Positions 1 through 32,924 of a DNA stretch of 32,924 bases are shown here, piece by piece. Where the stretch lies: NCBI GenBank assembly GCA_964564965.1, contig CAZMDT010000001.1, positions 13,237-46,160 of the forward strand, read 5' to 3'. The DNA comes from an uncultured Planctomycetaceae bacterium. GTDB lineage: Bacteria > Planctomycetota > Phycisphaerae > SM23-33. Below the pieces are notes generated by a model that ran no database searches, was not told the origin of the DNA, and worked only from the letters and a program-made list of their open reading frames with translations. How positions within the stretch are numbered: the first letter of the stretch is position 1; the number at the start of each line of letters is the position of its first letter. Both the position numbers and the translations under genes were made by a program.

Positions 1-158
1 GTCCCCGACACGGTCACGCCGGCGAGCATGTCGCCCTCGGCGACGGTATGCGTGCCCGCGCGGGCGGCGTAGTGGTCGTACCACCAGATGCCCACGCCCG
101 CCGCCGGGCCGAGGATCGCCACGACGATCACCAGCCGTATCATCAGCCTGCGCATCAT
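1..158 (-). CDS. 5' end of a membrane-anchored periplasmic adaptor (HlyD/membrane-fusion-like) gene, cut by the window edge
   Basis: Not in the ORF track because it runs off the window. Manual reverse-complement translation from ATG 158 gives MMRRLMIRLVIVVAILGPAAGVGIWWYDHYAARAGTHTVAEGDMLAGVTVSG. A second ATG lies at 155, with GGAGG 5 nt upstream. The peptide has a basic n-region, one hydrophobic anchor, then a V..GD....V...G start typical of membrane-fusion proteins. The family call rests on only about 50 aa. Confidence 0.35.
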   Translation of the reverse strand, partial: MMRRLMIRLVIVVAILGPAAGVGIWWYDHYAARAGTHTVAEGDMLAGVTVSG

Positions 159-324
159 CGCCTCCGTCGCTGTCGGTTCGGGGGCAGGGAAAGCCCCTTG
201 GCGGTATCGGAAATCGGCCCCGCCCCCTTGACTTGCGCGCGGGGCGAGGCGTTCGGGCGGGGGCGGGGGTGCTTAAGGGCCTCCGCCGGGCATCCGATAG
301 ACAGGACCGGGGGAACCGAGGCGG

Positions 325-1098
325 TTGGATAGTGCGCGCACAGGGCGCCCGCGGACAGCCGCCCGGAAAGGGCCGCCGGTGCAGAAGTCGCCGTCATTTG
401 TCGAGATCGCCGTCTGGGAGGCGGTGACCCGGCGCACGCGCGTCGACCTGGTCTTGCGATCCGTGACCGGCAGGACCGATACGCGCCTCATCAGCCGGTT
501 CCTCGGCCTGCCCCCCGACGGCCTCATCGCCCTCGACGTGCCCCGAACCACCCGCGGCGACCGGGCCTTCGTGCCGGCGGGGTGGGAGGTCGGCATGGCC
601 TTCGACATCGCCGGGGTGTGGCTCCAGGCCCGGACGACCGTCGCCGGGCACTGCCAGTTCCCGCTCCGCCCCACGCGCCGCGTGGACGCCCTGCTCGTCC
701 GTCGCCCCGAACGCATCCTGTCGGCGAACCGGCGACGCCGGCCGCGGCGCCGGGTGGACCCGTCGCGCCCGATCCGCGCGACGGTCTGGCCGGCGGGCAT
801 GGGCGGGCCCGCGCCGCCGGAAGAGGCGCACGCGGGCTGGCTCATCGACTCCTCGGATGGCGGCCTGGGGGTGGGGCTGGCGAAGCCGCTGCGCCTCGAG
901 GTCGGTTCGCCGTGCTACCTCCGCCTCGCCGAGCCGGGCGCCGCGGAGTGCCCCCTGTTCCGCGGGCGGCTGCGCCACTGCACGCCCCAGGACGACGGCA
1001 CCTGGCGGGCGGGCTTCGGCGAGGTCAGCGAGCTCGGCCCCGGGGAGGCGATTGGCCTGCTGATGTCGGCGGCGGCCCCCCGCGCCGACGGCGGCTGA
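325..1098 (+). CDS. PilZ-domain c-di-GMP receptor, YcgR-like (PilZN-like N-terminal half plus C-terminal PilZ)
   Basis: ORF 325..1098. The C-terminal half carries the PilZ signature: an RxxxR cluster (NRRRRPRRRV) followed about 35 aa later by DxSxxG (LIDSSDGGLGVGL). The N-terminal half resembles the YcgR N-domain. The start is uncertain: GTG at 379 is preceded by GGAAAGGG and is a plausible alternative. Confidence 0.6.
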   Translation: MDSARTGRPRTAARKGPPVQKSPSFVEIAVWEAVTRRTRVDLVLRSVTGRTDTRLISRFLGLPPDGLIALDVPRTTRGDRAFVPAGWEVGMAFDIAGVWLQARTTVAGHCQFPLRPTRRVDALLVRRPERILSANRRRRPRRRVDPSRPIRATVWPAGMGGPAPPEEAHAGWLIDSSDGGLGVGLAKPLRLEVGSPCYLRLAEPGAAECPLFRGRLRHCTPQDDGTWRAGFGEVSELGPGEAIGLLMSAAAPRADGG

Positions 1099-1107
1099 GG
1101 CCGCCGG

Positions 1108-1995
1108 CTACTCGCCTGCGCCCGCGGCGATCATCTCCTGAAGGGCCCGGCGATCGGCGGGCAGGGCTTCGCGCACGCCCGGAACGCGGTGGCGGAACGG
1201 GTCATACAGCGCGAACGCCGGTGCCAGGGCGGGTTCGCCCCAGTCGAGCAGCACCTTCAGCGCTTCCGTCGCCATCATCACCGACGTCAGCCAGACCATC
1301 GGCGCGAACGAGGTGATGTGCCCCGCGGCGATCCGCCGGACGGCGGCGTCATCGTAGAAGTCGGCGACGCCCTCGATCCGCCCGAGGCTGCCGGTGAGCA
1401 GGCCGAACTGCAGGCGCCGTATCTCCTCGTCGGAGACCTCGGCGATGTCGCGCCCGCGGGTGGGCAGGTCGTAGACTTCCTCGAGGCTCGGCGTGTCGGG
1501 CGTGAGCACGCGGACGTTGGCGTAGGGCAGCGCCCAGCCCTCGACGACCGGGACGCCCAGCTCGCGGGCCTTCCGCGAGATGACCAGGCACGGGCGAAGA
1601 GAGTCGATGGCGAGCACCGCCACGTCGCACCCTTCGAGAATCCGCCCGACGTTGTCCTCATCGACGTGATCGTACGCGTCGATGCGGACCTCCGGGTTGA
1701 TCGCCCGGGCGAACTGCTCGGCCACGTCGATCTTGCGCCGGCCGAGCGTGTGACGGAAGGCGTAGATCTGGCGGTTCAGGTTGCTCGGCTCGAACACGTC
1801 GCGGTCGACCGTGCTGAAGGCCCCCACCCCGCTGCGGACCAGCACCTCGAACGCCACGCCGCCGATGCCTCCCGCGCCCGGCACGCTCACCTTCGATCGC
1901 CGCAGCCGCTCCTGCTGCTCGTCGCTGAGCAGCCCGATGTTCCGCTCCGCCAGCTCGGCGTAGTCGGCCGTCCAGCGCTCGCTCGCTTCGCCCAT
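1108..1995 (-). CDS. ThiF/MoeB/HesA-family E1-like adenylyltransferase
   Basis: ORF 1108..1995. It has the nucleotide-binding loop VPGAGGIGG followed by VDRDVFEPSNLNRQ, the classic ThiF-family pattern. The ATG at 1995 is preceded by GGAGGAGGAG with a 5-nt spacer. No ThiS/MoaD-like partner gene is visible. Confidence 0.85.
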   Translation of the reverse strand: MGEASERWTADYAELAERNIGLLSDEQQERLRRSKVSVPGAGGIGGVAFEVLVRSGVGAFSTVDRDVFEPSNLNRQIYAFRHTLGRRKIDVAEQFARAINPEVRIDAYDHVDEDNVGRILEGCDVAVLAIDSLRPCLVISRKARELGVPVVEGWALPYANVRVLTPDTPSLEEVYDLPTRGRDIAEVSDEEIRRLQFGLLTGSLGRIEGVADFYDDAAVRRIAAGHITSFAPMVWLTSVMMATEALKVLLDWGEPALAPAFALYDPFRHRVPGVREALPADRRALQEMIAAGAGE

Positions 1996-3458
1996 GATCG
2001 CTCCTCCTCCGTCGCCCCCGCCACGTAATGGTTCTTCTTCTCGTAGTTATGCTCCAGGCCGTGAGGGAACTGCTCGTACGCCACGAGCTTGACCTCCGCC
2101 CGGGAGCGGACGTATTCCGACAGAATCTCGGCCAGGCGCTGCTCGCTCTCCCACGCCGGCGACACGCCCGGCTTGAGCTGCACGAGCACCCGCCCGCAGT
2201 CGTCCTCCGTGAGGATGGTGAAGTTGCCCGTCAGGGCGCCGGCGATGTCGAAGTCCTTGTAGAGCGCCTCCTTGACCTCCACAGGCGAGACGTGCCCGCC
2301 GGCCGGCAGGGGCACGAGCCGCCGCCGACCCCAGATGAACGCCACCGGCAGGTGCAGCTCCGGCAGCAGGTGCCCGTAGTCGTGCTGCGCGAGGATCGCC
2401 TCCAGGCGCCGGTAGTCCATCGTCCAGGCGGCGTCGCCGGTGTTGTAGCGGATCAGCGGAATCCGCCGCCGCGGGTCGAGCATGGACACGACCAGCTCGG
2501 GCGCCGCCGAAGGCCCGGGCAGGGCCTCCACGTGGATCTGCCCGGGGAAGTACTGCATGACCTCGGGGCAGACCTCGATGCCGTCGCCGAACAGGGCATG
2601 GCGCAGGCGGGGGTCGCTCTGGGCGGCCCGGCGGATGCGGAGGGTCTGCGGGGTCTCGCTGAACAGGCTCAGCGACAGCTCCGACAGGCCCATGTTCAGG
2701 CCGATCATGCCGCGGTCGGGGTTGTCGAAGTCGATGTCGAGCAGGTGCCCCAGGTAGGTGCGCCAGTTCTCGGGGACGTACTCGCCTCCGGTGACGAGGT
2801 GGACAACGAGGTCGTGCCACGGCACGCCGGCGGCGGCGCCATCCTCGATGACCTTCTTGAGGAACGGCGCCTCCCCGAGCAGGACGAACTGCTCGAACTC
2901 GCCGGCGAGCTTGTCGATCAGGGCGAGCACCGAGTCGGCCCGGACGCTGGTGTCGGCGGCAGGCACGGACCGCACCGGCACCTTCACGCCCATCGGCGTG
3001 CAGTTGATGATGAAGGTCTTGCGCCGGAGGATGCCGAAGTTGCGGTCGAGCAGGAACTCGAGGCCCATCGCGGCCCGCTCGGCGTCAGCGGGGGTCTCCA
3101 CGCCGAAGGAGAACGTCCCGGAGTGGCCGGAGCTGGTGTAGAGCAGGCGGACCCCCTCGAGCGTGCCGCCGGCGCACAGGGCCGGCAGGTCGTTCATCTC
3201 GAACACGGCGTGCTTGTCCAGCACGGGCACGTGGCGGCGGAACTTGCGGACGGTGGTGATCTCGGCGGGGGCGATGCCGCGCTCGGCCAGCAGACGCCGG
3301 TATGCCGGCACCTGGCGCGCCGCCCGGCGGAACGCGCGGAGCAGGCGGCGTTGCCCGGCGGCGACAATGCGCTCCGGCCGGGCCGTCGACAGGTACCGGA
3401 CCAGCCGCCGGTGCTGCCAGCGGATCAGCCGGTCCTTCACGCGCCGCAGCCAGCCCAT
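1887..3458 (-). CDS. PaaK / coenzyme F390 synthetase-like adenylate-forming enzyme (acyl- or aryl-CoA ligase family)
   Basis: ORF 1887..3551, trimmed to ATG 3458 (MGWLRRVKDRL), which follows a GGAAGGGAGCGGAGGG purine tract and lies 25 nt after the upstream stop. The N-terminus (AARQVPAYRRLLAERGIAPAEITTVRKFRRHVPVLDKHAV), a degenerate P-loop (YTSSGHSGTFSFG) and the RYNTGD motif match the PaaK/F390/CapK family pattern. The 3' end overlaps the ThiF-like gene by 109 nt. Confidence 0.7.
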   Translation of the reverse strand: MGWLRRVKDRLIRWQHRRLVRYLSTARPERIVAAGQRRLLRAFRRAARQVPAYRRLLAERGIAPAEITTVRKFRRHVPVLDKHAVFEMNDLPALCAGGTLEGVRLLYTSSGHSGTFSFGVETPADAERAAMGLEFLLDRNFGILRRKTFIINCTPMGVKVPVRSVPAADTSVRADSVLALIDKLAGEFEQFVLLGEAPFLKKVIEDGAAAGVPWHDLVVHLVTGGEYVPENWRTYLGHLLDIDFDNPDRGMIGLNMGLSELSLSLFSETPQTLRIRRAAQSDPRLRHALFGDGIEVCPEVMQYFPGQIHVEALPGPSAAPELVVSMLDPRRRIPLIRYNTGDAAWTMDYRRLEAILAQHDYGHLLPELHLPVAFIWGRRRLVPLPAGGHVSPVEVKEALYKDFDIAGALTGNFTILTEDDCGRVLVQLKPGVSPAWESEQRLAEILSEYVRSRAEVKLVAYEQFPHGLEHNYEKKNHYVAGATEEERSWAKRASAGRPTTPSWRSGTSGCSATSSRSGCGDRR

Positions 3459-3483
3459 CGCCCTCCGCTCCCTTCCTCGCGCC

Positions 3484-4398
3484 TCAGGCCCCGACCGCCA
3501 TCGCCGACAGGCGGGCGAGCGCCTCGGCGGCGTCGATGCCCCCGGCCTCACGCCCCGCGCCCGTCAGCAGGGCCTCGATGTTCCCCCCGAAGATGCCCCG
3601 CAGCGTGTCCCCCGGCAGCCGCAGCCGCGAGACGCAGTCCACGAAATCCCTCATCCGGTGCACACGCCCCGCGCACGGCATGGGATAGTCCGTGCCGAAG
3701 ATGACCTTCTCCGCCCCGATGCGCCCCAGCAGCTCCGGGGTGAGGATCTGCTCGATCTCGTAGAGATACGCGGCCGTGTCGATCCACACGTTCGGGTTCT
3801 TCTCGACGACCATGAACGCCTCGTTGTGCCAGAGCGTGCCGAGGTGGGTGAGCATGATCCGCAGTTGGGGGAAGCGGACGGCGACGTCGTCGATGAGGAT
3901 GGGGTTGGCCTGCGCCAGGCGGCACAGCGCCCCGAACGGCGTGGTGCCGACGTGGAAGACCACGGGGATGTTCAGCTCGGCCGCCTTCTCGTACACCGGC
4001 CAGACCGCCTCGTCGTTGGGGAAGAAGTCCTGCAGGGGCGGATGGAGCTTCAGGCCCCACAGGCCGAGGTCGACGACCGCCCGCTCCAGCGCCGCGGGCG
4101 CGCCGGGGGAGGTCGGGTCGACGGAGGCGAAGCCGATGAGCCGGTCGGGATAGGCCGCGCACAGCCCCGCCACGTACTCGTTCGAGGCGTAGACGATGGG
4201 CGCCTCCACGGCGTAGAGAATCGACCGGGCGATGCCGGCCTCGTCCATCTGGGCGATGAGCGCCTCGGGCATCAGCAGCGGCAGCGTGGACTCGATGTCC
4301 TTGAGGACACTAATGCCTCCGGGCAGACGCGTCCCCTCCATCCGCCGGACCATCGCGTCCAGCTCGATCATGTGGACGTGTGCGTTGATGATCTCCAC
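3484..4398 (-). CDS. Amidohydrolase-2 (PF04909-like) metal-dependent hydrolase or decarboxylase
   Basis: ORF 3484..4503, trimmed to GTG 4398, which is preceded by GGGAGAGGG with a 6-nt spacer. This places the HxH metal motif (IINAHVHM) at the extreme N-terminus, as is usual for the family. Further metal ligands fit: VVFHVG, MLTHLG, FGTDYP. The longer start at 4503 cannot be excluded. Confidence 0.75.
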   Translation of the reverse strand: MEIINAHVHMIELDAMVRRMEGTRLPGGISVLKDIESTLPLLMPEALIAQMDEAGIARSILYAVEAPIVYASNEYVAGLCAAYPDRLIGFASVDPTSPGAPAALERAVVDLGLWGLKLHPPLQDFFPNDEAVWPVYEKAAELNIPVVFHVGTTPFGALCRLAQANPILIDDVAVRFPQLRIMLTHLGTLWHNEAFMVVEKNPNVWIDTAAYLYEIEQILTPELLGRIGAEKVIFGTDYPMPCAGRVHRMRDFVDCVSRLRLPGDTLRGIFGGNIEALLTGAGREAGGIDAAEALARLSAMAVGA

Positions 4399-4593
4399 GA
4401 TCGGCCCTCTCCCGGCGCCTTGGCGGCTTGGCGCTTTGCGATCCCATGACAGCGGTACTGTACCCGGTGCCTCATCGGCGCAATCGGGGCGGGCCTGAAG
4501 CACGAAGCGCGGGCGGAGCGGCGCACCGCCGGCACCGGGCCGGCGGCGCGCCGACTTGGAGGCACCCGTTGTGTCCGCGGCGCGCGGGCCGGC

Positions 4594-5538
4594 CTACGAG
4601 CCGGCGCTGGCCGCGGGCTCGGCCACCGCCTGGGCGGCCAGGACACGCTGGTAGATCGTCTCCCCCCACCGCTGCCGGATGCCCTCGCGCTGCGCGTCGG
4701 TGCACGCGGCGAGCACGCGCGAGCTGTTCACGAACAACTCCACGAGCAGCGTGGCGTCGGCGAACAGCCGGTCCGACAGAATCTGCCACGTCGCGATGTA
4801 CCGGTGGTAGGGATTGTGGTCGATGTAGTAGCTCTTCAGGAACGATTCCACGTCCCCCTCGCCCGCCACGACGCCCTTGAACCGCTCGCCCAGGCTCGTC
4901 AGGTCCAGCCGCACCACCACGACCGGGTCCTCGATGTCCTTCGAGTAGCTGCGGACCTCGCCGAGCTGCTCGAACCCCAGCAGGGCGTAGAACCGCGCGT
5001 GGCCCGGACTGACGGTGCCGACGAAGTCGGTGCACCCGGCCGCCATCGCGTGGGCGAACGAGCAGCGCATCAGCTCGGTCATCACGGCGCTGTTGCGGTG
5101 CGATTCGGCCACCAGCCAGTTGGTGCCCTCACACACCTTGCGGCCCCCGGCGCGGAGCCGGTCGATCTCCGCCCGGAACGCCTTGTCGGTGGGCAGGCCG
5201 AACTCGGGGCTGTCGACGACGACGCTGGTGACGCCGACGACCTTGCCGTCCGCCCTGGCGATGAACGTGGCCGTAGCGGGCAGGGCCTCGAAGGGGCGGA
5301 TGCGAACGCCCGTGGGGTCGGGGCGGATGTAGCCCTGCTCCACGAAGATGTCGTGGACGAGCCGGTAGGCGGCCAGCAGGTCTTCCACGGTGGTCGCGCG
5401 GGCGATGGCGGCGCCCTCGGTGTCGTTGCTGAACAGCCCGGCGCGGCGCAGCAGGGCCATTCTGCGGTCCTCGCGCTTGCGCTTTCCGTGCGGGCGGGGG
5501 GTGCCCTGAGCCTTTGCAGATGCACTACTTACGGACAT
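4594..5538 (-). CDS. FeeM-like GNAT N-acyltransferase (N-acyl amino acid synthase; PEP-CTERM/exosortase-associated acyltransferase type)
   Basis: ORF 4594..5538. ATG 5538 is preceded by GGAGG with a 7-nt spacer. The core (TVEDLLAAYRLVHDIFVEQGYIRPDPTGVRIRPFEALPATATFIARADGKVVGVTSVVVD...FGLPTD...VCEGTNWLVAE) follows the FeeM / autoinducer-synthase-like GNAT pattern. The genomic context is a PEP-CTERM gene plus an EPS sugar transferase. Confidence 0.6.
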   Translation of the reverse strand: MSVSSASAKAQGTPRPHGKRKREDRRMALLRRAGLFSNDTEGAAIARATTVEDLLAAYRLVHDIFVEQGYIRPDPTGVRIRPFEALPATATFIARADGKVVGVTSVVVDSPEFGLPTDKAFRAEIDRLRAGGRKVCEGTNWLVAESHRNSAVMTELMRCSFAHAMAAGCTDFVGTVSPGHARFYALLGFEQLGEVRSYSKDIEDPVVVVRLDLTSLGERFKGVVAGEGDVESFLKSYYIDHNPYHRYIATWQILSDRLFADATLLVELFVNSSRVLAACTDAQREGIRQRWGETIYQRVLAAQAVAEPAASAGS

Positions 5539-5625
5539 TGTCGTTCCTCCAAGTACCTCCGCGTGTGTCCTCCAATGGAAAGATAGGATTCGCCGGGGCG
5601 TGCTGGCAAACTGGGGAAGTTAGAA

Positions 5626-5654
5626 AATATAGAGAAGCTGTTCCGTGGGCGCAA
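5626..5654 (-). promoter_or_regulatory. sigma70-like promoter for the FeeM-like/amidohydrolase/ligase/ThiF-like operon
   Basis: Minus strand reads TTGCGC (5654-5649), a 17-nt spacer, then TATATT (5631-5626). It lies in the only AT-rich patch of the 5539-5748 intergenic region, about 90 nt upstream of ATG 5538. Confidence 0.35.
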
Positions 5655-5707
5655 AAAGGGAGCCTGCCGGATGAGCGAGGGGTCGCCCCGCCCGCGCCGG
5701 CAGGCTC
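5653..5707 (-). terminator. Rho-independent-type terminator after the PEP-CTERM gene
   Basis: An 11-bp perfect inverted repeat, GAGCCTGCCGG (5660-5670) and CCGGCAGGCTC (5697-5707), encloses a 26-nt loop. The loop contains an inner GGGG-N3-CCCC hairpin. On the minus strand it is followed by CC then TTTTT (5657-5653). It lies 41 nt downstream of the stop at 5749. Confidence 0.5.
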
Positions 5708-5748
5708 GCGTCGATTACGTCATCGGCAGCGCCGGGCGCCGCCGGTCG

Positions 5749-6756
5749 TCAGCCATCCTGACGACGCCGCTTGCGGATGTACCCGCCGACGCAGGCAGCG
5801 CTGAGGCCAAGAGCCAGCATCGTCAGAGGCTCCGGGATCAGCGTGGCACCGGTCAGTGGGTCCGACGACGACAGTGTCCAGTCCGCCTTCGTCGTCGCCG
5901 AAGTCGTCACCTTCAGCCGCAGGTCCGCCACCGTTCCACCCGCTCCGCCGAACGGGAAGACCTCAACGAACGCGTCCTCCCAGTTCCCGCCGTCGAGCAG
6001 GAGGTAGGTGTTCAGGTTGCCGCTGGACGGCGGCGTGAAGGTGATCTGGACCACGGCGCTCTGGTCGCCCGCCACGCTGTTGCCGGTGAGCACCCGCTCG
6101 GCGTGGGAATACTGCGTCCAGGTGCCGCTGTTCGGATCGTAATCGTAGCCGATCGTCTCATACTTCTCCGGATCGGTCGTGGGGGTCGCTCGCCCGGCGG
6201 AACCGGCGGCGCCCTCATCGTACGTCTTCCAGTCCTGGTACCACATCTCGTACCGGTTGCTCTGGGCCGCGATCACCTGCATCCAAGTGCTCGGGTCGGG
6301 GTCGCCCAGGTTCACGAACGTCACCGCCGTATCTTCCTGCCCGTAGAAGACGCCGACGATCTCCTTGTTCCCCTGGCCGTCCTGCCAGAGGATGTTGGGC
6401 GGGCCGAGCTTCACGATGTTGTTGGGGCCCTGCATTTCGCCCTCATACACGGCGGCCAGGCGGAACACGCCCCACCCGGTCTCCGTGTCCGACGCTGCCG
6501 CCAGCGGCGAGTAATACTGGAGCTGGGTGCCAGGATCGTCGTACTTGACGCCGGACGTCACGGGGGTCTGTCCATCGGCGAGGTACCCCGTGTAGATCCG
6601 CGACATCGTGTAGTCATTGAGATGGCAGTAGATCGGCTGCGCGCCGCCGGCGCCCGGGCCGGGATCCGCGCCCCACGGCGGGGAGGTGGTAGCCATCGCC
6701 GGGGAACTCACGGCGACGAAAACACACACAATGGCTGTAAACTTCAGGAACCTCAT
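5749..6756 (-). CDS. PEP-CTERM sorting-domain secreted protein (function unknown)
   Basis: ORF 5749..6804, trimmed to ATG 6756 (MRFLKFTAIVCVFVAVSSPAMA, a signal peptide), which is preceded by GGAAAGGAG with a 5-nt spacer. The C-terminus IPEPLTMLALGLSAACVGGYIRKRRR is a canonical PEP-CTERM anchor: PEP motif, TM helix, Arg cluster. Confidence 0.85.
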   Translation of the reverse strand: MRFLKFTAIVCVFVAVSSPAMATTSPPWGADPGPGAGGAQPIYCHLNDYTMSRIYTGYLADGQTPVTSGVKYDDPGTQLQYYSPLAAASDTETGWGVFRLAAVYEGEMQGPNNIVKLGPPNILWQDGQGNKEIVGVFYGQEDTAVTFVNLGDPDPSTWMQVIAAQSNRYEMWYQDWKTYDEGAAGSAGRATPTTDPEKYETIGYDYDPNSGTWTQYSHAERVLTGNSVAGDQSAVVQITFTPPSSGNLNTYLLLDGGNWEDAFVEVFPFGGAGGTVADLRLKVTTSATTKADWTLSSSDPLTGATLIPEPLTMLALGLSAACVGGYIRKRRRQDG

Positions 6757-6999
6757 GTCCGCTCCTTTCCTCTCGTTTTCCTCACTTGGCAAAGTTGGAC
6801 TCACAGACCAACTCAGAAACTCATTGTCAGATTGCGCGGGCTTTCAAGACGCCCGAGATGCAGCCGGACCCGTGAAGGGCAACCTTGTCCGGCGCAATAG
6901 ACGAGCACCTCCTCACCTCATGCCATCACCTCCTTCGATGCGGTTGGATCAGCCCGCGCACCGAGACTTTCGTACAGGCTCACTCACTGACAAAAGCGG

Positions 7000-7677
7000 T
7001 TATCGCGCGCCTTTGTCCCTCAACTTGCCGATGGTCCTCGCCAGAATGGCAAGTTCCATGCTCCATTTTCGACCCTGGATGTACTCCAGGTCTGCCTCCA
7101 GTTTGTGTCGGAACGCCTCCACGCTCGTGTCGTAGCCATTGCGGATCTGCGCCAGGCCCGTGATGCCCGGGCGAACCGCCAGCCGCTTGCGAACGTCGGG
7201 ATAGTGCTTCTCCAGCTCGTCGAGGATTTCCGGCCGCTCCGGCCGGGGCCCCACGAGCGACATCTCGCCCTTGATCACGTTGATGAGCTGCGGCAGCTCG
7301 TCGACGTGGCTGAGCCGCATCCACCGGCAGGCCGCGATGACTCGCGGGTCCTTGTGCCGGGCCCACGTGGCGCCGCTGCGCTTCTCGGCGTCCGTGTACA
7401 TGGTCCGGAGCTTGTACATGGTGAACGGCCGGCCGTTCCGACCGACCCGGACCTGCTTGAACAGCACCGGCCCGCGGCTGAACAGCTTGATCATCAGCAC
7501 GCAGAGGAGGATAACCGGCAGCGCCAGCACCAGCGCCACCAGCGCCAGCAGCGTGTCCACGACTTCCTTCGCCACGTCGAAGTACCGGCGGGCGAGATGG
7601 GACAGCAGACCGGCAAAGCCGCTGCCGACCGCCACCAAGGTTACCGGCTCAGGCATCTCCTGCTCCTCCTGCTCCAT
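7000..7677 (-). CDS. Polyprenyl-phosphate sugar phosphotransferase (bacterial sugar transferase family; EPS/O-antigen priming enzyme, WbaP/EpsL-like short form)
   Basis: ORF 7000..7677. One TM helix is followed by the conserved core: PVLFKQVRVGRNGRPFTMYKLRTM...DELPQLINVIKGEMSLVGPRPERP...RPGITGLAQI. An alternative start at ATG 7656 sits after a stronger AGGAGGAGCAGGAG tract. Confidence 0.9.
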   Translation of the reverse strand: MEQEEQEMPEPVTLVAVGSGFAGLLSHLARRYFDVAKEVVDTLLALVALVLALPVILLCVLMIKLFSRGPVLFKQVRVGRNGRPFTMYKLRTMYTDAEKRSGATWARHKDPRVIAACRWMRLSHVDELPQLINVIKGEMSLVGPRPERPEILDELEKHYPDVRKRLAVRPGITGLAQIRNGYDTSVEAFRHKLEADLEYIQGRKWSMELAILARTIGKLRDKGAR

Positions 7678-8053
7678 CCGCCGAGGGCATCGGCCAACGT
7701 CGTTGAGCGAAACGGTCTGTCACTGAACTCAACATGGCCTGTGCGACCGGCCCTCCGAGTGGCCAGGCCGCTGCTCCTCGTTGCGCCCGTCCGGGTCGGC
7801 CGATATTCCGGCAGACCGGCGGAACGCCTCCGCTGCTTCCGTTGCGGCAGGCCTCAGTCGAGGCACCGATGAGAAGTCACGTCCCTCTCACGGTTGTCAA
7901 CCGCCGCGGATCACCGTGACCGATGCGAAGTGGGCCACACCATGGGCTGCGCCGGCCGTCTTGGCCCTGCCCGACCTCCGTTGCCAACTGGGCGAACCCA
8001 ACTGGACGCATCTGGTTGGACAGGCAGCAAATAGCCTGTCCCGTAACCCACTC

Positions 8054-8082
8054 ATGTTATCATGCACCGCCCGTACTGTCAA
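8054..8082 (-). promoter_or_regulatory. sigma70-like promoter, probably driving the sugar transferase through a leader of about 370 nt
   Basis: Minus strand reads TTGACA (8082-8077, a perfect -35), a 17-nt spacer, then TAACAT (8059-8054). A 7-bp hairpin, GACAGGC-N8-GCCTGTC (8019-8040), lies just downstream of the predicted start site. No convincing ORF lies between here and ATG 7677. Confidence 0.4.
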
Positions 8083-8409
8083 TCCCGGCAATGGGCTTTT
8101 TCTCCGAAAAGCCTCCGGTCCGTGTTGGGGTGACTCGCTGGGATCAGGCCCGCCCCCGCGGCTCCGCCGGCTGCTTTCCCTGCCGGTCAGCCCCGGCGCG
8201 CCGGGACCGGCATCGCACCGCAAGCCGTTGGAGAAAAGCAGACTGGACTCGCATCCGCCGAGCCGCCGGCTCCGCGCGCCGTCCCGCGGGCTGCGGGGCA
8301 TGGCCCTGCATCCCTGGCGCCTACCCTAACACACGCCCCAACAACTACCGGAAACATAGGATGCAGAATCGCCAGGAGAAACGCCGGGCGCGAATTTGCC
8401 CAGACGGGG

Positions 8410-9360
8410 CTACTGCGCCCCGGCCGGAGCGGGGACCGGCAGGTCGGCATAGACGATGGCCTCGGCGCGGTCGTCGCCTGCCCGGGCCAGCACGTTGCCG
8501 CCGGCGTCGATGACGCGGCTCTGCCCGTAGCCGTGCCACGCCGGCGTCATCCCGGCCGGCACCGTCCAGTTCGCCGCCACGATCGCCAGGCCCTCCCGCC
8601 GGGCGATGGCCGGCAGCCGCTGCTCGAACCACGTGCTGCCGGCATCCTCCACCCAGGCGACCGAGTACAGCAGCACGTCCACCTTCAGCCGCCCCATGAC
8701 CGCCGCCTGGTCGTGGATGTCGTAGCAGATCAGCAGGCCCAGGCGCCCCAGCGGCGTGTCCACGACGGGGTTGCCTCGGTCGCCCCTTTCCGCCCAGCCG
8801 CGCTCCGCCCACGGCCAGGGGTCGCGCTTGCGATAGTGCAGCAGCATCCGCCCGTCCGGCCCCAGCAGAACGGAGGTGTTGTAGTAGGCGCCCGTCCCGC
8901 GGTCCACCTCCAGCAAGGGCACGGTGAGGTACACGCCCAGCTCCCGCGCCAGCCCGGCGAACAGGCGAGTCGAAGGCCCCGGAACCGTCTCGGCGACGCC
9001 GGCCGGATCCACCCCGCGAAGCCCCGCCGACACCGCTCGCCCGCCCACCTGCCAGGTCGTCTTCAGGTCCGGCGTCAGGTAGCCCGCGACGGCCGTCTCC
9101 GGCAGGACCACCACCTTCGCCCCGCCGCCCGCCGCCTGGCGGACCAGCCGGGCGAGCCCGGCCCGGTTCGCCTCGGGATCGCCGAAGACGCTGCTGCACT
9201 GGATGGCGGCGACGCGGAAGGTGGCCCGGGGCTGTGGCGCGGTCCCGGCGCGCCGCCAGCGCGGGGCGGCCGGGCGGTCCGCAGACCGGGGCGACCCGCC
9301 GCAGCCGGCCACAAGCGCCGCCAGCACCACGGCCGACCAGATGGCGCGCCGCTCGGACAC
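8410..9360 (-). CDS. Carbon-nitrogen hydrolase (nitrilase superfamily) with a lipoprotein signal peptide
   Basis: ORF 8410..9360 with a GTG start; GGGAGG lies 8 nt upstream. The N-terminus MSERRAIWSAVVLAALVAGCGG has a lipobox (LVAGC). The E-K-C triad context is present: VVVLPETAV, LHYRKRDPW, LLICYDI. Confidence 0.8.
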   Translation of the reverse strand: MSERRAIWSAVVLAALVAGCGGSPRSADRPAAPRWRRAGTAPQPRATFRVAAIQCSSVFGDPEANRAGLARLVRQAAGGGAKVVVLPETAVAGYLTPDLKTTWQVGGRAVSAGLRGVDPAGVAETVPGPSTRLFAGLARELGVYLTVPLLEVDRGTGAYYNTSVLLGPDGRMLLHYRKRDPWPWAERGWAERGDRGNPVVDTPLGRLGLLICYDIHDQAAVMGRLKVDVLLYSVAWVEDAGSTWFEQRLPAIARREGLAIVAANWTVPAGMTPAWHGYGQSRVIDAGGNVLARAGDDRAEAIVYADLPVPAPAGAQ

Positions 9361-9533
9361 TCTGGTGCCTCCCGGGCGGGGTGGCCCCGCCTTCCGTGTG
9401 CGTTAGACGCTCCCGTGGGGAGCGTGTTCGGCGAAGTTGACGCCCCGGCCCCCGGGCGCAGAGAAGCGCGGCGCGCCGGAGCAAGTCCGGCACGCCGCGC
9501 TGGCGCGTCGCTGTCGGTCCGTCTCGTCGCCGG

Positions 9534-11099
9534 TTAGCGCCTTCGCCGCCGGATGTAGCCGCCGATCGCGGTGGCGCCCAGGAGCACCGCAAATGCGGAA
9601 ACGGGTTCGGGGATGACCGCCACGGCGTCGGTCTCCAGGACGTTGATCATGCCCATCCCGGCGAACCACATGTCGTCGGTGAACTGGGCGTTGGTGCCCG
9701 GCGCGCCGTACGTGCCGATCGGCTGCGGCTCGTCGTTGAAGAATAGCTTCAACACGTCGTCGATGCCCTGGTGGTTCAGATAGAGCAGCCCGTAGCCCGA
9801 GCCGTGCTCGAGCGTCAGGACAGCCGTGTCGGCCAGCGTGTCGTCGAAGTTGAGCTGGAGCGTCCCCAGCTTGCCGACCGTCACGTCGCCGGTGCCGAGG
9901 GCGGCGGGGTCGTTGGCGATGAGCGTGCCGGCCTCGACGATGGTGCCGCCGGAGTAGGACGAGGCGCGGCTGAACGTCTGCGTGCCGGTGCCGGTCTTGC
10001 GGATCGAGCCGACCTGCCCCGCCGCCTCGGCGATCTGGCGGTCGAACACGTACACCCCGCCGCCGGTCAGGTTCAACTCCGTGTCGATGAGGCCCACGCT
10101 GTCGCCGAGGATGATCGTGTCGCCGTTGCCGCCGCCGGAGGTGGTCTTCAGGCCGGCGCAGCTCGGCGTGGCCGTCAGGAAGTTCACCGTCGCCCGCCCG
10201 ACGTTCACCACGGCGTTCTGCACGGCGCCGTCATTCGTGATGTTGATCGTCGCGGCGGTGCCGCCCCTGTCCGAATAGAGCTCGCCCGTCCACAGCGGGT
10301 TGCTCCCGCTGATGGTCAGCGGCCCGTTGTCGTCCATGTTGAAGGTCAGCGCGCCCTCGATACTGCCGGCCAGCGTGGACCCCTCGGACTTCTGGGTCAC
10401 GCTCGATCCCGCCAGGCCCTTCAGCGTCCCGCCGGCGTTGAGCTCCAGCCTCCGGAAGCCCAGGAAGCTGTACGTGTCCAGGTCCAGCGTGGCGCCGTTC
10501 ATGACCTTGAACCGCCCGCAGTTGGTGTTGCTCGGCACGTCGCCGACCAGCTTGAACGTCCCCTCGTGGACGTTCAGCGCGTAGTACGAGTTGTTGTTGC
10601 CCGTGAACTTGCCGGCGAACTCAAGCGTCCCGCCGCCTTCCTTCCAGAACTCGTGCCCGCCGGCCACCGTCGGGCTCCACGCCAGCGTCGTGGCGGCGGC
10701 GACGTTGATGTGCGTCTCACCGTTGTCGCCCTTCAGCGTCACCGAGTCCATCTGCGCGCCCGTGACGTCGCTGATCGTCAGCTCCTTGTTGCCCTTGACC
10801 TTGATCGAGTAGCCCGTCACGTCGATCTTGAGCGCCCCGGCGGTGATGTCGGTGGTCACGTACACCTCTCCCGCGTTGCCGCCGAAGACGGCCGTGTCGG
10901 TCGCGTTCGTCGCGTTGTTCCACGCAACGAATCCTGCCCCGGTGTCCCAGTAGGCGTTGGAGGTGTTCCAGTCTCCCGCGCCGCCGGTGGGGGCGCCGGT
11001 GGTTCCATCGACGTCCCAGATGAGGTCGCTGCCGAGGCTCATCCCGGCCGTCGCCAGAATCATCGCCAGCACCGCGAGCAGTTGTCTCTGCCTTGTCAT
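9534..11099 (-). CDS. PEP-CTERM-anchored protein with autotransporter-associated beta-strand (PATR-type) repeats
   Basis: ORF 9534..11222, trimmed to ATG 11099 (MTRQRQLLAVLAMILATAGMSLG, a signal peptide), which is preceded by AGAGGAGAG. It carries repeats of the G(T/G)LxLxG...GGTxVxxGTL type, for example IRKTGTGTQTFSRASSYSGGTIVEAGTLIAND. The C-terminus is VIPEPVSAFAVLLGATAIGGYIRRRRR. Confidence 0.85.
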   Translation of the reverse strand: MTRQRQLLAVLAMILATAGMSLGSDLIWDVDGTTGAPTGGAGDWNTSNAYWDTGAGFVAWNNATNATDTAVFGGNAGEVYVTTDITAGALKIDVTGYSIKVKGNKELTISDVTGAQMDSVTLKGDNGETHINVAAATTLAWSPTVAGGHEFWKEGGGTLEFAGKFTGNNNSYYALNVHEGTFKLVGDVPSNTNCGRFKVMNGATLDLDTYSFLGFRRLELNAGGTLKGLAGSSVTQKSEGSTLAGSIEGALTFNMDDNGPLTISGSNPLWTGELYSDRGGTAATINITNDGAVQNAVVNVGRATVNFLTATPSCAGLKTTSGGGNGDTIILGDSVGLIDTELNLTGGGVYVFDRQIAEAAGQVGSIRKTGTGTQTFSRASSYSGGTIVEAGTLIANDPAALGTGDVTVGKLGTLQLNFDDTLADTAVLTLEHGSGYGLLYLNHQGIDDVLKLFFNDEPQPIGTYGAPGTNAQFTDDMWFAGMGMINVLETDAVAVIPEPVSAFAVLLGATAIGGYIRRRRR

Positions 11100-11326
11100 G
11101 ACTTCTCTCCTCTGAGTTTGCCTTCTCGCTTGTTCATCTCCACGCCTCCACGCCGGCGGCTTCGCCGCGGGCGCGCAGACCCATACCGCCCTGTACCCAT
11201 GGTCCCTACGCTGGAGTTGCACCGCTCCTTGTTCAAGAGCCTCTCAGATACTTCGGGTTCCCTATGCCTGCCGTTATTTACCCTACATGGTCAGGCCGTC
11301 CGGGCGAACCGGAACTGCCAAGCAGG

Positions 11327-11354
11327 AATATACCGCCAATTCCGGAATTGTCAA
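11327..11354 (-). promoter_or_regulatory. sigma70-like promoter with an embedded 12-bp palindrome, upstream of the PATR/PEP-CTERM gene
   Basis: Minus strand reads TTGACA (11354-11349), a 16-nt spacer, then TATATT (11332-11327). The spacer and -35 edge contain the perfect palindrome AATTCCGGAATT (11338-11349). It lies about 220 nt upstream of ATG 11099. Confidence 0.5.
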
Positions 11355-11367
11355 GCACGGACTTGAG

Positions 11368-11396
11368 AAAAAAGCGGGAAAGGTGGTTCCCCCCGC
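11368..11396 (-). terminator. Rho-independent-type terminator closing the SecA-like operon
   Basis: Minus strand reads GCGGGGGGAA-CCACC-TTTCCCGC (a GC stem with G-U pairs), followed directly by TTTTTT (11373-11368). It begins 13 nt after the TAG stop at 11409-11411. Confidence 0.55.
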
Positions 11397-11408
11397 GTCG
11401 TCCGGGGG

Positions 11409-13445
11409 CTATCGCTCGGCGCCGGCGAAGCCGAGGTACTCGTCCAGCCAGTCGTCGGTGCGGAGGACGCCCTTCCGCTGGCGGAGCGCCATCCGCTCGG
11501 CGTGGTGCTGGGCGAGACCGAACACCCGCCGCGTCAGCAGCGACGACAGCTCGCGCTCCGTCCGCCCGAACCGCCGCCTCAGCGCCGCCGACAGGTGCGG
11601 GGCGTGCCGCACGACCAGCTCGTCGGCGAGGCTGACGATGGCCTGGCAGCTTCCGGGGTCGCCCTGGCGTCCGGCCCGGCCGAAAAGCTGCCGGTCGATC
11701 CGCCCCGCCTCGTGGCGCTCGGTGGCGATGACGTGCAGCCCGCCGAGGTCGGCCACGCCGCGCCCGAGCTTGATGTCGGTGCCGCGCCCGGCCATGTTGG
11801 TGGCCACGGTGATCCGTCCCTGCTGCCCGGCGGCGGCGACGATCTGGGCCTCCTCGGCGTGGCGGACGGCGTTGAGCACCTGGTGCTCCAGCTCGCGCTC
11901 GGCGAGCAGGCGGCTGAGGTGCTCGCTGGCGCGGACGCTGCGGGTGCCGACGAGCACGGGCCGGCCGGTGGCGTGGAGGCGGGCGATCTCCTCGACGACG
12001 GCGCGCCACTTGGGCGCTTCGGAGGCGAAGACGCGGTCCGGGCGTCGCTCGCGGACGCACGGGCGGTTGGTGGGCACCACCACGACCGGCAGGCGGTAGA
12101 TCTGCCAGAACTCGCGCCGGGCCTCGGCGGCGGTGCCCGTCATGCCCGCCAGCCGGCGGTACAAGCGGAAGAACCGCTGGAAGCTCACCCGGGCGTACGT
12201 GTCCTTCGGCGGGTTGACGGCAATGCCTTCCTTGGCCTCGACGGCCTGGTGGAGCCCGTCGCGCCATTCGCGGTCCGGCATCAGCCGACCCGTGAACTCG
12301 TCCACGATGCACACCGCCTCCTCGTGAAGCACGTACTGCTTGTCGCGGAGGTAGAACTCATCGGCGGTGAGGGCCTGGACGACAAGCTCCTCGCCTCGCC
12401 GGGCCCCGCCCCAGACGCCGCCCAGCCCGCCCGACATCTCGGCGATGCGCCGCTGGCCCGCGGGCGTCAGCTCCACCTCGCGGTAGCGGGCGTTCACGCG
12501 GTAGTGTGCGCCGGGCGCCAGCTCGTTCGCCACGGCGGCGGCCTGCTCGAACGCCGCCACCTGCTCGGGGTTCGGGGCGTCGCCCGAGATGATCAGCGGC
12601 GTGACGGCCTCGTCGATGAGGATCGAGTCGGCCTCGTCCACGATGGCGTACTGCAGGCCGCGCTGCACCAGCCGCCCCACCCCGCCCCGCGCGCCCTCGG
12701 CCAGGCCCGCCAGCAGCACCTCCGGCAGCGACCGCATCCGCCCCAGCGCCAGGCGGTCGCGCAGAAAGTCCGCCGTCACCTCCTTGTTGGTGCAGTAGGT
12801 GATGTCCGCCTGGTAGGCCTCGCGGCGCTGGGCGGGCTCCATGCCCTGCTCGAGGTGCGCCACCCGCAGGCCGCAAAAGCGGTAGATGGGGCGCATCCAC
12901 TCGGCGTCGCGCCGGGCGAGGTAGTCGTTGAAGGTGATGACGTGGCACCCGCGCCCGCGCCAGCCGGCCACCGCCGCCGGGAGCGTGGCGGTGAGGGTCT
13001 TGCCCTCGCCGGTGGCCATTTCGGCGATGGCGCCGGCGTGGAGGGCGAAGGCGCCGGCGACCTGGACGGGGAAGTGGGTCTCGCCGATGCGCCGGCGGGC
13101 GACCTCGCGGACGAGGGCGAAGGCGCGGTCGAGGTCGTCCGCGCGGTCGCGTCCGCGGCGGAAGCGGGCGCGGAACGCCTCGGCCTGGCCGCGCAGGGCG
13201 GCCTCGCCCATGTCGCGAAAGGCCCTCTCCAGCGCGAGCACGCGCCGGGCCCGGCGGAGGAAGCTCCCGGTGCGGACGGACAGGCGCTTGGCGGCGCCGG
13301 CGGCGCTCAGCCAGAGAGCGTCCAGGCCTTTGGGCAGCTCATCGCGCGCTCGCGGCTCGGCGAGCATCCGCCAGGTTGCGCTGGCCACGGCCGTCACGAA
13401 CGGCTGAACCTCCGCAGCAGCAGTTGCCGCAGGCTGCGCCACCAC
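11409..13445 (-). CDS. SecA-like ATPase, C-terminally truncated paralogue (NBD1 - preprotein cross-linking domain - NBD2 - stub of helical scaffold)
   Basis: ORF 11409..13445. It shows strong collinear identity to SecA motifs: Walker A (AEMATGEGKTLTATLPA), VITFNDYLARRDAEWMRPIY, ADITYCTN, DEAD-like (IVDEADSILIDEAVTPLIISG), a PPXD segment, WRDGLHQAVEAKEGI, AGMTGTA, PVLVGT, ATNMAGRGTDIKLG and TERHEAGRIDRQLFGRAGRQGDPG. The protein ends about 70 aa after NBD2. By comparison with E. coli SecA (recalled sequence), the wing domain, two-helix finger and C-terminal tail are absent. The start is GTG 13445 (a 52-nt overlap with the upstream gene) or ATG 13367. Confidence 0.85.
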   Translation of the reverse strand: MVAQPAATAAAEVQPFVTAVASATWRMLAEPRARDELPKGLDALWLSAAGAAKRLSVRTGSFLRRARRVLALERAFRDMGEAALRGQAEAFRARFRRGRDRADDLDRAFALVREVARRRIGETHFPVQVAGAFALHAGAIAEMATGEGKTLTATLPAAVAGWRGRGCHVITFNDYLARRDAEWMRPIYRFCGLRVAHLEQGMEPAQRREAYQADITYCTNKEVTADFLRDRLALGRMRSLPEVLLAGLAEGARGGVGRLVQRGLQYAIVDEADSILIDEAVTPLIISGDAPNPEQVAAFEQAAAVANELAPGAHYRVNARYREVELTPAGQRRIAEMSGGLGGVWGGARRGEELVVQALTADEFYLRDKQYVLHEEAVCIVDEFTGRLMPDREWRDGLHQAVEAKEGIAVNPPKDTYARVSFQRFFRLYRRLAGMTGTAAEARREFWQIYRLPVVVVPTNRPCVRERRPDRVFASEAPKWRAVVEEIARLHATGRPVLVGTRSVRASEHLSRLLAERELEHQVLNAVRHAEEAQIVAAAGQQGRITVATNMAGRGTDIKLGRGVADLGGLHVIATERHEAGRIDRQLFGRAGRQGDPGSCQAIVSLADELVVRHAPHLSAALRRRFGRTERELSSLLTRRVFGLAQHHAERMALRQRKGVLRTDDWLDEYLGFAGAER

Positions 13446-15592
13446 TGCACGGCGAGCGGCTTGGCCGGCAGCTCGAAGCGGGCGATGACGCGCTGCCCGG
13501 GGCGCAGGGCCACGCCGGGGTCGGGGCGGACGCGGACCTGGAACACCTGCTCCGTCGGGCGGGCGCCGGAGGGGTCGGTGGGATCGACGGCGATGGGCCC
13601 GCCCGCGCGATACCCCAGCGCCGCGGAGGGGAGCTTCTTCTCCCCGACGCGGAGGGTGGGCAGCCGCTCGCCCGTGAGGTACTCCCCGGGCCGCCCGCGG
13701 ACGCGCAGCGAGAGGCGCCGGCGCGACTCGTCGATCAGCCGCTTGTCGTCCTGCCCGACGACGGCGCGAACCATGAGGTTACCGAACGCCAGCGGCGCCA
13801 CGAAGCCGATGGGCTGCCCCCGGCGGACGTACACGCCGCGCATCCGCTCGATGTCGGGGGCGATCCACACGCCGGGGGCCGGCGCCGGCACCCGCAGCCG
13901 CTCCTGACGCTGCTCGAACCGCTCGATCTCCCGCTCCAGCCGGGCGATCTCGCGGGCCTTCTGCTGGGCGGCGGTGATGTCCCGCTGCGGACCCGGCGCC
14001 TGGAGGAGCCGCTTCTCGCGCTCGAGCTTGCTCAGGTCCGCCCGGCGGCGCTCGATCTCGGAGGCCAGCTCGGGGTTCGCCATCACCACCACGGGGGGCC
14101 CGGCGGGGCGGCAGTCGGCCCCGGGGGGCAGGAACTCCGTGATGAAGCCGTCCTCGGCGGCGAACACGCCGGCCATCTCGACCGGCTCCACGACGCCCTC
14201 GACGCGGACGCGGTCGGGCGCGCTGACGGCCCCGACGGCGGCGACGGCGGCCGCCACGACCACCAGCACGGTGGCCGCCGCGCGCCCCCGCACGCGGGCC
14301 AGCTCGTTGCTGGTGGCGAGGTAGCGCACGAACTTCACGAGCGGCACGCAGATCCACGTGAACGCCGCCACCGCGGCGAACGCCACCGCCACCGCCGCCA
14401 GCGGCTTCGGCAGCCGGTTCGTCAGGAACAGCAGGATCATCGCGAAGATGAAGAACCGGTAGAGCGTCGAGGCGATGCCGTAGAAGACGAACCAGAACGG
14501 CTCGCCGCGGGTGTTGGCGGGGTTGCGCGCCTGCCGGACGCTCCAGACGTAGCGGCGGACGAGGTAATAGAGGTACTGCCGGCTGCGCTGAGCGAGGTTG
14601 GGAATCTCCAGCAGGTCGGACAGGATGTAGTACGCGTCGTAGCGGAGCAGCGGGTTGCCGTTGAACAGCACCGAGGAGACGCTCGCCACGAACATGATGT
14701 TGTAGCAGATGGCCTTGAGCGTGCCGGGCTCGGCACTGGCCCAGACGACGGCCGCCACGGCGGCGATGGCCAGCTCGACGATCATCCCCGCCGCCCCCAC
14801 GATCACCCGCCGCCACTTGCCCCGGAACGCCCACGCGCTGGAGGCGTCCACGTACGGCAGCGGGGTGAACACGAGGAACATCACGCCCATGGCGTGGACC
14901 TCCCCGCCCTGCCCCGCCTGCCGGCCGAAACGCTTCACCGCGAACGCGTGACCGAACTCGTGGCACACCTTCGCGATCACCAGGCTCAGGTAGAACAGCG
15001 GCAGGGCCGAGGGGTCGAGGATGTTCTCGGCGGCGCTGACGAGTTCTTCGCCGCGCCCGACGACGCTGTAGATGCCCGCCGCCAGCATCCCCAGCCACAG
15101 CACCAGCCCCGGCCAGGAGAACACCCAGCCGAAGACCGCCACCCACCGGTCGAGGAACTTATCGGGGTCCAGCAGGGGCAGGCGGATGAACAGCAGGTTC
15201 ATCACGGTGCCCTGGATCTCGCGGATGCGGCGCTTGCGGTAGCGCTTGAGCAGGCCCTCGGCGTCGGGGGGCAGGTCGGCCTGGAGAAGGTTCGAGGTGT
15301 ACAGCTGCCCGAGCAGTTGGATGGCCTCGCCCTGGGTGGGGGCGGCGTCGCCGAGCTGCTCGTTGCAGATGCCCCAGACGTCGGCGACGGTCTTCCGCCC
15401 GTCGAGCATCGCCACGAAGCGGTACGCCGGCTCGTTCAGGCGGAAGTAATCGTTGGTCGAGGGGTCCTCCAGCACGTGCCACATCTGCCCGCGGAAGTGC
15501 TGCCGGCTGACCTGCACGGTCGATCGCAGGCGCGGCTGGAGGCCCGCCACCCGGTACCACGACTCGCTGAATGTCGGGCGGTCAACCGGCAC
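13394..15592 (-). CDS. Three-part fusion: PqqD/RRE-like N-domain, site-2-protease (peptidase M50) membrane core, C-terminal HlyD-like periplasmic adaptor
   Basis: ORF 13394..15592 with a GTG start. The N-terminus (YFRLNEPAYRFVAMLDGRKTVADVWGICNEQLGDAAPTQGEAIQLLGQLYTSNLL) resembles the PqqD peptide-binding fold. The polytopic core has HExxH (KVCHEFGHAF) and the second S2P motif NxxPxxxxD (FNGNPLLRYDAYY). After a last TM helix there is a coiled coil (ELASEIERRRADLSKLEREKRLL...IARLEREIERFEQRQERL) and beta-barrel-like segments, as in HlyD adaptors. Confidence 0.8.
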   Translation of the reverse strand: MPVDRPTFSESWYRVAGLQPRLRSTVQVSRQHFRGQMWHVLEDPSTNDYFRLNEPAYRFVAMLDGRKTVADVWGICNEQLGDAAPTQGEAIQLLGQLYTSNLLQADLPPDAEGLLKRYRKRRIREIQGTVMNLLFIRLPLLDPDKFLDRWVAVFGWVFSWPGLVLWLGMLAAGIYSVVGRGEELVSAAENILDPSALPLFYLSLVIAKVCHEFGHAFAVKRFGRQAGQGGEVHAMGVMFLVFTPLPYVDASSAWAFRGKWRRVIVGAAGMIVELAIAAVAAVVWASAEPGTLKAICYNIMFVASVSSVLFNGNPLLRYDAYYILSDLLEIPNLAQRSRQYLYYLVRRYVWSVRQARNPANTRGEPFWFVFYGIASTLYRFFIFAMILLFLTNRLPKPLAAVAVAFAAVAAFTWICVPLVKFVRYLATSNELARVRGRAAATVLVVVAAAVAAVGAVSAPDRVRVEGVVEPVEMAGVFAAEDGFITEFLPPGADCRPAGPPVVVMANPELASEIERRRADLSKLEREKRLLQAPGPQRDITAAQQKAREIARLEREIERFEQRQERLRVPAPAPGVWIAPDIERMRGVYVRRGQPIGFVAPLAFGNLMVRAVVGQDDKRLIDESRRRLSLRVRGRPGEYLTGERLPTLRVGEKKLPSAALGYRAGGPIAVDPTDPSGARPTEQVFQVRVRPDPGVALRPGQRVIARFELPAKPLAVQWWRSLRQLLLRRFSRS

Positions 15593-15604
15593 GGCGTGTT
15601 GCCC

Positions 15605-17491
15605 TCACCACCACAGCTTCATGCGGAGCCAGTTCACCAGCCGGCGCGACCAGATCCACGCGTACCGCCGCCGGTCGATGTGGATTCGGGCGGCGCCCTT
15701 CATGCCGGGGCTCATCCAGTCGGCCGAGGTCTCCAGCCGGACGCGAACGCGAAAGACGTTCTGCTGCTGCTCCACCTCGGCGACCGGGCTGATCCACTCC
15801 ACGGTGAACGGGATGCGCCGCTGGGTGTAGGCGGCGAAGGTCAGCTCGCCCGGCTGCCCGAGGCGGACCTCGGCGATCTGGTCCTCGGGGACGAACACCT
15901 CGGCCCGCAGGGCGGCCAGTTCGGCGACCTCGAACAGCGCCTTGCCCTTCTCCACCGCCGTGCCCACCTGGCGCTTCAGGCTCTCGCTGACGACCGTGCC
16001 GGCGAACGGGGCGGTGAGGCGCGATTCGGCGACCTTCCTCTTCAGCGGCTCGATCTCGCCCTGGCGGACCTCCTCGCCCCGCTGCTCAGAGATGGCGGCC
16101 TCGGCGTACTTGCCGTCACGCCGGTAGACGGACGCCTCCATGAGGAAGGCGGTGCGTTTGGTGTTGGCGGCCTCGAGGGCGGCTTCGAGGTCCTCGGTGT
16201 CCAGCTTCCCCAGCAGTTGCCCGGCGGCGACGGCGTCGTCCGGCTCGACCTTCACCTCGGACAGCACGCCCGCGAACGGCGCCGAGACAAACTCCCGCCG
16301 CCGCGACTCCAGCACGAACGTGCCGCCGGCGTTGTAGTCGCCCCGGGCGAATACCAGGAACACCACGCACGCGAACACGACCAGGGCGATGAGCTTGGCC
16401 CACGTGTGCTTGGCGCCGAGGAGGAAGGCCACCCCGCGCCGGGCGGCGGCCGCCGCCTTCGCGCCGAACCACCGGTCCTGGCGGTGCAGGTTCTCCAGCC
16501 GCGCCGTGCACTGTTCGCCCGTCAGCCGGTGCGTCTCCACCTCCTCCGCGGCGAACGGCTCCTCCGCGCGCCGCTCGGCGGTGAGCACGGCCACCGGCTC
16601 GCCCCCCTGCCGCAGGGGCAGGCTCACCACGGCCGACGGACCGTGCCGACGCGCCAGGTCCTGCGCCGCGCGGTTCACGATCGGCGCCTCCGGCGGCGAG
16701 GGATGGACGATCTCGGCGTCCTGGTCGAGGCACTCCTCCATGGCGGCCTCGATGTCCTGGACGAGCTTCATCTTGCGGCTGAACTTTTCGGTGTGGCTAA
16801 GGGCCTTGAGCTGGACGTACCGCCCCTTGAGGAAGCCGAGGGCGGCGCGTTCGCACTTCCAGCGGGCGGCGATTTCGTTGCAGCAGGCCATCGCCGCGCC
16901 GGCGAACCGCTGCTGCTCGTTGAGGGCGGCGACGACCTCCATGGCCCTTCGCAGGCGGGCGAGGTCCCCCTGGCGCTGCTGGAGCGACAGGCGCATCTCG
17001 TACAGGCTCAGCAGGCTGATGCTCAGCTCCAGGCGCTCGCGGGCGGCAACGAGGGCGGCGCGGCTGGGCGTGGCGACGTGGAACACCGCCAGCCCGCGCG
17101 TGCCCTGGTCGTCGCGCACCGGGATGAAGATGAGGCTGCGCCGGGCGGGCTGGCCGTAGAGGTCGTCGGCGGCGTGGAGGGCCTGCACCGTCGTGCCGTC
17201 GGCGGCCAACGCCTTCGGGGCGAGCGGCACCGCCTGCGCCAGCCAGGCCGGGGCCGTGCCGCCCTCGGGAATCGCCGGAGACGCCGCCAGCACCTCCGCC
17301 CGTCCGCCGGCGCCGCCGCGCAGAAACGCCCCCCCGGACGCCGACGCCAGCCGGCACTGCACCGCCAGCAGCTCCGCCAGGAACGCCTGCGGCGGGCCCT
17401 CGAAACGGCTCAGGTGCTCCACCAGCTCCGCCGCCGTTCCCGTTGGCGGCGGCACCTCCCGCTGGCCGATCTGTTCGCCGCGCACGGCCAT
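15605..17491 (-). CDS. Tandem GAF-like cytoplasmic domains, TM anchor and HlyD-family periplasmic adaptor
   Basis: ORF 15605..17491. The N-terminal approx. 330 aa form two GAF-like modules (pattern recognition only). These are followed by one TM helix (WAKLIALVVFACVVFLVFA), then lipoyl/barrel-sandwich adaptor motifs (FVSAPFAGVLSEVKVEPDDAVAAGQLLGKLD ... LTAPFAGTVVSESLKRQVGTAVEKGKALFEVAE). Confidence 0.75.
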   Translation of the reverse strand: MAVRGEQIGQREVPPPTGTAAELVEHLSRFEGPPQAFLAELLAVQCRLASASGGAFLRGGAGGRAEVLAASPAIPEGGTAPAWLAQAVPLAPKALAADGTTVQALHAADDLYGQPARRSLIFIPVRDDQGTRGLAVFHVATPSRAALVAARERLELSISLLSLYEMRLSLQQRQGDLARLRRAMEVVAALNEQQRFAGAAMACCNEIAARWKCERAALGFLKGRYVQLKALSHTEKFSRKMKLVQDIEAAMEECLDQDAEIVHPSPPEAPIVNRAAQDLARRHGPSAVVSLPLRQGGEPVAVLTAERRAEEPFAAEEVETHRLTGEQCTARLENLHRQDRWFGAKAAAAARRGVAFLLGAKHTWAKLIALVVFACVVFLVFARGDYNAGGTFVLESRRREFVSAPFAGVLSEVKVEPDDAVAAGQLLGKLDTEDLEAALEAANTKRTAFLMEASVYRRDGKYAEAAISEQRGEEVRQGEIEPLKRKVAESRLTAPFAGTVVSESLKRQVGTAVEKGKALFEVAELAALRAEVFVPEDQIAEVRLGQPGELTFAAYTQRRIPFTVEWISPVAEVEQQQNVFRVRVRLETSADWMSPGMKGAARIHIDRRRYAWIWSRRLVNWLRMKLWW

Positions 17492-17526
17492 GCGCTTCTA
17501 CCCATCCCGCCCCGGACGAGGAGGCA

Positions 17527-17895
17527 CTACAGGTTGTCCTTGCGTCGCTTGGCTACGTCCAGCTCCAGCTCGCCGAACTGGTCCTCGTGCTGGCGGATGA
17601 CCCGCGACAGCGTGATGGCCAGCCGCTTGGCGGAGTGGTAGTTGAGGATGATGCGCTCGTTGACCTGGAAGATGATCTCCGGCTGCCCCTGCTGCTGGGT
17701 AGCGGGATTGACCACGTTCAGCCCGAAGTCGATCATGACCTCCTCGGCGGTGGCGTTGGTGCGGAAGGCGTTGGCGTAGCTGCTGCGCATGTTCCGCTCG
17801 TCCATGCGGATGCGGACCTGCTGCTGCCCGGTCTGCTGGCGCGCCTGCTGGTCGATGGGATGCTCCTCGGGGGTCTTGGCGTCGTCTTTGGCCAT
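17527..17895 (-). CDS. DUF3467-family small protein with a Gln-rich N-terminus
   Basis: ORF 17527..17895. ATG 17895 is preceded by AGGGAG, which overlaps the stop codon of the upstream HlyD gene. The core SSYANAFRTNATAEEVMIDFGLNV...NERIILNYHSAKRLAITLSRVIRQHEDQFGEL matches the DUF3467 pattern as I recall it (YAN..........E..lDFg ... a.rL...L...i..yE..FG). It has no signal peptide and no TM helix. Confidence 0.65.
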   Translation of the reverse strand: MAKDDAKTPEEHPIDQQARQQTGQQQVRIRMDERNMRSSYANAFRTNATAEEVMIDFGLNVVNPATQQQGQPEIIFQVNERIILNYHSAKRLAITLSRVIRQHEDQFGELELDVAKRRKDNL

Positions 17896-17905
17896 CAGTG
17901 GCTCC

Positions 17906-18808
17906 CTATCTGTGGGTGTCGGTTTCGCCCGGCCTTGGCGCCGCCGGGGCCTCAGGAAAGCTCACGCGCACCCGCTGCCCGGCCCGTCGGCCGGCGGGGT
18001 TCGGCAGCTCCACGCGGACCGTCAGCGTCTCGCTGGCGGCGTCGGCCACCGAGGCCACGAACGTGATCGTCCCCGTCACCGTCTCGCCCGTTCGGGCGAA
18101 CGTCACGTCGGCCTTGCCGCCCGATGCCAGCGCGCCCGCCTGCACGCCCGGCACCGGCACGTCGATCCGCAACGGGTCGGTCTTCACGATCCGGATGAGC
18201 TTCTCCAGGGCGTCGACGGACTCCCCCGCCTCGACCACGACACGCTCCACCATGCCGTCGATCGGGCTGAGCAGCTTCATCCGCGCGACCTGAAGCTCCG
18301 CCTCGCGCAGCTTCAGCCCGTCCTGCTCGTGTTGCAGCTTCGCCAGCTCCAGCGAAAGCTCCGCGATCGTCACGTCCAGCTGCGCGTGCTCCACCTCCGC
18401 CTGCGTGGAGGCGCCGCTCCGGGCGGCGTCCTCGATCTTCTTCAGGTCCAGCTTCTTCTGCGCGAGCTGCGCCTCGGCGGCGCGGACGCGCGTCCGGTCG
18501 GTCGCCTGGGTGCGGAGCTGCTCGAGCTGCACGCGTTCGGCCGAATCGTCCTGGCTGATCAGCAGCTCCCCCGCCTTCACCTGCTGACCGTCCTTCACCA
18601 GGACCTTGGCGATCTGCCCCGGGCGGACGAAGGAGAGGGTGACGTCCTTGCTGGGGATGGTGACGGCCTCAATGCCTTCGGCGGCGCAAGTTGCGGCCGC
18701 GCACAGCAACACCGCCGCTGTTGCCGCCGGCCGGGCGCCCCGCGCCGCCGCGGACCCCACGCGCCGCCACAAGGCGCTCGGGGCCCGCTGGTGACTTGCA
18801 TCGCTCAT
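17906..18808 (-). CDS. HlyD-family periplasmic adaptor (membrane fusion protein)
   Basis: ORF 17906..18889, trimmed to ATG 18808 (MSDASHQRAP...), which is preceded by GAGGTG with a 6-nt spacer. The longer version would overlap the predicted promoter. It has a signal anchor (AATAAVLLCAAATCAA), a lipoyl-like motif (VRPGQIAKVLVKDGQQVKAGELLISQDD), a coiled coil, and LLSPIDGMVERVVVEAGESV. Confidence 0.8.
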   Translation of the reverse strand: MSDASHQRAPSALWRRVGSAAARGARPAATAAVLLCAAATCAAEGIEAVTIPSKDVTLSFVRPGQIAKVLVKDGQQVKAGELLISQDDSAERVQLEQLRTQATDRTRVRAAEAQLAQKKLDLKKIEDAARSGASTQAEVEHAQLDVTIAELSLELAKLQHEQDGLKLREAELQVARMKLLSPIDGMVERVVVEAGESVDALEKLIRIVKTDPLRIDVPVPGVQAGALASGGKADVTFARTGETVTGTITFVASVADAASETLTVRVELPNPAGRRAGQRVRVSFPEAPAAPRPGETDTHR

Positions 18809-18861
18809 GGGCTTCACCTCAGTCAAGACCGCTTCCGCGCAAGAGAACGCCCCGACGCCGT

Positions 18862-18889
18862 ATTGTAACTCGACAGTTTCTCCCGGCAA
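18862..18889 (-). promoter_or_regulatory. sigma70-like promoter of the HlyD/DUF3467/GAF-HlyD/M50-HlyD/SecA-like operon
   Basis: Minus strand reads TTGCCG (18889-18884), a 16-nt spacer, then TACAAT (18867-18862). It lies about 55 nt upstream of ATG 18808. Confidence 0.45.
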
Positions 18890-19110
18890 CTACGGTCTTT
18901 TCCGCCCGCCGCGGCGGCGATCGGTTGTTCGGCAACAGTTTGATGCACGGTCACAGTCCACAGGAAGGTGGAAGGGGAAGGCGAGGGGGCCGCACGCGCC
19001 GCGGCGAGGCGCCGCTGCGTGCCTTCACTCCGACCGGGCCCTTCGACTCCCCCTGCGCCCGCCTTCGGTCCCGGCCCTGGGTCGAGGGAGGTGGATTTTT
19101 CAGTTCGCGC

Positions 19111-19139
19111 TTGACGAAATGCCGGATCGACGGTATGAT
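19111..19139 (+). promoter_or_regulatory. sigma70-like promoter of the LacI-family regulator operon
   Basis: TTGACG (19111-19116), a 17-nt spacer, then TATGAT (19134-19139). It sits immediately upstream of the operator palindromes and 92 nt before ATG 19231. Confidence 0.55.
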
Positions 19140-19143
19140 GGCC

Positions 19144-19176
19144 CTTAACGTTAAGGCCCAAGCCCGTAACGTTAAG
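19144..19176. promoter_or_regulatory. Two LacI-type palindromic operators (O1 CTTAACGTTAAG, O2 CGTAACGTTAAG)
   Basis: O1 (19144-19155) is a perfect 12-bp palindrome with a central CG. O2 (19165-19176) differs at one base. Their centres are 21 bp apart, two helical turns. O1 starts 5 nt after the -10 hexamer, so it covers the predicted transcription start. Confidence 0.55.
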
Positions 19177-19230
19177 ATCATCTTGAGCGAGTAGTCGTTG
19201 TCCCAGCGATCTGGAGCCAACCGGCAGACC

Positions 19231-20262
19231 ATGGCCGTCACGTTGAAGGACGTCGGAGAGAAGCTGGGCCTCAGCGCCGTGACCGTCTCCTGCGCGCTGC
19301 GAAACACCGGCGACGTGGCCGAGCCGACCCGCCGCCGCGTGCTGCGGGCCGCCCGCGAGCTCGGCTACCGCCCCAACGCCTTCGCCCGCTCGGTTCGCAC
19401 CGGGCGGTTCGGCAACGTCGCGCTGACCATGAGCATGGAGGCCACATGGAGCCAGACGCCCGAGCCGCTGCTCCGTGGCATCGAGCGGGCGCTGGCCGAG
19501 CGGGACATGCTGCTGACGATCGCCGCGCTGCCGGACGAGCAGCTCACCGACGAGGGGTTCGTGCCGAAGATGCTTCGGGAATGGATGGCCGACGGGCTGC
19601 TGATCAACTACAACGCGCGGATCCCCGCGCGGATGGTGGAGCTGATCGAGCAGTACGAGCTGCCGTCGGTGTGGATCAACTCGAAACACACGGGCGACTG
19701 CGTGTACCCCGACGACTACGCCGCCGGGCGCGAGGCCGCCTGCCGACTGCTGGCGCTGGGGCACCGGCGGATCGCTTTCGTCGATTTCTCCAGTCCCCCG
19801 CCGGACCGCAAGAGCCACTACAGCCAGATCGACCGGCAGCAGGGGTACCGCGACGCGCTGGCCGAGGCGGGGCTCGCCGGGCGGCGCGTGGGCGACCGCC
19901 AGAGCCTCGGCCGGGGGGAGATCGTCTCCTCCCTGCGCGCGATGCTCGCCGAGCCCCGCCGCCCCACCGCCGTGGTCACCTACAACATGCCCGAGGCGGA
20001 GGCGGCGTTCATGGCCGCCGGGCTCGCCGGCCTGGAGGTCCCCCGCGACCTGTCGATCATCACCTGCTGCATCGGCCGGGCCGAGGGGCTGGGGATGATC
20101 TTCGCCAACATGGTGATCCCCGAGCAGCAGCTCGGCAAGCAGGCCGTGACGCAGCTTCTCACCAAGATCGACGACCCGTCGCGGCAGACACCCGCGACGG
20201 CCGTTCCGTTCACGTTCGATGAAGGGCAGTCGCTTGGCCGCCCTTCCGGAGATGACAGCTAA
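19231..20262 (+). CDS. LacI/GalR-family transcriptional regulator
   Basis: ORF 19198..20262 (TTG start), trimmed to ATG 19231. This places the HTH (VTLKDVGEKLGLSAVTVSCALRN) at the N-terminus, as in the family. It is followed by ELGYRPNAFARS and a periplasmic-binding-protein-like sugar-binding core. Confidence 0.9.
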   Translation: MAVTLKDVGEKLGLSAVTVSCALRNTGDVAEPTRRRVLRAARELGYRPNAFARSVRTGRFGNVALTMSMEATWSQTPEPLLRGIERALAERDMLLTIAALPDEQLTDEGFVPKMLREWMADGLLINYNARIPARMVELIEQYELPSVWINSKHTGDCVYPDDYAAGREAACRLLALGHRRIAFVDFSSPPPDRKSHYSQIDRQQGYRDALAEAGLAGRRVGDRQSLGRGEIVSSLRAMLAEPRRPTAVVTYNMPEAEAAFMAAGLAGLEVPRDLSIITCCIGRAEGLGMIFANMVIPEQQLGKQAVTQLLTKIDDPSRQTPATAVPFTFDEGQSLGRPSGDDS

Positions 20263-20294
20263 GCGCAGGGTTCCGAACCTGGAAGGAGAGAAGA

Positions 20295-20774
20295 ATGGAG
20301 ACGAGACGACTTGCGGCAACGGCCTGGGCGGTGGTGCTGGCGGTCGGCGCGGCGGCAACGGGGGCGACGTACACCGAGGACTTCGAGATCGGCGGGAGCC
20401 CCACGTTCGGCACGAGCGACCCGCGGGCGGCGTCGGAGGTGGGCTGGACGGCCTTCAGCGATTCGGCCTTCTCCGACGCGCTGACGGAGGTGTTGACGCA
20501 CGGCGGCGCGGGAAACGGCGTGTGCGTCGCCAACATGAAGTACACCGGCAAGCTGGACTTCACCACCCGCTACGCGTTCATGGAAAGCGACACCACCAAC
20601 GCCACCAACACCAATCCGGAGTACCAGGAGACGGTCTGGTACACCGACGAGTTGCTGTCGGGCGAGCCGGCCGACGCCACGCTCGACATCGACGGCGCCA
20701 CGGCCACCTGGCAGCTCGAGGGCGGCACGAACGACACCGGCAACGGCAACAACGGCGGGCGGTCGAGCCTGTGA
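20295..20774 (+). CDS. N-terminal fragment (signal peptide plus domain) of a PEP-CTERM protein split by a frameshift
   Basis: ORF 20295..20774. A strong RBS (GGAAGGAGAG) precedes it. The signal peptide is METRRLAATAWAVVLAVGAAATGA. It stops at TGA 20772-20774, directly after a GGCGGGCGG run. There is no anchor or sorting signal of its own. Confidence 0.6.
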   Translation: METRRLAATAWAVVLAVGAAATGATYTEDFEIGGSPTFGTSDPRAASEVGWTAFSDSAFSDALTEVLTHGGAGNGVCVANMKYTGKLDFTTRYAFMESDTTNATNTNPEYQETVWYTDELLSGEPADATLDIDGATATWQLEGGTNDTGNGNNGGRSSL

Positions 20775-21166
20775 TGGTCCGGCTGTCCGACGGGACGTGG
20801 TACGTCTCCGACTACAAGCAGACCAGCGGCGGCACCGACGGCATCAAGAACGCCAGCCTCGCCATCGACACCGCCACGCTGTGGGATGCGCTGGCGCTCG
20901 ACAGCGGCGCCGCCGCCGGCAGCCGGATCCTCCTGACCGACGCTGACGTCACGCTCTCGGCGGCGGACCTGGCCGACGTGGACTGCGTGGGCTTCTACTG
21001 GCTCGGGCGCAACAACGACGGCAACGAGCTGCCCGCCGGCATCGACAACTTCGGGCTGGACGAGTACGAGGTGGCCTCGCCGGCGGTGATCCCCGAGCCG
21101 GTGACGCTGCTGGCGCTGTTCGGCGTGCTCGGCGCGCTGGGCGGCTACCTCCGCCGGCGGAGGTAG
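20774..21166 (+). CDS. C-terminal fragment carrying the PEP-CTERM anchor of the same split gene
   Basis: This is the frame of ORF 20219..21166. A possible restart at ATG 20774 overlaps the upstream stop (GTGATGG). The sequence is MVRLSDGTWYVSDYKQ...VIPEPVTLLALFGVLGALGGYLRRRR. It has a PEP-CTERM signal but no signal peptide. The upstream part of this frame (..AVEPV) reads smoothly into it, so a 1-nt indel near 20757-20762 is the simplest explanation. Confidence 0.55.
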   Translation: MVRLSDGTWYVSDYKQTSGGTDGIKNASLAIDTATLWDALALDSGAAAGSRILLTDADVTLSAADLADVDCVGFYWLGRNNDGNELPAGIDNFGLDEYEVASPAVIPEPVTLLALFGVLGALGGYLRRRR

Positions 21167-21206
21167 CGCAGGCCTTCGGCGCCCGCCAGAAGCGGCCGGA
21201 GACGGC

Positions 21207-22016
21207 ATGCACGACACCCGACGTCCACATTGCGGCGGCGGCCCCGGCCCCCTTCGTGCGACGACTGCCTTCACGTTGATCGAGCTGCTGGTCGTGGTCG
21301 CCATCATCGCGCTGCTGGTGACGATCCTGTCGCCCTCGCTGAACGAGGCGAAGACGCTCGCCCGCCGCGCCATCTGCGGCAGCAACTTCCATCAGCTTCA
21401 CGCGGCTTGGCTGGTCTACGCGGCCGACAGCCGGGACAGGCTGCCGATCATGCCGCACAACTCCGGGCCGCTGGACCCGTTCAACACGCGGGTGATCAGC
21501 GTCACCGACAGCTACGCTGACCAGTACTGGGGCGGCGACTGGAAGATCGCGGAGTTCATCCGCCCCTACGCGGTGCCGGCGCTGTGGAACTGCCCCGAGG
21601 TGAACGCCCCGCCGATCGACGACCCCCGCAACACGCGCGCCATCGCCTGCTACGGGCCGCTGTGCTACCTGCCGGGCAACTACCATCCGCTGTTCGACCA
21701 CGCCGCGGACGAGTTCCACCCGCAGTCCATCGCCGAGGCCGACGGCGACGACATCCTCATGCAGGACGCCGTGGTGGTGGACCTCGACTCCGGCGCGGTG
21801 CGGTTCAACCACGGCAGGGGCCCGCGCGTGCAGAGCCGCCCCGACGACAACCCCAGCGCGATGCACCTCGGCTCCGAGGACTACCGGGACGCGGCCGGAT
21901 CGCATATACTGCGGTTCAGCGGCAGCGTGCAGTTCCGCCCCGCCTCCGCGCTGGCAGACCAGGGCTACACGAGCCACCCCTGGACGACGTGGCGGTTCTA
22001 CTCCGTCAGCGACTGA
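21207..22016 (+). CDS. Prepilin-type N-terminal cleavage/methylation domain protein (DUF1559-like pseudopilin family)
   Basis: ORF 21207..22016. The N-terminus is ..RATTAFTLIELLVVVAIIALLVTILSPSLNEAKTLARRAICGSNFHQL (class III signal and conserved Glu5). The C-terminus GSHILRFSGSVQF resembles the H..N..F.DGSV end of the family. Confidence 0.85.
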   Translation: MHDTRRPHCGGGPGPLRATTAFTLIELLVVVAIIALLVTILSPSLNEAKTLARRAICGSNFHQLHAAWLVYAADSRDRLPIMPHNSGPLDPFNTRVISVTDSYADQYWGGDWKIAEFIRPYAVPALWNCPEVNAPPIDDPRNTRAIACYGPLCYLPGNYHPLFDHAADEFHPQSIAEADGDDILMQDAVVVDLDSGAVRFNHGRGPRVQSRPDDNPSAMHLGSEDYRDAAGSHILRFSGSVQFRPASALADQGYTSHPWTTWRFYSVSD

Positions 22017-22069
22017 GGCGGGCGCGTGGCGGCCGGGCCGTCCGCGCGGCCCGCTGCCGCACAGGCCCG

Positions 22070-23059
22070 ATGAAACACGACCATCGCAACGGAACCGCCT
22101 CGCCTTGCTCGCCTGCCGGCAGAGGGCGCCCGGTCCTGCACGGTTTCACCTTGATCGAACTGCTGGTCGTCATCGCGATCATCGCGCTGCTGCTGACGCT
22201 GCTGATGCCCTCGCTGAACCGGGCGAGGGAGCTCGCACGCCGGGCGGTGTGCGCGACGAACCTGCACACCTGGGCGGTGGCGGCCCACCAGTTCGCCTCC
22301 GAGCACGACGGGCTGCCGCCGTCGGCGTACCACGAGCCCACCCAGGGACGGGGCCTGCAACTGGAGTGCGTCCGCCTCGGGCGCGAGGACCTCCCGGCGG
22401 GGATCGTCCCGGGCTATCCCATCGTCGGCAACGGGCAGTGGAAGAGCTGGGGCTACCCGACCAGCATCGACGAGAAGTGGGATGAGTTCGAGCGCGTCGA
22501 GAAGCACGGCGGGCAGGAGGCCTGGCGGGCGTTCGGCACCAGTTGGGACAGCTTCCGCCTGTACGGGCTCACCAAAGGCCACTGGCGATGCCCGAGTTCG
22601 CCCCGCGAGCCGCTCTGCGAAAATGACGGTTCGGCCGCGGAACCCAACGGCTCGAACGTGAGGACCAGCTACCTGTACGTGGCCGGTCTCGGCATGAACA
22701 GCCCGGACGACAACGGCCGGGAGGTCGCCGGCGGGTGCTGGAACGCCGGGACCCCCAACAACGGCTACCGCTGGCTGGTGGACCCGGAGGTCCCTCCGGC
22801 GGCGTCATCCTACACCGACGAGACGCCCGCCCGGACGGTGATCGCCGCGGACCGGCTGCGGCGCTACAACAGCGCCACCGGAAAGACCGAGTGGAACCAC
22901 GACGCCCCCGACGGCAAGCTCCCCGGGTGGCAGGGCATCGCCTGGGGCGACGGGCACGTCGAGCCGCGCGACGACGGGTACTACAGCGTCCTCCCGGACG
23001 AGGGCACCTATGCCCTCTGGGCGTCCGGCGCCGCGGTGTACTACTGGTGGGAGCCGTAA
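22070..23059 (+). CDS. Prepilin-type N-terminal cleavage/methylation domain protein (DUF1559-like), paralogue 2
   Basis: ORF 21584..23059, trimmed to ATG 22070 (MKHDHRNG...VLHGFTLIELLVVIAIIALLLTLLMPSLNRARELARRAVCATNLH). It has the C-terminal WGDGHV motif. Confidence 0.85.
   Translation: MKHDHRNGTASPCSPAGRGRPVLHGFTLIELLVVIAIIALLLTLLMPSLNRARELARRAVCATNLHTWAVAAHQFASEHDGLPPSAYHEPTQGRGLQLECVRLGREDLPAGIVPGYPIVGNGQWKSWGYPTSIDEKWDEFERVEKHGGQEAWRAFGTSWDSFRLYGLTKGHWRCPSSPREPLCENDGSAAEPNGSNVRTSYLYVAGLGMNSPDDNGREVAGGCWNAGTPNNGYRWLVDPEVPPAASSYTDETPARTVIAADRLRRYNSATGKTEWNHDAPDGKLPGWQGIAWGDGHVEPRDDGYYSVLPDEGTYALWASGAAVYYWWEP
22178..22216 (+). repeat. 39-nt segment identical to 23148-23186 (prepilin N-terminal helix coding region)
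   Basis: ATCATCGCGCTGCTGCTGACGCTGCTGATGCCCTCGCTG occurs identically in paralogues 2 and 3. The flanks are near-identical. Confidence 0.8.
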
Positions 23060-23096
23060 GCCGCGACCGTGCCGACGGCCGGAAAGGGCCGTAACG

Positions 23097-24029
23097 ATGC
23101 ACAGACGAAACGCCTTTACGCTGATCGAACTCCTCGTGGTCATCGCCATCATCGCGCTGCTGCTGACGCTGCTGATGCCCTCGCTGGAGCGCGGGAAGGA
23201 GCTGGCGCGTCAGGCCGTCTGCCGGTCCAACCTCCACAACTTCGGCACCGTCGGCATCTTCTTCTCCGGCGAGCACGACGGCCTGCTGCCGATGGCGTAC
23301 CGCTGGAACCAGTGGGGGATGCGCCTGTACTCGGCGGTCCGCGTGCACCAGCAGGCCGGCGGGCAGGAGTGGTACCTGTACGGCAACTCCGAGCACTACC
23401 CCAACACCGTCGAGGAGTTCACGCGGGTCGGGCCGGCGAGGCAGAAGGACAAGTACTCCTGGTCGGAGCCGATCTGGCGGCGGTTCGGCACGACGCTGCG
23501 GACCTACCAGAAGTACGGGCTGGCCGACGGCATGATGGTCTGCCCCAGCGGGGCGGGCGACCGCATCCTGGACCAGACCGGCGGGGACGGCGGCGGGGCG
23601 ATGCCGGGCGAGACCGCCACTTCCGGCGGGGCCGCCTACGCCGGCTGGCGGCTCTACGCCTCGTACCTCGTGGTGTCGGGGCTGGAGGGCCGGGACCAGT
23701 ACGACCGCCCGGGGGGCATGCCCGGGGCCGACTGGCGATACCGCTGGAACGATCCGGCCTTCGGCGTGCCCGCGCCGGCGGTCGCCGCCGACGACGAGAA
23801 CGCCGCGGAGCGGCTGATGGCGTGCGACCGCGTGTACGTGCCGGGCTGGCGCGGGGGCCCGCCGGAGTGGAACCACGCGGGCCCCCACGACGACCGCCCC
23901 GGCTTCCAGGGGATGCTCTACGGCGACGGGCACGTTGGAGCCAACTCGGAGGGCTTCTACCGCGAGCCCGTCAGCGCCGACTTCGCCTCCGTGCTGGATT
24001 GCGACGAGGGCTTCACCTGGACCCGCTAG
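23097..24029 (+). CDS. Prepilin-type N-terminal cleavage/methylation domain protein (DUF1559-like), paralogue 3
   Basis: ORF 23010..24029, trimmed to ATG 23097 (MHRRNAFTLIELLVVIAIIALLLTLLMPSLERGKELARQAVCRSNLH). It has the C-terminal YGDGHV motif. Confidence 0.85.
   Translation: MHRRNAFTLIELLVVIAIIALLLTLLMPSLERGKELARQAVCRSNLHNFGTVGIFFSGEHDGLLPMAYRWNQWGMRLYSAVRVHQQAGGQEWYLYGNSEHYPNTVEEFTRVGPARQKDKYSWSEPIWRRFGTTLRTYQKYGLADGMMVCPSGAGDRILDQTGGDGGGAMPGETATSGGAAYAGWRLYASYLVVSGLEGRDQYDRPGGMPGADWRYRWNDPAFGVPAPAVAADDENAAERLMACDRVYVPGWRGGPPEWNHAGPHDDRPGFQGMLYGDGHVGANSEGFYREPVSADFASVLDCDEGFTWTR
23148..23186 (+). repeat. Second copy of the 39-nt identical segment (see 22178-22216)
   Basis: Direct comparison of the two gene starts. 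Confidence 0.8.
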
Positions 24030-24061
24030 CCCGGGCGCACCGTCGCAACAGGAGCCCGAGA

Positions 24062-25918
24062 ATGATCCGCCGCACGTCCGCTGTCCTGCTGGCCGGCATG
24101 CTCGCCTCGCTGCCCGCCGCGCCTGCTCACGCCGCCCCCGCCGGCGGCATCGTCTTCCCGCCGAAGGCGAACGTCATCGACGTCACGAAGCCGCCCTACA
24201 ACGCCGACCCCACCGGCAAGGCGGACGCCACGGCCGCCATCAACCGGGCCATCGCGGACAGCGAGAAGGCCCGCAAGGGCTGGGCCAACCAGGTCGTCTA
24301 CCTTCCCGACGGCACGTATCTCGTGACGGACACGATCCGGTGGAAGGCCCCGCCGCACACCATCGGCCCGCACATGGTCGGGCAGAGCCGGGAGGGGACG
24401 GTCATCCGCCTTGCCGACGGCACCTGGCCGAAGGGCGAGGAGAACAAGCCCGTGCTGCATACCGGGCGGGGCGTGGCGCAGAACTTCAACCGAGGGCTCT
24501 CCAACCTGACGGTGAACACCGGCAGCAACAACGCCGGCGCGTGCGGCGTGTACTGGTACGGCAACAACCAGGCGCTCATGTCGGACGTGGACATCGTCTC
24601 GGAGGACGGCCGGGGGCGGGTCGGGCTGGACCTGGGGCACTGGCAGCGGGGCGGCGGCGAACAGGGGCCTTGCATGGTGCGGCGCGTCCGCATCCGCGGC
24701 TTCGATGTCGGTGTGACCTCCAACGCCCTCAACGCCGTCACCTTCCTGAAGCTGCACCTGGAGGGGCAGCGGGCCCTCGGCATCCTGAACGACAACCACC
24801 CGATCTATCTGGACGCCCTCACCAGCCGAAACCGCGTCCCCGCCCTGCGCTCGGAGGGCGGCTTCGTCGTCCTCACCGACGCCACGCTCACCGGCGGCGA
24901 CGCCGGCCGCGCCGCCATCGAAAAGCACAAGTGGGGCGCGATCTTCGTGCGGAACACCACGGTGGGCGGCTACGGCAAGGCCGTCGTCACCGACCATGGC
25001 GTGGAGCACGCCGCCGGCAAGGTCGAGGAGTTCCTCGACCGCGAGCCGGTGAGCCTGTTCGGCGAGGCCCGCCGGTCGCTCAACCTGCCCGTGAAGTACC
25101 CCCCCGAGCCGCCGTGGGAGACGGACCCGCGCAAGTGGGCGACGCCCGATGAGTACCGCCGGGCGGGCATGAGCGACGCCGCGGCCCTTCAGGCGGCGAT
25201 CGACGACGCGAAGATCACGACGATCGTCCTGCCGCGCGGCCGCAACTACGTCCTCGACGAACCGGTCCGCGTGCGCGGCACCGTCGGCCGAATCATCTCC
25301 ACCGGCGGTACGCTCAACGGCAAGGGAGCCATCATCATCGCCGACGGCCAGGCGCCGGTGGTCAAGCTCGAGAAGCTGTCGATGGGCAGCATGGACCGCC
25401 CCTTCCCCCACGTCGAGCAGGCCTCCGCCCGGACCGTCGTCTGCGAGTCGATCCTGCTGGGGACCATGCGCGTGGCGGGGCCGGGCGACGTCTTCCTGAC
25501 CGACGTGGTGCATCACCTGCTCGTGGACCATCCGACCGCCCACGTCTGGGCGTGGCATTTCGACGCCGAGGGCAGCCGCGACGACAACCTGATCGTCCGC
25601 GACGGCACGGTGCGGATCTTCGGGTGGAAGGACGAGGGGATGGGCCAGCCGCTGCACTGCCACGGCGGCGCGACGGAGATTCTGGGCTTCCTGGAGTATT
25701 CGGCGGCGCGGGCGAAGGGCGAGGCGGCGCTGGTGACCATCACGGGGGAGGCGCGGGTGTCGGTGGCGTGCCTGAGCCAGACGAACTTCGCCCGCCCGCC
25801 GGCGCACTACCGCGTGCTGGTGCGGGAGACTCGCGGCGGCGTGGAGCGGACGCTGACGGCGGACAAGAATGCGATGGGGGCTCACGTGGCGCTGTTCGTG
25901 GCCCGGCCGCCGCAGTGA
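24062..25918 (+). CDS. Secreted right-handed beta-helix glycosidase, pectate-lyase-superfamily / GH55-like (two tandem beta-helix halves)
   Basis: ORF 23069..25918, trimmed to ATG 24062 (MIRRTSAVLLAGMLASLPAAPAHAAP, a signal peptide). The N-terminal motif is YNADPTGKADATAAINRAIADS...VVYLPDGTYLV. A second copy of the same start pattern lies mid-protein (MSDAAALQAAIDDAKITTIVLPRGRNYVL), as in two-domain GH55 enzymes. The exact specificity is unknown. Confidence 0.6.
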   Translation: MIRRTSAVLLAGMLASLPAAPAHAAPAGGIVFPPKANVIDVTKPPYNADPTGKADATAAINRAIADSEKARKGWANQVVYLPDGTYLVTDTIRWKAPPHTIGPHMVGQSREGTVIRLADGTWPKGEENKPVLHTGRGVAQNFNRGLSNLTVNTGSNNAGACGVYWYGNNQALMSDVDIVSEDGRGRVGLDLGHWQRGGGEQGPCMVRRVRIRGFDVGVTSNALNAVTFLKLHLEGQRALGILNDNHPIYLDALTSRNRVPALRSEGGFVVLTDATLTGGDAGRAAIEKHKWGAIFVRNTTVGGYGKAVVTDHGVEHAAGKVEEFLDREPVSLFGEARRSLNLPVKYPPEPPWETDPRKWATPDEYRRAGMSDAAALQAAIDDAKITTIVLPRGRNYVLDEPVRVRGTVGRIISTGGTLNGKGAIIIADGQAPVVKLEKLSMGSMDRPFPHVEQASARTVVCESILLGTMRVAGPGDVFLTDVVHHLLVDHPTAHVWAWHFDAEGSRDDNLIVRDGTVRIFGWKDEGMGQPLHCHGGATEILGFLEYSAARAKGEAALVTITGEARVSVACLSQTNFARPPAHYRVLVRETRGGVERTLTADKNAMGAHVALFVARPPQ

Positions 25919-25930
25919 CCAGGTGGCGGC

Positions 25931-26722
25931 TCAGCGGTTGTCTTCGCGGCGGTCTTCGCGGCCGTCGGCGTCCGCGGCGTCGCCACCCGCCTTCCCGTCC
26001 GGATGGCAGCGGGCGCACGGCGGGCGGGCGCCCTTGCCCACGAACAGCAGCGGAAAGACGATGTCGCTCGTGCAGCACGGCAGCAGGACCGCGAGAAACA
26101 GAAACACGCCGAGCTGCGCCGCCAGCAGCGGCGTCAGTTGATCGCGCACGGCCATCATCATGTGAAACAGCGACGCCGCCGTGCTCATCAGCACGTGCCC
26201 GGCGTGCGGGAACGTCGTCACCGGCCAGACCATCGCCAGCGCCACCCCGCCGATCGCCGCGGGAAACACCAGGTACCACTCCTCGATGAACCCCGCGTGC
26301 ACGTGCGCGGCGGGCAGGTGGTGCAGCACCTCGCCGAGGTACGGGATCAGGCTGTCGCTGACCGTGGCGATGCCGATGGAGCCGACCATGCCGATCAGCA
26401 GCGTCGCCCACCAGCGCCCCCGCGCGAGCCGGCGGTACAGCGCCGCCGTCACCATCGCGCTGAGGAAGACGTGCCCGGGATGGAAGATGGCGAACAGCAC
26501 CCCCGCGAGGCCGTGGAGGCCGGCCTCGTGCTCGTGGCCGGCGGGCTCCTCGTGGTCGGCGGCGCCGGGACGCACCGGTTGGGTGGCGCCCTCGTGCGGC
26601 GCGTGCGCGGCGTGCGGGCCCTGAAGGTGCAGCATCAGCATCATCACCGCGATGCCGATGATCGTCCCGGCCAGCGTGAACGGCGCGTGGTGCCTCAGCT
26701 CGTGGAGGATGCGCCTCAGCAT
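25931..26722 (-). CDS. His/Cys-rich polytopic membrane protein, putative metal-ion transporter
   Basis: ORF 25931..27013, trimmed to ATG 26722, which is preceded by GGAGG with a 5-6-nt spacer. It has about 6 TM helices, a His-rich loop (HLQGPHAAHAPHEG...DHEEPAGHEHEAGLH), intramembrane His residues and a C-terminal CARCH motif. The family was not identified with certainty. Confidence 0.55.
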   Translation of the reverse strand: MLRRILHELRHHAPFTLAGTIIGIAVMMLMLHLQGPHAAHAPHEGATQPVRPGAADHEEPAGHEHEAGLHGLAGVLFAIFHPGHVFLSAMVTAALYRRLARGRWWATLLIGMVGSIGIATVSDSLIPYLGEVLHHLPAAHVHAGFIEEWYLVFPAAIGGVALAMVWPVTTFPHAGHVLMSTAASLFHMMMAVRDQLTPLLAAQLGVFLFLAVLLPCCTSDIVFPLLFVGKGARPPCARCHPDGKAGGDAADADGREDRREDNR

Positions 26723-27006
26723 GCCGACCTCCTCTGCCGCCGCCCGCCCGGGCCGCGATGGCACACCAGGTGGACCTCGTGGCACTTCGGGCACTCCCGG
26801 GCCGGGTGGCTCGCCGAGAACCGCGACCAGTGCTCCCACTGCTTCGGCGACAGCCGGCCCGTGCCGCGGCACAGCGGGCACGTCTGCCCCAGCGCCGACA
26901 GGATCGCCTCGCGGATGAACTCGGAGCGGTTGGGGACGCCGCGCATGGCCGCCACCAGCGCCGGGGAGGCCTTGAAGGTGATCATCTCGCTGTTCTGCCC
27001 AGGCAT
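26716..27006 (-). CDS. Ribbon-helix-helix (CopG/NikR-like) regulator fused to a 4-Cys zinc ribbon
   Basis: ORF 26716..27006. ATG 27006 is preceded by GGGAGGTG. The RHH signature is ITFKASPALVAAMRGVPNRSEFIREAILSAL. It is followed by CPLCRGTG...CPKCHEVHLVC. The stop overlaps the downstream membrane-protein start by 7 nt. Confidence 0.65.
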   Translation of the reverse strand: MPGQNSEMITFKASPALVAAMRGVPNRSEFIREAILSALGQTCPLCRGTGRLSPKQWEHWSRFSASHPARECPKCHEVHLVCHRGPGGRRQRRSAC

Positions 27007-27024
27007 TGGCCACCTCCCGCGCGC

Positions 27025-27053
27025 ATTGTATTACGACGTATCACCACGAGCAA
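27025..27053 (-). promoter_or_regulatory. sigma70-like promoter of the RHH regulator / metal membrane protein pair, with a palindrome in the spacer
   Basis: Minus strand reads TTGCTC (27053-27048), a 17-nt spacer, then TACAAT (27030-27025). The spacer contains TACG-A-CGTA (27032-27040), a candidate RHH operator half-site pair. Confidence 0.4.
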
Positions 27054-27116
27054 GGGGATTCTGCCGGCGTCCGGCCCCGGGCGGGGGGGCCCGGCGCGCC
27101 GCGGGGCGGGGGGGGG

Positions 27117-27881
27117 TCATCGCGGGGCGGCGAGGCGCTCGGCGAGGGCGGCGTTGCCGAGGAGCCTGGCGAGGTCGGCGGGGGTGCGGCGTGCGGCGTC
27201 CGCAGCCCCCCGCGAGGCCCCATGGGCCAGCAGCCAGTCCACCATGGCCGGGTCGCCGGCGCGGACGGCGGCGTGCAGCGGCGTGCTGCCGTGCCGGTCC
27301 GGTCGCGACACGTCGGCCCCGCCGGCCAGCAGCGCCTCGGCGGGGGCCGGGTCGCCCGATTCCGCCGCCACGTGCATCGGCGTCCGCCCACGCGCGTCGG
27401 GCCGGTTCGCCTCGGCGCCCTTGGCCAGCAGCAGGCGGACCATGTCGGCATCGCGCCGGCTGGCGGCCCAATGCAGGGCGGTCCAGCCGGTTTCGGCGTC
27501 GCCGCGGTTGAGGTCGGCCCCGTGGCGGGCGAGCAGCTCGACGGCGTCGAGCGCGCCGCTCATGGCGGCGTCGTGGACCATGACGAAGCCCACCTCGTCC
27601 GGGGCGTCGGGGTCGGCGCCCTTGGCGAGGGCCGCACTGATGGTGGCGCAAAGCTCCGATTGCCCGGCCGCGGCGCCTTCGGCGGCGGGCGCGGCGGGAG
27701 GCGGCCCCGTTCGGTCCGAAGCCCGGGCATCAGGGACGGGCCGCGTGGCCGGCGCTTCGTCCGGACGGTCACTGGAGCGATCGGGCTCGTCCTTGCCGCA
27801 GCCCGCCGCCAGCAGGCACGCCACGAGCGGCACGGCGATCAGGAAACGTCGCATGGGGTTCTCCGTGGTGCGTGGGGTCAT
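27117..27881 (-). CDS. Ankyrin-repeat lipoprotein
   Basis: ORF 27117..28574, trimmed to ATG 27881, which overlaps the upstream stop in an ATGA arrangement. An alternative ATG lies at 27854. The N-terminus ..MRRFLIAVPLVACLLAAGCGKD has a lipobox. It has at least four ankyrin repeats, for example GWTALHWAASRRDADMVRLLLAKGAEANRPDARGRTPMHVAAESGDPAPAEALLAGGADVSRPDRHGSTPLHAAVRAGDPAMVDWLLAHGA. Confidence 0.85.
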   Translation of the reverse strand: MTPRTTENPMRRFLIAVPLVACLLAAGCGKDEPDRSSDRPDEAPATRPVPDARASDRTGPPPAAPAAEGAAAGQSELCATISAALAKGADPDAPDEVGFVMVHDAAMSGALDAVELLARHGADLNRGDAETGWTALHWAASRRDADMVRLLLAKGAEANRPDARGRTPMHVAAESGDPAPAEALLAGGADVSRPDRHGSTPLHAAVRAGDPAMVDWLLAHGASRGAADAARRTPADLARLLGNAALAERLAAPR

Positions 27882-30800
27882 CGGCCCAGCCCCTTGCCGT
27901 AGCTGGCGATCATGTCGCGGAGGTCCAGGACCACCTCGGGAATATCCTTCCCGCCGGTGAGCAGCCGCACCTGTTCGTTGGCGACGCCCGGCTGCGCGGG
28001 GGCCCGCTCCAGGGCCGCGGCGATCTGCTTCCAGTGCCGGTGATAGCGGGCGAACCGGGCGCCCGCCTGCGGGGATCGCTTGGCGGCCTCCTCGATCAGC
28101 GGGAGCAGCTTGGTGTTGATGTCCTTGGCCATGCCTCGGGCGGATTCGACCATGCGGCTGACGTGCAGCAGGTCGGGGTTGTGCATCATCTCGGCGACCT
28201 TGTAGGCGGTGACGTCGCCGGCCTGCCCGGCCTTCCTGCTCGCCAGTTGCCCGATGTTCACGTGCCGGATCTTCTCCGTGCCGAGCCAGGCGAGGTCGGT
28301 ATAGATTTCCGGGTGGGCGCTGGTGGTGAGGGTCTCGAAAGACCGTCGTGCGCTCCGGCCGGTGACGGCCTGGTAGGCGGCTTCCCAGGCCGCCTGGGCC
28401 TCGGCCTGGAGCTGCACCTGGCTGACGCGCAGGCCGTCCTTCGTGAAGGGGATTTCCGTGAGCAGGCGGCTTTTCTCCGTGGCCGAGTCGAGGTAGCGGC
28501 GCATCAGACCGATGTCGTAGTCCATGCCGACGGTGCCGGCGCTCGAGGCGTTGCGGAACTCCCGCATGACCCATTGGCTCGCCTCATCGTAGCCGCGCTC
28601 GTTCATCAACTGGCGGAAGCGGGCCTGCACCTGCTCGTGCACCTGGCCGAGGCGCTGGTTGTAGTCGGCGATCAGCTCGGCGTATTTCGGGTCGCGGGCG
28701 GCCGACTTCAGGATCAGCTTGCCCTCGTACGTGGAGTGCAGCATCGTGGCCTTGTCGCGGAGGGCGCGCTCCATAGCCTGAATCTCGGCGCCGCTGGCGC
28801 CGAACTCCATCGCCCGCTGGTACTCCTTGTAGGCCCGGTGATAGTCGTCCACCAGGTGCTTGCTGTCCTCCAGGGCGATGCGGTAGCGGGCCTCCTCAAA
28901 CGCCTTCTTCACGTCCGGCTTGCTGCCCGCCGGCGGATGTTCCGCCGCGAACAGCTTCCCCACCCCGTACTCCAGCCCCTTCAGGGCCACGAACGTCGTC
29001 GCCCCACGCTCCAGCGCGCCCACCCAGCCCTTCTGCCCGCTGAGCCAGCCGCCCTTCTCGTAGCCCTCCATGGCCTGCGCCGCCGCCATCCCGGCCACGT
29101 TCGTCCACATCAGCGCATGCTTCGTGCCCTCGTACAGACGGTTGCCGAGCCCGCCCTCGGCGCCGGCGAAGCCGACGCACCCCTCGAAGACGGGCATCAC
29201 CCAGCCGCTGGCCCCCATCGTGGCCACGAACATCTCCGCCTCGGCCACCGTCTTGACGAGCTGGGCGTACCGCAGGTTCTGCTCGGCGTCCAGGGCCTTC
29301 TCCGTCTCGGTGGCCGAGACGTTCTCCCAGTGGCCCTGGACCTTCTCGAAGACGACGTGGGCGATCTTCCGCATCTTTCTGACGTCGCCCCAGGTGTGCG
29401 CGTCCTTCATGTGGTGCCCGACGAAGGCCGCCAGCTTCTCGCGCTCGTCTCGCGGGGCCAGGCGCGTCAGCCGCTGAACGCCCGGGGCATAGCGGCGAAT
29501 CTGCGAGTCGGGGTCCATGCGGTCGCGGACCTGCTGCACGAAGCGGGCGGCGTACCATTCGTCGATCGGCGTGCGGGTGTGGACGATCTCGCCGGTCTGA
29601 AGCTCGCGAATGCGGTCCATCTCGGCGAAGCGCGTGTGCTGGGCGTGCAGCAGCGTGTGGAGCAGGCGCTCGCGGGTGGCCAGGTTCTTCGCGGCGGCCA
29701 GCTCGTTGCGCCACTTGGCGATGTTGGCCTCGCAGATCCGGATGTTGGCCTCGTGGAAGGCGGCCATCTCCTGCCGGGCCTTGGCGTCCTCGGCGGCGCG
29801 GGCGGCGTCCTGCGGGGCGGGGGGCCTGGCGGGCGTGCCGTAGCGGTCCGCCTGGGCGGACAGGTCCAGCGGCACCACCGTGCCGCCCACCGGGTCGAAC
29901 GTGAACTCCCACGTCAGCTTGAGCTGGGCGGCGTTCTCGACGGCGTCCTCGCTGCCGGGCTTCCGGCCGGGCATGGGGGCCTCGTTGTTCATGCGCTGCT
30001 TCACGGTCAGCGCGGCCACGATCTTCCAGCCCTCGCCGGGCTTCCTGTTGTCCCAGGCCGGGTCCCCCTTGCCGTGGGCGCGCTCGTACACCACGCGCCA
30101 CCAGCCCGGGTCGAAGCGGAACTGAATCTGGGCGGCCGCCTCGAAGCGGGGCGTCTGGGCCAGGTACACCCTGCGCTTGACGGCGAAGTTCTCATACCCG
30201 CCGTAGGCGCCGCAGGGCTTGCCGTCGGGGGCGTAGAGGACCGCGCTGAACCCGTGCTCGATGATGCGCCCGCCGTGGGGCGTCTCCTTCTTCGGGTCGT
30301 CGTTGCCCAGGAAGGGCTTGCCGTCGCGCTGGTCGAGGTCCTCGATGAAGAACGGAATGTGCAGGAAGGTGGACTTCGACACGCGCGGGTCGGGCACGTA
30401 GGTGACCCCCGGCGGAACCTGGGCCCACACCAGGCGGATGCGGCTCTGCATGAAGCCGTTGCGCGTCACCGGCTTCCGGACGGTCTTGAAGCGCACCACG
30501 CCGTCAGGGTCCCGGTCCATGCCGGCGTCCACGCTGATGGTGTACGTGTGCCGCCACAGGCAGCGAAGGTCGCTGGTGACCGAGGTGCCGTCCTCGACCG
30601 GCTTCCAGCTCCACGTATCGGCCCAGGCGTCGTTGCCGGATTCCACCAGGAACCGGCCGACGTGGGGCTTGGCGATCCATTCCACTTTGTGCCCGGTGAG
30701 CACCCACGCCGGGCCGGAGGGCTTCTCGAGCGCTCTGATCGACTCCTCGTGCTGCTGCCGGCGCCTGGCGCGGCAGCGGGTGGGGTCGGGCGGATCGCCC

Positions 30801-31297
30801 AGTTCCCTGATCCGCTCGCCCGCCGCGGCCATGCGGCCCAGGAGGTGGCCGAGTTGCTGCTTCTTCACCCACGCCACGGACAGCGCCTCCTCCGCGCTGA
30901 CGGCGTCCTGAATCGCCTGATACGCCAGCGCCTCGCGGTAGGCGGCATCGAACTGCGGCGCGACGATGGACGCCTGACCGCGCGTGGCCAGGAACTCCTC
31001 CACCGGCGGCAGCAAGGCGTTGAGGTAGCTCACCAGTCCGGGACAGGGGTAGCTGTAGGCCGGGGCCCAGGCCTTGTCGATCGCCGCCTCCTGCTCCGCC
31101 GTCAGCGGCGCGTAGACGAGCTTCACGCCCTGGTGGGCCGTGCTCACCGCCTCGCGGTAGCGGACCGGGTCGAGCGAGGACACGTCGGGCCAGCCGTCGG
31201 CAGCGGCGCCCGTCGGCTCCGCCCCCCCCTGGCCCCACGCCGCCGCCGTCGCCAGAGCGATGCACAACGCCACGCATGCCAGGGGGCCGTGTTTCAT
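27878..31297 (-). CDS. Large (1139 aa) secreted protein of unknown function
   Basis: ORF 27878..31411, trimmed to ATG 31297 (MKHGPLACVALCIALATAAAWGQ, a signal peptide), which is preceded by AAGGAGA. Codon usage is consistent with neighbouring genes and G+C is high at third positions. I recognise no catalytic or family motif. A beta-rich middle is followed by a long helical, charged C-terminal half with one Gly/Ala-rich hydrophobic core. Confidence 0.75.
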   Translation of the reverse strand: MKHGPLACVALCIALATAAAWGQGGAEPTGAAADGWPDVSSLDPVRYREAVSTAHQGVKLVYAPLTAEQEAAIDKAWAPAYSYPCPGLVSYLNALLPPVEEFLATRGQASIVAPQFDAAYREALAYQAIQDAVSAEEALSVAWVKKQQLGHLLGRMAAAGERIRELGDPPDPTRCRARRRQQHEESIRALEKPSGPAWVLTGHKVEWIAKPHVGRFLVESGNDAWADTWSWKPVEDGTSVTSDLRCLWRHTYTISVDAGMDRDPDGVVRFKTVRKPVTRNGFMQSRIRLVWAQVPPGVTYVPDPRVSKSTFLHIPFFIEDLDQRDGKPFLGNDDPKKETPHGGRIIEHGFSAVLYAPDGKPCGAYGGYENFAVKRRVYLAQTPRFEAAAQIQFRFDPGWWRVVYERAHGKGDPAWDNRKPGEGWKIVAALTVKQRMNNEAPMPGRKPGSEDAVENAAQLKLTWEFTFDPVGGTVVPLDLSAQADRYGTPARPPAPQDAARAAEDAKARQEMAAFHEANIRICEANIAKWRNELAAAKNLATRERLLHTLLHAQHTRFAEMDRIRELQTGEIVHTRTPIDEWYAARFVQQVRDRMDPDSQIRRYAPGVQRLTRLAPRDEREKLAAFVGHHMKDAHTWGDVRKMRKIAHVVFEKVQGHWENVSATETEKALDAEQNLRYAQLVKTVAEAEMFVATMGASGWVMPVFEGCVGFAGAEGGLGNRLYEGTKHALMWTNVAGMAAAQAMEGYEKGGWLSGQKGWVGALERGATTFVALKGLEYGVGKLFAAEHPPAGSKPDVKKAFEEARYRIALEDSKHLVDDYHRAYKEYQRAMEFGASGAEIQAMERALRDKATMLHSTYEGKLILKSAARDPKYAELIADYNQRLGQVHEQVQARFRQLMNERGYDEASQWVMREFRNASSAGTVGMDYDIGLMRRYLDSATEKSRLLTEIPFTKDGLRVSQVQLQAEAQAAWEAAYQAVTGRSARRSFETLTTSAHPEIYTDLAWLGTEKIRHVNIGQLASRKAGQAGDVTAYKVAEMMHNPDLLHVSRMVESARGMAKDINTKLLPLIEEAAKRSPQAGARFARYHRHWKQIAAALERAPAQPGVANEQVRLLTGGKDIPEVVLDLRDMIASYGKGLGR

Positions 31298-31383
31298 GAG
31301 CGATCTCCTTCGGGCCGCGGCGCCAGGGGCGGCTCCGGCGGGCTGGCTCGCCCGGACGGGCTCCGCGGCGGTCCGCCAAGATG

Positions 31384-31411
31384 ATTGTACCCTCCGCCCC
31401 GCACGCGGCAA
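31384..31411 (-). promoter_or_regulatory. sigma70-like promoter of the large-secreted-protein / ankyrin lipoprotein pair
   Basis: Minus strand reads TTGCCG (31411-31406), a 16-nt spacer, then TACAAT (31389-31384). It lies about 85 nt upstream of ATG 31297. The hexamers and spacing are the same as the promoter at 18862-18889. Confidence 0.4.
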
Positions 31412-31514
31412 TACCGCCGCCCGCGCTGGCCTCCTCCGCCCCGGTTGCCGAAGGGGCGACGGGGCTGCGGGGGGGTGCTCGACGCGCGCCGGCCGCCCGG
31501 ACGTCTGAGGACAG

Positions 31515-31542
31515 TTGAGATCGCCAACGCACGTGGTAGGAT
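31515..31542 (+). promoter_or_regulatory. Candidate sigma70-like promoter of the beta-propeller/PKD gene
   Basis: TTGAGA (31515-31520), a 16-nt spacer, then TAGGAT (31537-31542). It lies about 55 nt upstream of GTG 31599. Confidence 0.3.
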
Positions 31543-31598
31543 CGTCTCCCGATGCTGCCCGCCGGGGGCGGCAGGTCGCTCCGCGCAGGAGATGCCCA

Positions 31599-32924
31599 GT
31601 GCGAAGCAGCGGTCATCCGGCCGGGGGGGCCTTTCTCGCGGCGTGGGTGCTTGCCGTCGCGCCGGGGGCCGGGGGCGCACCGGCTCCGGCGACGCAGCCG
31701 GCGACGCCGACCGGCTACCTCGCCGCGCCGGGCGTTTCGAGGGCCGCCACCAGCGGGATCGCCATCACCTCCCGGGTGGTCACCAACGCCGACACGAGCA
31801 TGGACCACCCGGGCTGGGGCGACCTGGTGCGCTATGACATCGCCGGGGGAAAGCTGGTCGGCCGGCGGGTGCTGTACGGCGGGGGCGACGCGGGCTTCGC
31901 GTGCATCAGCCCGGACGGCGGGCGGCTCGTGTTCCTGCGTTCGGACGGCTGGCTGTACACGCTGCCGATCGACGGCGGGGAGGCGGAGAAGCTCGTCCGG
32001 ATCGTTGATCTCGACCAGTCCGCGGCCGACGCCGATCGGCCCGTGCAGAACCGGCAGATGTTCAAGTGGGTTTACGGCGACGGGGGCGAGTGGGTCTTCT
32101 ACGTCGCGGAGGTCGCCAACGCCGCCGACACGACGAAGATCAACCGGATCAACGTGCGGACGAGGCGGATCGAGCACGTGGTCACGCTGAACGCGGCCAC
32201 CCGCAAGCTCGACTTCTCCCTCTACTGCACCCACCACGCCGGCATGATCGTCTTCCGCCCGGGCCCGTGGCGGGTGGTCATGTACGATATCGCCGCCGGC
32301 GACGGCGATGTCTCGCGCGCCCTGCACGTCCCCAGAGGATGCGGGCCCAGCGTCTCGCCCGACGGCGCCTACGCCACCGCCAACGACCACACCCACGCCC
32401 GCTGCCGCATCGTCAACACCGCCACCGCCGATGTCGAGGCCGTCTTCGCCTGCAACGAGTGGGACCCCCGACGAAGCGGCATCAGCTACTTCTGGCAGAA
32501 CCACCGCTGGTCGGTCAACTCGATGGACTGGATCTTCATCGGGCAGGGCCCCGGGCGCGGCACCGCCCCCTACCGCGACGCCGTCCTCTACAACCCCCGA
32601 CGCGGGGAATACATCCGTCTCACCGAGAACCGCGACGGCGAGAGCGACCTCGCGTGTGCGTTCTGGCTCGCCGACTGTCCCATCGAGTTCCCCCTCGGCC
32701 TCCACGCGGGCGAGGCGCCCTACACCGTCACCTTCGGCGCCAAGGCCCTCGGCGGGCGACCGGAGGAGTGGAAGTGGTCCTACGGCGAGCCCGCCCCCGA
32801 CGACGCCCCGCCCGGCAGGCACACCTTCACTCGCGCCGGCGTGTATGACGTCGCCGCCAGCCGCGGCGAAGAGACGCTTTCCGGGCGGGTCACCGTCCAG
32901 CCGCGGCGCGCCCCGAAGATCGCT
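31599..32924 (+). CDS. Secreted beta-propeller (TolB/PD40-like repeats) protein with a C-terminal PKD-like domain, 3'-truncated by the window edge
   Basis: Absent from the ORF track because it has no stop in the window. The frame is open from the stop at 31506-31508 to 32924. GTG 31599 is preceded by AGGAG with a 7-nt spacer. Manual translation gives VRSSGHPAGGAFLAAWVLAVAPGAGGAPAPA (signal-like), then ...CISPDGGRLVFLRSDGWLYTLPIDGGEAEKLV...SVSPDGAYATAND..., and finally PYTVTFGAKALGGRPEEWKWSYGE...GRHTFTRAGVYDVAASRG..TLSGRVTVQP (PKD pattern). Third-position G+C is high, as in the other genes. Confidence 0.65.
   Translation, partial: MRSSGHPAGGAFLAAWVLAVAPGAGGAPAPATQPATPTGYLAAPGVSRAATSGIAITSRVVTNADTSMDHPGWGDLVRYDIAGGKLVGRRVLYGGGDAGFACISPDGGRLVFLRSDGWLYTLPIDGGEAEKLVRIVDLDQSAADADRPVQNRQMFKWVYGDGGEWVFYVAEVANAADTTKINRINVRTRRIEHVVTLNAATRKLDFSLYCTHHAGMIVFRPGPWRVVMYDIAAGDGDVSRALHVPRGCGPSVSPDGAYATANDHTHARCRIVNTATADVEAVFACNEWDPRRSGISYFWQNHRWSVNSMDWIFIGQGPGRGTAPYRDAVLYNPRRGEYIRLTENRDGESDLACAFWLADCPIEFPLGLHAGEAPYTVTFGAKALGGRPEEWKWSYGEPAPDDAPPGRHTFTRAGVYDVAASRGEETLSGRVTVQPRRAPKIA

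Follow-up and report, generated by a model that had tools for sequence, protein, structure and literature searches.

A conserved planctomycete operon with three periplasmic adaptors, an M50-like membrane protease and a short SecA-like ATPase suggests an export route for giant LEPR-XLL proteins

The window analyzed was a 32,924-nt stretch of DNA from an uncultured Planctomycetaceae bacterium (GCA_964564965.1 CAZMDT010000001.1:13237-46160). Five tightly packed ORFs were found on its minus strand, all with coding-type GC3 values (0.89–0.97). They encode a small periplasmic adaptor (HlyD1), a DUF3467 protein, a GAF-adaptor fusion, a PqqD-like/M50-protease/adaptor fusion and a SecA without the wing domain and the end of the scaffold. 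The initial annotation of this DNA had described five co-directional genes, with gaps of 10, 35 and 12 nt, forming one packed transcription unit; the ORFs and the gaps were recovered exactly and the single unit was supported. A consensus scan also located the proposed promoter as a sigma-70-like, promoter-like site (TTGCCG-N16-TACAAT, 18862–18889, minus strand, 9 of 12 matches), which is putative, as it is a consensus match only; the same scan found four promoter-like sites, compared to 0.2 expected in shuffles. At the other end, both a scan and reading of the sequence showed the intrinsic-terminator-like hairpin followed by T6 (11368–11396, minus strand), with an 8-bp stem including 5 GC pairs, 12 nt past the stop codon of the SecA-like gene. 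After this hairpin lies a strong separate promoter-like site (TTGACA-N16-TATATT, 11354–11327), positioned for the next gene.

Two start sites needed attention. The maximal ORF of HlyD1 (17906–18889) reaches a TTG at 18889, but this codon coincides with the −35 hexamer of the promoter-like site, and translation probably begins at ATG 18808, which is preceded by GAGG and located 54 nt downstream of that site. The maximal ORF of the SecA-like gene (11409–13445) begins with GTG 13445. For this last junction, either a 52-nt overlap or a 26-nt gap had been proposed, and neither was retained: the most likely start is GTG 13397, which has GGAGG 11 nt upstream and overlaps the TGA of the M50 fusion as GTGA. 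In most homologues the alignment begins at residue 17, and in L002 the called gene has a length of 662 aa. The GTGA overlap suggests translational coupling of the two genes.

HlyD1 (300 aa from ATG 18808; 17906–18808, minus strand) was identified as a periplasmic adaptor (membrane fusion protein) by Pfam (HlyD_D23, HlyD_3 and Biotin_lipoyl_2) and NCBIfam (RND_mfp, 127.8 bits, above the cut-off of 94.9), and has one N-terminal hydrophobic anchor or signal (residues 28–51). Its counterpart in relatives is located 5′ of the DUF3467 gene or paired with a TolC-like gene. The DUF3467 protein (17527–17895, minus strand; PF11950, 1.9e-19) is soluble and only 122 aa long, and its relatives are 64–78% identical. 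Its AF2 model was poor (pLDDT 58.5), and with this model as a query Foldseek found no fold match at E ≤ 0.001. Comparison with E. coli SecB gave an hhalign probability of 0.2%. The next gene codes for the 628-aa GAF-adaptor fusion (15605–17491, minus strand), in which a cytoplasmic GAF region is followed by one transmembrane helix (approximately residues 365–383, within the single hydrophobic segment 360–388) and a periplasmic adaptor domain. Matches to Pfam GAF, GAF_2, HlyD_3 and HlyD_D23 bear out its description as an adaptor with GAF domains.

The signature inner-membrane component is the 732-aa PqqD-like/M50-like/adaptor fusion (13394–15592, minus strand), recognized by profiles, AF2 modeling (pLDDT 83.5) and conservation. 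It consists of a cytoplasmic N-terminal domain, approximately 7 transmembrane helices and a periplasmic adaptor domain, in agreement with the claim that an M50-type core fused to an adaptor is the sole polytopic inner-membrane module of the operon. The N-terminal domain (residues ~20–105; 15278–15535, minus strand) is PqqD-like, i.e., similar to RiPP recognition elements; Pfam PqqD matched residues 39–103 with 24.5 bits (cut-off 23.4), and this is the best-conserved region of the fusion, with mean identity of 48% among 141 diverse relatives. The M50/site-2-protease-like membrane core (residues ~141–456; 14225–15172, minus strand) was delineated from motifs, hydrophobic segments and the AF2 model. 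It contains HEFGH (211–215) and NGNPLLRYD (311–319), and is modeled as helices with a re-entrant beta hairpin, both motifs falling in predicted helices. HExxH and NxxPxxxxD were found in separate predicted transmembrane helices, as in M50 zinc sites. H211, E212, N311, P314 and D319 were invariant in all 142 sequences and H215 in 141 of them, and this conservation shows a site predicted to be catalytically competent. The Pfam Peptidase_M50 score (PF02163, 19.4 bits) was below the gathering threshold of 27.2, and a profile search of PDB gave no site-2 protease match for the fusion. The periplasmic domain (residues ~457–712; 13457–14224, minus strand) was not called as HlyD by Pfam. However, the AF2 secondary structure includes lipoyl-like strands, an alpha-hairpin (507–564) and a beta-barrel; Foldseek matched it to MexA, AcrA, MacA and ZneB in PDB (E values from 1e-10 to 1e-8), and a profile search detected EmrA (E 0.003). 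Because the model matches MexA, AcrA and MacA at E ~1e-10, the count of three HlyD-type adaptors given in the initial annotation is, as judged from predicted structure, correct, the other two being identified by Pfam.

The last gene encodes a 662-aa SecA-like ATPase (11409–13397, minus strand), assigned by Pfam and by alignment to B. subtilis SecA. It matched SecA_DEAD (2.8e-103), SecA_PP_bind (2e-24) and P-loop_SecA (5.5e-58), whereas the domain search gave no match to SecA_SW, and the operon does have a truncated SecA as its sole NTPase. In the numbering from GTG 13445, residues 66–668 align to residues 23–604 of B. subtilis SecA. Both nucleotide-binding domains (NBD1 and NBD2), the preprotein cross-linking domain and the greater part of the long scaffold helix are retained, and the GEGKT, DEAD, NMAGRGTD and GRAGRQG motifs are intact; the wing domain, two-helix finger and C-terminal tail are missing. 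An assignment to housekeeping SecA was rejected on the basis of the missing wing, two-helix finger and full scaffold and of scores below cut-off (TIGR00963, 634 vs 800 bits; PRK12904, 647 vs 814 bits), the matched model positions ending near 491–606 of ~790–814. It also scored below the cut-off of every NCBIfam SecA2 equivalog, including TIGR03714 (514 vs 930 bits), TIGR04221 (475 vs 725), TIGR04397 (570 vs 1085) and NF012136 (443 vs 1100). SecY2 or Asp genes were absent from the window and did not recur in related flanks, and a SecA2/SecY2-type assignment was also rejected. Overall, the SecA, M50, HlyD, GAF, DUF3467 and PqqD assignments held, M50 with a Pfam score below cut-off and the third HlyD by predicted structure.

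Gene neighborhoods were compared in 80 Planctomycetota species, and 78 flanks were examined for recurring families. The GAF-adaptor, M50-adaptor and SecA-like genes were syntenic in nearly all of these species, and the gene order and strand of GAF-HlyD and HlyD proteins were kept among relatives. The GAF-adaptor gene was directly 5′ of the M50 fusion in all 63 loci with enough sequence, the SecA-like gene adjoined the fusion in 62 of 64, and DUF3467 was present in 45 of the 59 loci having enough upstream DNA; co-localization was therefore conserved across genomes. The M50-fusion family comprised 4,068 representatives of 50%-identity clusters at E ≤ 1e-30, and one narrow pattern gave hits in 399 reference species. 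Outside Planctomycetota, genes of the operon occurred on Alphaproteobacterial plasmids (35–50% identity), DUF3467 also being part of Mesorhizobium and Methylosinus operons, and the module was found on plasmids in both Alpha- and Gammaproteobacteria that can be cultured. Kosakonia and Azospirillum have variants without SecA in which the candidate cargo, the adaptors and the M50 fusion are preserved, which implies that the SecA-like motor is not universally required. A LacI-type gene located upstream in the window was not conserved in relatives.

The operon had been described as encoding neither a pump nor an outer-membrane factor. This was true of the window, in which no ABC, RND, MFS or TolC-like (OEP) gene was found, but a TolC-like OEP gene adjoins the module in 21 of the 80 related Planctomycetota loci, as well as in Methylosinus and Kosakonia. 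No ABC or RND family recurred in the 78 flanks; in other words, TolC was a frequent but inconstant neighbor and no pump recurred with it. The present locus is a Phycisphaerae-type member, with DUF3467 and without a nearby OEP gene.

The same locus was described in silico in several phyla by Kamneva, Poudel and Ward in 2015 (PLoS One, PMC4452313): SecA_DEAD without wing/scaffold, a weakly M50-like HlyD, GAF with HlyD/biotin-lipoyl, HlyD and, sometimes, OEP. These authors proposed a secretion-related locus in which SecA provides ATPase activity and the M50 protein the membrane part. SecA_DEAD without SecA_SW, the M50-like HlyD, the GAF-HlyD and a separate HlyD are all present here, and the optional OEP gene is absent from the window. 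That description was purely comparative, did not include DUF3467 in the main text, and named no cargo, PqqD-like domain or LEPR-XLL neighbors. The statement that no experimentally characterized system has this parts list is consistent with our literature search, which found no experimental work on the locus; however, the parts list itself is not new. What is new is the 80-species synteny, the co-occurrence of DUF3467, the TolC-like adjacency and the LEPR-XLL neighbors.

The gene flanking the module often codes for a repeat protein of large or giant size that has a LEPR-XLL motif near its N-terminus. We found this motif N-terminally in 19 ORFs from 18 Planctomycetota loci, compared to 2.85 strict-motif matches in shuffles, and in 17 of these 18 loci the ORF was the immediate neighbor of the module. 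Five of seven neighbors tested reached the NCBIfam LEPR-8K cut-off. In the leader, P-x-[FL]-E-x-L-E-P-R-[LV]-L-L-[SN]-A comes after a short and often basic stretch, and no Sec-type hydrophobic core was found in these leaders. The motif also adjoins the module in four plasmids of Alpha- and Gammaproteobacteria, where the neighbors were ~10,500 aa in Mesorhizobium (FEALEPRLLLSA), ~8,850 aa in Methylosinus (LEPRVLLNA), ~8,150 aa in Alisedimentitalea and 2,347 aa in Kosakonia (LEPRMLF). Domains of these candidate cargo proteins include Ig-like, fn3, CARDB, RTX and serralysin-C; for example, one Planctomycetota neighbor has RTX repeats and a serralysin C-terminal domain. An adjoining LEPR ORF was seen in only 18 of the 80 related loci and in only 6 of the 21 loci with long flanks, and there was no LEPR-XLL (NF012209) ORF in the 32.9-kb window. 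We assume that the cargo gene and the TolC-like channel of this genome lie elsewhere in the genome.

The sequence data suggest export of giant LEPR-XLL-tagged surface proteins by the operon. An envelope-spanning machine for export or processing of a peptide or protein had been proposed, and this reading fits the architecture, the conserved synteny and the lack of a conventional pump; however, a small peptide is a less probable cargo than a LEPR-XLL protein of large or giant size. The domain architecture and the topology of the M50 fusion agree with an export apparatus. The reading that we favor, with modest confidence, is that of a trans-envelope, type I-like secretion system for LEPR-XLL proteins, in which the ABC transporter is replaced by the M50-adaptor fusion and the soluble SecA-like ATPase. 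The cargo would consist of repeat-rich proteins of large to giant size that resemble adhesins or RTX proteins; their association with the module is observed, and their role as cargo we infer. The proposed binding site of the leader is the cytoplasmic PqqD-like domain of the fusion, which would act in the manner of RiPP recognition elements. The SecA-like ATPase, which keeps the nucleotide-binding domains and preprotein clamp and has neither the two-helix finger nor the wing, may then feed the unfolded chain into the membrane complex, and the HExxH/NxxPxxxxD site may cleave or process the leader, its presumed substrate, at the membrane. The M50-fused, GAF-fused and HlyD1 adaptors could together build a heteromeric duct across the periplasm, leading to a TolC-like channel, which is encoded beside the operon in many relatives and presumably elsewhere in this genome. 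More speculatively, the cytoplasmic GAF region might gate secretion on a small ligand, and the DUF3467 protein might possibly serve as a chaperone or in targeting, in either case in the cytoplasm. To our knowledge, no M50 protease has been shown to form a protein-conducting channel.

Several known systems resemble this proposed apparatus in part. The type I systems that secrete giant RTX adhesins and toxins (HlyBD-TolC; LapBCE for LapA) have a periplasmic adaptor, as here, and a TolC-type channel, genes for which are adjacent to the module in relatives only; they serve very large and repeat-rich proteins, in part of RTX type, whose genes lie alongside, as the operon is proposed to do. In contrast, the operon has no ABC transporter but three different adaptors, of which two are fused to further modules, its ATPase is SecA-like, and the putative signal, LEPR-XLL, lies at the N-terminus instead of the C-terminus. 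A canonical type I system was rejected, as no ABC (HlyB-type) domain occurs in the operon or window and none recurs in the 78 related flanks. C39 peptidase-containing ABC bacteriocin exporters, which act on double-glycine leaders, have the same proposed logic of recognition, leader proteolysis and export in one inner-membrane component with an adaptor. However, their protease is a cytoplasmic C39 cysteine protease and not an intramembrane M50-type zinc enzyme, whereas here leader binding would be PqqD-like, energy would come from a separate SecA-like protein, and the candidate cargo has thousands of residues. In Omnitrophota and Actinobacteriota, SecA_DEAD/SecA_PP_bind modules, likewise without scaffold/wing and linked to giant proteins, form part of giant proteins and were proposed to aid the export of the protein that contains them (bioRxiv 10.1101/2023.11.21.568195); those SecA modules lie inside the giant polypeptide, near type-II-like secretion genes, whereas the present one is a separate protein of 662 aa whose gene shares an operon with the adaptors and M50. 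In Chlorobium chlorochromatii, LEPRxLL giants of 20,000–36,000 aa are reportedly exported with “no known signal” and passed to the symbiotic partner; SapC and TolC genes flank them and they are co-expressed with an acquired secA (bioRxiv 10.64898/2026.03.19.712371).

A two-step route, in which the short SecA is a SecA2-type motor working via SecYEG and the adaptors, M50 protein and TolC act from the periplasm to the outside or in quality control, was considered rather unlikely. The protein is clearly homologous to SecA and its preprotein-binding clamp is intact, SecA-less variants could rely on housekeeping SecA, and accessory SecA2 proteins (mycobacterial SecA2; Gram-positive SecA2/SecY2) are likewise second, shortened SecA paralogues for a substrate subset. 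Besides, mycobacterial SecA2 is also without part of the wing domain, yet uses SecY. The SecA-like clade adjoins actinobacterial SecA2 in the 2015 tree (PMC4452313). However, truncation is deeper here, ending within the long scaffold helix, and two parts that contact SecY are missing, the second half of the scaffold domain and the two-helix finger. Also, LEPR-XLL leaders have no Sec-type hydrophobic core, and the absence of recurring SecY2 or Asp partners distinguishes the module from accessory Sec systems. The gene is coupled, in diderm bacteria, to an operon with adaptors and an M50 protein, and its GTGA overlap with the M50 fusion and the adjacency in nearly every locus point to a dedicated partner.

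The names and best family matches of the M50 fusion could instead indicate a RiPP-type system, in which a small ribosomal peptide is bound at its leader by the PqqD-like domain, the M50 domain removes this leader and the adaptors export the mature peptide. Relatives are named “PqqD family peptide modification chaperone” (NCBI) and “putative peptide zinc metalloprotease” (JGI), the PqqD match is above cut-off, and the best family matches for residues 20–424 are the daptide protease daptide_HExxH (NF041824, 1.5e-43) and YydH/LiaK (NF058609, 1.3e-6), RiPP leader peptidases that share a PqqD-like domain followed by a HExxH membrane protease. But both scores are far below the NCBIfam cut-offs (149 vs 300 and 28 vs 225 bits), the present protein has a C-terminal periplasmic adaptor fused to it, and no precursor peptide, radical-SAM or other tailoring enzyme recurred in the 78 flanks, where the recurring neighbors are large LEPR-XLL proteins and TolC; a daptide or YydH/LiaK pathway was rejected on these scores and flanks. 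A short peptide also needs no SecA-type unfoldase or translocase, and we regard a small-peptide pathway as quite improbable.

GAF domains are classic sensor modules and M50 proteases are chiefly known from regulated intramembrane proteolysis, so a signaling device was also considered: GAF would sense a cytoplasmic ligand, the M50 domain, with its invariant protease residues, would cleave a membrane-anchored regulator, the SecA-like protein would be an unfoldase, and the adaptor domains would be scaffolds only. No anti-sigma, sigma or other regulator gene recurred beside the module in related flanks, and the LacI-type gene is not conserved. Three full adaptor domains with alpha-hairpins, together with recurring TolC-like genes, argue for a duct, and the giant neighbors argue for a cargo, which makes signaling very improbable. 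Finally, efflux of small molecules or lipids by an unusual tripartite pump, with the M50-like domain as a degenerate transporter and the SecA-like protein as a regulatory ATPase, would agree with the adaptors scoring best against RND- and MFS-type adaptor families and matching drug-efflux adaptors in structure, but is almost negligible in likelihood given the invariant metalloprotease residues, which show that the M50-like domain is not degenerate, the preserved SecA preprotein clamp, the peptide-binding-type PqqD-like domain and the giant neighbors.

Returning to the type I-like reading, a broader version of it, which we put forward only tentatively, is that the module represents a distinct, widespread, as yet unnamed and SecYEG-independent pathway of diderm bacteria, with leader reading by the PqqD-like domain, an M50-adaptor portal, a SecA paralogue without SecY-binding parts, a three-adaptor/TolC duct, and LEPR-XLL cargo including the largest bacterial proteins known. 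If the module exports LEPR-XLL proteins, it would represent a new type of inner-membrane crossing with no ABC, RND, MFS or SecY channel evident, a second cellular role for a SecA motor and for site-2-type proteases, and a defined secretion signal for LEPR-XLL proteins. As the module occurs on plasmids of culturable proteobacteria, this hypothesis is directly testable. Giant adhesin- or toxin-like LEPR-XLL proteins are annotated across many phyla.

HMM searches on the five proteins of the minus-strand operon (11409–18889) confirmed every domain named in the initial annotation. Coding periodicity was strong in all five ORFs (GC3 0.89–0.97, in a window with ~70% G+C), and the closest relatives of the window were Planctomycetota, mainly Phycisphaerae MAGs. 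HlyD1 matched small HlyD/RND-type adaptors and has one N-terminal hydrophobic segment; the next protein matched DUF3467; and the GAF-adaptor is a fusion of GAF and HlyD domains with one transmembrane helix. The fourth protein, designated the M50 fusion, gave a PqqD match and a weak M50 match, and scored strongly but below the cut-off against the daptide HExxH intramembrane protease. The SecA-like protein matched SecA_DEAD, SecA_PP_bind and P-loop_SecA, with no match to SecA_SW, and its Walker A, DEAD, NMAGRGTD and GRAGRQG motifs were intact. It aligned with residues 23–604 of B. subtilis SecA and then stopped, indicating that it retains NBD1, the preprotein cross-linking domain, NBD2 and most of the long scaffold helix, and is without the wing domain, the two-helix finger and the C-terminal tail. 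None of the five proteins has a dedicated NCBIfam model.

Pfam called no adaptor domain in the M50 fusion. An AlphaFold2 model built from 72 homologues (pLDDT 83.5) placed lipoyl-like strands, an alpha-hairpin (residues 507–564) and a beta-barrel beyond the last transmembrane helix, and Foldseek matched this model to MexA, AcrA, MacA and ZneB (E ~1e-10). Hydrophobicity and the model both gave approximately seven transmembrane helices, which puts the PqqD-like domain in the cytoplasm and the adaptor in the periplasm. The Foldseek matches were dominated by adaptors and gave no structural confirmation of the M50 fold; a search of PDB sequences with the M50 fusion profile retrieved only EmrA and no site-2 protease. 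The model of the DUF3467 protein was poor (pLDDT 58.5), and its Foldseek comparison with the PDB was meaningless. A profile search of PDB sequences gave only chance matches, and an hhalign comparison with E. coli SecB was negative. A chaperone role for DUF3467 is speculative.

The intergenic gaps of 10, 35 and 12 nt were as originally described, and scans recovered both the promoter-like hexamers at 18889–18862, as a consensus match, and the hairpin with T6 at 11396–11368. Two start details were changed. The longest HlyD1 ORF opens at TTG 18889, where the -35 hexamer also begins; ATG 18808, which has GAGG in front, appears the likelier start. Similarly, the SecA-like gene most likely begins at GTG 13397, overlapping the stop codon of the M50 fusion as GTGA; GGAGG is located 11 nt upstream, and SecA-like homologues mostly align from this residue, one called homologue being 662 aa. 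A second, strong promoter-like site follows the terminator and would serve the next gene. As the initial annotation had claimed, a conventional pump is missing: no ABC, RND, MFS or TolC gene was found in the whole window.

The M50 fusion belongs to a large family. A single search scored >6,600 relatives, a 50%-identity representative library contained 4,068 at E <= 1e-30, and the full-length architecture was retained down to 34% identity. A pattern scan using one genome per species gave hits in 399 species. For the comparison 80 loci were retrieved, and synteny counts were limited to loci with enough sequence. We found that the co-localization of the module genes (GAF-adaptor, M50 fusion and SecA-like) was conserved in these neighborhoods. 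The GAF-adaptor immediately preceded the M50 fusion in 63 of 63 loci and the SecA-like gene followed it in 62 of 64, while DUF3467 was found in 45 of 59. The exceptions to this synteny were two Phycisphaerae loci, L055 (12632–22631) and L035 (2505–5080), in which no SecA-like gene was present downstream of the M50 fusion in 10 kb and 2.6 kb, respectively, without N runs. Two layouts were observed. In one, represented by the window, HlyD1 and DUF3467 are located upstream. The other pairs HlyD1 with a TolC-like outer-membrane channel (OEP) lipoprotein gene that converges on the SecA-like gene, and usually lacks DUF3467. Thus, the lack of TolC holds for the window but not for the family, as an OEP gene was present in 21 related loci. 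No ABC or RND family was recurrent in the flanks of related loci. Flank families shared by eight loci were rejected as transport-related candidates: one that was scanned contained HEAT, PD40 and HZS_alpha domains, and the others matched NADH-dehydrogenase/ferredoxin genes called in locus L002; these families came from closely related genomes. L077 (14172–16808), a locus labelled Deltaproteobacteria and 51% identical to the window, encodes a TolC-like protein with an OmpA domain. Downstream of its SecA-like gene, after the TolC-like protein, a divergent DUF3467 gene (35% identity) was found, so that the DUF3467 linkage survives rearrangement of gene order. Among 141 diverse full-length relatives of the M50 fusion, H211, E212, N311, P314 and D319 were invariant and H215 was nearly so. 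In the same set, the PqqD-like domain was the most conserved region (48% mean identity, compared with 29% for the adaptor domain). These observations suggested that proteolysis and the N-terminal domain are central.

Besides adaptors and channels, the module is accompanied by giant genes, which it follows on Alphaproteobacterial plasmids. For example, the order in Mesorhizobium ciceri is an Ig-like protein of ~10,500 aa, DUF3467, HlyD1, GAF-adaptor, M50 fusion and SecA-like, and in Methylosinus sp. C49 a LamG protein of ~8,850 aa, DUF3467, GAF-adaptor, M50 fusion, SecA-like, HlyD1 and TolC. The Methylosinus SecA-like protein (WP_244635385.1; L085 11204–13120, plasmid pMSC49a) is mis-annotated as a prepilin peptidase and is 49% identical to that of the window over residues 68–675. 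In Alisedimentitalea a 'calcium-binding protein' of ~8,150 aa is followed by adaptor, M50 and SecA genes, and in Sinorhizobium chiapasense the order is an ORF of >6,000 aa, GAF-adaptor, M50 fusion, SapC, SecA-like and HlyD1. The N-termini of these Alphaproteobacterial giants bear FEALEPRLLLSA, FDTLEPRVLLNA and VEQLEPRLLLAA. The annotated start of the ~8,150-aa Alisedimentitalea scapharcae protein WP_343211605.1 (L091 2–1678, minus strand) is too far downstream, and its in-frame upstream extension contains VEQLEPRLLLAADF, the LEPR-XLL motif. In Planctomycetota, 19 ORFs in 18 loci had the motif 10–50 residues from the start (residue shuffles gave 2.85 strict-motif hits), and in 17 of these 18 loci the motif ORF was the gene immediately flanking the module. 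Adjacent candidate cargo was present in only about one fourth of related loci. Five of seven motif neighbors tested scored at or above the cut-off of NF012209, the NCBIfam model for 'LEPR-XLL domain-containing protein'. The consensus is P-x-[FL]-E-x-L-E-P-R-[LV]-L-L-[SN]-A-D after an often basic stretch, and no Sec-type hydrophobic core was found in the LEPR-XLL leaders. Within the fetched DNA these proteins measure between a few hundred and >2,600 aa, and they contain Ig-like, fn3, CARDB, SdrD, RTX and serralysin-C domains. In the window itself, no LEPR-XLL gene and no TolC-like gene are present.

Two more distantly related loci lacked both SecA-like and DUF3467 genes but kept the pattern, showing that the motor is not universal. 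A Kosakonia cowanii plasmid (L094 1–13232) encodes a 2,347-aa Ig-like protein with LEPRMLF, TolC, two adaptors and an M50 fusion, and Azospirillum thermophilum (L093 1–11025) a VCBS/cadherin protein, an adaptor and an M50 fusion. The Kosakonia locus also has three 225-aa 'tail fiber protein' genes, and complete E. coli genomes gave no match to this variant at the DNA level. A SapC-family gene accompanied the module in Alphaproteobacteria, adjoining the giant gene in Alisedimentitalea (L091 1858–2655) and located between the M50 fusion and SecA-like genes in S. chiapasense (L092 22260–22967). No such gene was seen in the window or in the loci from Planctomycetota.

It has been reported that 'secondary SecA_DEAD proteins', which have lost the wing/scaffold domain, are co-encoded with three clusters of proteins containing HlyD domains, weak Peptidase_M50 similarity and GAF, and sometimes with OEP (Kamneva, Poudel and Ward 2015, PMC4452313). 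In their proposal, ATPase activity comes from SecA and the membrane part from the M50 protein; the main text mentions neither DUF3467 nor any cargo, and one Chlorobi species had a secondary SecA (PMC4452313). The initial annotation was therefore correct in its observation and reasonable in reading the operon as an export machine, but the parts list had already been published as a prediction for the same locus (PMC4452313), so this locus is not the first of its kind. Its statement that it knew of no experimentally characterized system with these parts agreed with our literature searches, which found no experimental work on the module; besides the 2015 in silico paper and a 2026 preprint on LEPRxLL giants, the results were marginal or irrelevant. 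In that preprint, Chlorobium chlorochromatii proteins of 36,806 and 20,647 aa have N-terminal LEPRxLL domains and flanking SapC and TolC genes, sapC preceding the giants, and a horizontally acquired secA is co-expressed with them (bioRxiv 10.64898/2026.03.19.712371). SecA_DEAD/PP_bind modules without scaffold/wing have also been described inside giant proteins and proposed to serve the giant's own export (bioRxiv 10.1101/2023.11.21.568195). None of the 2015, 2023 and 2026 papers, nor our motif searches, tied LEPR-XLL proteins to the M50-adaptor/SecA-like module. The link to LEPR-XLL giant proteins and DUF3467 may be new, and it makes the locus a concrete, testable explanation for the exit of such giants from the cell.

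A possible route can be outlined around the established parts, topology, intact catalytic motifs, conserved synteny and recurrent TolC-like and LEPR-XLL neighbors. The PqqD-like domain would bind the LEPR-XLL leader, the SecA-like ATPase would thread the unfolded chain, the M50 site would process the leader at the membrane, and the three adaptors would build a heteromeric duct onto TolC; gating mediated by GAF is speculative. We know of no M50 protein that conducts proteins.

Other genes of the window were also inspected. Immediately downstream of the operon, a minus-strand gene (9534–11222) is preceded by a near-consensus promoter-like site of its own (TTGACA-N16-TATATT, 11354–11327). The 562-aa product combines a Sec-type signal peptide with a PATR autotransporter-type repeat and has a PEP-CTERM-like tail, in which VIPEP is followed by a hydrophobic stretch and RRRRR. 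It occupies the place where L019, L048, L053 and L059 have a LEPR-XLL gene. This protein and a 1,177-aa protein (27878–31411) were rejected as cargo, since each carries an ordinary Sec-type signal peptide and lacks the LEPR motif. Further along the minus strand (1108–7677), a co-directional run encodes a ThiF-family protein, a 554-aa protein, Amidohydro_2, a FeeM-like N-acyl amino acid synthase, a 351-aa protein and a Bac_transf sugar transferase; taken with the PEP-CTERM-like protein, this run resembles an exosortase or exopolysaccharide neighborhood. Divergent from the operon is a LacI-family regulator gene (19198–20262, plus strand; promoter-like site 19111–19139), which was absent from the same position in the related loci inspected and is thus probably not a dedicated regulator. 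Three plus-strand genes (21207–24029) have N-terminal methylation motifs (N_methyl), one of them also DUF1559; they belong to the pseudopilin-like family, which is hugely expanded in Planctomycetota, and support the taxonomic placement of the window.

Follow-up and report, generated by a model that had tools for sequence, protein, structure and literature searches.

A single gene was found to encode a membrane protein of three parts, an N-terminal PqqD/RRE-like domain (RRE), a site-2-protease (S2P) core and a C-terminal membrane-fusion protein (MFP) domain. It is the fourth of five genes in an operon, preceded by those for a small MFP, a DUF3467 protein and a GAF-domain MFP (GAF-MFP) and followed by that for a truncated SecA-like ATPase. 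The domain architecture, the conservation of the active site, the operon and its synteny are direct observations, as is a tight genomic linkage between this module and genes for giant proteins that begin with a LEPR-XLL leader. This association is the functional basis for proposing that the module is probably a T1SS-like exporter, in which the fusion protein would read and cleave the LEPR-XLL leader. More tentatively, the operon could well be the core of a distinct, widespread and so far unrecognised ‘LEPR-XLL pathway’, in which the RRE-S2P-adaptor protein would remove the leader, a SecA-derived motor would drive the chain and three adaptors with TolC would form the duct. Positions of the features are given in Table 1, where ‘the window’ is the whole 32.9-kb stretch of DNA analysed.

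Table 1. Features of the operon and of the RRE-S2P-MFP fusion protein, in window coordinates
Feature	Position	Strand	Evidence or remark
RRE-S2P-MFP fusion gene, 732 aa	13394..15592	minus	ORF and translation; GTG start at 15592, TGA stop at 13396-13394
PqqD/RRE-like domain, aa ~20-105	15278..15535	minus	Pfam, AlphaFold, Foldseek; cytoplasmic location predicted
Long basic helix, aa 109-137 (KRYRKRRIREIQ...)	15182..15268	minus	Model secondary structure; joins RRE to first TM helix
S2P (M50-like) membrane core, aa 144-455	14228..15163	minus	NF041824, weak Pfam M50 match, AlphaFold helices, positive-inside loops
HEFGH zinc-binding/catalytic motif, aa 211-215	14948..14962	minus	Within TM helix 194-226
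NGNPLLRYD motif (S2P NxxPxxxxD), aa 311-319	14636..14662	minus	D319 is the presumed third zinc ligand
MFP (periplasmic adaptor) domain, aa 457-732	13397..14224	minus	Foldseek and hhalign
MFP alpha-hairpin, aa 507-564	13901-14074	minus	AlphaFold: helices 507-531 and 539-564, flanking beta-domains
Small MFP, up to 327 aa, first operon gene	17906..18889	minus	TIGR01730, Pfam; true start may lie further downstream
DUF3467 protein, 122 aa, soluble	17527..17895	minus	Pfam PF11950, 70 bits
GAF-MFP, 628 aa	15605..17491	minus	Pfam HlyD_3, HlyD_D23, GAF; TM prediction
Truncated SecA-like ATPase, 678-aa ORF	11409..13445	minus	Pfam SecA_DEAD, SecA_PP_bind, P-loop_SecA
Terminator-like hairpin and T-run	11374..11396	minus	Directly after the SecA-like stop; marks operon end

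A fusion of RRE, protease and adaptor domains

The interval 13394-15592, to which a preliminary description of this DNA had assigned the protein, corresponds to exactly one open reading frame, stop codon included, on the minus strand; a plus-strand reading was rejected, there being stops throughout and no long open frame. All the strings quoted in that description were recovered from the translation (HEFGH, NGNPLLRYD and, at aa 52–81, LNEPAYRFVAMLDGRKTVADVWGICNEQLG). The gene is genuine, not a high-GC shadow, because it shows a codon-position GC content of 0.71/0.47/0.97 (positions 1/2/3) and has more than 6,600 homologues (full length, 55–71% identity); a 1421-aa ORF on the opposite strand failed the codon-position test. 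Homologues formed 4,068 clusters (50% clustering, E≤1e-30), and in the top 150 of these the great majority aligned with the protein from end to end, a few being apparently truncated. NCBI names family members ‘PqqD family peptide modification chaperone’. A search of PDB chains with the whole sequence gave no match, and the AlphaFold model has a pLDDT of 85 and a pTM of 0.64. The central claim of the preliminary description, that the three parts are joined in one chain, is borne out by Pfam and NCBIfam, AlphaFold, Foldseek and hhalign.

The N-terminal domain matched the Pfam PqqD model (PF05402; aa 39–103, profile positions 2–67 of 67) by a narrow margin, at 24.5 bits against a gathering score of 23.4, and the same match is precomputed for many homologues. 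Fold comparison was needed here because sequence and profile searches of the PDB gave nothing significant (best profile match PqqD 5sxy, E=0.34). In the AlphaFold model, which has a pLDDT of about 90 in this region (means of 86–94 for blocks spanning aa 11–100), the domain has the beta-beta-beta-alpha-alpha-alpha order of the PqqD/RRE winged helix: a three-stranded antiparallel sheet (strands 27–33, 36–43 and 48–52), then three helices (54–62, 69–83 and 87–99). A structure comparison of this kind had been proposed along with the suggestion that the first 100 or so residues are PqqD-like, and its outcome agrees with that suggestion: the best PDB matches found by Foldseek, at modest E-values (~5e-3), were the leader-bound lasso-peptide RREs TbiB1 (5v1u/5v1v) and 6jx3 (target TM-score 0.65–0.72), followed by LynD, TigE, MadB, TglHI and CteB.

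The membrane core comprises about seven TM helices and a beta-hairpin (aa 234–249) in the AlphaFold model, with an HExxH motif inside a TM helix and a distal NxxPxxxxD motif, as in S2P enzymes. Residues H211, E212 and H215 of the first motif were invariant in 73/73 orthologues, down to 29–38% identity, and so were N311, N313, P314, R317 and D319 of the second. The RRE domain and core together were matched over nearly the full length of NF041824, the model for daptide RRE-S2P metalloproteases (149.4 bits, E=1.5e-43; aa 20–424, profile positions 1–375 of 379), at a score below the equivalog cutoff of 300 bits; judged by sequence, the protein is homologous to and colinear with the daptide enzyme but is not its equivalog. 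The Pfam M50 match was weaker (PF02163, 19.4 bits against a gathering score of 27.2, profile positions 2–106 of 221), some homologues carry PF02163, and Pfam showed in the protein neither of the domains, PDZ and CBS, that regulatory S2Ps typically carry. The core is therefore best described as a divergent S2P-like one; the near-full-length NF041824 match and the invariant motifs uphold its original identification as an intramembrane metalloprotease.

The C-terminal domain, with an alpha-hairpin set between lipoyl/barrel-sandwich and beta-barrel domains, has the architecture of the adaptors MexA, AcrA, MacA and EmrA. Foldseek matched its ~275 residues to MexA (1vf7, E=4.7e-11), AcrA, MacA, ZneB and EmrA (E from 4.7e-11 to 2e-7, 275–290 aligned columns), and hhalign matched it to the neighbouring GAF-MFP (98.7% probability, E=2e-16) and the small MFP (94.4%), so that the reading of the last ~270 residues as a membrane-fusion protein holds. 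It differs from those adaptors in having a short hairpin (~25 residues per helix) and in being anchored by a whole S2P protease rather than a single helix or lipid. Pfam HlyD models (HlyD_3, HlyD_D23) reported no match at E≤1, PF25973 was found on one homologue, and the nearest curated HlyD-type match was TIGR03794 (NHLP-bacteriocin HlyD), at 15.5 bits against a cutoff of 156; TIGR01730 did not recognise the domain. The number of helices and the positive-inside loop counts favour an N-in/C-out topology, as had been supposed, in which the RRE domain would be cytoplasmic and the adaptor domain periplasmic.

A conserved operon with a SecA-like ATPase

The preliminary description had treated the gene in isolation, whereas the operon that holds it is conserved and also encodes two more MFPs, a DUF3467 protein, a SecA-like ATPase and, often, TolC. 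The small MFP scored 127.8 bits with TIGR01730 (RND_mfp) against a cutoff of 94.9 and carries Pfam HlyD_D23 and HlyD_3. The GAF-MFP consists of a cytoplasmic part of ~360 residues with the GAF domain, one TM helix (364–382) and a periplasmic HlyD-type adaptor. For the DUF3467 protein, single-sequence and profile searches of the PDB recovered no relative. The SecA-like ATPase probably starts at a GTG (13397–13395) that overlaps the stop of the fusion gene (GTGA), giving a protein of ~662 aa. It aligns to residues 23–604 only of Bacillus subtilis SecA, and like SecA and SecA2 it keeps NBD1, PPXD and NBD2, with Walker A, DEAD and motif VI intact; it differs from them in lacking the parts by which SecA is coupled to SecYEG and SecB, namely the helical wing domain, two-helix finger and C-terminal tail. 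A comparable truncation of SecA has been described within giant Omnitrophota proteins (bioRxiv 10.1101/2023.11.21.568195), in a preprint that does not concern the present module.

Nothing in the module is an obvious inner-membrane channel of the ABC, RND, MFS or SecY-like type, and neither the window nor the related loci, as covered by gene tables and module searches, showed an ABC gene belonging to it; the SecA-like ATPase occupies the place corresponding to the ABC engine of a T1SS. No homologue of a TolC-like outer-membrane component (OEP) was found anywhere in the window. A 511-aa minus-strand ORF (18823–20358) was considered as TolC and rejected, as it has no Pfam match and did not pass the codon-position GC test, being the shadow of a plus-strand LacI-family gene. 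A promoter-like site with 11/12 consensus matches (11354–11327) lies after the operon's terminator, 5′ of the next gene. A downstream PATR-repeat protein (9534–11222) was likewise rejected as cargo, having a classical Sec signal peptide, a PEP-CTERM tail and a promoter-like site of its own and being non-syntenic. An EPS/PEP-CTERM locus adjoins the operon in the window; synteny with relatives does not extend to its EPS genes.

The order GAF-MFP, fusion protein, SecA-like ATPase was the same in essentially all of 79 loci from Planctomycetota and Verrucomicrobiota. In relatives, the gene for a small MFP, sometimes accompanied by DUF3467, is placed upstream of the module or divergently downstream of it; a TolC-like OEP adjoins it in 37/79 loci and DUF3467 is present in about 25/79. 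The module also occurs in Proteobacteria, where three variants have no SecA-like ATPase, which is thus not a universal motor. The RRE domain is universal in the family and is kept in these variants too, and hence is not merely a dock for the SecA-like protein. Among small ORFs (20–130 aa) clustered around the module in 80 loci, the 122-aa DUF3467 protein was the only conserved one, other clusters being shadow frames of the OEP gene, in keeping with the earlier remark that no precursor peptide gene is obvious.

The module has been catalogued before. In a computational study, Kamneva, Poudel and Ward (2015, PLoS One 10:e0129066, PMC4452313) described a ‘secondary SecA_DEAD + Peptidase_M50/HlyD + HlyD + GAF/HlyD’ module in Planctomycetes, Verrucomicrobia, Proteobacteria and other phyla, proposed it to be related to T1SS and called its role ‘completely unknown’. 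The present module is the same: all four proteins are encoded in one operon (11409–18889), in the order kept in the 79 loci, with a SecA_DEAD protein that lacks the scaffold/wing domain, M50/HlyD, GAF/HlyD and small HlyD proteins, and an OEP that is sometimes adjacent. The architecture is accordingly not new, an M50/HlyD protein having been published in 2015, and the protein in the window is one more member of a catalogued family. That paper makes no mention of a PqqD/RRE domain, DUF3467, SapC or a candidate substrate, and the link to LEPR-XLL proteins is first drawn here. Our literature search found no functional study of the family or module and no paper combining PqqD, M50 and HlyD; mentions of ‘M50’ in two reviews of tripartite pumps proved to be a residue number and a DOI.

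LEPR-XLL giant proteins beside the module

The LEPR-XLL tag is borne by many of the largest bacterial proteins. Among its carriers are adhesin- and toxin-like proteins from rhizobia, roseobacters, Vibrio and Chlorobium symbionts, whose lengths run from 2,000 to over 30,000 aa, and the latest paper on giant proteins of this type reports no known export signal for them. In 9/9 proteobacterial loci inspected, a giant gene (2,300–12,900 aa) with an N-terminal LEPR-XLL leader lies directly upstream of the module on the same strand: Alisedimentitalea (~8.1k aa), Methylosinus (~8.8k aa), Mesorhizobium (~10.5k aa), Sinorhizobium (9.0k ORF), Rhizobium WSM1274 (10.2k ORF), Pseudosulfitobacter (~12.9k aa) and Thalassospira (4.0k aa), both of the latter named LEPR-XLL by NCBI, Kosakonia (2.3k aa) and Azospirillum (3.5k aa). 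A Rhizobium johnstonii locus was uninformative, because its record begins with the gene and comes with an incomplete gene table. In Methylosinus, Mesorhizobium, Rhizobium and Thalassospira, DUF3467 is encoded between the giant gene and the MFP genes.

The cutoff of NF012209, the curated LEPR-XLL model, was passed by the Methylosinus and Mesorhizobium N-termini and by 10/10 further leaders tested. The leader consists of a basic stretch and then F-E-x-L-E-P-R-L-L-L-[SN]-A; it has no hydrophobic core of the Sec type (maximum 15-residue hydropathy 0.1–1.75), and it is the sole feature common to otherwise unrelated cargo proteins. It is the candidate ligand of the RRE domain.

LEPR-XLL ORFs were present at 15/79 planctomycete loci, the remaining 64 having no such gene beside the module. 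They occur in three different gene arrangements, and for 13 of 16 motif sites the distance to a module gene is within 1 kb (median 530 bp), against about 26% expected were sites spread uniformly over the flanks, a contrast that overstates the independence of these phylogenetically related loci. The 32.9-kb window contains no LEPR-XLL gene; two loose LEPR-like matches in it were discarded, both being in non-coding frames far from an ORF start. The source organism presumably encodes its LEPR-XLL substrates elsewhere in the genome. The suggestion that the substrate is a small RiPP-type peptide or an anti-sigma-like protein is unlikely to hold, since in the neighbourhoods examined it is giant LEPR-XLL proteins that travel with the module.

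A proposed export route and its alternatives

In the mechanism we favour, the substrate, which in relatives tends to be a surface protein of very large size, would carry a non-Sec N-terminal LEPR-XLL leader that the RRE domain captures at the membrane face and the adjoining S2P active site cuts. The SecA-like protein, with its preprotein clamp kept and its SecY-docking parts lost, would feed the unfolded chain across the inner membrane, and the three different MFP domains would build a periplasmic duct to TolC. The role of motor, like the identity of the channel, is assigned here provisionally. Coupled recognition, cleavage and export of a leader-bearing substrate, as first suggested, still seems the best reading of these sequences, but with a cargo that would be neither a small peptide nor an anti-sigma factor.

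T1SS of the HlyBD-TolC and LapBCE kind export giant adhesins and RTX proteins, and C39-peptidase exporters (PCATs, such as CvaAB-TolC) export bacteriocins. The module resembles these systems in its MFPs and proposed TolC-type duct and in having very large, repetitive cargo encoded beside the machinery, and it would resemble the PCATs in building a leader-specific protease into the inner-membrane component, so that cleavage would be coupled to export; RRE and S2P would stand in for the C39 peptidase domain, and the SecA-like protein for the ABC ATPase. It differs from both in having a SecA-like ATPase and a polytopic S2P protease instead of an ABC transporter, three MFP paralogues instead of one, and an N-terminal LEPR-XLL leader instead of a C-terminal RTX-type signal or a double-glycine leader.

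The closest named relative of the fusion protein is the daptide protease MpaP, in which an RRE is likewise fused N-terminally to a site-2 protease and which removes a leader containing ELExMEAP (bioRxiv 10.1101/2023.03.08.531785), a short acidic/hydrophobic motif resembling FExLEPR; the LEPR and daptide motifs share the pattern E-x-[L/M]-E-[P/A]-[R/P]. MpaP has no MFP domain and acts on RiPP precursors of ~25–50 aa from a cluster of tailoring enzymes in Gram-positive bacteria, whereas the present protein has a C-terminal adaptor and SecA-like, MFP and TolC partners, with no tailoring genes nearby.

That the module exports LEPR-XLL or other large proteins, with RRE and S2P acting on something other than the cargo leader, is improbable, but is the alternative to be taken most seriously. 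The protease might, for example, clear stalled substrate or process a component of the machine, and the RRE might bind DUF3467, the GAF-MFP or a regulator. Module composition and cargo linkage are explained equally well on these terms, the pairing of RRE with leader being a prediction; DUF3467 offers a conserved small soluble partner, and S2P enzymes are established as clean-up and regulatory proteases. Yet DUF3467 is missing from most loci while the RRE is universal and persists where the SecA-like protein does not, homologous fusions of RRE and S2P have been described as peptidases that remove leaders, the daptide leader motif is similar to LEPR, and nothing except the leader is common to the unrelated cargo.

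A RiPP-type system, as the preliminary description had it, in which the RRE would bind a short precursor, the S2P core remove its leader and the MFP arm export a small peptide, in the manner of daptides or epipeptides (YydH/LiaK), is quite unlikely. NF041824 is the best named match, weak matches to NF058609 (YydH/LiaK) and TIGR03794 point the same way, and RRE domains are otherwise a hallmark of RiPP pathways; but the NF041824 score is far under its cutoff, and the partners are a translocase-type ATPase with a preprotein clamp and giant LEPR-XLL proteins. Daptide cluster genes (a precursor with C-terminal Thr, a decarboxylase, an aminotransferase and a methyltransferase) were found neither in the window nor in syntenic loci, DUF3467 was the one conserved small ORF, and no RiPP-tailoring enzymes were seen in the neighbourhoods examined.

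It is very unlikely that the module is a tripartite system for non-protein cargo (lipid, polysaccharide or small molecule) with the S2P-like core recruited as a transporter scaffold. Three MFPs and TolC do resemble drug, metal or glycolipid pumps, the missing classical transporter implies an unusual role for the polytopic core, and an EPS/PEP-CTERM locus is at hand, but strictly invariant catalytic residues are not expected of a mere scaffold, the SecA-like protein keeps its preprotein cross-linking domain, the RRE is a peptide-binding fold and the EPS neighbours change between relatives. Regulated intramembrane proteolysis, in which the S2P core would cut an anti-sigma factor or membrane-tethered regulator, the MFP-like domain act as sensor and the neighbours form a regulated efflux pump, is hardly credible: it could draw on the S2P motifs and the sensor-type GAF domain of the neighbouring MFP, but the C-terminal part forms a complete adaptor with homology to both neighbouring MFPs, PDZ and CBS domains are absent by Pfam, and gene tables and module searches of the loci examined showed no gene for a sigma or anti-sigma factor.

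If the proposed LEPR-XLL pathway is real, it would pair a machine with a signal and explain the exit route of giant LEPR-XLL proteins, among them the symbiosis proteins of Chlorochromatium (20,000–37,000 aa). It would add an envelope-spanning tripartite system whose engine is a SecA derivative and an intramembrane protease rather than an ABC, RND or MFS transporter, and it would move RiPP-style leader recognition to whole-protein secretion, giving the first RRE domain used for that purpose, RREs having so far been a hallmark of small-peptide natural-product pathways. The family is large (about 4,000 clusters at 50% identity) and strikingly conserved in Planctomycetota, whose classes share 55–60% identity in this protein, a figure unusually high for an accessory secretion system that could mean a housekeeping role outside the proposed model. 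Members also occur in the genetically tractable Methylobacterium, as in M. extorquens AM1 with META1p2399-2402, and in Rhizobium and Azospirillum, where the hypothesis is directly testable.

Domains and family of the fusion protein

The segment encoding the fusion protein contained exactly one ORF, of 732 aa with a GTG start, and its plus-strand reading had stops throughout the frame. Codon-position GC served as a check to separate real genes from shadow ORFs in this high-GC window (G+C ~70%, with abundant long shadow ORFs), and came to 0.71/0.47/0.97 for the fusion gene. Two other ORFs, one of 1421 aa opposite it and one of 511 aa upstream, failed this test, matched no family, and were set aside as shadow frames of real genes encoded on the strand opposite to each. 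Database relatives number more than 6,600, the best 120 of which were almost all full length at 55–71% identity, their named sources being mostly Planctomycetota/Phycisphaerae MAGs; some relatives are named ‘PqqD family peptide modification chaperone’ or ‘putative peptide zinc metalloprotease protein’. When 1.84 billion cluster representatives were searched exhaustively, 4,068 clusters reached E≤1e-30; the bulk of the 150 best aligned with the protein end to end (~710–750 aa), a handful being shorter and apparently truncated. The wealth of relatives and these end-to-end alignments indicate that the three-part fusion is an old and stable architecture, and rule out an accident of assembly or annotation. 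The protein belongs to a large, already catalogued family, which is still functionally uncharacterised.

The preliminary description had divided the protein into a PqqD/RRE-like domain, a site-2-protease (S2P) core and a HlyD-like arm, and this division held up. The PqqD-like stretch is present at aa 52–81, and Pfam PqqD matched aa 39–103 (24.5 bits, gathering score 23.4). An AlphaFold model of residues 1–150 (pLDDT ~90 across aa 20–100) showed three beta-strands followed by three helices; its closest PDB folds were the lasso-peptide RREs TbiB1 (5v1u, 5v1v) and 6jx3 (target TM-scores 0.65–0.72), all solved with leader peptide bound, with further matches to the RRE-bearing RiPP enzymes LynD, TigE, MadB, TglHI and CteB. 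E-values for these fold matches were modest (5e-3), and the sequence profile of the domain had no significant match in the PDB. The agreement of Pfam match, topology and top fold matches still makes a convincing case for an RRE.

For the middle domain, the Pfam M50 match was sub-threshold (19.4 bits vs 27.2). The NCBIfam model NF041824 (‘daptide biosynthesis intramembrane metalloprotease’), which represents the RRE–S2P fusion MpaP, was spanned over its whole length (aa 20–424 to positions 1–375 of 379; E = 1.5e-43, 149 bits, cutoff 300). The motifs HEFGH (aa 211–215) and NGNPLLRYD (aa 311–319) were both found in the translation, and H211, E212, H215, N311, N313, P314, R317 and D319 were invariant in 73/73 orthologues, among them verrucomicrobial and further sequences that are 29–38% identical. 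By its sequence, this is an active-looking S2P-type enzyme.

In the full-length AlphaFold model (pLDDT 85, pTM 0.64), residues 457–732 form beta-domains surrounding a helical hairpin (507–531 and 539–564). Foldseek matched this C-terminal domain to MexA, AcrA, MacA, ZneB and EmrA (E down to 4.7e-11 over 275–290 columns), and in hhalign it aligned both with the adaptor portion of the adjacent GAF-MFP (98.7% probability, E = 2e-16) and with the small MFP (94.4% probability). Seven membrane passes are favoured by the helix count of the model and by positive-inside loop counts, which would make the RRE cytoplasmic and the adaptor periplasmic, as had been proposed from the sequence.

A conserved operon

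The operon consists of five closely packed minus-strand genes. The fusion gene comes fourth, and its TGA stop overlaps the GTG that is the probable start of the SecA-like gene. A terminator-like hairpin lies 3′ of the SecA-like stop and a near-consensus promoter-like site beyond it, ahead of the next gene, so the operon is discrete. The SecA-like protein comprises SecA_DEAD, the preprotein cross-linking domain and a second P-loop domain, with Walker A, DEAD and motif VI intact; it aligned only with B. subtilis SecA residues 23–604, and since the alignment stops there it lacks the helical wing domain, two-helix finger and C-terminal tail. A LacI-family gene, divergent from the first gene of the operon and without synteny in relatives, could regulate it.

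Positions of features in the window
Feature	Position	Strand
ThiF-family, Amidohydro_2 and FeeM-type genes	1108-5538	-
Polyprenyl glycosylphosphotransferase	7000-7677	-
PATR-repeat protein	9534-11222	-
Terminator-like hairpin	11396-11374	
SecA-like protein	11409-13445	-
ORF opposite the fusion gene (shadow frame)	13376-17641	+
RRE–S2P–MFP fusion protein	13394-15592	-
GAF-MFP	15605-17491	-
DUF3467	17527-17895	-
Small MFP	17906-18889	-
Upstream ORF (shadow frame)	18823-20358	-
LacI-family regulator	19198-20262	+
1177-aa protein	27878-31411	-

Across 79 loci (from one-genome-per-species contigs; most carry the label Planctomycetota, several are Verrucomicrobiota, and a few are MAGs under other labels), the order GAF-MFP, fusion protein, SecA-like protein was essentially invariant. 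The small MFP lies either upstream or ~2 kb downstream in the opposite orientation, accompanied by DUF3467 in ~25/79 loci; neither sequence nor profile searches gave DUF3467 a relative of known structure. A gene for a TolC-like outer-membrane factor (OEP, ~590 aa) accompanies the module in 37/79 loci, and there is none in the window.

The operon has been reported before, on computational grounds, by Kamneva, Poudel and Ward (PLoS One 2015, PMC4452313). They described ‘secondary SecA_DEAD domain proteins’ without SecA_SW in Planctomycetes, Verrucomicrobia, Proteobacteria (for example Methylobacterium extorquens AM1, META1p2399–2402), Nitrospirae and Chlorobi, the last with a single member. Encoded together with them are Peptidase_M50/HlyD, GAF/HlyD and HlyD proteins and, in some cases, an OEP. 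The authors suggested that this set forms a machine related to the T1SS, with SecA_DEAD supplying the ATPase and the M50 protein possibly serving as membrane pore, and described its biological role as ‘completely unknown’. Their paper makes no mention of PqqD, DUF3467, SapC or any substrate. No functional follow-up was found in the literature, M50–adaptor fusions go undiscussed in two large tripartite-pump reviews, and the engine of this family differs from that of every studied tripartite system.

Two observations concern proteobacterial relatives. Truncated SecA-like proteins from Methylosinus (L083:12204–14120) and Pseudosulfitobacter (L092:5514–7538) bear the NCBI label ‘prepilin peptidase’; Pfam finds SecA_DEAD, SecA_PP_bind and P-loop_SecA in them (E = 1e-103 and 8.5e-99), and the labels look like misannotations. 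SapC-family genes (called with Pfam PF07277, run on the Pseudosulfitobacter copy) occur inside or beside the module in three alphaproteobacterial loci (L086:1758–2555, L090:6213–7043, L092:7531–8352), and in Chlorobium chlorochromatii sapC (Cag_662) flanks LEPRxLL giant genes. No such gene turned up in the window or the planctomycete loci, and SapC may be a lineage-specific accessory part.

LEPR-XLL giant genes and the proposed reading of their leader

A tblastn search of PLSDB plasmids recovered full-length homologues of the fusion protein in cultured Alphaproteobacteria (34–37% identity, 97% coverage), and more distant ones in Gammaproteobacteria and Rhodospirillales. Directly upstream on the same strand, 9/9 proteobacterial loci inspected had a very large gene: ~12,900 aa in Pseudosulfitobacter, ~10,500 aa in Mesorhizobium, ~8,800 aa in Methylosinus, ~8,100 aa in Alisedimentitalea, 4,033 aa in Thalassospira, 3,489 aa in Azospirillum and 2,347 aa in Kosakonia, with ORFs of 10,175 aa in Rhizobium sp. 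WSM1274 and 9,027 aa in Sinorhizobium chiapasense. DUF3467 comes next in Methylosinus, Mesorhizobium, Rhizobium sp. WSM1274 and Thalassospira, and sits repeatedly between giant cargo gene and adaptor genes (loci L083, L085, L091 and L093).

NCBI names the Pseudosulfitobacter and Thalassospira products ‘LEPR-XLL domain-containing protein’, and the N-termini of the giant proteins have a common leader, a basic stretch followed, 10–50 residues in, by F-E-x-L-E-P-R-L-L-L-[SN]-A (for example MKRILKMLRGNRRSRQCPQGLGTPMFERLEPRLLLNAVPY), with the variant LEPR[FM][ML]FD[AG]A in the Kosakonia/Azospirillum subgroup. A Sec-type hydrophobic core was absent from the leaders examined. The cutoff of the leader model NF012209 was passed by the Methylosinus and Mesorhizobium N-termini and by each of ten additional leaders, eight of which came from Planctomycetota loci; Kosakonia was sub-threshold. 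In Alisedimentitalea (L086, NZ_CP123586.1, ~record position 183224), where the product is called a ‘calcium-binding protein’ starting MADAL, the motif lies just 5′ of the annotated start codon, in an open frame running on upstream through ...RRRFIRNSRASESRGKQAVVEQLEPRLLLAAD; the annotated start therefore looks misplaced and appears to cut off the leader.

Among the 79 planctomycete and verrucomicrobial loci, 15 had a LEPR-XLL ORF, and 13/16 motif sites lay <1 kb from a module gene (median 530 bp), against ~26% expected if uniform over 601 kb of flanks, a figure given as supporting evidence and with no P-value because the loci are phylogenetically non-independent. Three arrangements were seen: divergent from the OEP/small-MFP pair, divergent from GAF-MFP, and downstream of the SecA-like gene. 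Most of the loci in Planctomycetota, where the family is highly conserved, have no cargo gene adjoining the module, and there is no LEPR-XLL gene in the 32.9-kb window, where the downstream PATR-repeat protein was rejected as cargo, being a Sec/PEP-CTERM protein.

A variant module of TolC, two MFPs and the fusion protein, without the SecA-like protein, occurs in Kosakonia (L082), Thalassospira (L093) and Azospirillum (L094/L095), and is common on Azospirillum plasmids (13 records), where variant-leader cargo is annotated DUF4347; further matches came from 18 E. coli and 8 Citrobacter plasmid records. After the module in Kosakonia come three ‘tail fiber protein’ paralogues, which have lipoprotein-like signal peptides.

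Although the SecA-like protein is missing from these clusters, the fusion protein and its colinear N-domain are kept. Since the fusion always accompanies LEPR-type leaders, even without the SecA-like protein, since the leader is the sole feature common to otherwise unrelated cargo (annotated calcium-binding, LamG-like, Ig-like or DUF4347), and since the daptide protease is a characterised precedent, the RRE–S2P part likely reads the LEPR-XLL leader. The daptide leader motif ELExMEAP (bioRxiv 10.1101/2023.03.08.531785), which ends at the MpaP cleavage site, and the FExLEPR of LEPR-XLL both fit E-x-[L/M]-E-[P/A]-[R/P]. This resemblance is suggestive only; should the two leaders prove analogous, the cut would be made at LEPR or directly behind it. 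In a preprint on the giant proteins of Chlorobium chlorochromatii, which mentions neither M50 nor PqqD, a secA gained by horizontal transfer (Cag_1676) is reported to belong to the same co-expression cluster.

With moderate confidence we propose a series of predicted steps: the RRE would capture the leader, the S2P site would cleave it, the SecA-like protein, where present, would feed the unfolded chain across the inner membrane, and three adaptor paralogues with TolC would conduct it out of the cell. For DUF3467, whose gene sits between cargo and machinery genes, one may guess at a role as cytoplasmic adaptor or chaperone. What is new is that the family can now be tied to a specific, widespread leader on giant proteins, which yields a directly testable hypothesis.

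The most serious rival accepts the link to cargo and has RRE and S2P do something else, for instance quality control or the processing of a machine component. A RiPP-type pathway for small peptides is unlikely: DUF3467 was the only conserved small ORF around the module, tailoring enzymes were not seen near it, and the protein reaches half the equivalog cutoff of NF041824. The intuition of the preliminary description that processing is coupled to export was broadly right, but the protein probably does not belong to a RiPP system. An efflux pump for non-protein substrates fits poorly with the invariance of the catalytic residues, the peptide-binding fold and the preprotein clamp retained by the partner ATPase. 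The idea of a regulatory S2P directed at an anti-sigma factor, a kind of substrate also raised at first, found no support in the neighbourhoods examined.

Other genes in the window

Next to the end of the operon comes the gene for a 562-aa PATR-repeat protein, which has a Sec signal peptide, a PEP-CTERM tail (VIPEP...RRRRR) and its own promoter-like site. Together with the polyprenyl glycosylphosphotransferase, which also matches the XrtA/PEP-CTERM glycosyltransferase family, it suggests an exosortase-type surface-protein/EPS locus unrelated to the module. The 1177-aa protein has good coding statistics, no Pfam match and, following an internal Met, an N-terminus that resembles a signal peptide. 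Proteins of the ThiF family, Amidohydro_2 and FeeM-type N-acyl amino acid synthase, encoded with a 554-aa protein that has no family match, may form a small acyl-amino-acid biosynthetic cluster.

Follow-up and report, generated by a model that had tools for sequence, protein, structure and literature searches.

A large exported protein of an undescribed bacterial family and its ankyrin-repeat lipoprotein neighbor in a planctomycetal genome

In Enterobacter cloacae, the phospholipase Tle6 and the ankyrin-repeat lipoprotein Tli form a T6SS effector-immunity pair (PMC11470151; PMC10294624), in which Tli inhibits the lipase Tle6, an alpha/beta-hydrolase with a serine nucleophile that is delivered by the T6SS (PMC11470151). 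In Bdellovibrio bacteriovorus, the ankyrin protein Bd3460 provides self-protection against the DD-endopeptidases Bd3459 and Bd0816 (PMC4686830). The gene pair described here lies on the minus strand of the window (the whole stretch of 32,924 nucleotides that was analyzed) and encodes a large exported protein (P0001) and an ankyrin-repeat lipoprotein (P0002). It shares with Tle6/Tli the order of an effector gene followed by the gene for an exported, all-helical ankyrin lipoprotein, and the periplasmic setting in which a solenoid would cup its target. Unlike Tle6, the large protein has a Sec signal and neither a lipase nor any other Pfam domain, with no lipase match at E <= 1 in Pfam and NCBIfam, and its conserved columns, invariant or nearly so, include no GxSxG motif, although S919 is near-invariant. 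Neither TssC (PF05943) nor Hcp (PF05638) was found in the genome (G000, 88% complete), the neighboring genes examined, both those of the window and those at related loci, include none of a T6SS, and the partner, unlike Tli, has about five repeats with generic ankyrin similarity, none of it specific to Tli or Bd3460.

With Bd3459/Bd3460 the locus shares the arrangement of a Sec-exported, possibly enzymatic protein beside an exported ankyrin protein, for which no dedicated contact-dependent secretion system is needed. However, the Bdellovibrio enzymes are PBP4-type peptidases whereas the large protein matches no peptidase family, PBP4-type DD-endopeptidases included (Pfam, NCBIfam, PDB by sequence and profiles), its carriers have no known predatory lifestyle, and most members of its family have no ankyrin neighbor. 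Regarding other exported proteins with solenoids, periplasmic TPR-scaffolded envelope proteins include the AlgK/PelB/BcsC-type modules of polysaccharide export and LpoA, in which an alpha-solenoid docks the working domain. The large-protein family is likewise exported and has TPR arrays fused in a third or more of its members, but there is no sequence or fold similarity to these proteins (AlgK had a Foldseek E-value of 5.8) and no synthase or export operon at the locus. Polymorphic toxins have a conserved N-terminal trafficking region and variable C-terminal toxin tips, and they resemble the present case in gene order, with a small gene behind that of a large, secreted protein of several domains, and in a patchy distribution that bears the mark of horizontal transfer; here, in contrast, the C-terminal domain of about 640 aa is conserved while the middle is exchanged, and RHS, LXG, haemagglutinin-repeat and PAAR-type modules are lacking.

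The gene encoding the large protein (27878..31297, minus strand; ATG at 31297, stop at 27878-27880) specifies 1139 aa and has a GC3 of 0.93, which is typical for real genes of this window (70% GC), and judged by its sequence the large secreted protein is a genuine gene product. The expression and export signals proposed by the first-pass annotation were all located. A Shine-Dalgarno-like GAAGGAG (31305..31311, minus strand), read from the sequence, precedes the ATG by 7 nt, in agreement with the good ribosome binding site claimed. The promoter-like TTGCCG-N16-TACAAT (31384..31411, minus strand) is a candidate promoter by consensus match alone (9 of 12 positions), in an upstream region with two such sites against 0.2 expected from shuffles. 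The N-terminus of the protein, MKHGPLACVALCIALATAAAWGQ, is a signal-like hydrophobic segment, and aa 1-22 (MKHGPLACVALCIALATAAAWG; 31232..31297, minus strand) correspond to the proposed Sec signal peptide; 137 of the 168 family members of full length likewise have a hydrophobic N-terminus.

The downstream gene encodes the ankyrin-repeat lipoprotein P0002 (27117..27881, minus strand), with 254 aa if translated from the ATG at 27881 and 245 aa from a likelier ATG at 27854. Translational coupling through ATGA had been proposed, and this overlap of the large-gene stop with the first possible ankyrin ATG exists in the sequence (27878..27881, minus strand). Coupling is nevertheless doubtful, since the second ATG is the better start: it has a GGAG in front of it, spaced by 6 nt, and yields a short MRR... 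n-region like those of the orthologues (MHRLLIL..., MNTRRWL...), so that the homologues' n-regions and the better GGAG favor 27854 over 27881. This start would leave a gap of 24 nt between the genes, and in related loci the gap ranges from 21 to 149 nt; judged from these sequences, the operon arrangement is conserved while the overlap is not. Regarding the product itself, the annotation as an ankyrin-repeat lipoprotein is borne out. About five consensus-type ankyrin repeats occupy aa ~70-250 (27132..27674, minus strand), with Pfam matches to Ank_2 (4.7e-59) and Ank (1.5e-29) in four stretches each, and among PDB entries ankyrin and DARPins match best. Lipidation is predicted from the pattern ...VACLLAAG-C-GKDE, whose lipobox-like L-A-A-G-C lies at 27798..27812 (minus strand), the G-preceded Cys being kept in five of six partners. 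With this Cys and the signal-like N-terminus of the large protein, both products are predicted to be exported, as had been suggested.

Members of the large-protein family share a common plan, in which the N-terminal domain is helical, the middle is variable and either beta-rich or lectin-like, and the C domain is again helical. In P0001 the N-terminal domain comprises aa ~35-190 (30728..31195, minus strand), as delimited by two alignments and by helices H44-187 of the AF2 model, and closes with a G-D-P-P-D-P motif in which P170 is invariant; among the 150 representatives listed, most matched it as a stretch of its own. The middle, aa ~197-470 (29888..30709, minus strand; strands E197-468 in the model), is weakly conserved beyond the window's clade and is represented in other members by PKD or other unrelated sequence (Pfam). 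Some relatives have WSC, DM9, F5/8-C or PPC modules outside the middle region, and the glycan- or protein-binding modules of relatives are in some cases N-terminal and in others in the middle. The C domain, aa 495-1139 (~640 aa; 27881..29815, minus strand), consists mostly of long helices with a small beta region and defines the family, a stretch of about 500-1154 being the best-matching one in nearly all profile-search matches.

Within the C domain, a Gly/Ala-rich, moderately hydrophobic helical segment at aa ~688-790 (28928..29236, minus strand) was recognized by hydropathy and composition (maximum 19-residue hydropathy 1.24, G+A 34%); it has lower pLDDT, contains the near-invariant G709 and Y746, and conserved E, K and R residues break its continuity. 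A second motif, E-F-R-N-A-S-S-A-G-T-V-G-M-D-Y-D-I-G-L-M (aa 913-932; 28502..28561, minus strand), contains the invariant D926 and D928 and the near-invariant N916 and S919, and is modeled as strand-turn-strand (C-domain model strands 416-419 and 433-438). Seven of the ten invariant columns in an alignment of 49 divergent sequences (mean column identity 18%) are charged C-domain residues, namely D561, K860, D926xD928, E997, K1033 and K1058, all of which are present in P0001, the seed of the family, and are also invariant in an independent sample of 36 sequences. These residues suggest an undescribed activity in the bacterial envelope or exterior.

Searches for a known domain or fold were negative throughout, in line with the first-pass annotation, which had recognized no domain. 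The large protein has no match to a domain or family in Pfam, NCBIfam, PADLOC or PHROGs, and searches of the PDB by sequence and with two profiles gave nothing better than E = 0.048. Foldseek comparison of the full-length model (pLDDT 73) with the PDB gave pT26-6p as the best entry (E = 0.019, TM 0.08-0.15), and the AF2 model of the C domain (mcdc182c17898, pLDDT 85.7) gave best E-values of 0.06 in the PDB (alpha-catenin) and 0.035 in BFVD, none of which is significant. The C domain is thus modeled with confidence, but neither the PDB nor BFVD yielded a structural relative, and a remote one may exist elsewhere. The motif RNASSAGTVGMDYD with its flanking strands resembles the Pol-beta-type nucleotidyltransferase core hG[GS]...DxD, but the nucleotidyltransferase assignment suggested by the strand-turn-strand RN..S..G...MDxD was rejected on an hhalign probability of 0.05%, obtained by comparing 139 family sub-domains with an MNT-type profile built from 17 PF01909 matches; nucleotidyltransferases are also absent from the Pfam matches and Foldseek lists.

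Regarding its distribution, the large protein is not the orphan it had been taken for. Thirteen full-length homologues with 31-68% identity cover 97-100% of P0001, and a profile search retrieved 568 clusters (50% identity) in at least ten phyla, including Planctomycetota, Armatimonadota, Thermodesulfobacteriota, Acidobacteriota, Verrucomicrobiota, Pseudomonadota and Bacillota. A 49-sequence alignment used as query gave only seven matches, its search words falling in the variable N-terminal 500 residues, and the search for related loci was seeded with a 12-sequence alignment, a 47-sequence alignment having no stretch conserved enough. Sequence and model comparisons place the protein in a widespread, hitherto undescribed bacterial family with no likeness to known folds, whose clusters (at least 568 at 50% identity) have so far been missed by Pfam, NCBIfam, PADLOC and PHROGs. 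A few of the carriers are cultured, among them Thauera, Advenella, Orrella, Ectothiorhodospira, Desulfacinum infernum DSM 9756 and Paludibaculum fermentans, which open the family to experiment. A mobile-element origin was considered and rejected, as 72,556 plasmids and 50,697 phage records searched with tblastn yielded no match.

Conservation of the gene pair, which the first-pass annotation had presented as a likely functional unit, was found in two clades and not in the family as a whole. In the window's clade, eight of nine members have an ankyrin gene immediately downstream in the same orientation, and this arrangement recurs in a distant pair of loci, giving ten loci in two separate clades that are well supported in the tree. 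Compared with its closest relative (68% identity), the window shares only this gene pair, the other neighbors being different, and the pairwise identities of the large and ankyrin proteins co-vary (r = 0.81). However, homologues with no adjacent ankyrin gene, which had been named in advance as evidence against an effector-immunity pair, make up most of the family (34 of 54 rows of one large clade, plus others); some members are monocistronic, including an Armatimonadota gene. In other clades the neighboring genes encode different small proteins that are exported or reside in the membrane, and no partner gene is conserved across clades. An apparent downstream partner of ~820-860 aa in Desulfobacterota was discarded as a high-GC shadow frame of a convergent gene. 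The Acidobacteriota partner is predicted to be FHA-TM-ANK, an inner-membrane-anchored periplasmic ankyrin protein with a cytoplasmic FHA signaling domain.

The presence of the ankyrin gene coincides with a difference in the large protein itself: an N-terminal extension is absent in all ten ankyrin-adjacent members and present in 34 of 37 others. TPR arrays were detected in 15 of the 37 N-terminal extensions scanned, and among sampled representatives TPR occurs in 12 of 36 and HEAT in 1 of 36. The nearest outgroup of the second ankyrin pair (L074) has TPR in cis. Many members have neither TPR nor ankyrin, their extensions being unassigned, and the complementarity of TPR and ankyrin amounts to three independent contrasts only, too few for significance.

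The reading tentatively preferred over a toxin with its immunity protein is that the exported large protein is enzyme-like and is docked by its solenoid partner. The locus would then be an autonomous two-gene module, in which the first product is exported via Sec and has a helical domain for docking at its N-terminus, a beta-rich middle that is exchangeable and would bind ligands, and a helical C domain in which D561, K860, D926-x-D928, E997, K1033, R1054 and K1058 would form a conserved working site, most likely a center for catalysis or ligand binding that depends on metal or phosphate and acts on an envelope or extracellular polymer. The second product, a membrane-tethered ankyrin solenoid in the same compartment, would bind the large protein and place it at the membrane, and ankyrin in trans would thus be the counterpart of the N-terminal TPR or HEAT arrays found in cis elsewhere in the family, an equation of roles across different folds that is drawn by analogy. 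The binding, the docking role, the catalytic activity and the substrate are what we infer for the pair. An adaptor or anchor fits better than an antidote because the ankyrin gene is absent from most members and occurs where the extension is missing, because TssC, Hcp and a trafficking domain are lacking, because the C-terminus is conserved, and because the FHA-TM-ANK partner combines a membrane anchor with a signaling domain, which is sensible for an anchor and not for an antidote. Counting against docking, the periplasmic ankyrin proteins of known function, Tli and Bd3460, are inhibitors, the uniformly negative homology and fold searches allow no activity or substrate to be assigned, and there are the members with neither TPR nor ankyrin and the monocistronic Armatimonadota gene.

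Alternatively, by analogy with Tle6/Tli (PMC11470151) and Bd3460 (PMC4686830), the large protein may be a secreted lytic or antibacterial enzyme that crosses the periplasm of its producer and is bound and inhibited there by the ankyrin lipoprotein, a reading that is doubtful but only slightly less likely than docking. The effector-immunity idea of the first-pass annotation retains these real precedents and a pair conserved within two clades: an effector gene is followed closely by that of a small exported partner, the two are co-inherited and their products share one compartment, the invariant residues look catalytic, and the small exported or membrane neighbors of other clades might be alternative immunity proteins. 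Accessory or conflict genes would also show the patchy spread (3 of 401 genomes in the phylum) and the conflict of gene tree and taxonomy seen here, in which Acidobacteriota and Pirellulales members are sisters, and the Orrella copy sits amid toxin-antitoxin and defense genes. If this were true, the pair would represent a third, Sec-dependent class beside the two known ankyrin-based immunity systems. The idea loses ground, however, where the candidate immunity gene is absent from most homologues, one well-sampled member being monocistronic, and where neither TssC, Hcp nor a recognized trafficking domain supplies delivery; the conserved C-terminus and variable middle are unlike polymorphic toxins, a cis-fused TPR or HEAT solenoid cannot serve as an antidote, to which the FHA-TM-ANK partner is also ill-suited, and the partner has only generic ankyrin similarity and no orphan copies at orthologue-level score in 400 other genomes of the phylum.

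Two further readings are less likely. A non-catalytic envelope scaffold or adhesin, which the ankyrin lipoprotein would keep at the membrane and which would organize periplasmic or surface components, would agree with the recurrent binding modules and TPR or HEAT arrays, with a membrane-anchored partner and with the all-helical alpha-catenin-like bundle that is the best, non-significant fold match, but seven invariant charged residues at ~18% identity are unusual for a pure scaffold and a rare, patchy family with no partner genes common to its clades is not a core envelope component, so this reading is improbable. Still less probable is a membrane-active or pore-forming protein in which the Gly/Ala-rich helices, shielded by long helical bundles of the C domain, would insert into a target or outer membrane and the ankyrin protein would restrain the soluble form. 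In its favor, the model shows elongated helical bundles, the sole hydrophobic, small-residue-rich stretch sits within long charged helices, and NheA, leukocidins and TcA-type chains occur among the Foldseek entries, but these entries are non-significant (E 0.4-8, TM <0.15), and for alpha-pore-forming toxins of the ClyA/Nhe/Hbl or colicin type NheA reached E = 7.8 with nothing below 0.06. Moreover, conserved E, K and R break the stretch, its peak hydropathy of 1.24 over 19 residues is below that of a transmembrane hairpin, and the invariant charged residues lie mostly outside it.

It is conceivable, if somewhat doubtful, that the C domain is a new enzyme fold whose activity or placement is governed by solenoids, the ankyrin protein of the window's clade perhaps both anchoring and restraining it. 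Such solenoids would be TPR or HEAT in cis and an ankyrin lipoprotein or FHA-TM-ankyrin protein in trans, and the proteins would form a widespread class of Sec-exported envelope or extracellular effectors, an assignment that is likewise speculative. The pattern of ankyrin in trans and TPR in cis points to the domain for binding tests.

The first-pass annotation had proposed a large exported protein, and features of a genuine gene are present: it runs from an ATG at 31297 to a stop at 27878-27880 on the minus strand and encodes 1139 aa, its third-position G+C (0.93) matches that of the window's other real genes (window G+C ~70%), no stretch of the protein is more hydrophobic than its N-terminus (MKHGPLACVALCIALATAAAWGQ), a Shine-Dalgarno-like GAAGGAG lies 7 nt before the start codon, and a promoter-like site of consensus type (TTGCCG-N16-TACAAT) is found at 31411-31384 on the same strand, two such sites occurring in 5 kb compared with 0.2 expected from shuffles. 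The 1170-aa ORF opposite this gene (27872-31384, plus strand) was rejected as a shadow frame, as was an 822-aa ORF at a related locus (L031:8027-10495, plus strand) that seemed to be a conserved partner in neighbor clustering; both are Arg/Gly/Pro/His-rich and lie antisense or off-frame in high-GC DNA. The gene divergent from the large gene (31515/31599-32924, plus strand) runs off the window, has its own promoter-like site (31515-31542) and gave sub-threshold Pfam matches (PKD_4, 1.3e-3, 19 bits vs. a cut-off of 27; PD40, 9.6e-3, 16 bits vs. 21).

The description of the protein as an orphan has to be given up. A word-indexed search recovered 13 full-length homologs (31-68% identity), those with a named source being from Phycisphaerae/Planctomycetota MAGs and one Syntrophorhabdaceae MAG, and a profile of these 13 matched 568 clusters at E <= 1e-3, of which 374 reached E <= 1e-30, among 1.84 billion representatives. 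Nearly all profile matches cover two stretches, the N-terminal domain (profile positions ~40-200) and the C-terminal domain (~500-1154); total length varies from 1000 to 2500 aa, and a signal-like N-terminus is present in 137 of 168 full-length members. The view that the protein has no recognized domain was borne out, with no match in Pfam, NCBIfam, PADLOC or PHROGs, and neither sequence nor profile searches of the PDB gave a hit below E = 0.048. The structure search proposed earlier assigned no family: Foldseek (PDB, BFVD) reached a best E of 0.019 for the whole model (TM below 0.15), and for the C-domain model 0.06 against PDB (alpha-catenin, TM 0.11) and 0.035 against BFVD. The motif EFRNASSAGTVGMDYDIGLM, flanked by strands, resembles the hG[GS]...DxD core of Pol-beta nucleotidyltransferases, but comparison by hhalign with a profile of 17 MNT-type enzymes from related genomes gave a probability of 0.05%, and the protein was therefore not filed as a nucleotidyltransferase. 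The family is thus without detectable relative among the described families or solved folds searched (Pfam, NCBIfam, PADLOC, PHROGs, PDB, BFVD), for which reason the large protein is rated as lying outside known kinds; the ankyrin protein itself is ordinary.

The full-length AF2 model (14-sequence alignment, pLDDT 73) is helical at residues 44-187, beta-rich at 197-468 and helical again from 495 onwards. Modeling residues 495-1139 separately (47 sequences, pLDDT 85.7) gave long helices, the longest of 57 residues, a Gly/Ala-rich helical segment of lower confidence (~700-790) and a small beta region (~910-992). In 49 sequences with a mean column identity of 18%, P170, D561, G569, K860, D926, D928, E997, K1033, R1054 and K1058 are invariant, and the near-invariant columns include R575, R602, D638, N916, S919, T991, Y999, D1001, Q1025, E1051 and K1063; 36 independently sampled sequences keep the D, K, DxD, E, K, K set. 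Invariance of charged residues at such low identity suggests a catalytic or ligand-binding site. Conservation of the middle region stops at the window's clade; PKD, WSC, DM9, F5/8-type C or PPC modules occur in other members, in some cases in the middle and in others at the N-terminus.

When GTDB species were scanned with a single genome each, 61 loci carrying the family came to light, in Planctomycetota, Armatimonadota, Thermodesulfobacteriota, Acidobacteriota, Verrucomicrobiota, Pseudomonadota, Bacillota/Limnochordia, Methylomirabilota, Synergistia and Spirochaetes. The scan's cultured carriers include Desulfacinum infernum DSM 9756, Thauera sp. WH-2, Advenella alkanexedens, Ectothiorhodospira shaposhnikovii and Paludibaculum fermentans, and Orrella marina is a further one. 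The family is rare in the window's phylum (3 of 401 genomes), with one copy in the window's genome, and had no match in plasmid and phage collections. Horizontal transfer is suggested by a C-domain tree at odds with taxonomy, in which, for example, an Acidobacteriota member is sister to a Pirellulales member and an Armatimonadota member groups with members from Pseudomonadota and Thermodesulfobacteriota. Two divergent copies each are found in three MAGs, one of Acidobacteriota ELA516 and two of Opitutaceae (L040 and L041, L051 and L063, L052 and L075), and the placement of these copies in different clades suggests that they were acquired repeatedly and did not arise by recent duplication.

Regarding the ankyrin partner (27117-27881, minus strand), a same-strand ankyrin gene lies directly 3' of the family gene in the window and at the related loci L002 (68% identity), L003/L004, L006, L007, L008, L010, L020, L068 and L054, and is absent at L009 and L011 (55% identity); at L005 the sequence stops too soon for a verdict. 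The gene is present in eight of nine members of a well-supported C-domain clade that includes the window and in two sister loci outside that clade, L054 (Acidobacteriota) and L068 (Pirellulales), and in none of a 34-row clade. Main-clade partners are orthologous, with the lipobox Cys in five of six; partner and C-domain pairwise identities co-vary (r = 0.81), the partner diverging faster, and the pair is the only syntenic part that the window shares with its nearest relative. In none of the 400 other genomes of the phylum did a match to the partner reach orthologue level (248 bits in the window's genome vs. <=131 bits elsewhere). The first-pass annotation was right that the two genes form a real pair and that both products are exported (hydrophobic N-terminus and lipobox-like signal, respectively). 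Most homologs of the large protein, however, occur without an adjacent ankyrin gene. The L054 partner gene (L054:7989-9359, MAG JAKPXO010000138.1), whose GTG start abuts the large-gene stop, encodes an FHA domain (8e-20), a TM helix and ankyrin repeats, and its product would sit in the inner membrane, with its phosphothreonine-binding domain in the cytoplasm and its repeats in the periplasm. An ankyrin-repeat ORF ~1.7 kb upstream of an Opitutaceae member with two N-terminal F5/8 type C domains (L052:3-1070) was not counted as adjacent.

The proposed translational coupling is doubtful. The large-gene stop does overlap an ATG (ATGA, 27878-27881, minus strand) opening a 254-aa frame that encodes about five ankyrin repeats (Ank_2, 4.7e-59) behind a lipobox-like ...LLAAG-C, but an ATG at 27854, nine codons further on, is better supported, having GGAG upstream (6-nt spacer) and giving a short basic n-region (MRR...) as in partner orthologs, and the two genes are 21-149 nt apart in related loci; the ATGA coupling is therefore probably not conserved. 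The operon arrangement is conserved. Directly 3' of the ankyrin gene are genes for a 96-aa ribbon-helix-helix protein with a CxxC...CxxC zinc ribbon (26716-27006, minus strand; RHH_1, 3.4e-4) and, overlapping it, a His-rich multi-pass membrane protein without Pfam match (25931-26722, minus strand), neither kept beside the pair in relatives.

In all ten ankyrin-adjacent members the conserved N domain begins right behind the signal peptide, whereas 34 of 37 other members have an N-terminal extension of 88-540 aa, with TPR arrays in 15, F5/8-C in two and DM9 in one of the 37. An independent sample of 36 representatives contained TPR in 12 and HEAT in one, further members have long HEAT arrays, and a TPR array in cis is also seen in L074, the closest outgroup to the L054/L068 pair. 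Such complementarity between ankyrin in trans and extension in cis is suggestive only, since three independent contrasts put significance out of reach.

The large protein may be described, tentatively, as an exported, enzyme-like protein docked by its solenoid partner. The earlier suggestion of a toxin with its immunity protein draws support from the order of the genes, a shared compartment to which both products are exported, invariant residues of catalytic appearance, a patchy, transferred distribution and two documented periplasmic ankyrin inhibitors, Tli, whose six ANK repeats cup the Tle6 lipases it inhibits (PMC11470151), and Bd3460 of Bdellovibrio (PMC4686830); however, most family members lack any ankyrin gene, an outcome that the first-pass annotation had itself named as refuting, TssC and Hcp were looked for in the window's genome and not found, no trafficking domain is recognized, it is the C-terminus that is conserved and the middle that varies, many members have a solenoid fused in cis, one partner is the FHA-TM-ANK protein, and there are no orphan partner copies in the 400 other genomes of the phylum. 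Weighing these points, we place docking slightly ahead of self-protection or immunity, each of the two being a live but uncertain reading. Docking and self-protection are not mutually exclusive, because Tli itself is reported to both activate and neutralize its lipase, according to location (PMC10294624). That the protein is a non-catalytic scaffold appears improbable, and a membrane-active protein more improbable still.

Other neighbors differ between lineages. The Armatimonadota family gene is monocistronic with no partner neighbor, a 4-TM protein is encoded upstream in Verrucomicrobiota, and in Alcaligenaceae an upstream gene for a secreted 335-aa protein overlaps the family gene's start codon. 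In Syntrophales, a downstream secreted protein has a small N-terminal module in common with the large protein; in Syntrophales/Smithellaceae (L005:8001-8324, L025:4105-5526, L032:7924-8874) this module, K-M-x-I-F-F-K-D-G-x-x-Q...I-x-K-I-E-Y-Q, follows the signal peptide in both proteins, and one downstream partner has an additional F5/8 type C domain. In Orrella marina (L017:1-10004; CP028901.1, 28355-38358) the family member adjoins HigB/HTH, RelE, TacA, GmrSD_N and HEPN_RiboL-PSP genes, surroundings that look like a toxin-antitoxin and defense island, and the gene for a 325-aa secreted protein, conserved in Advenella too, overlaps its start codon.
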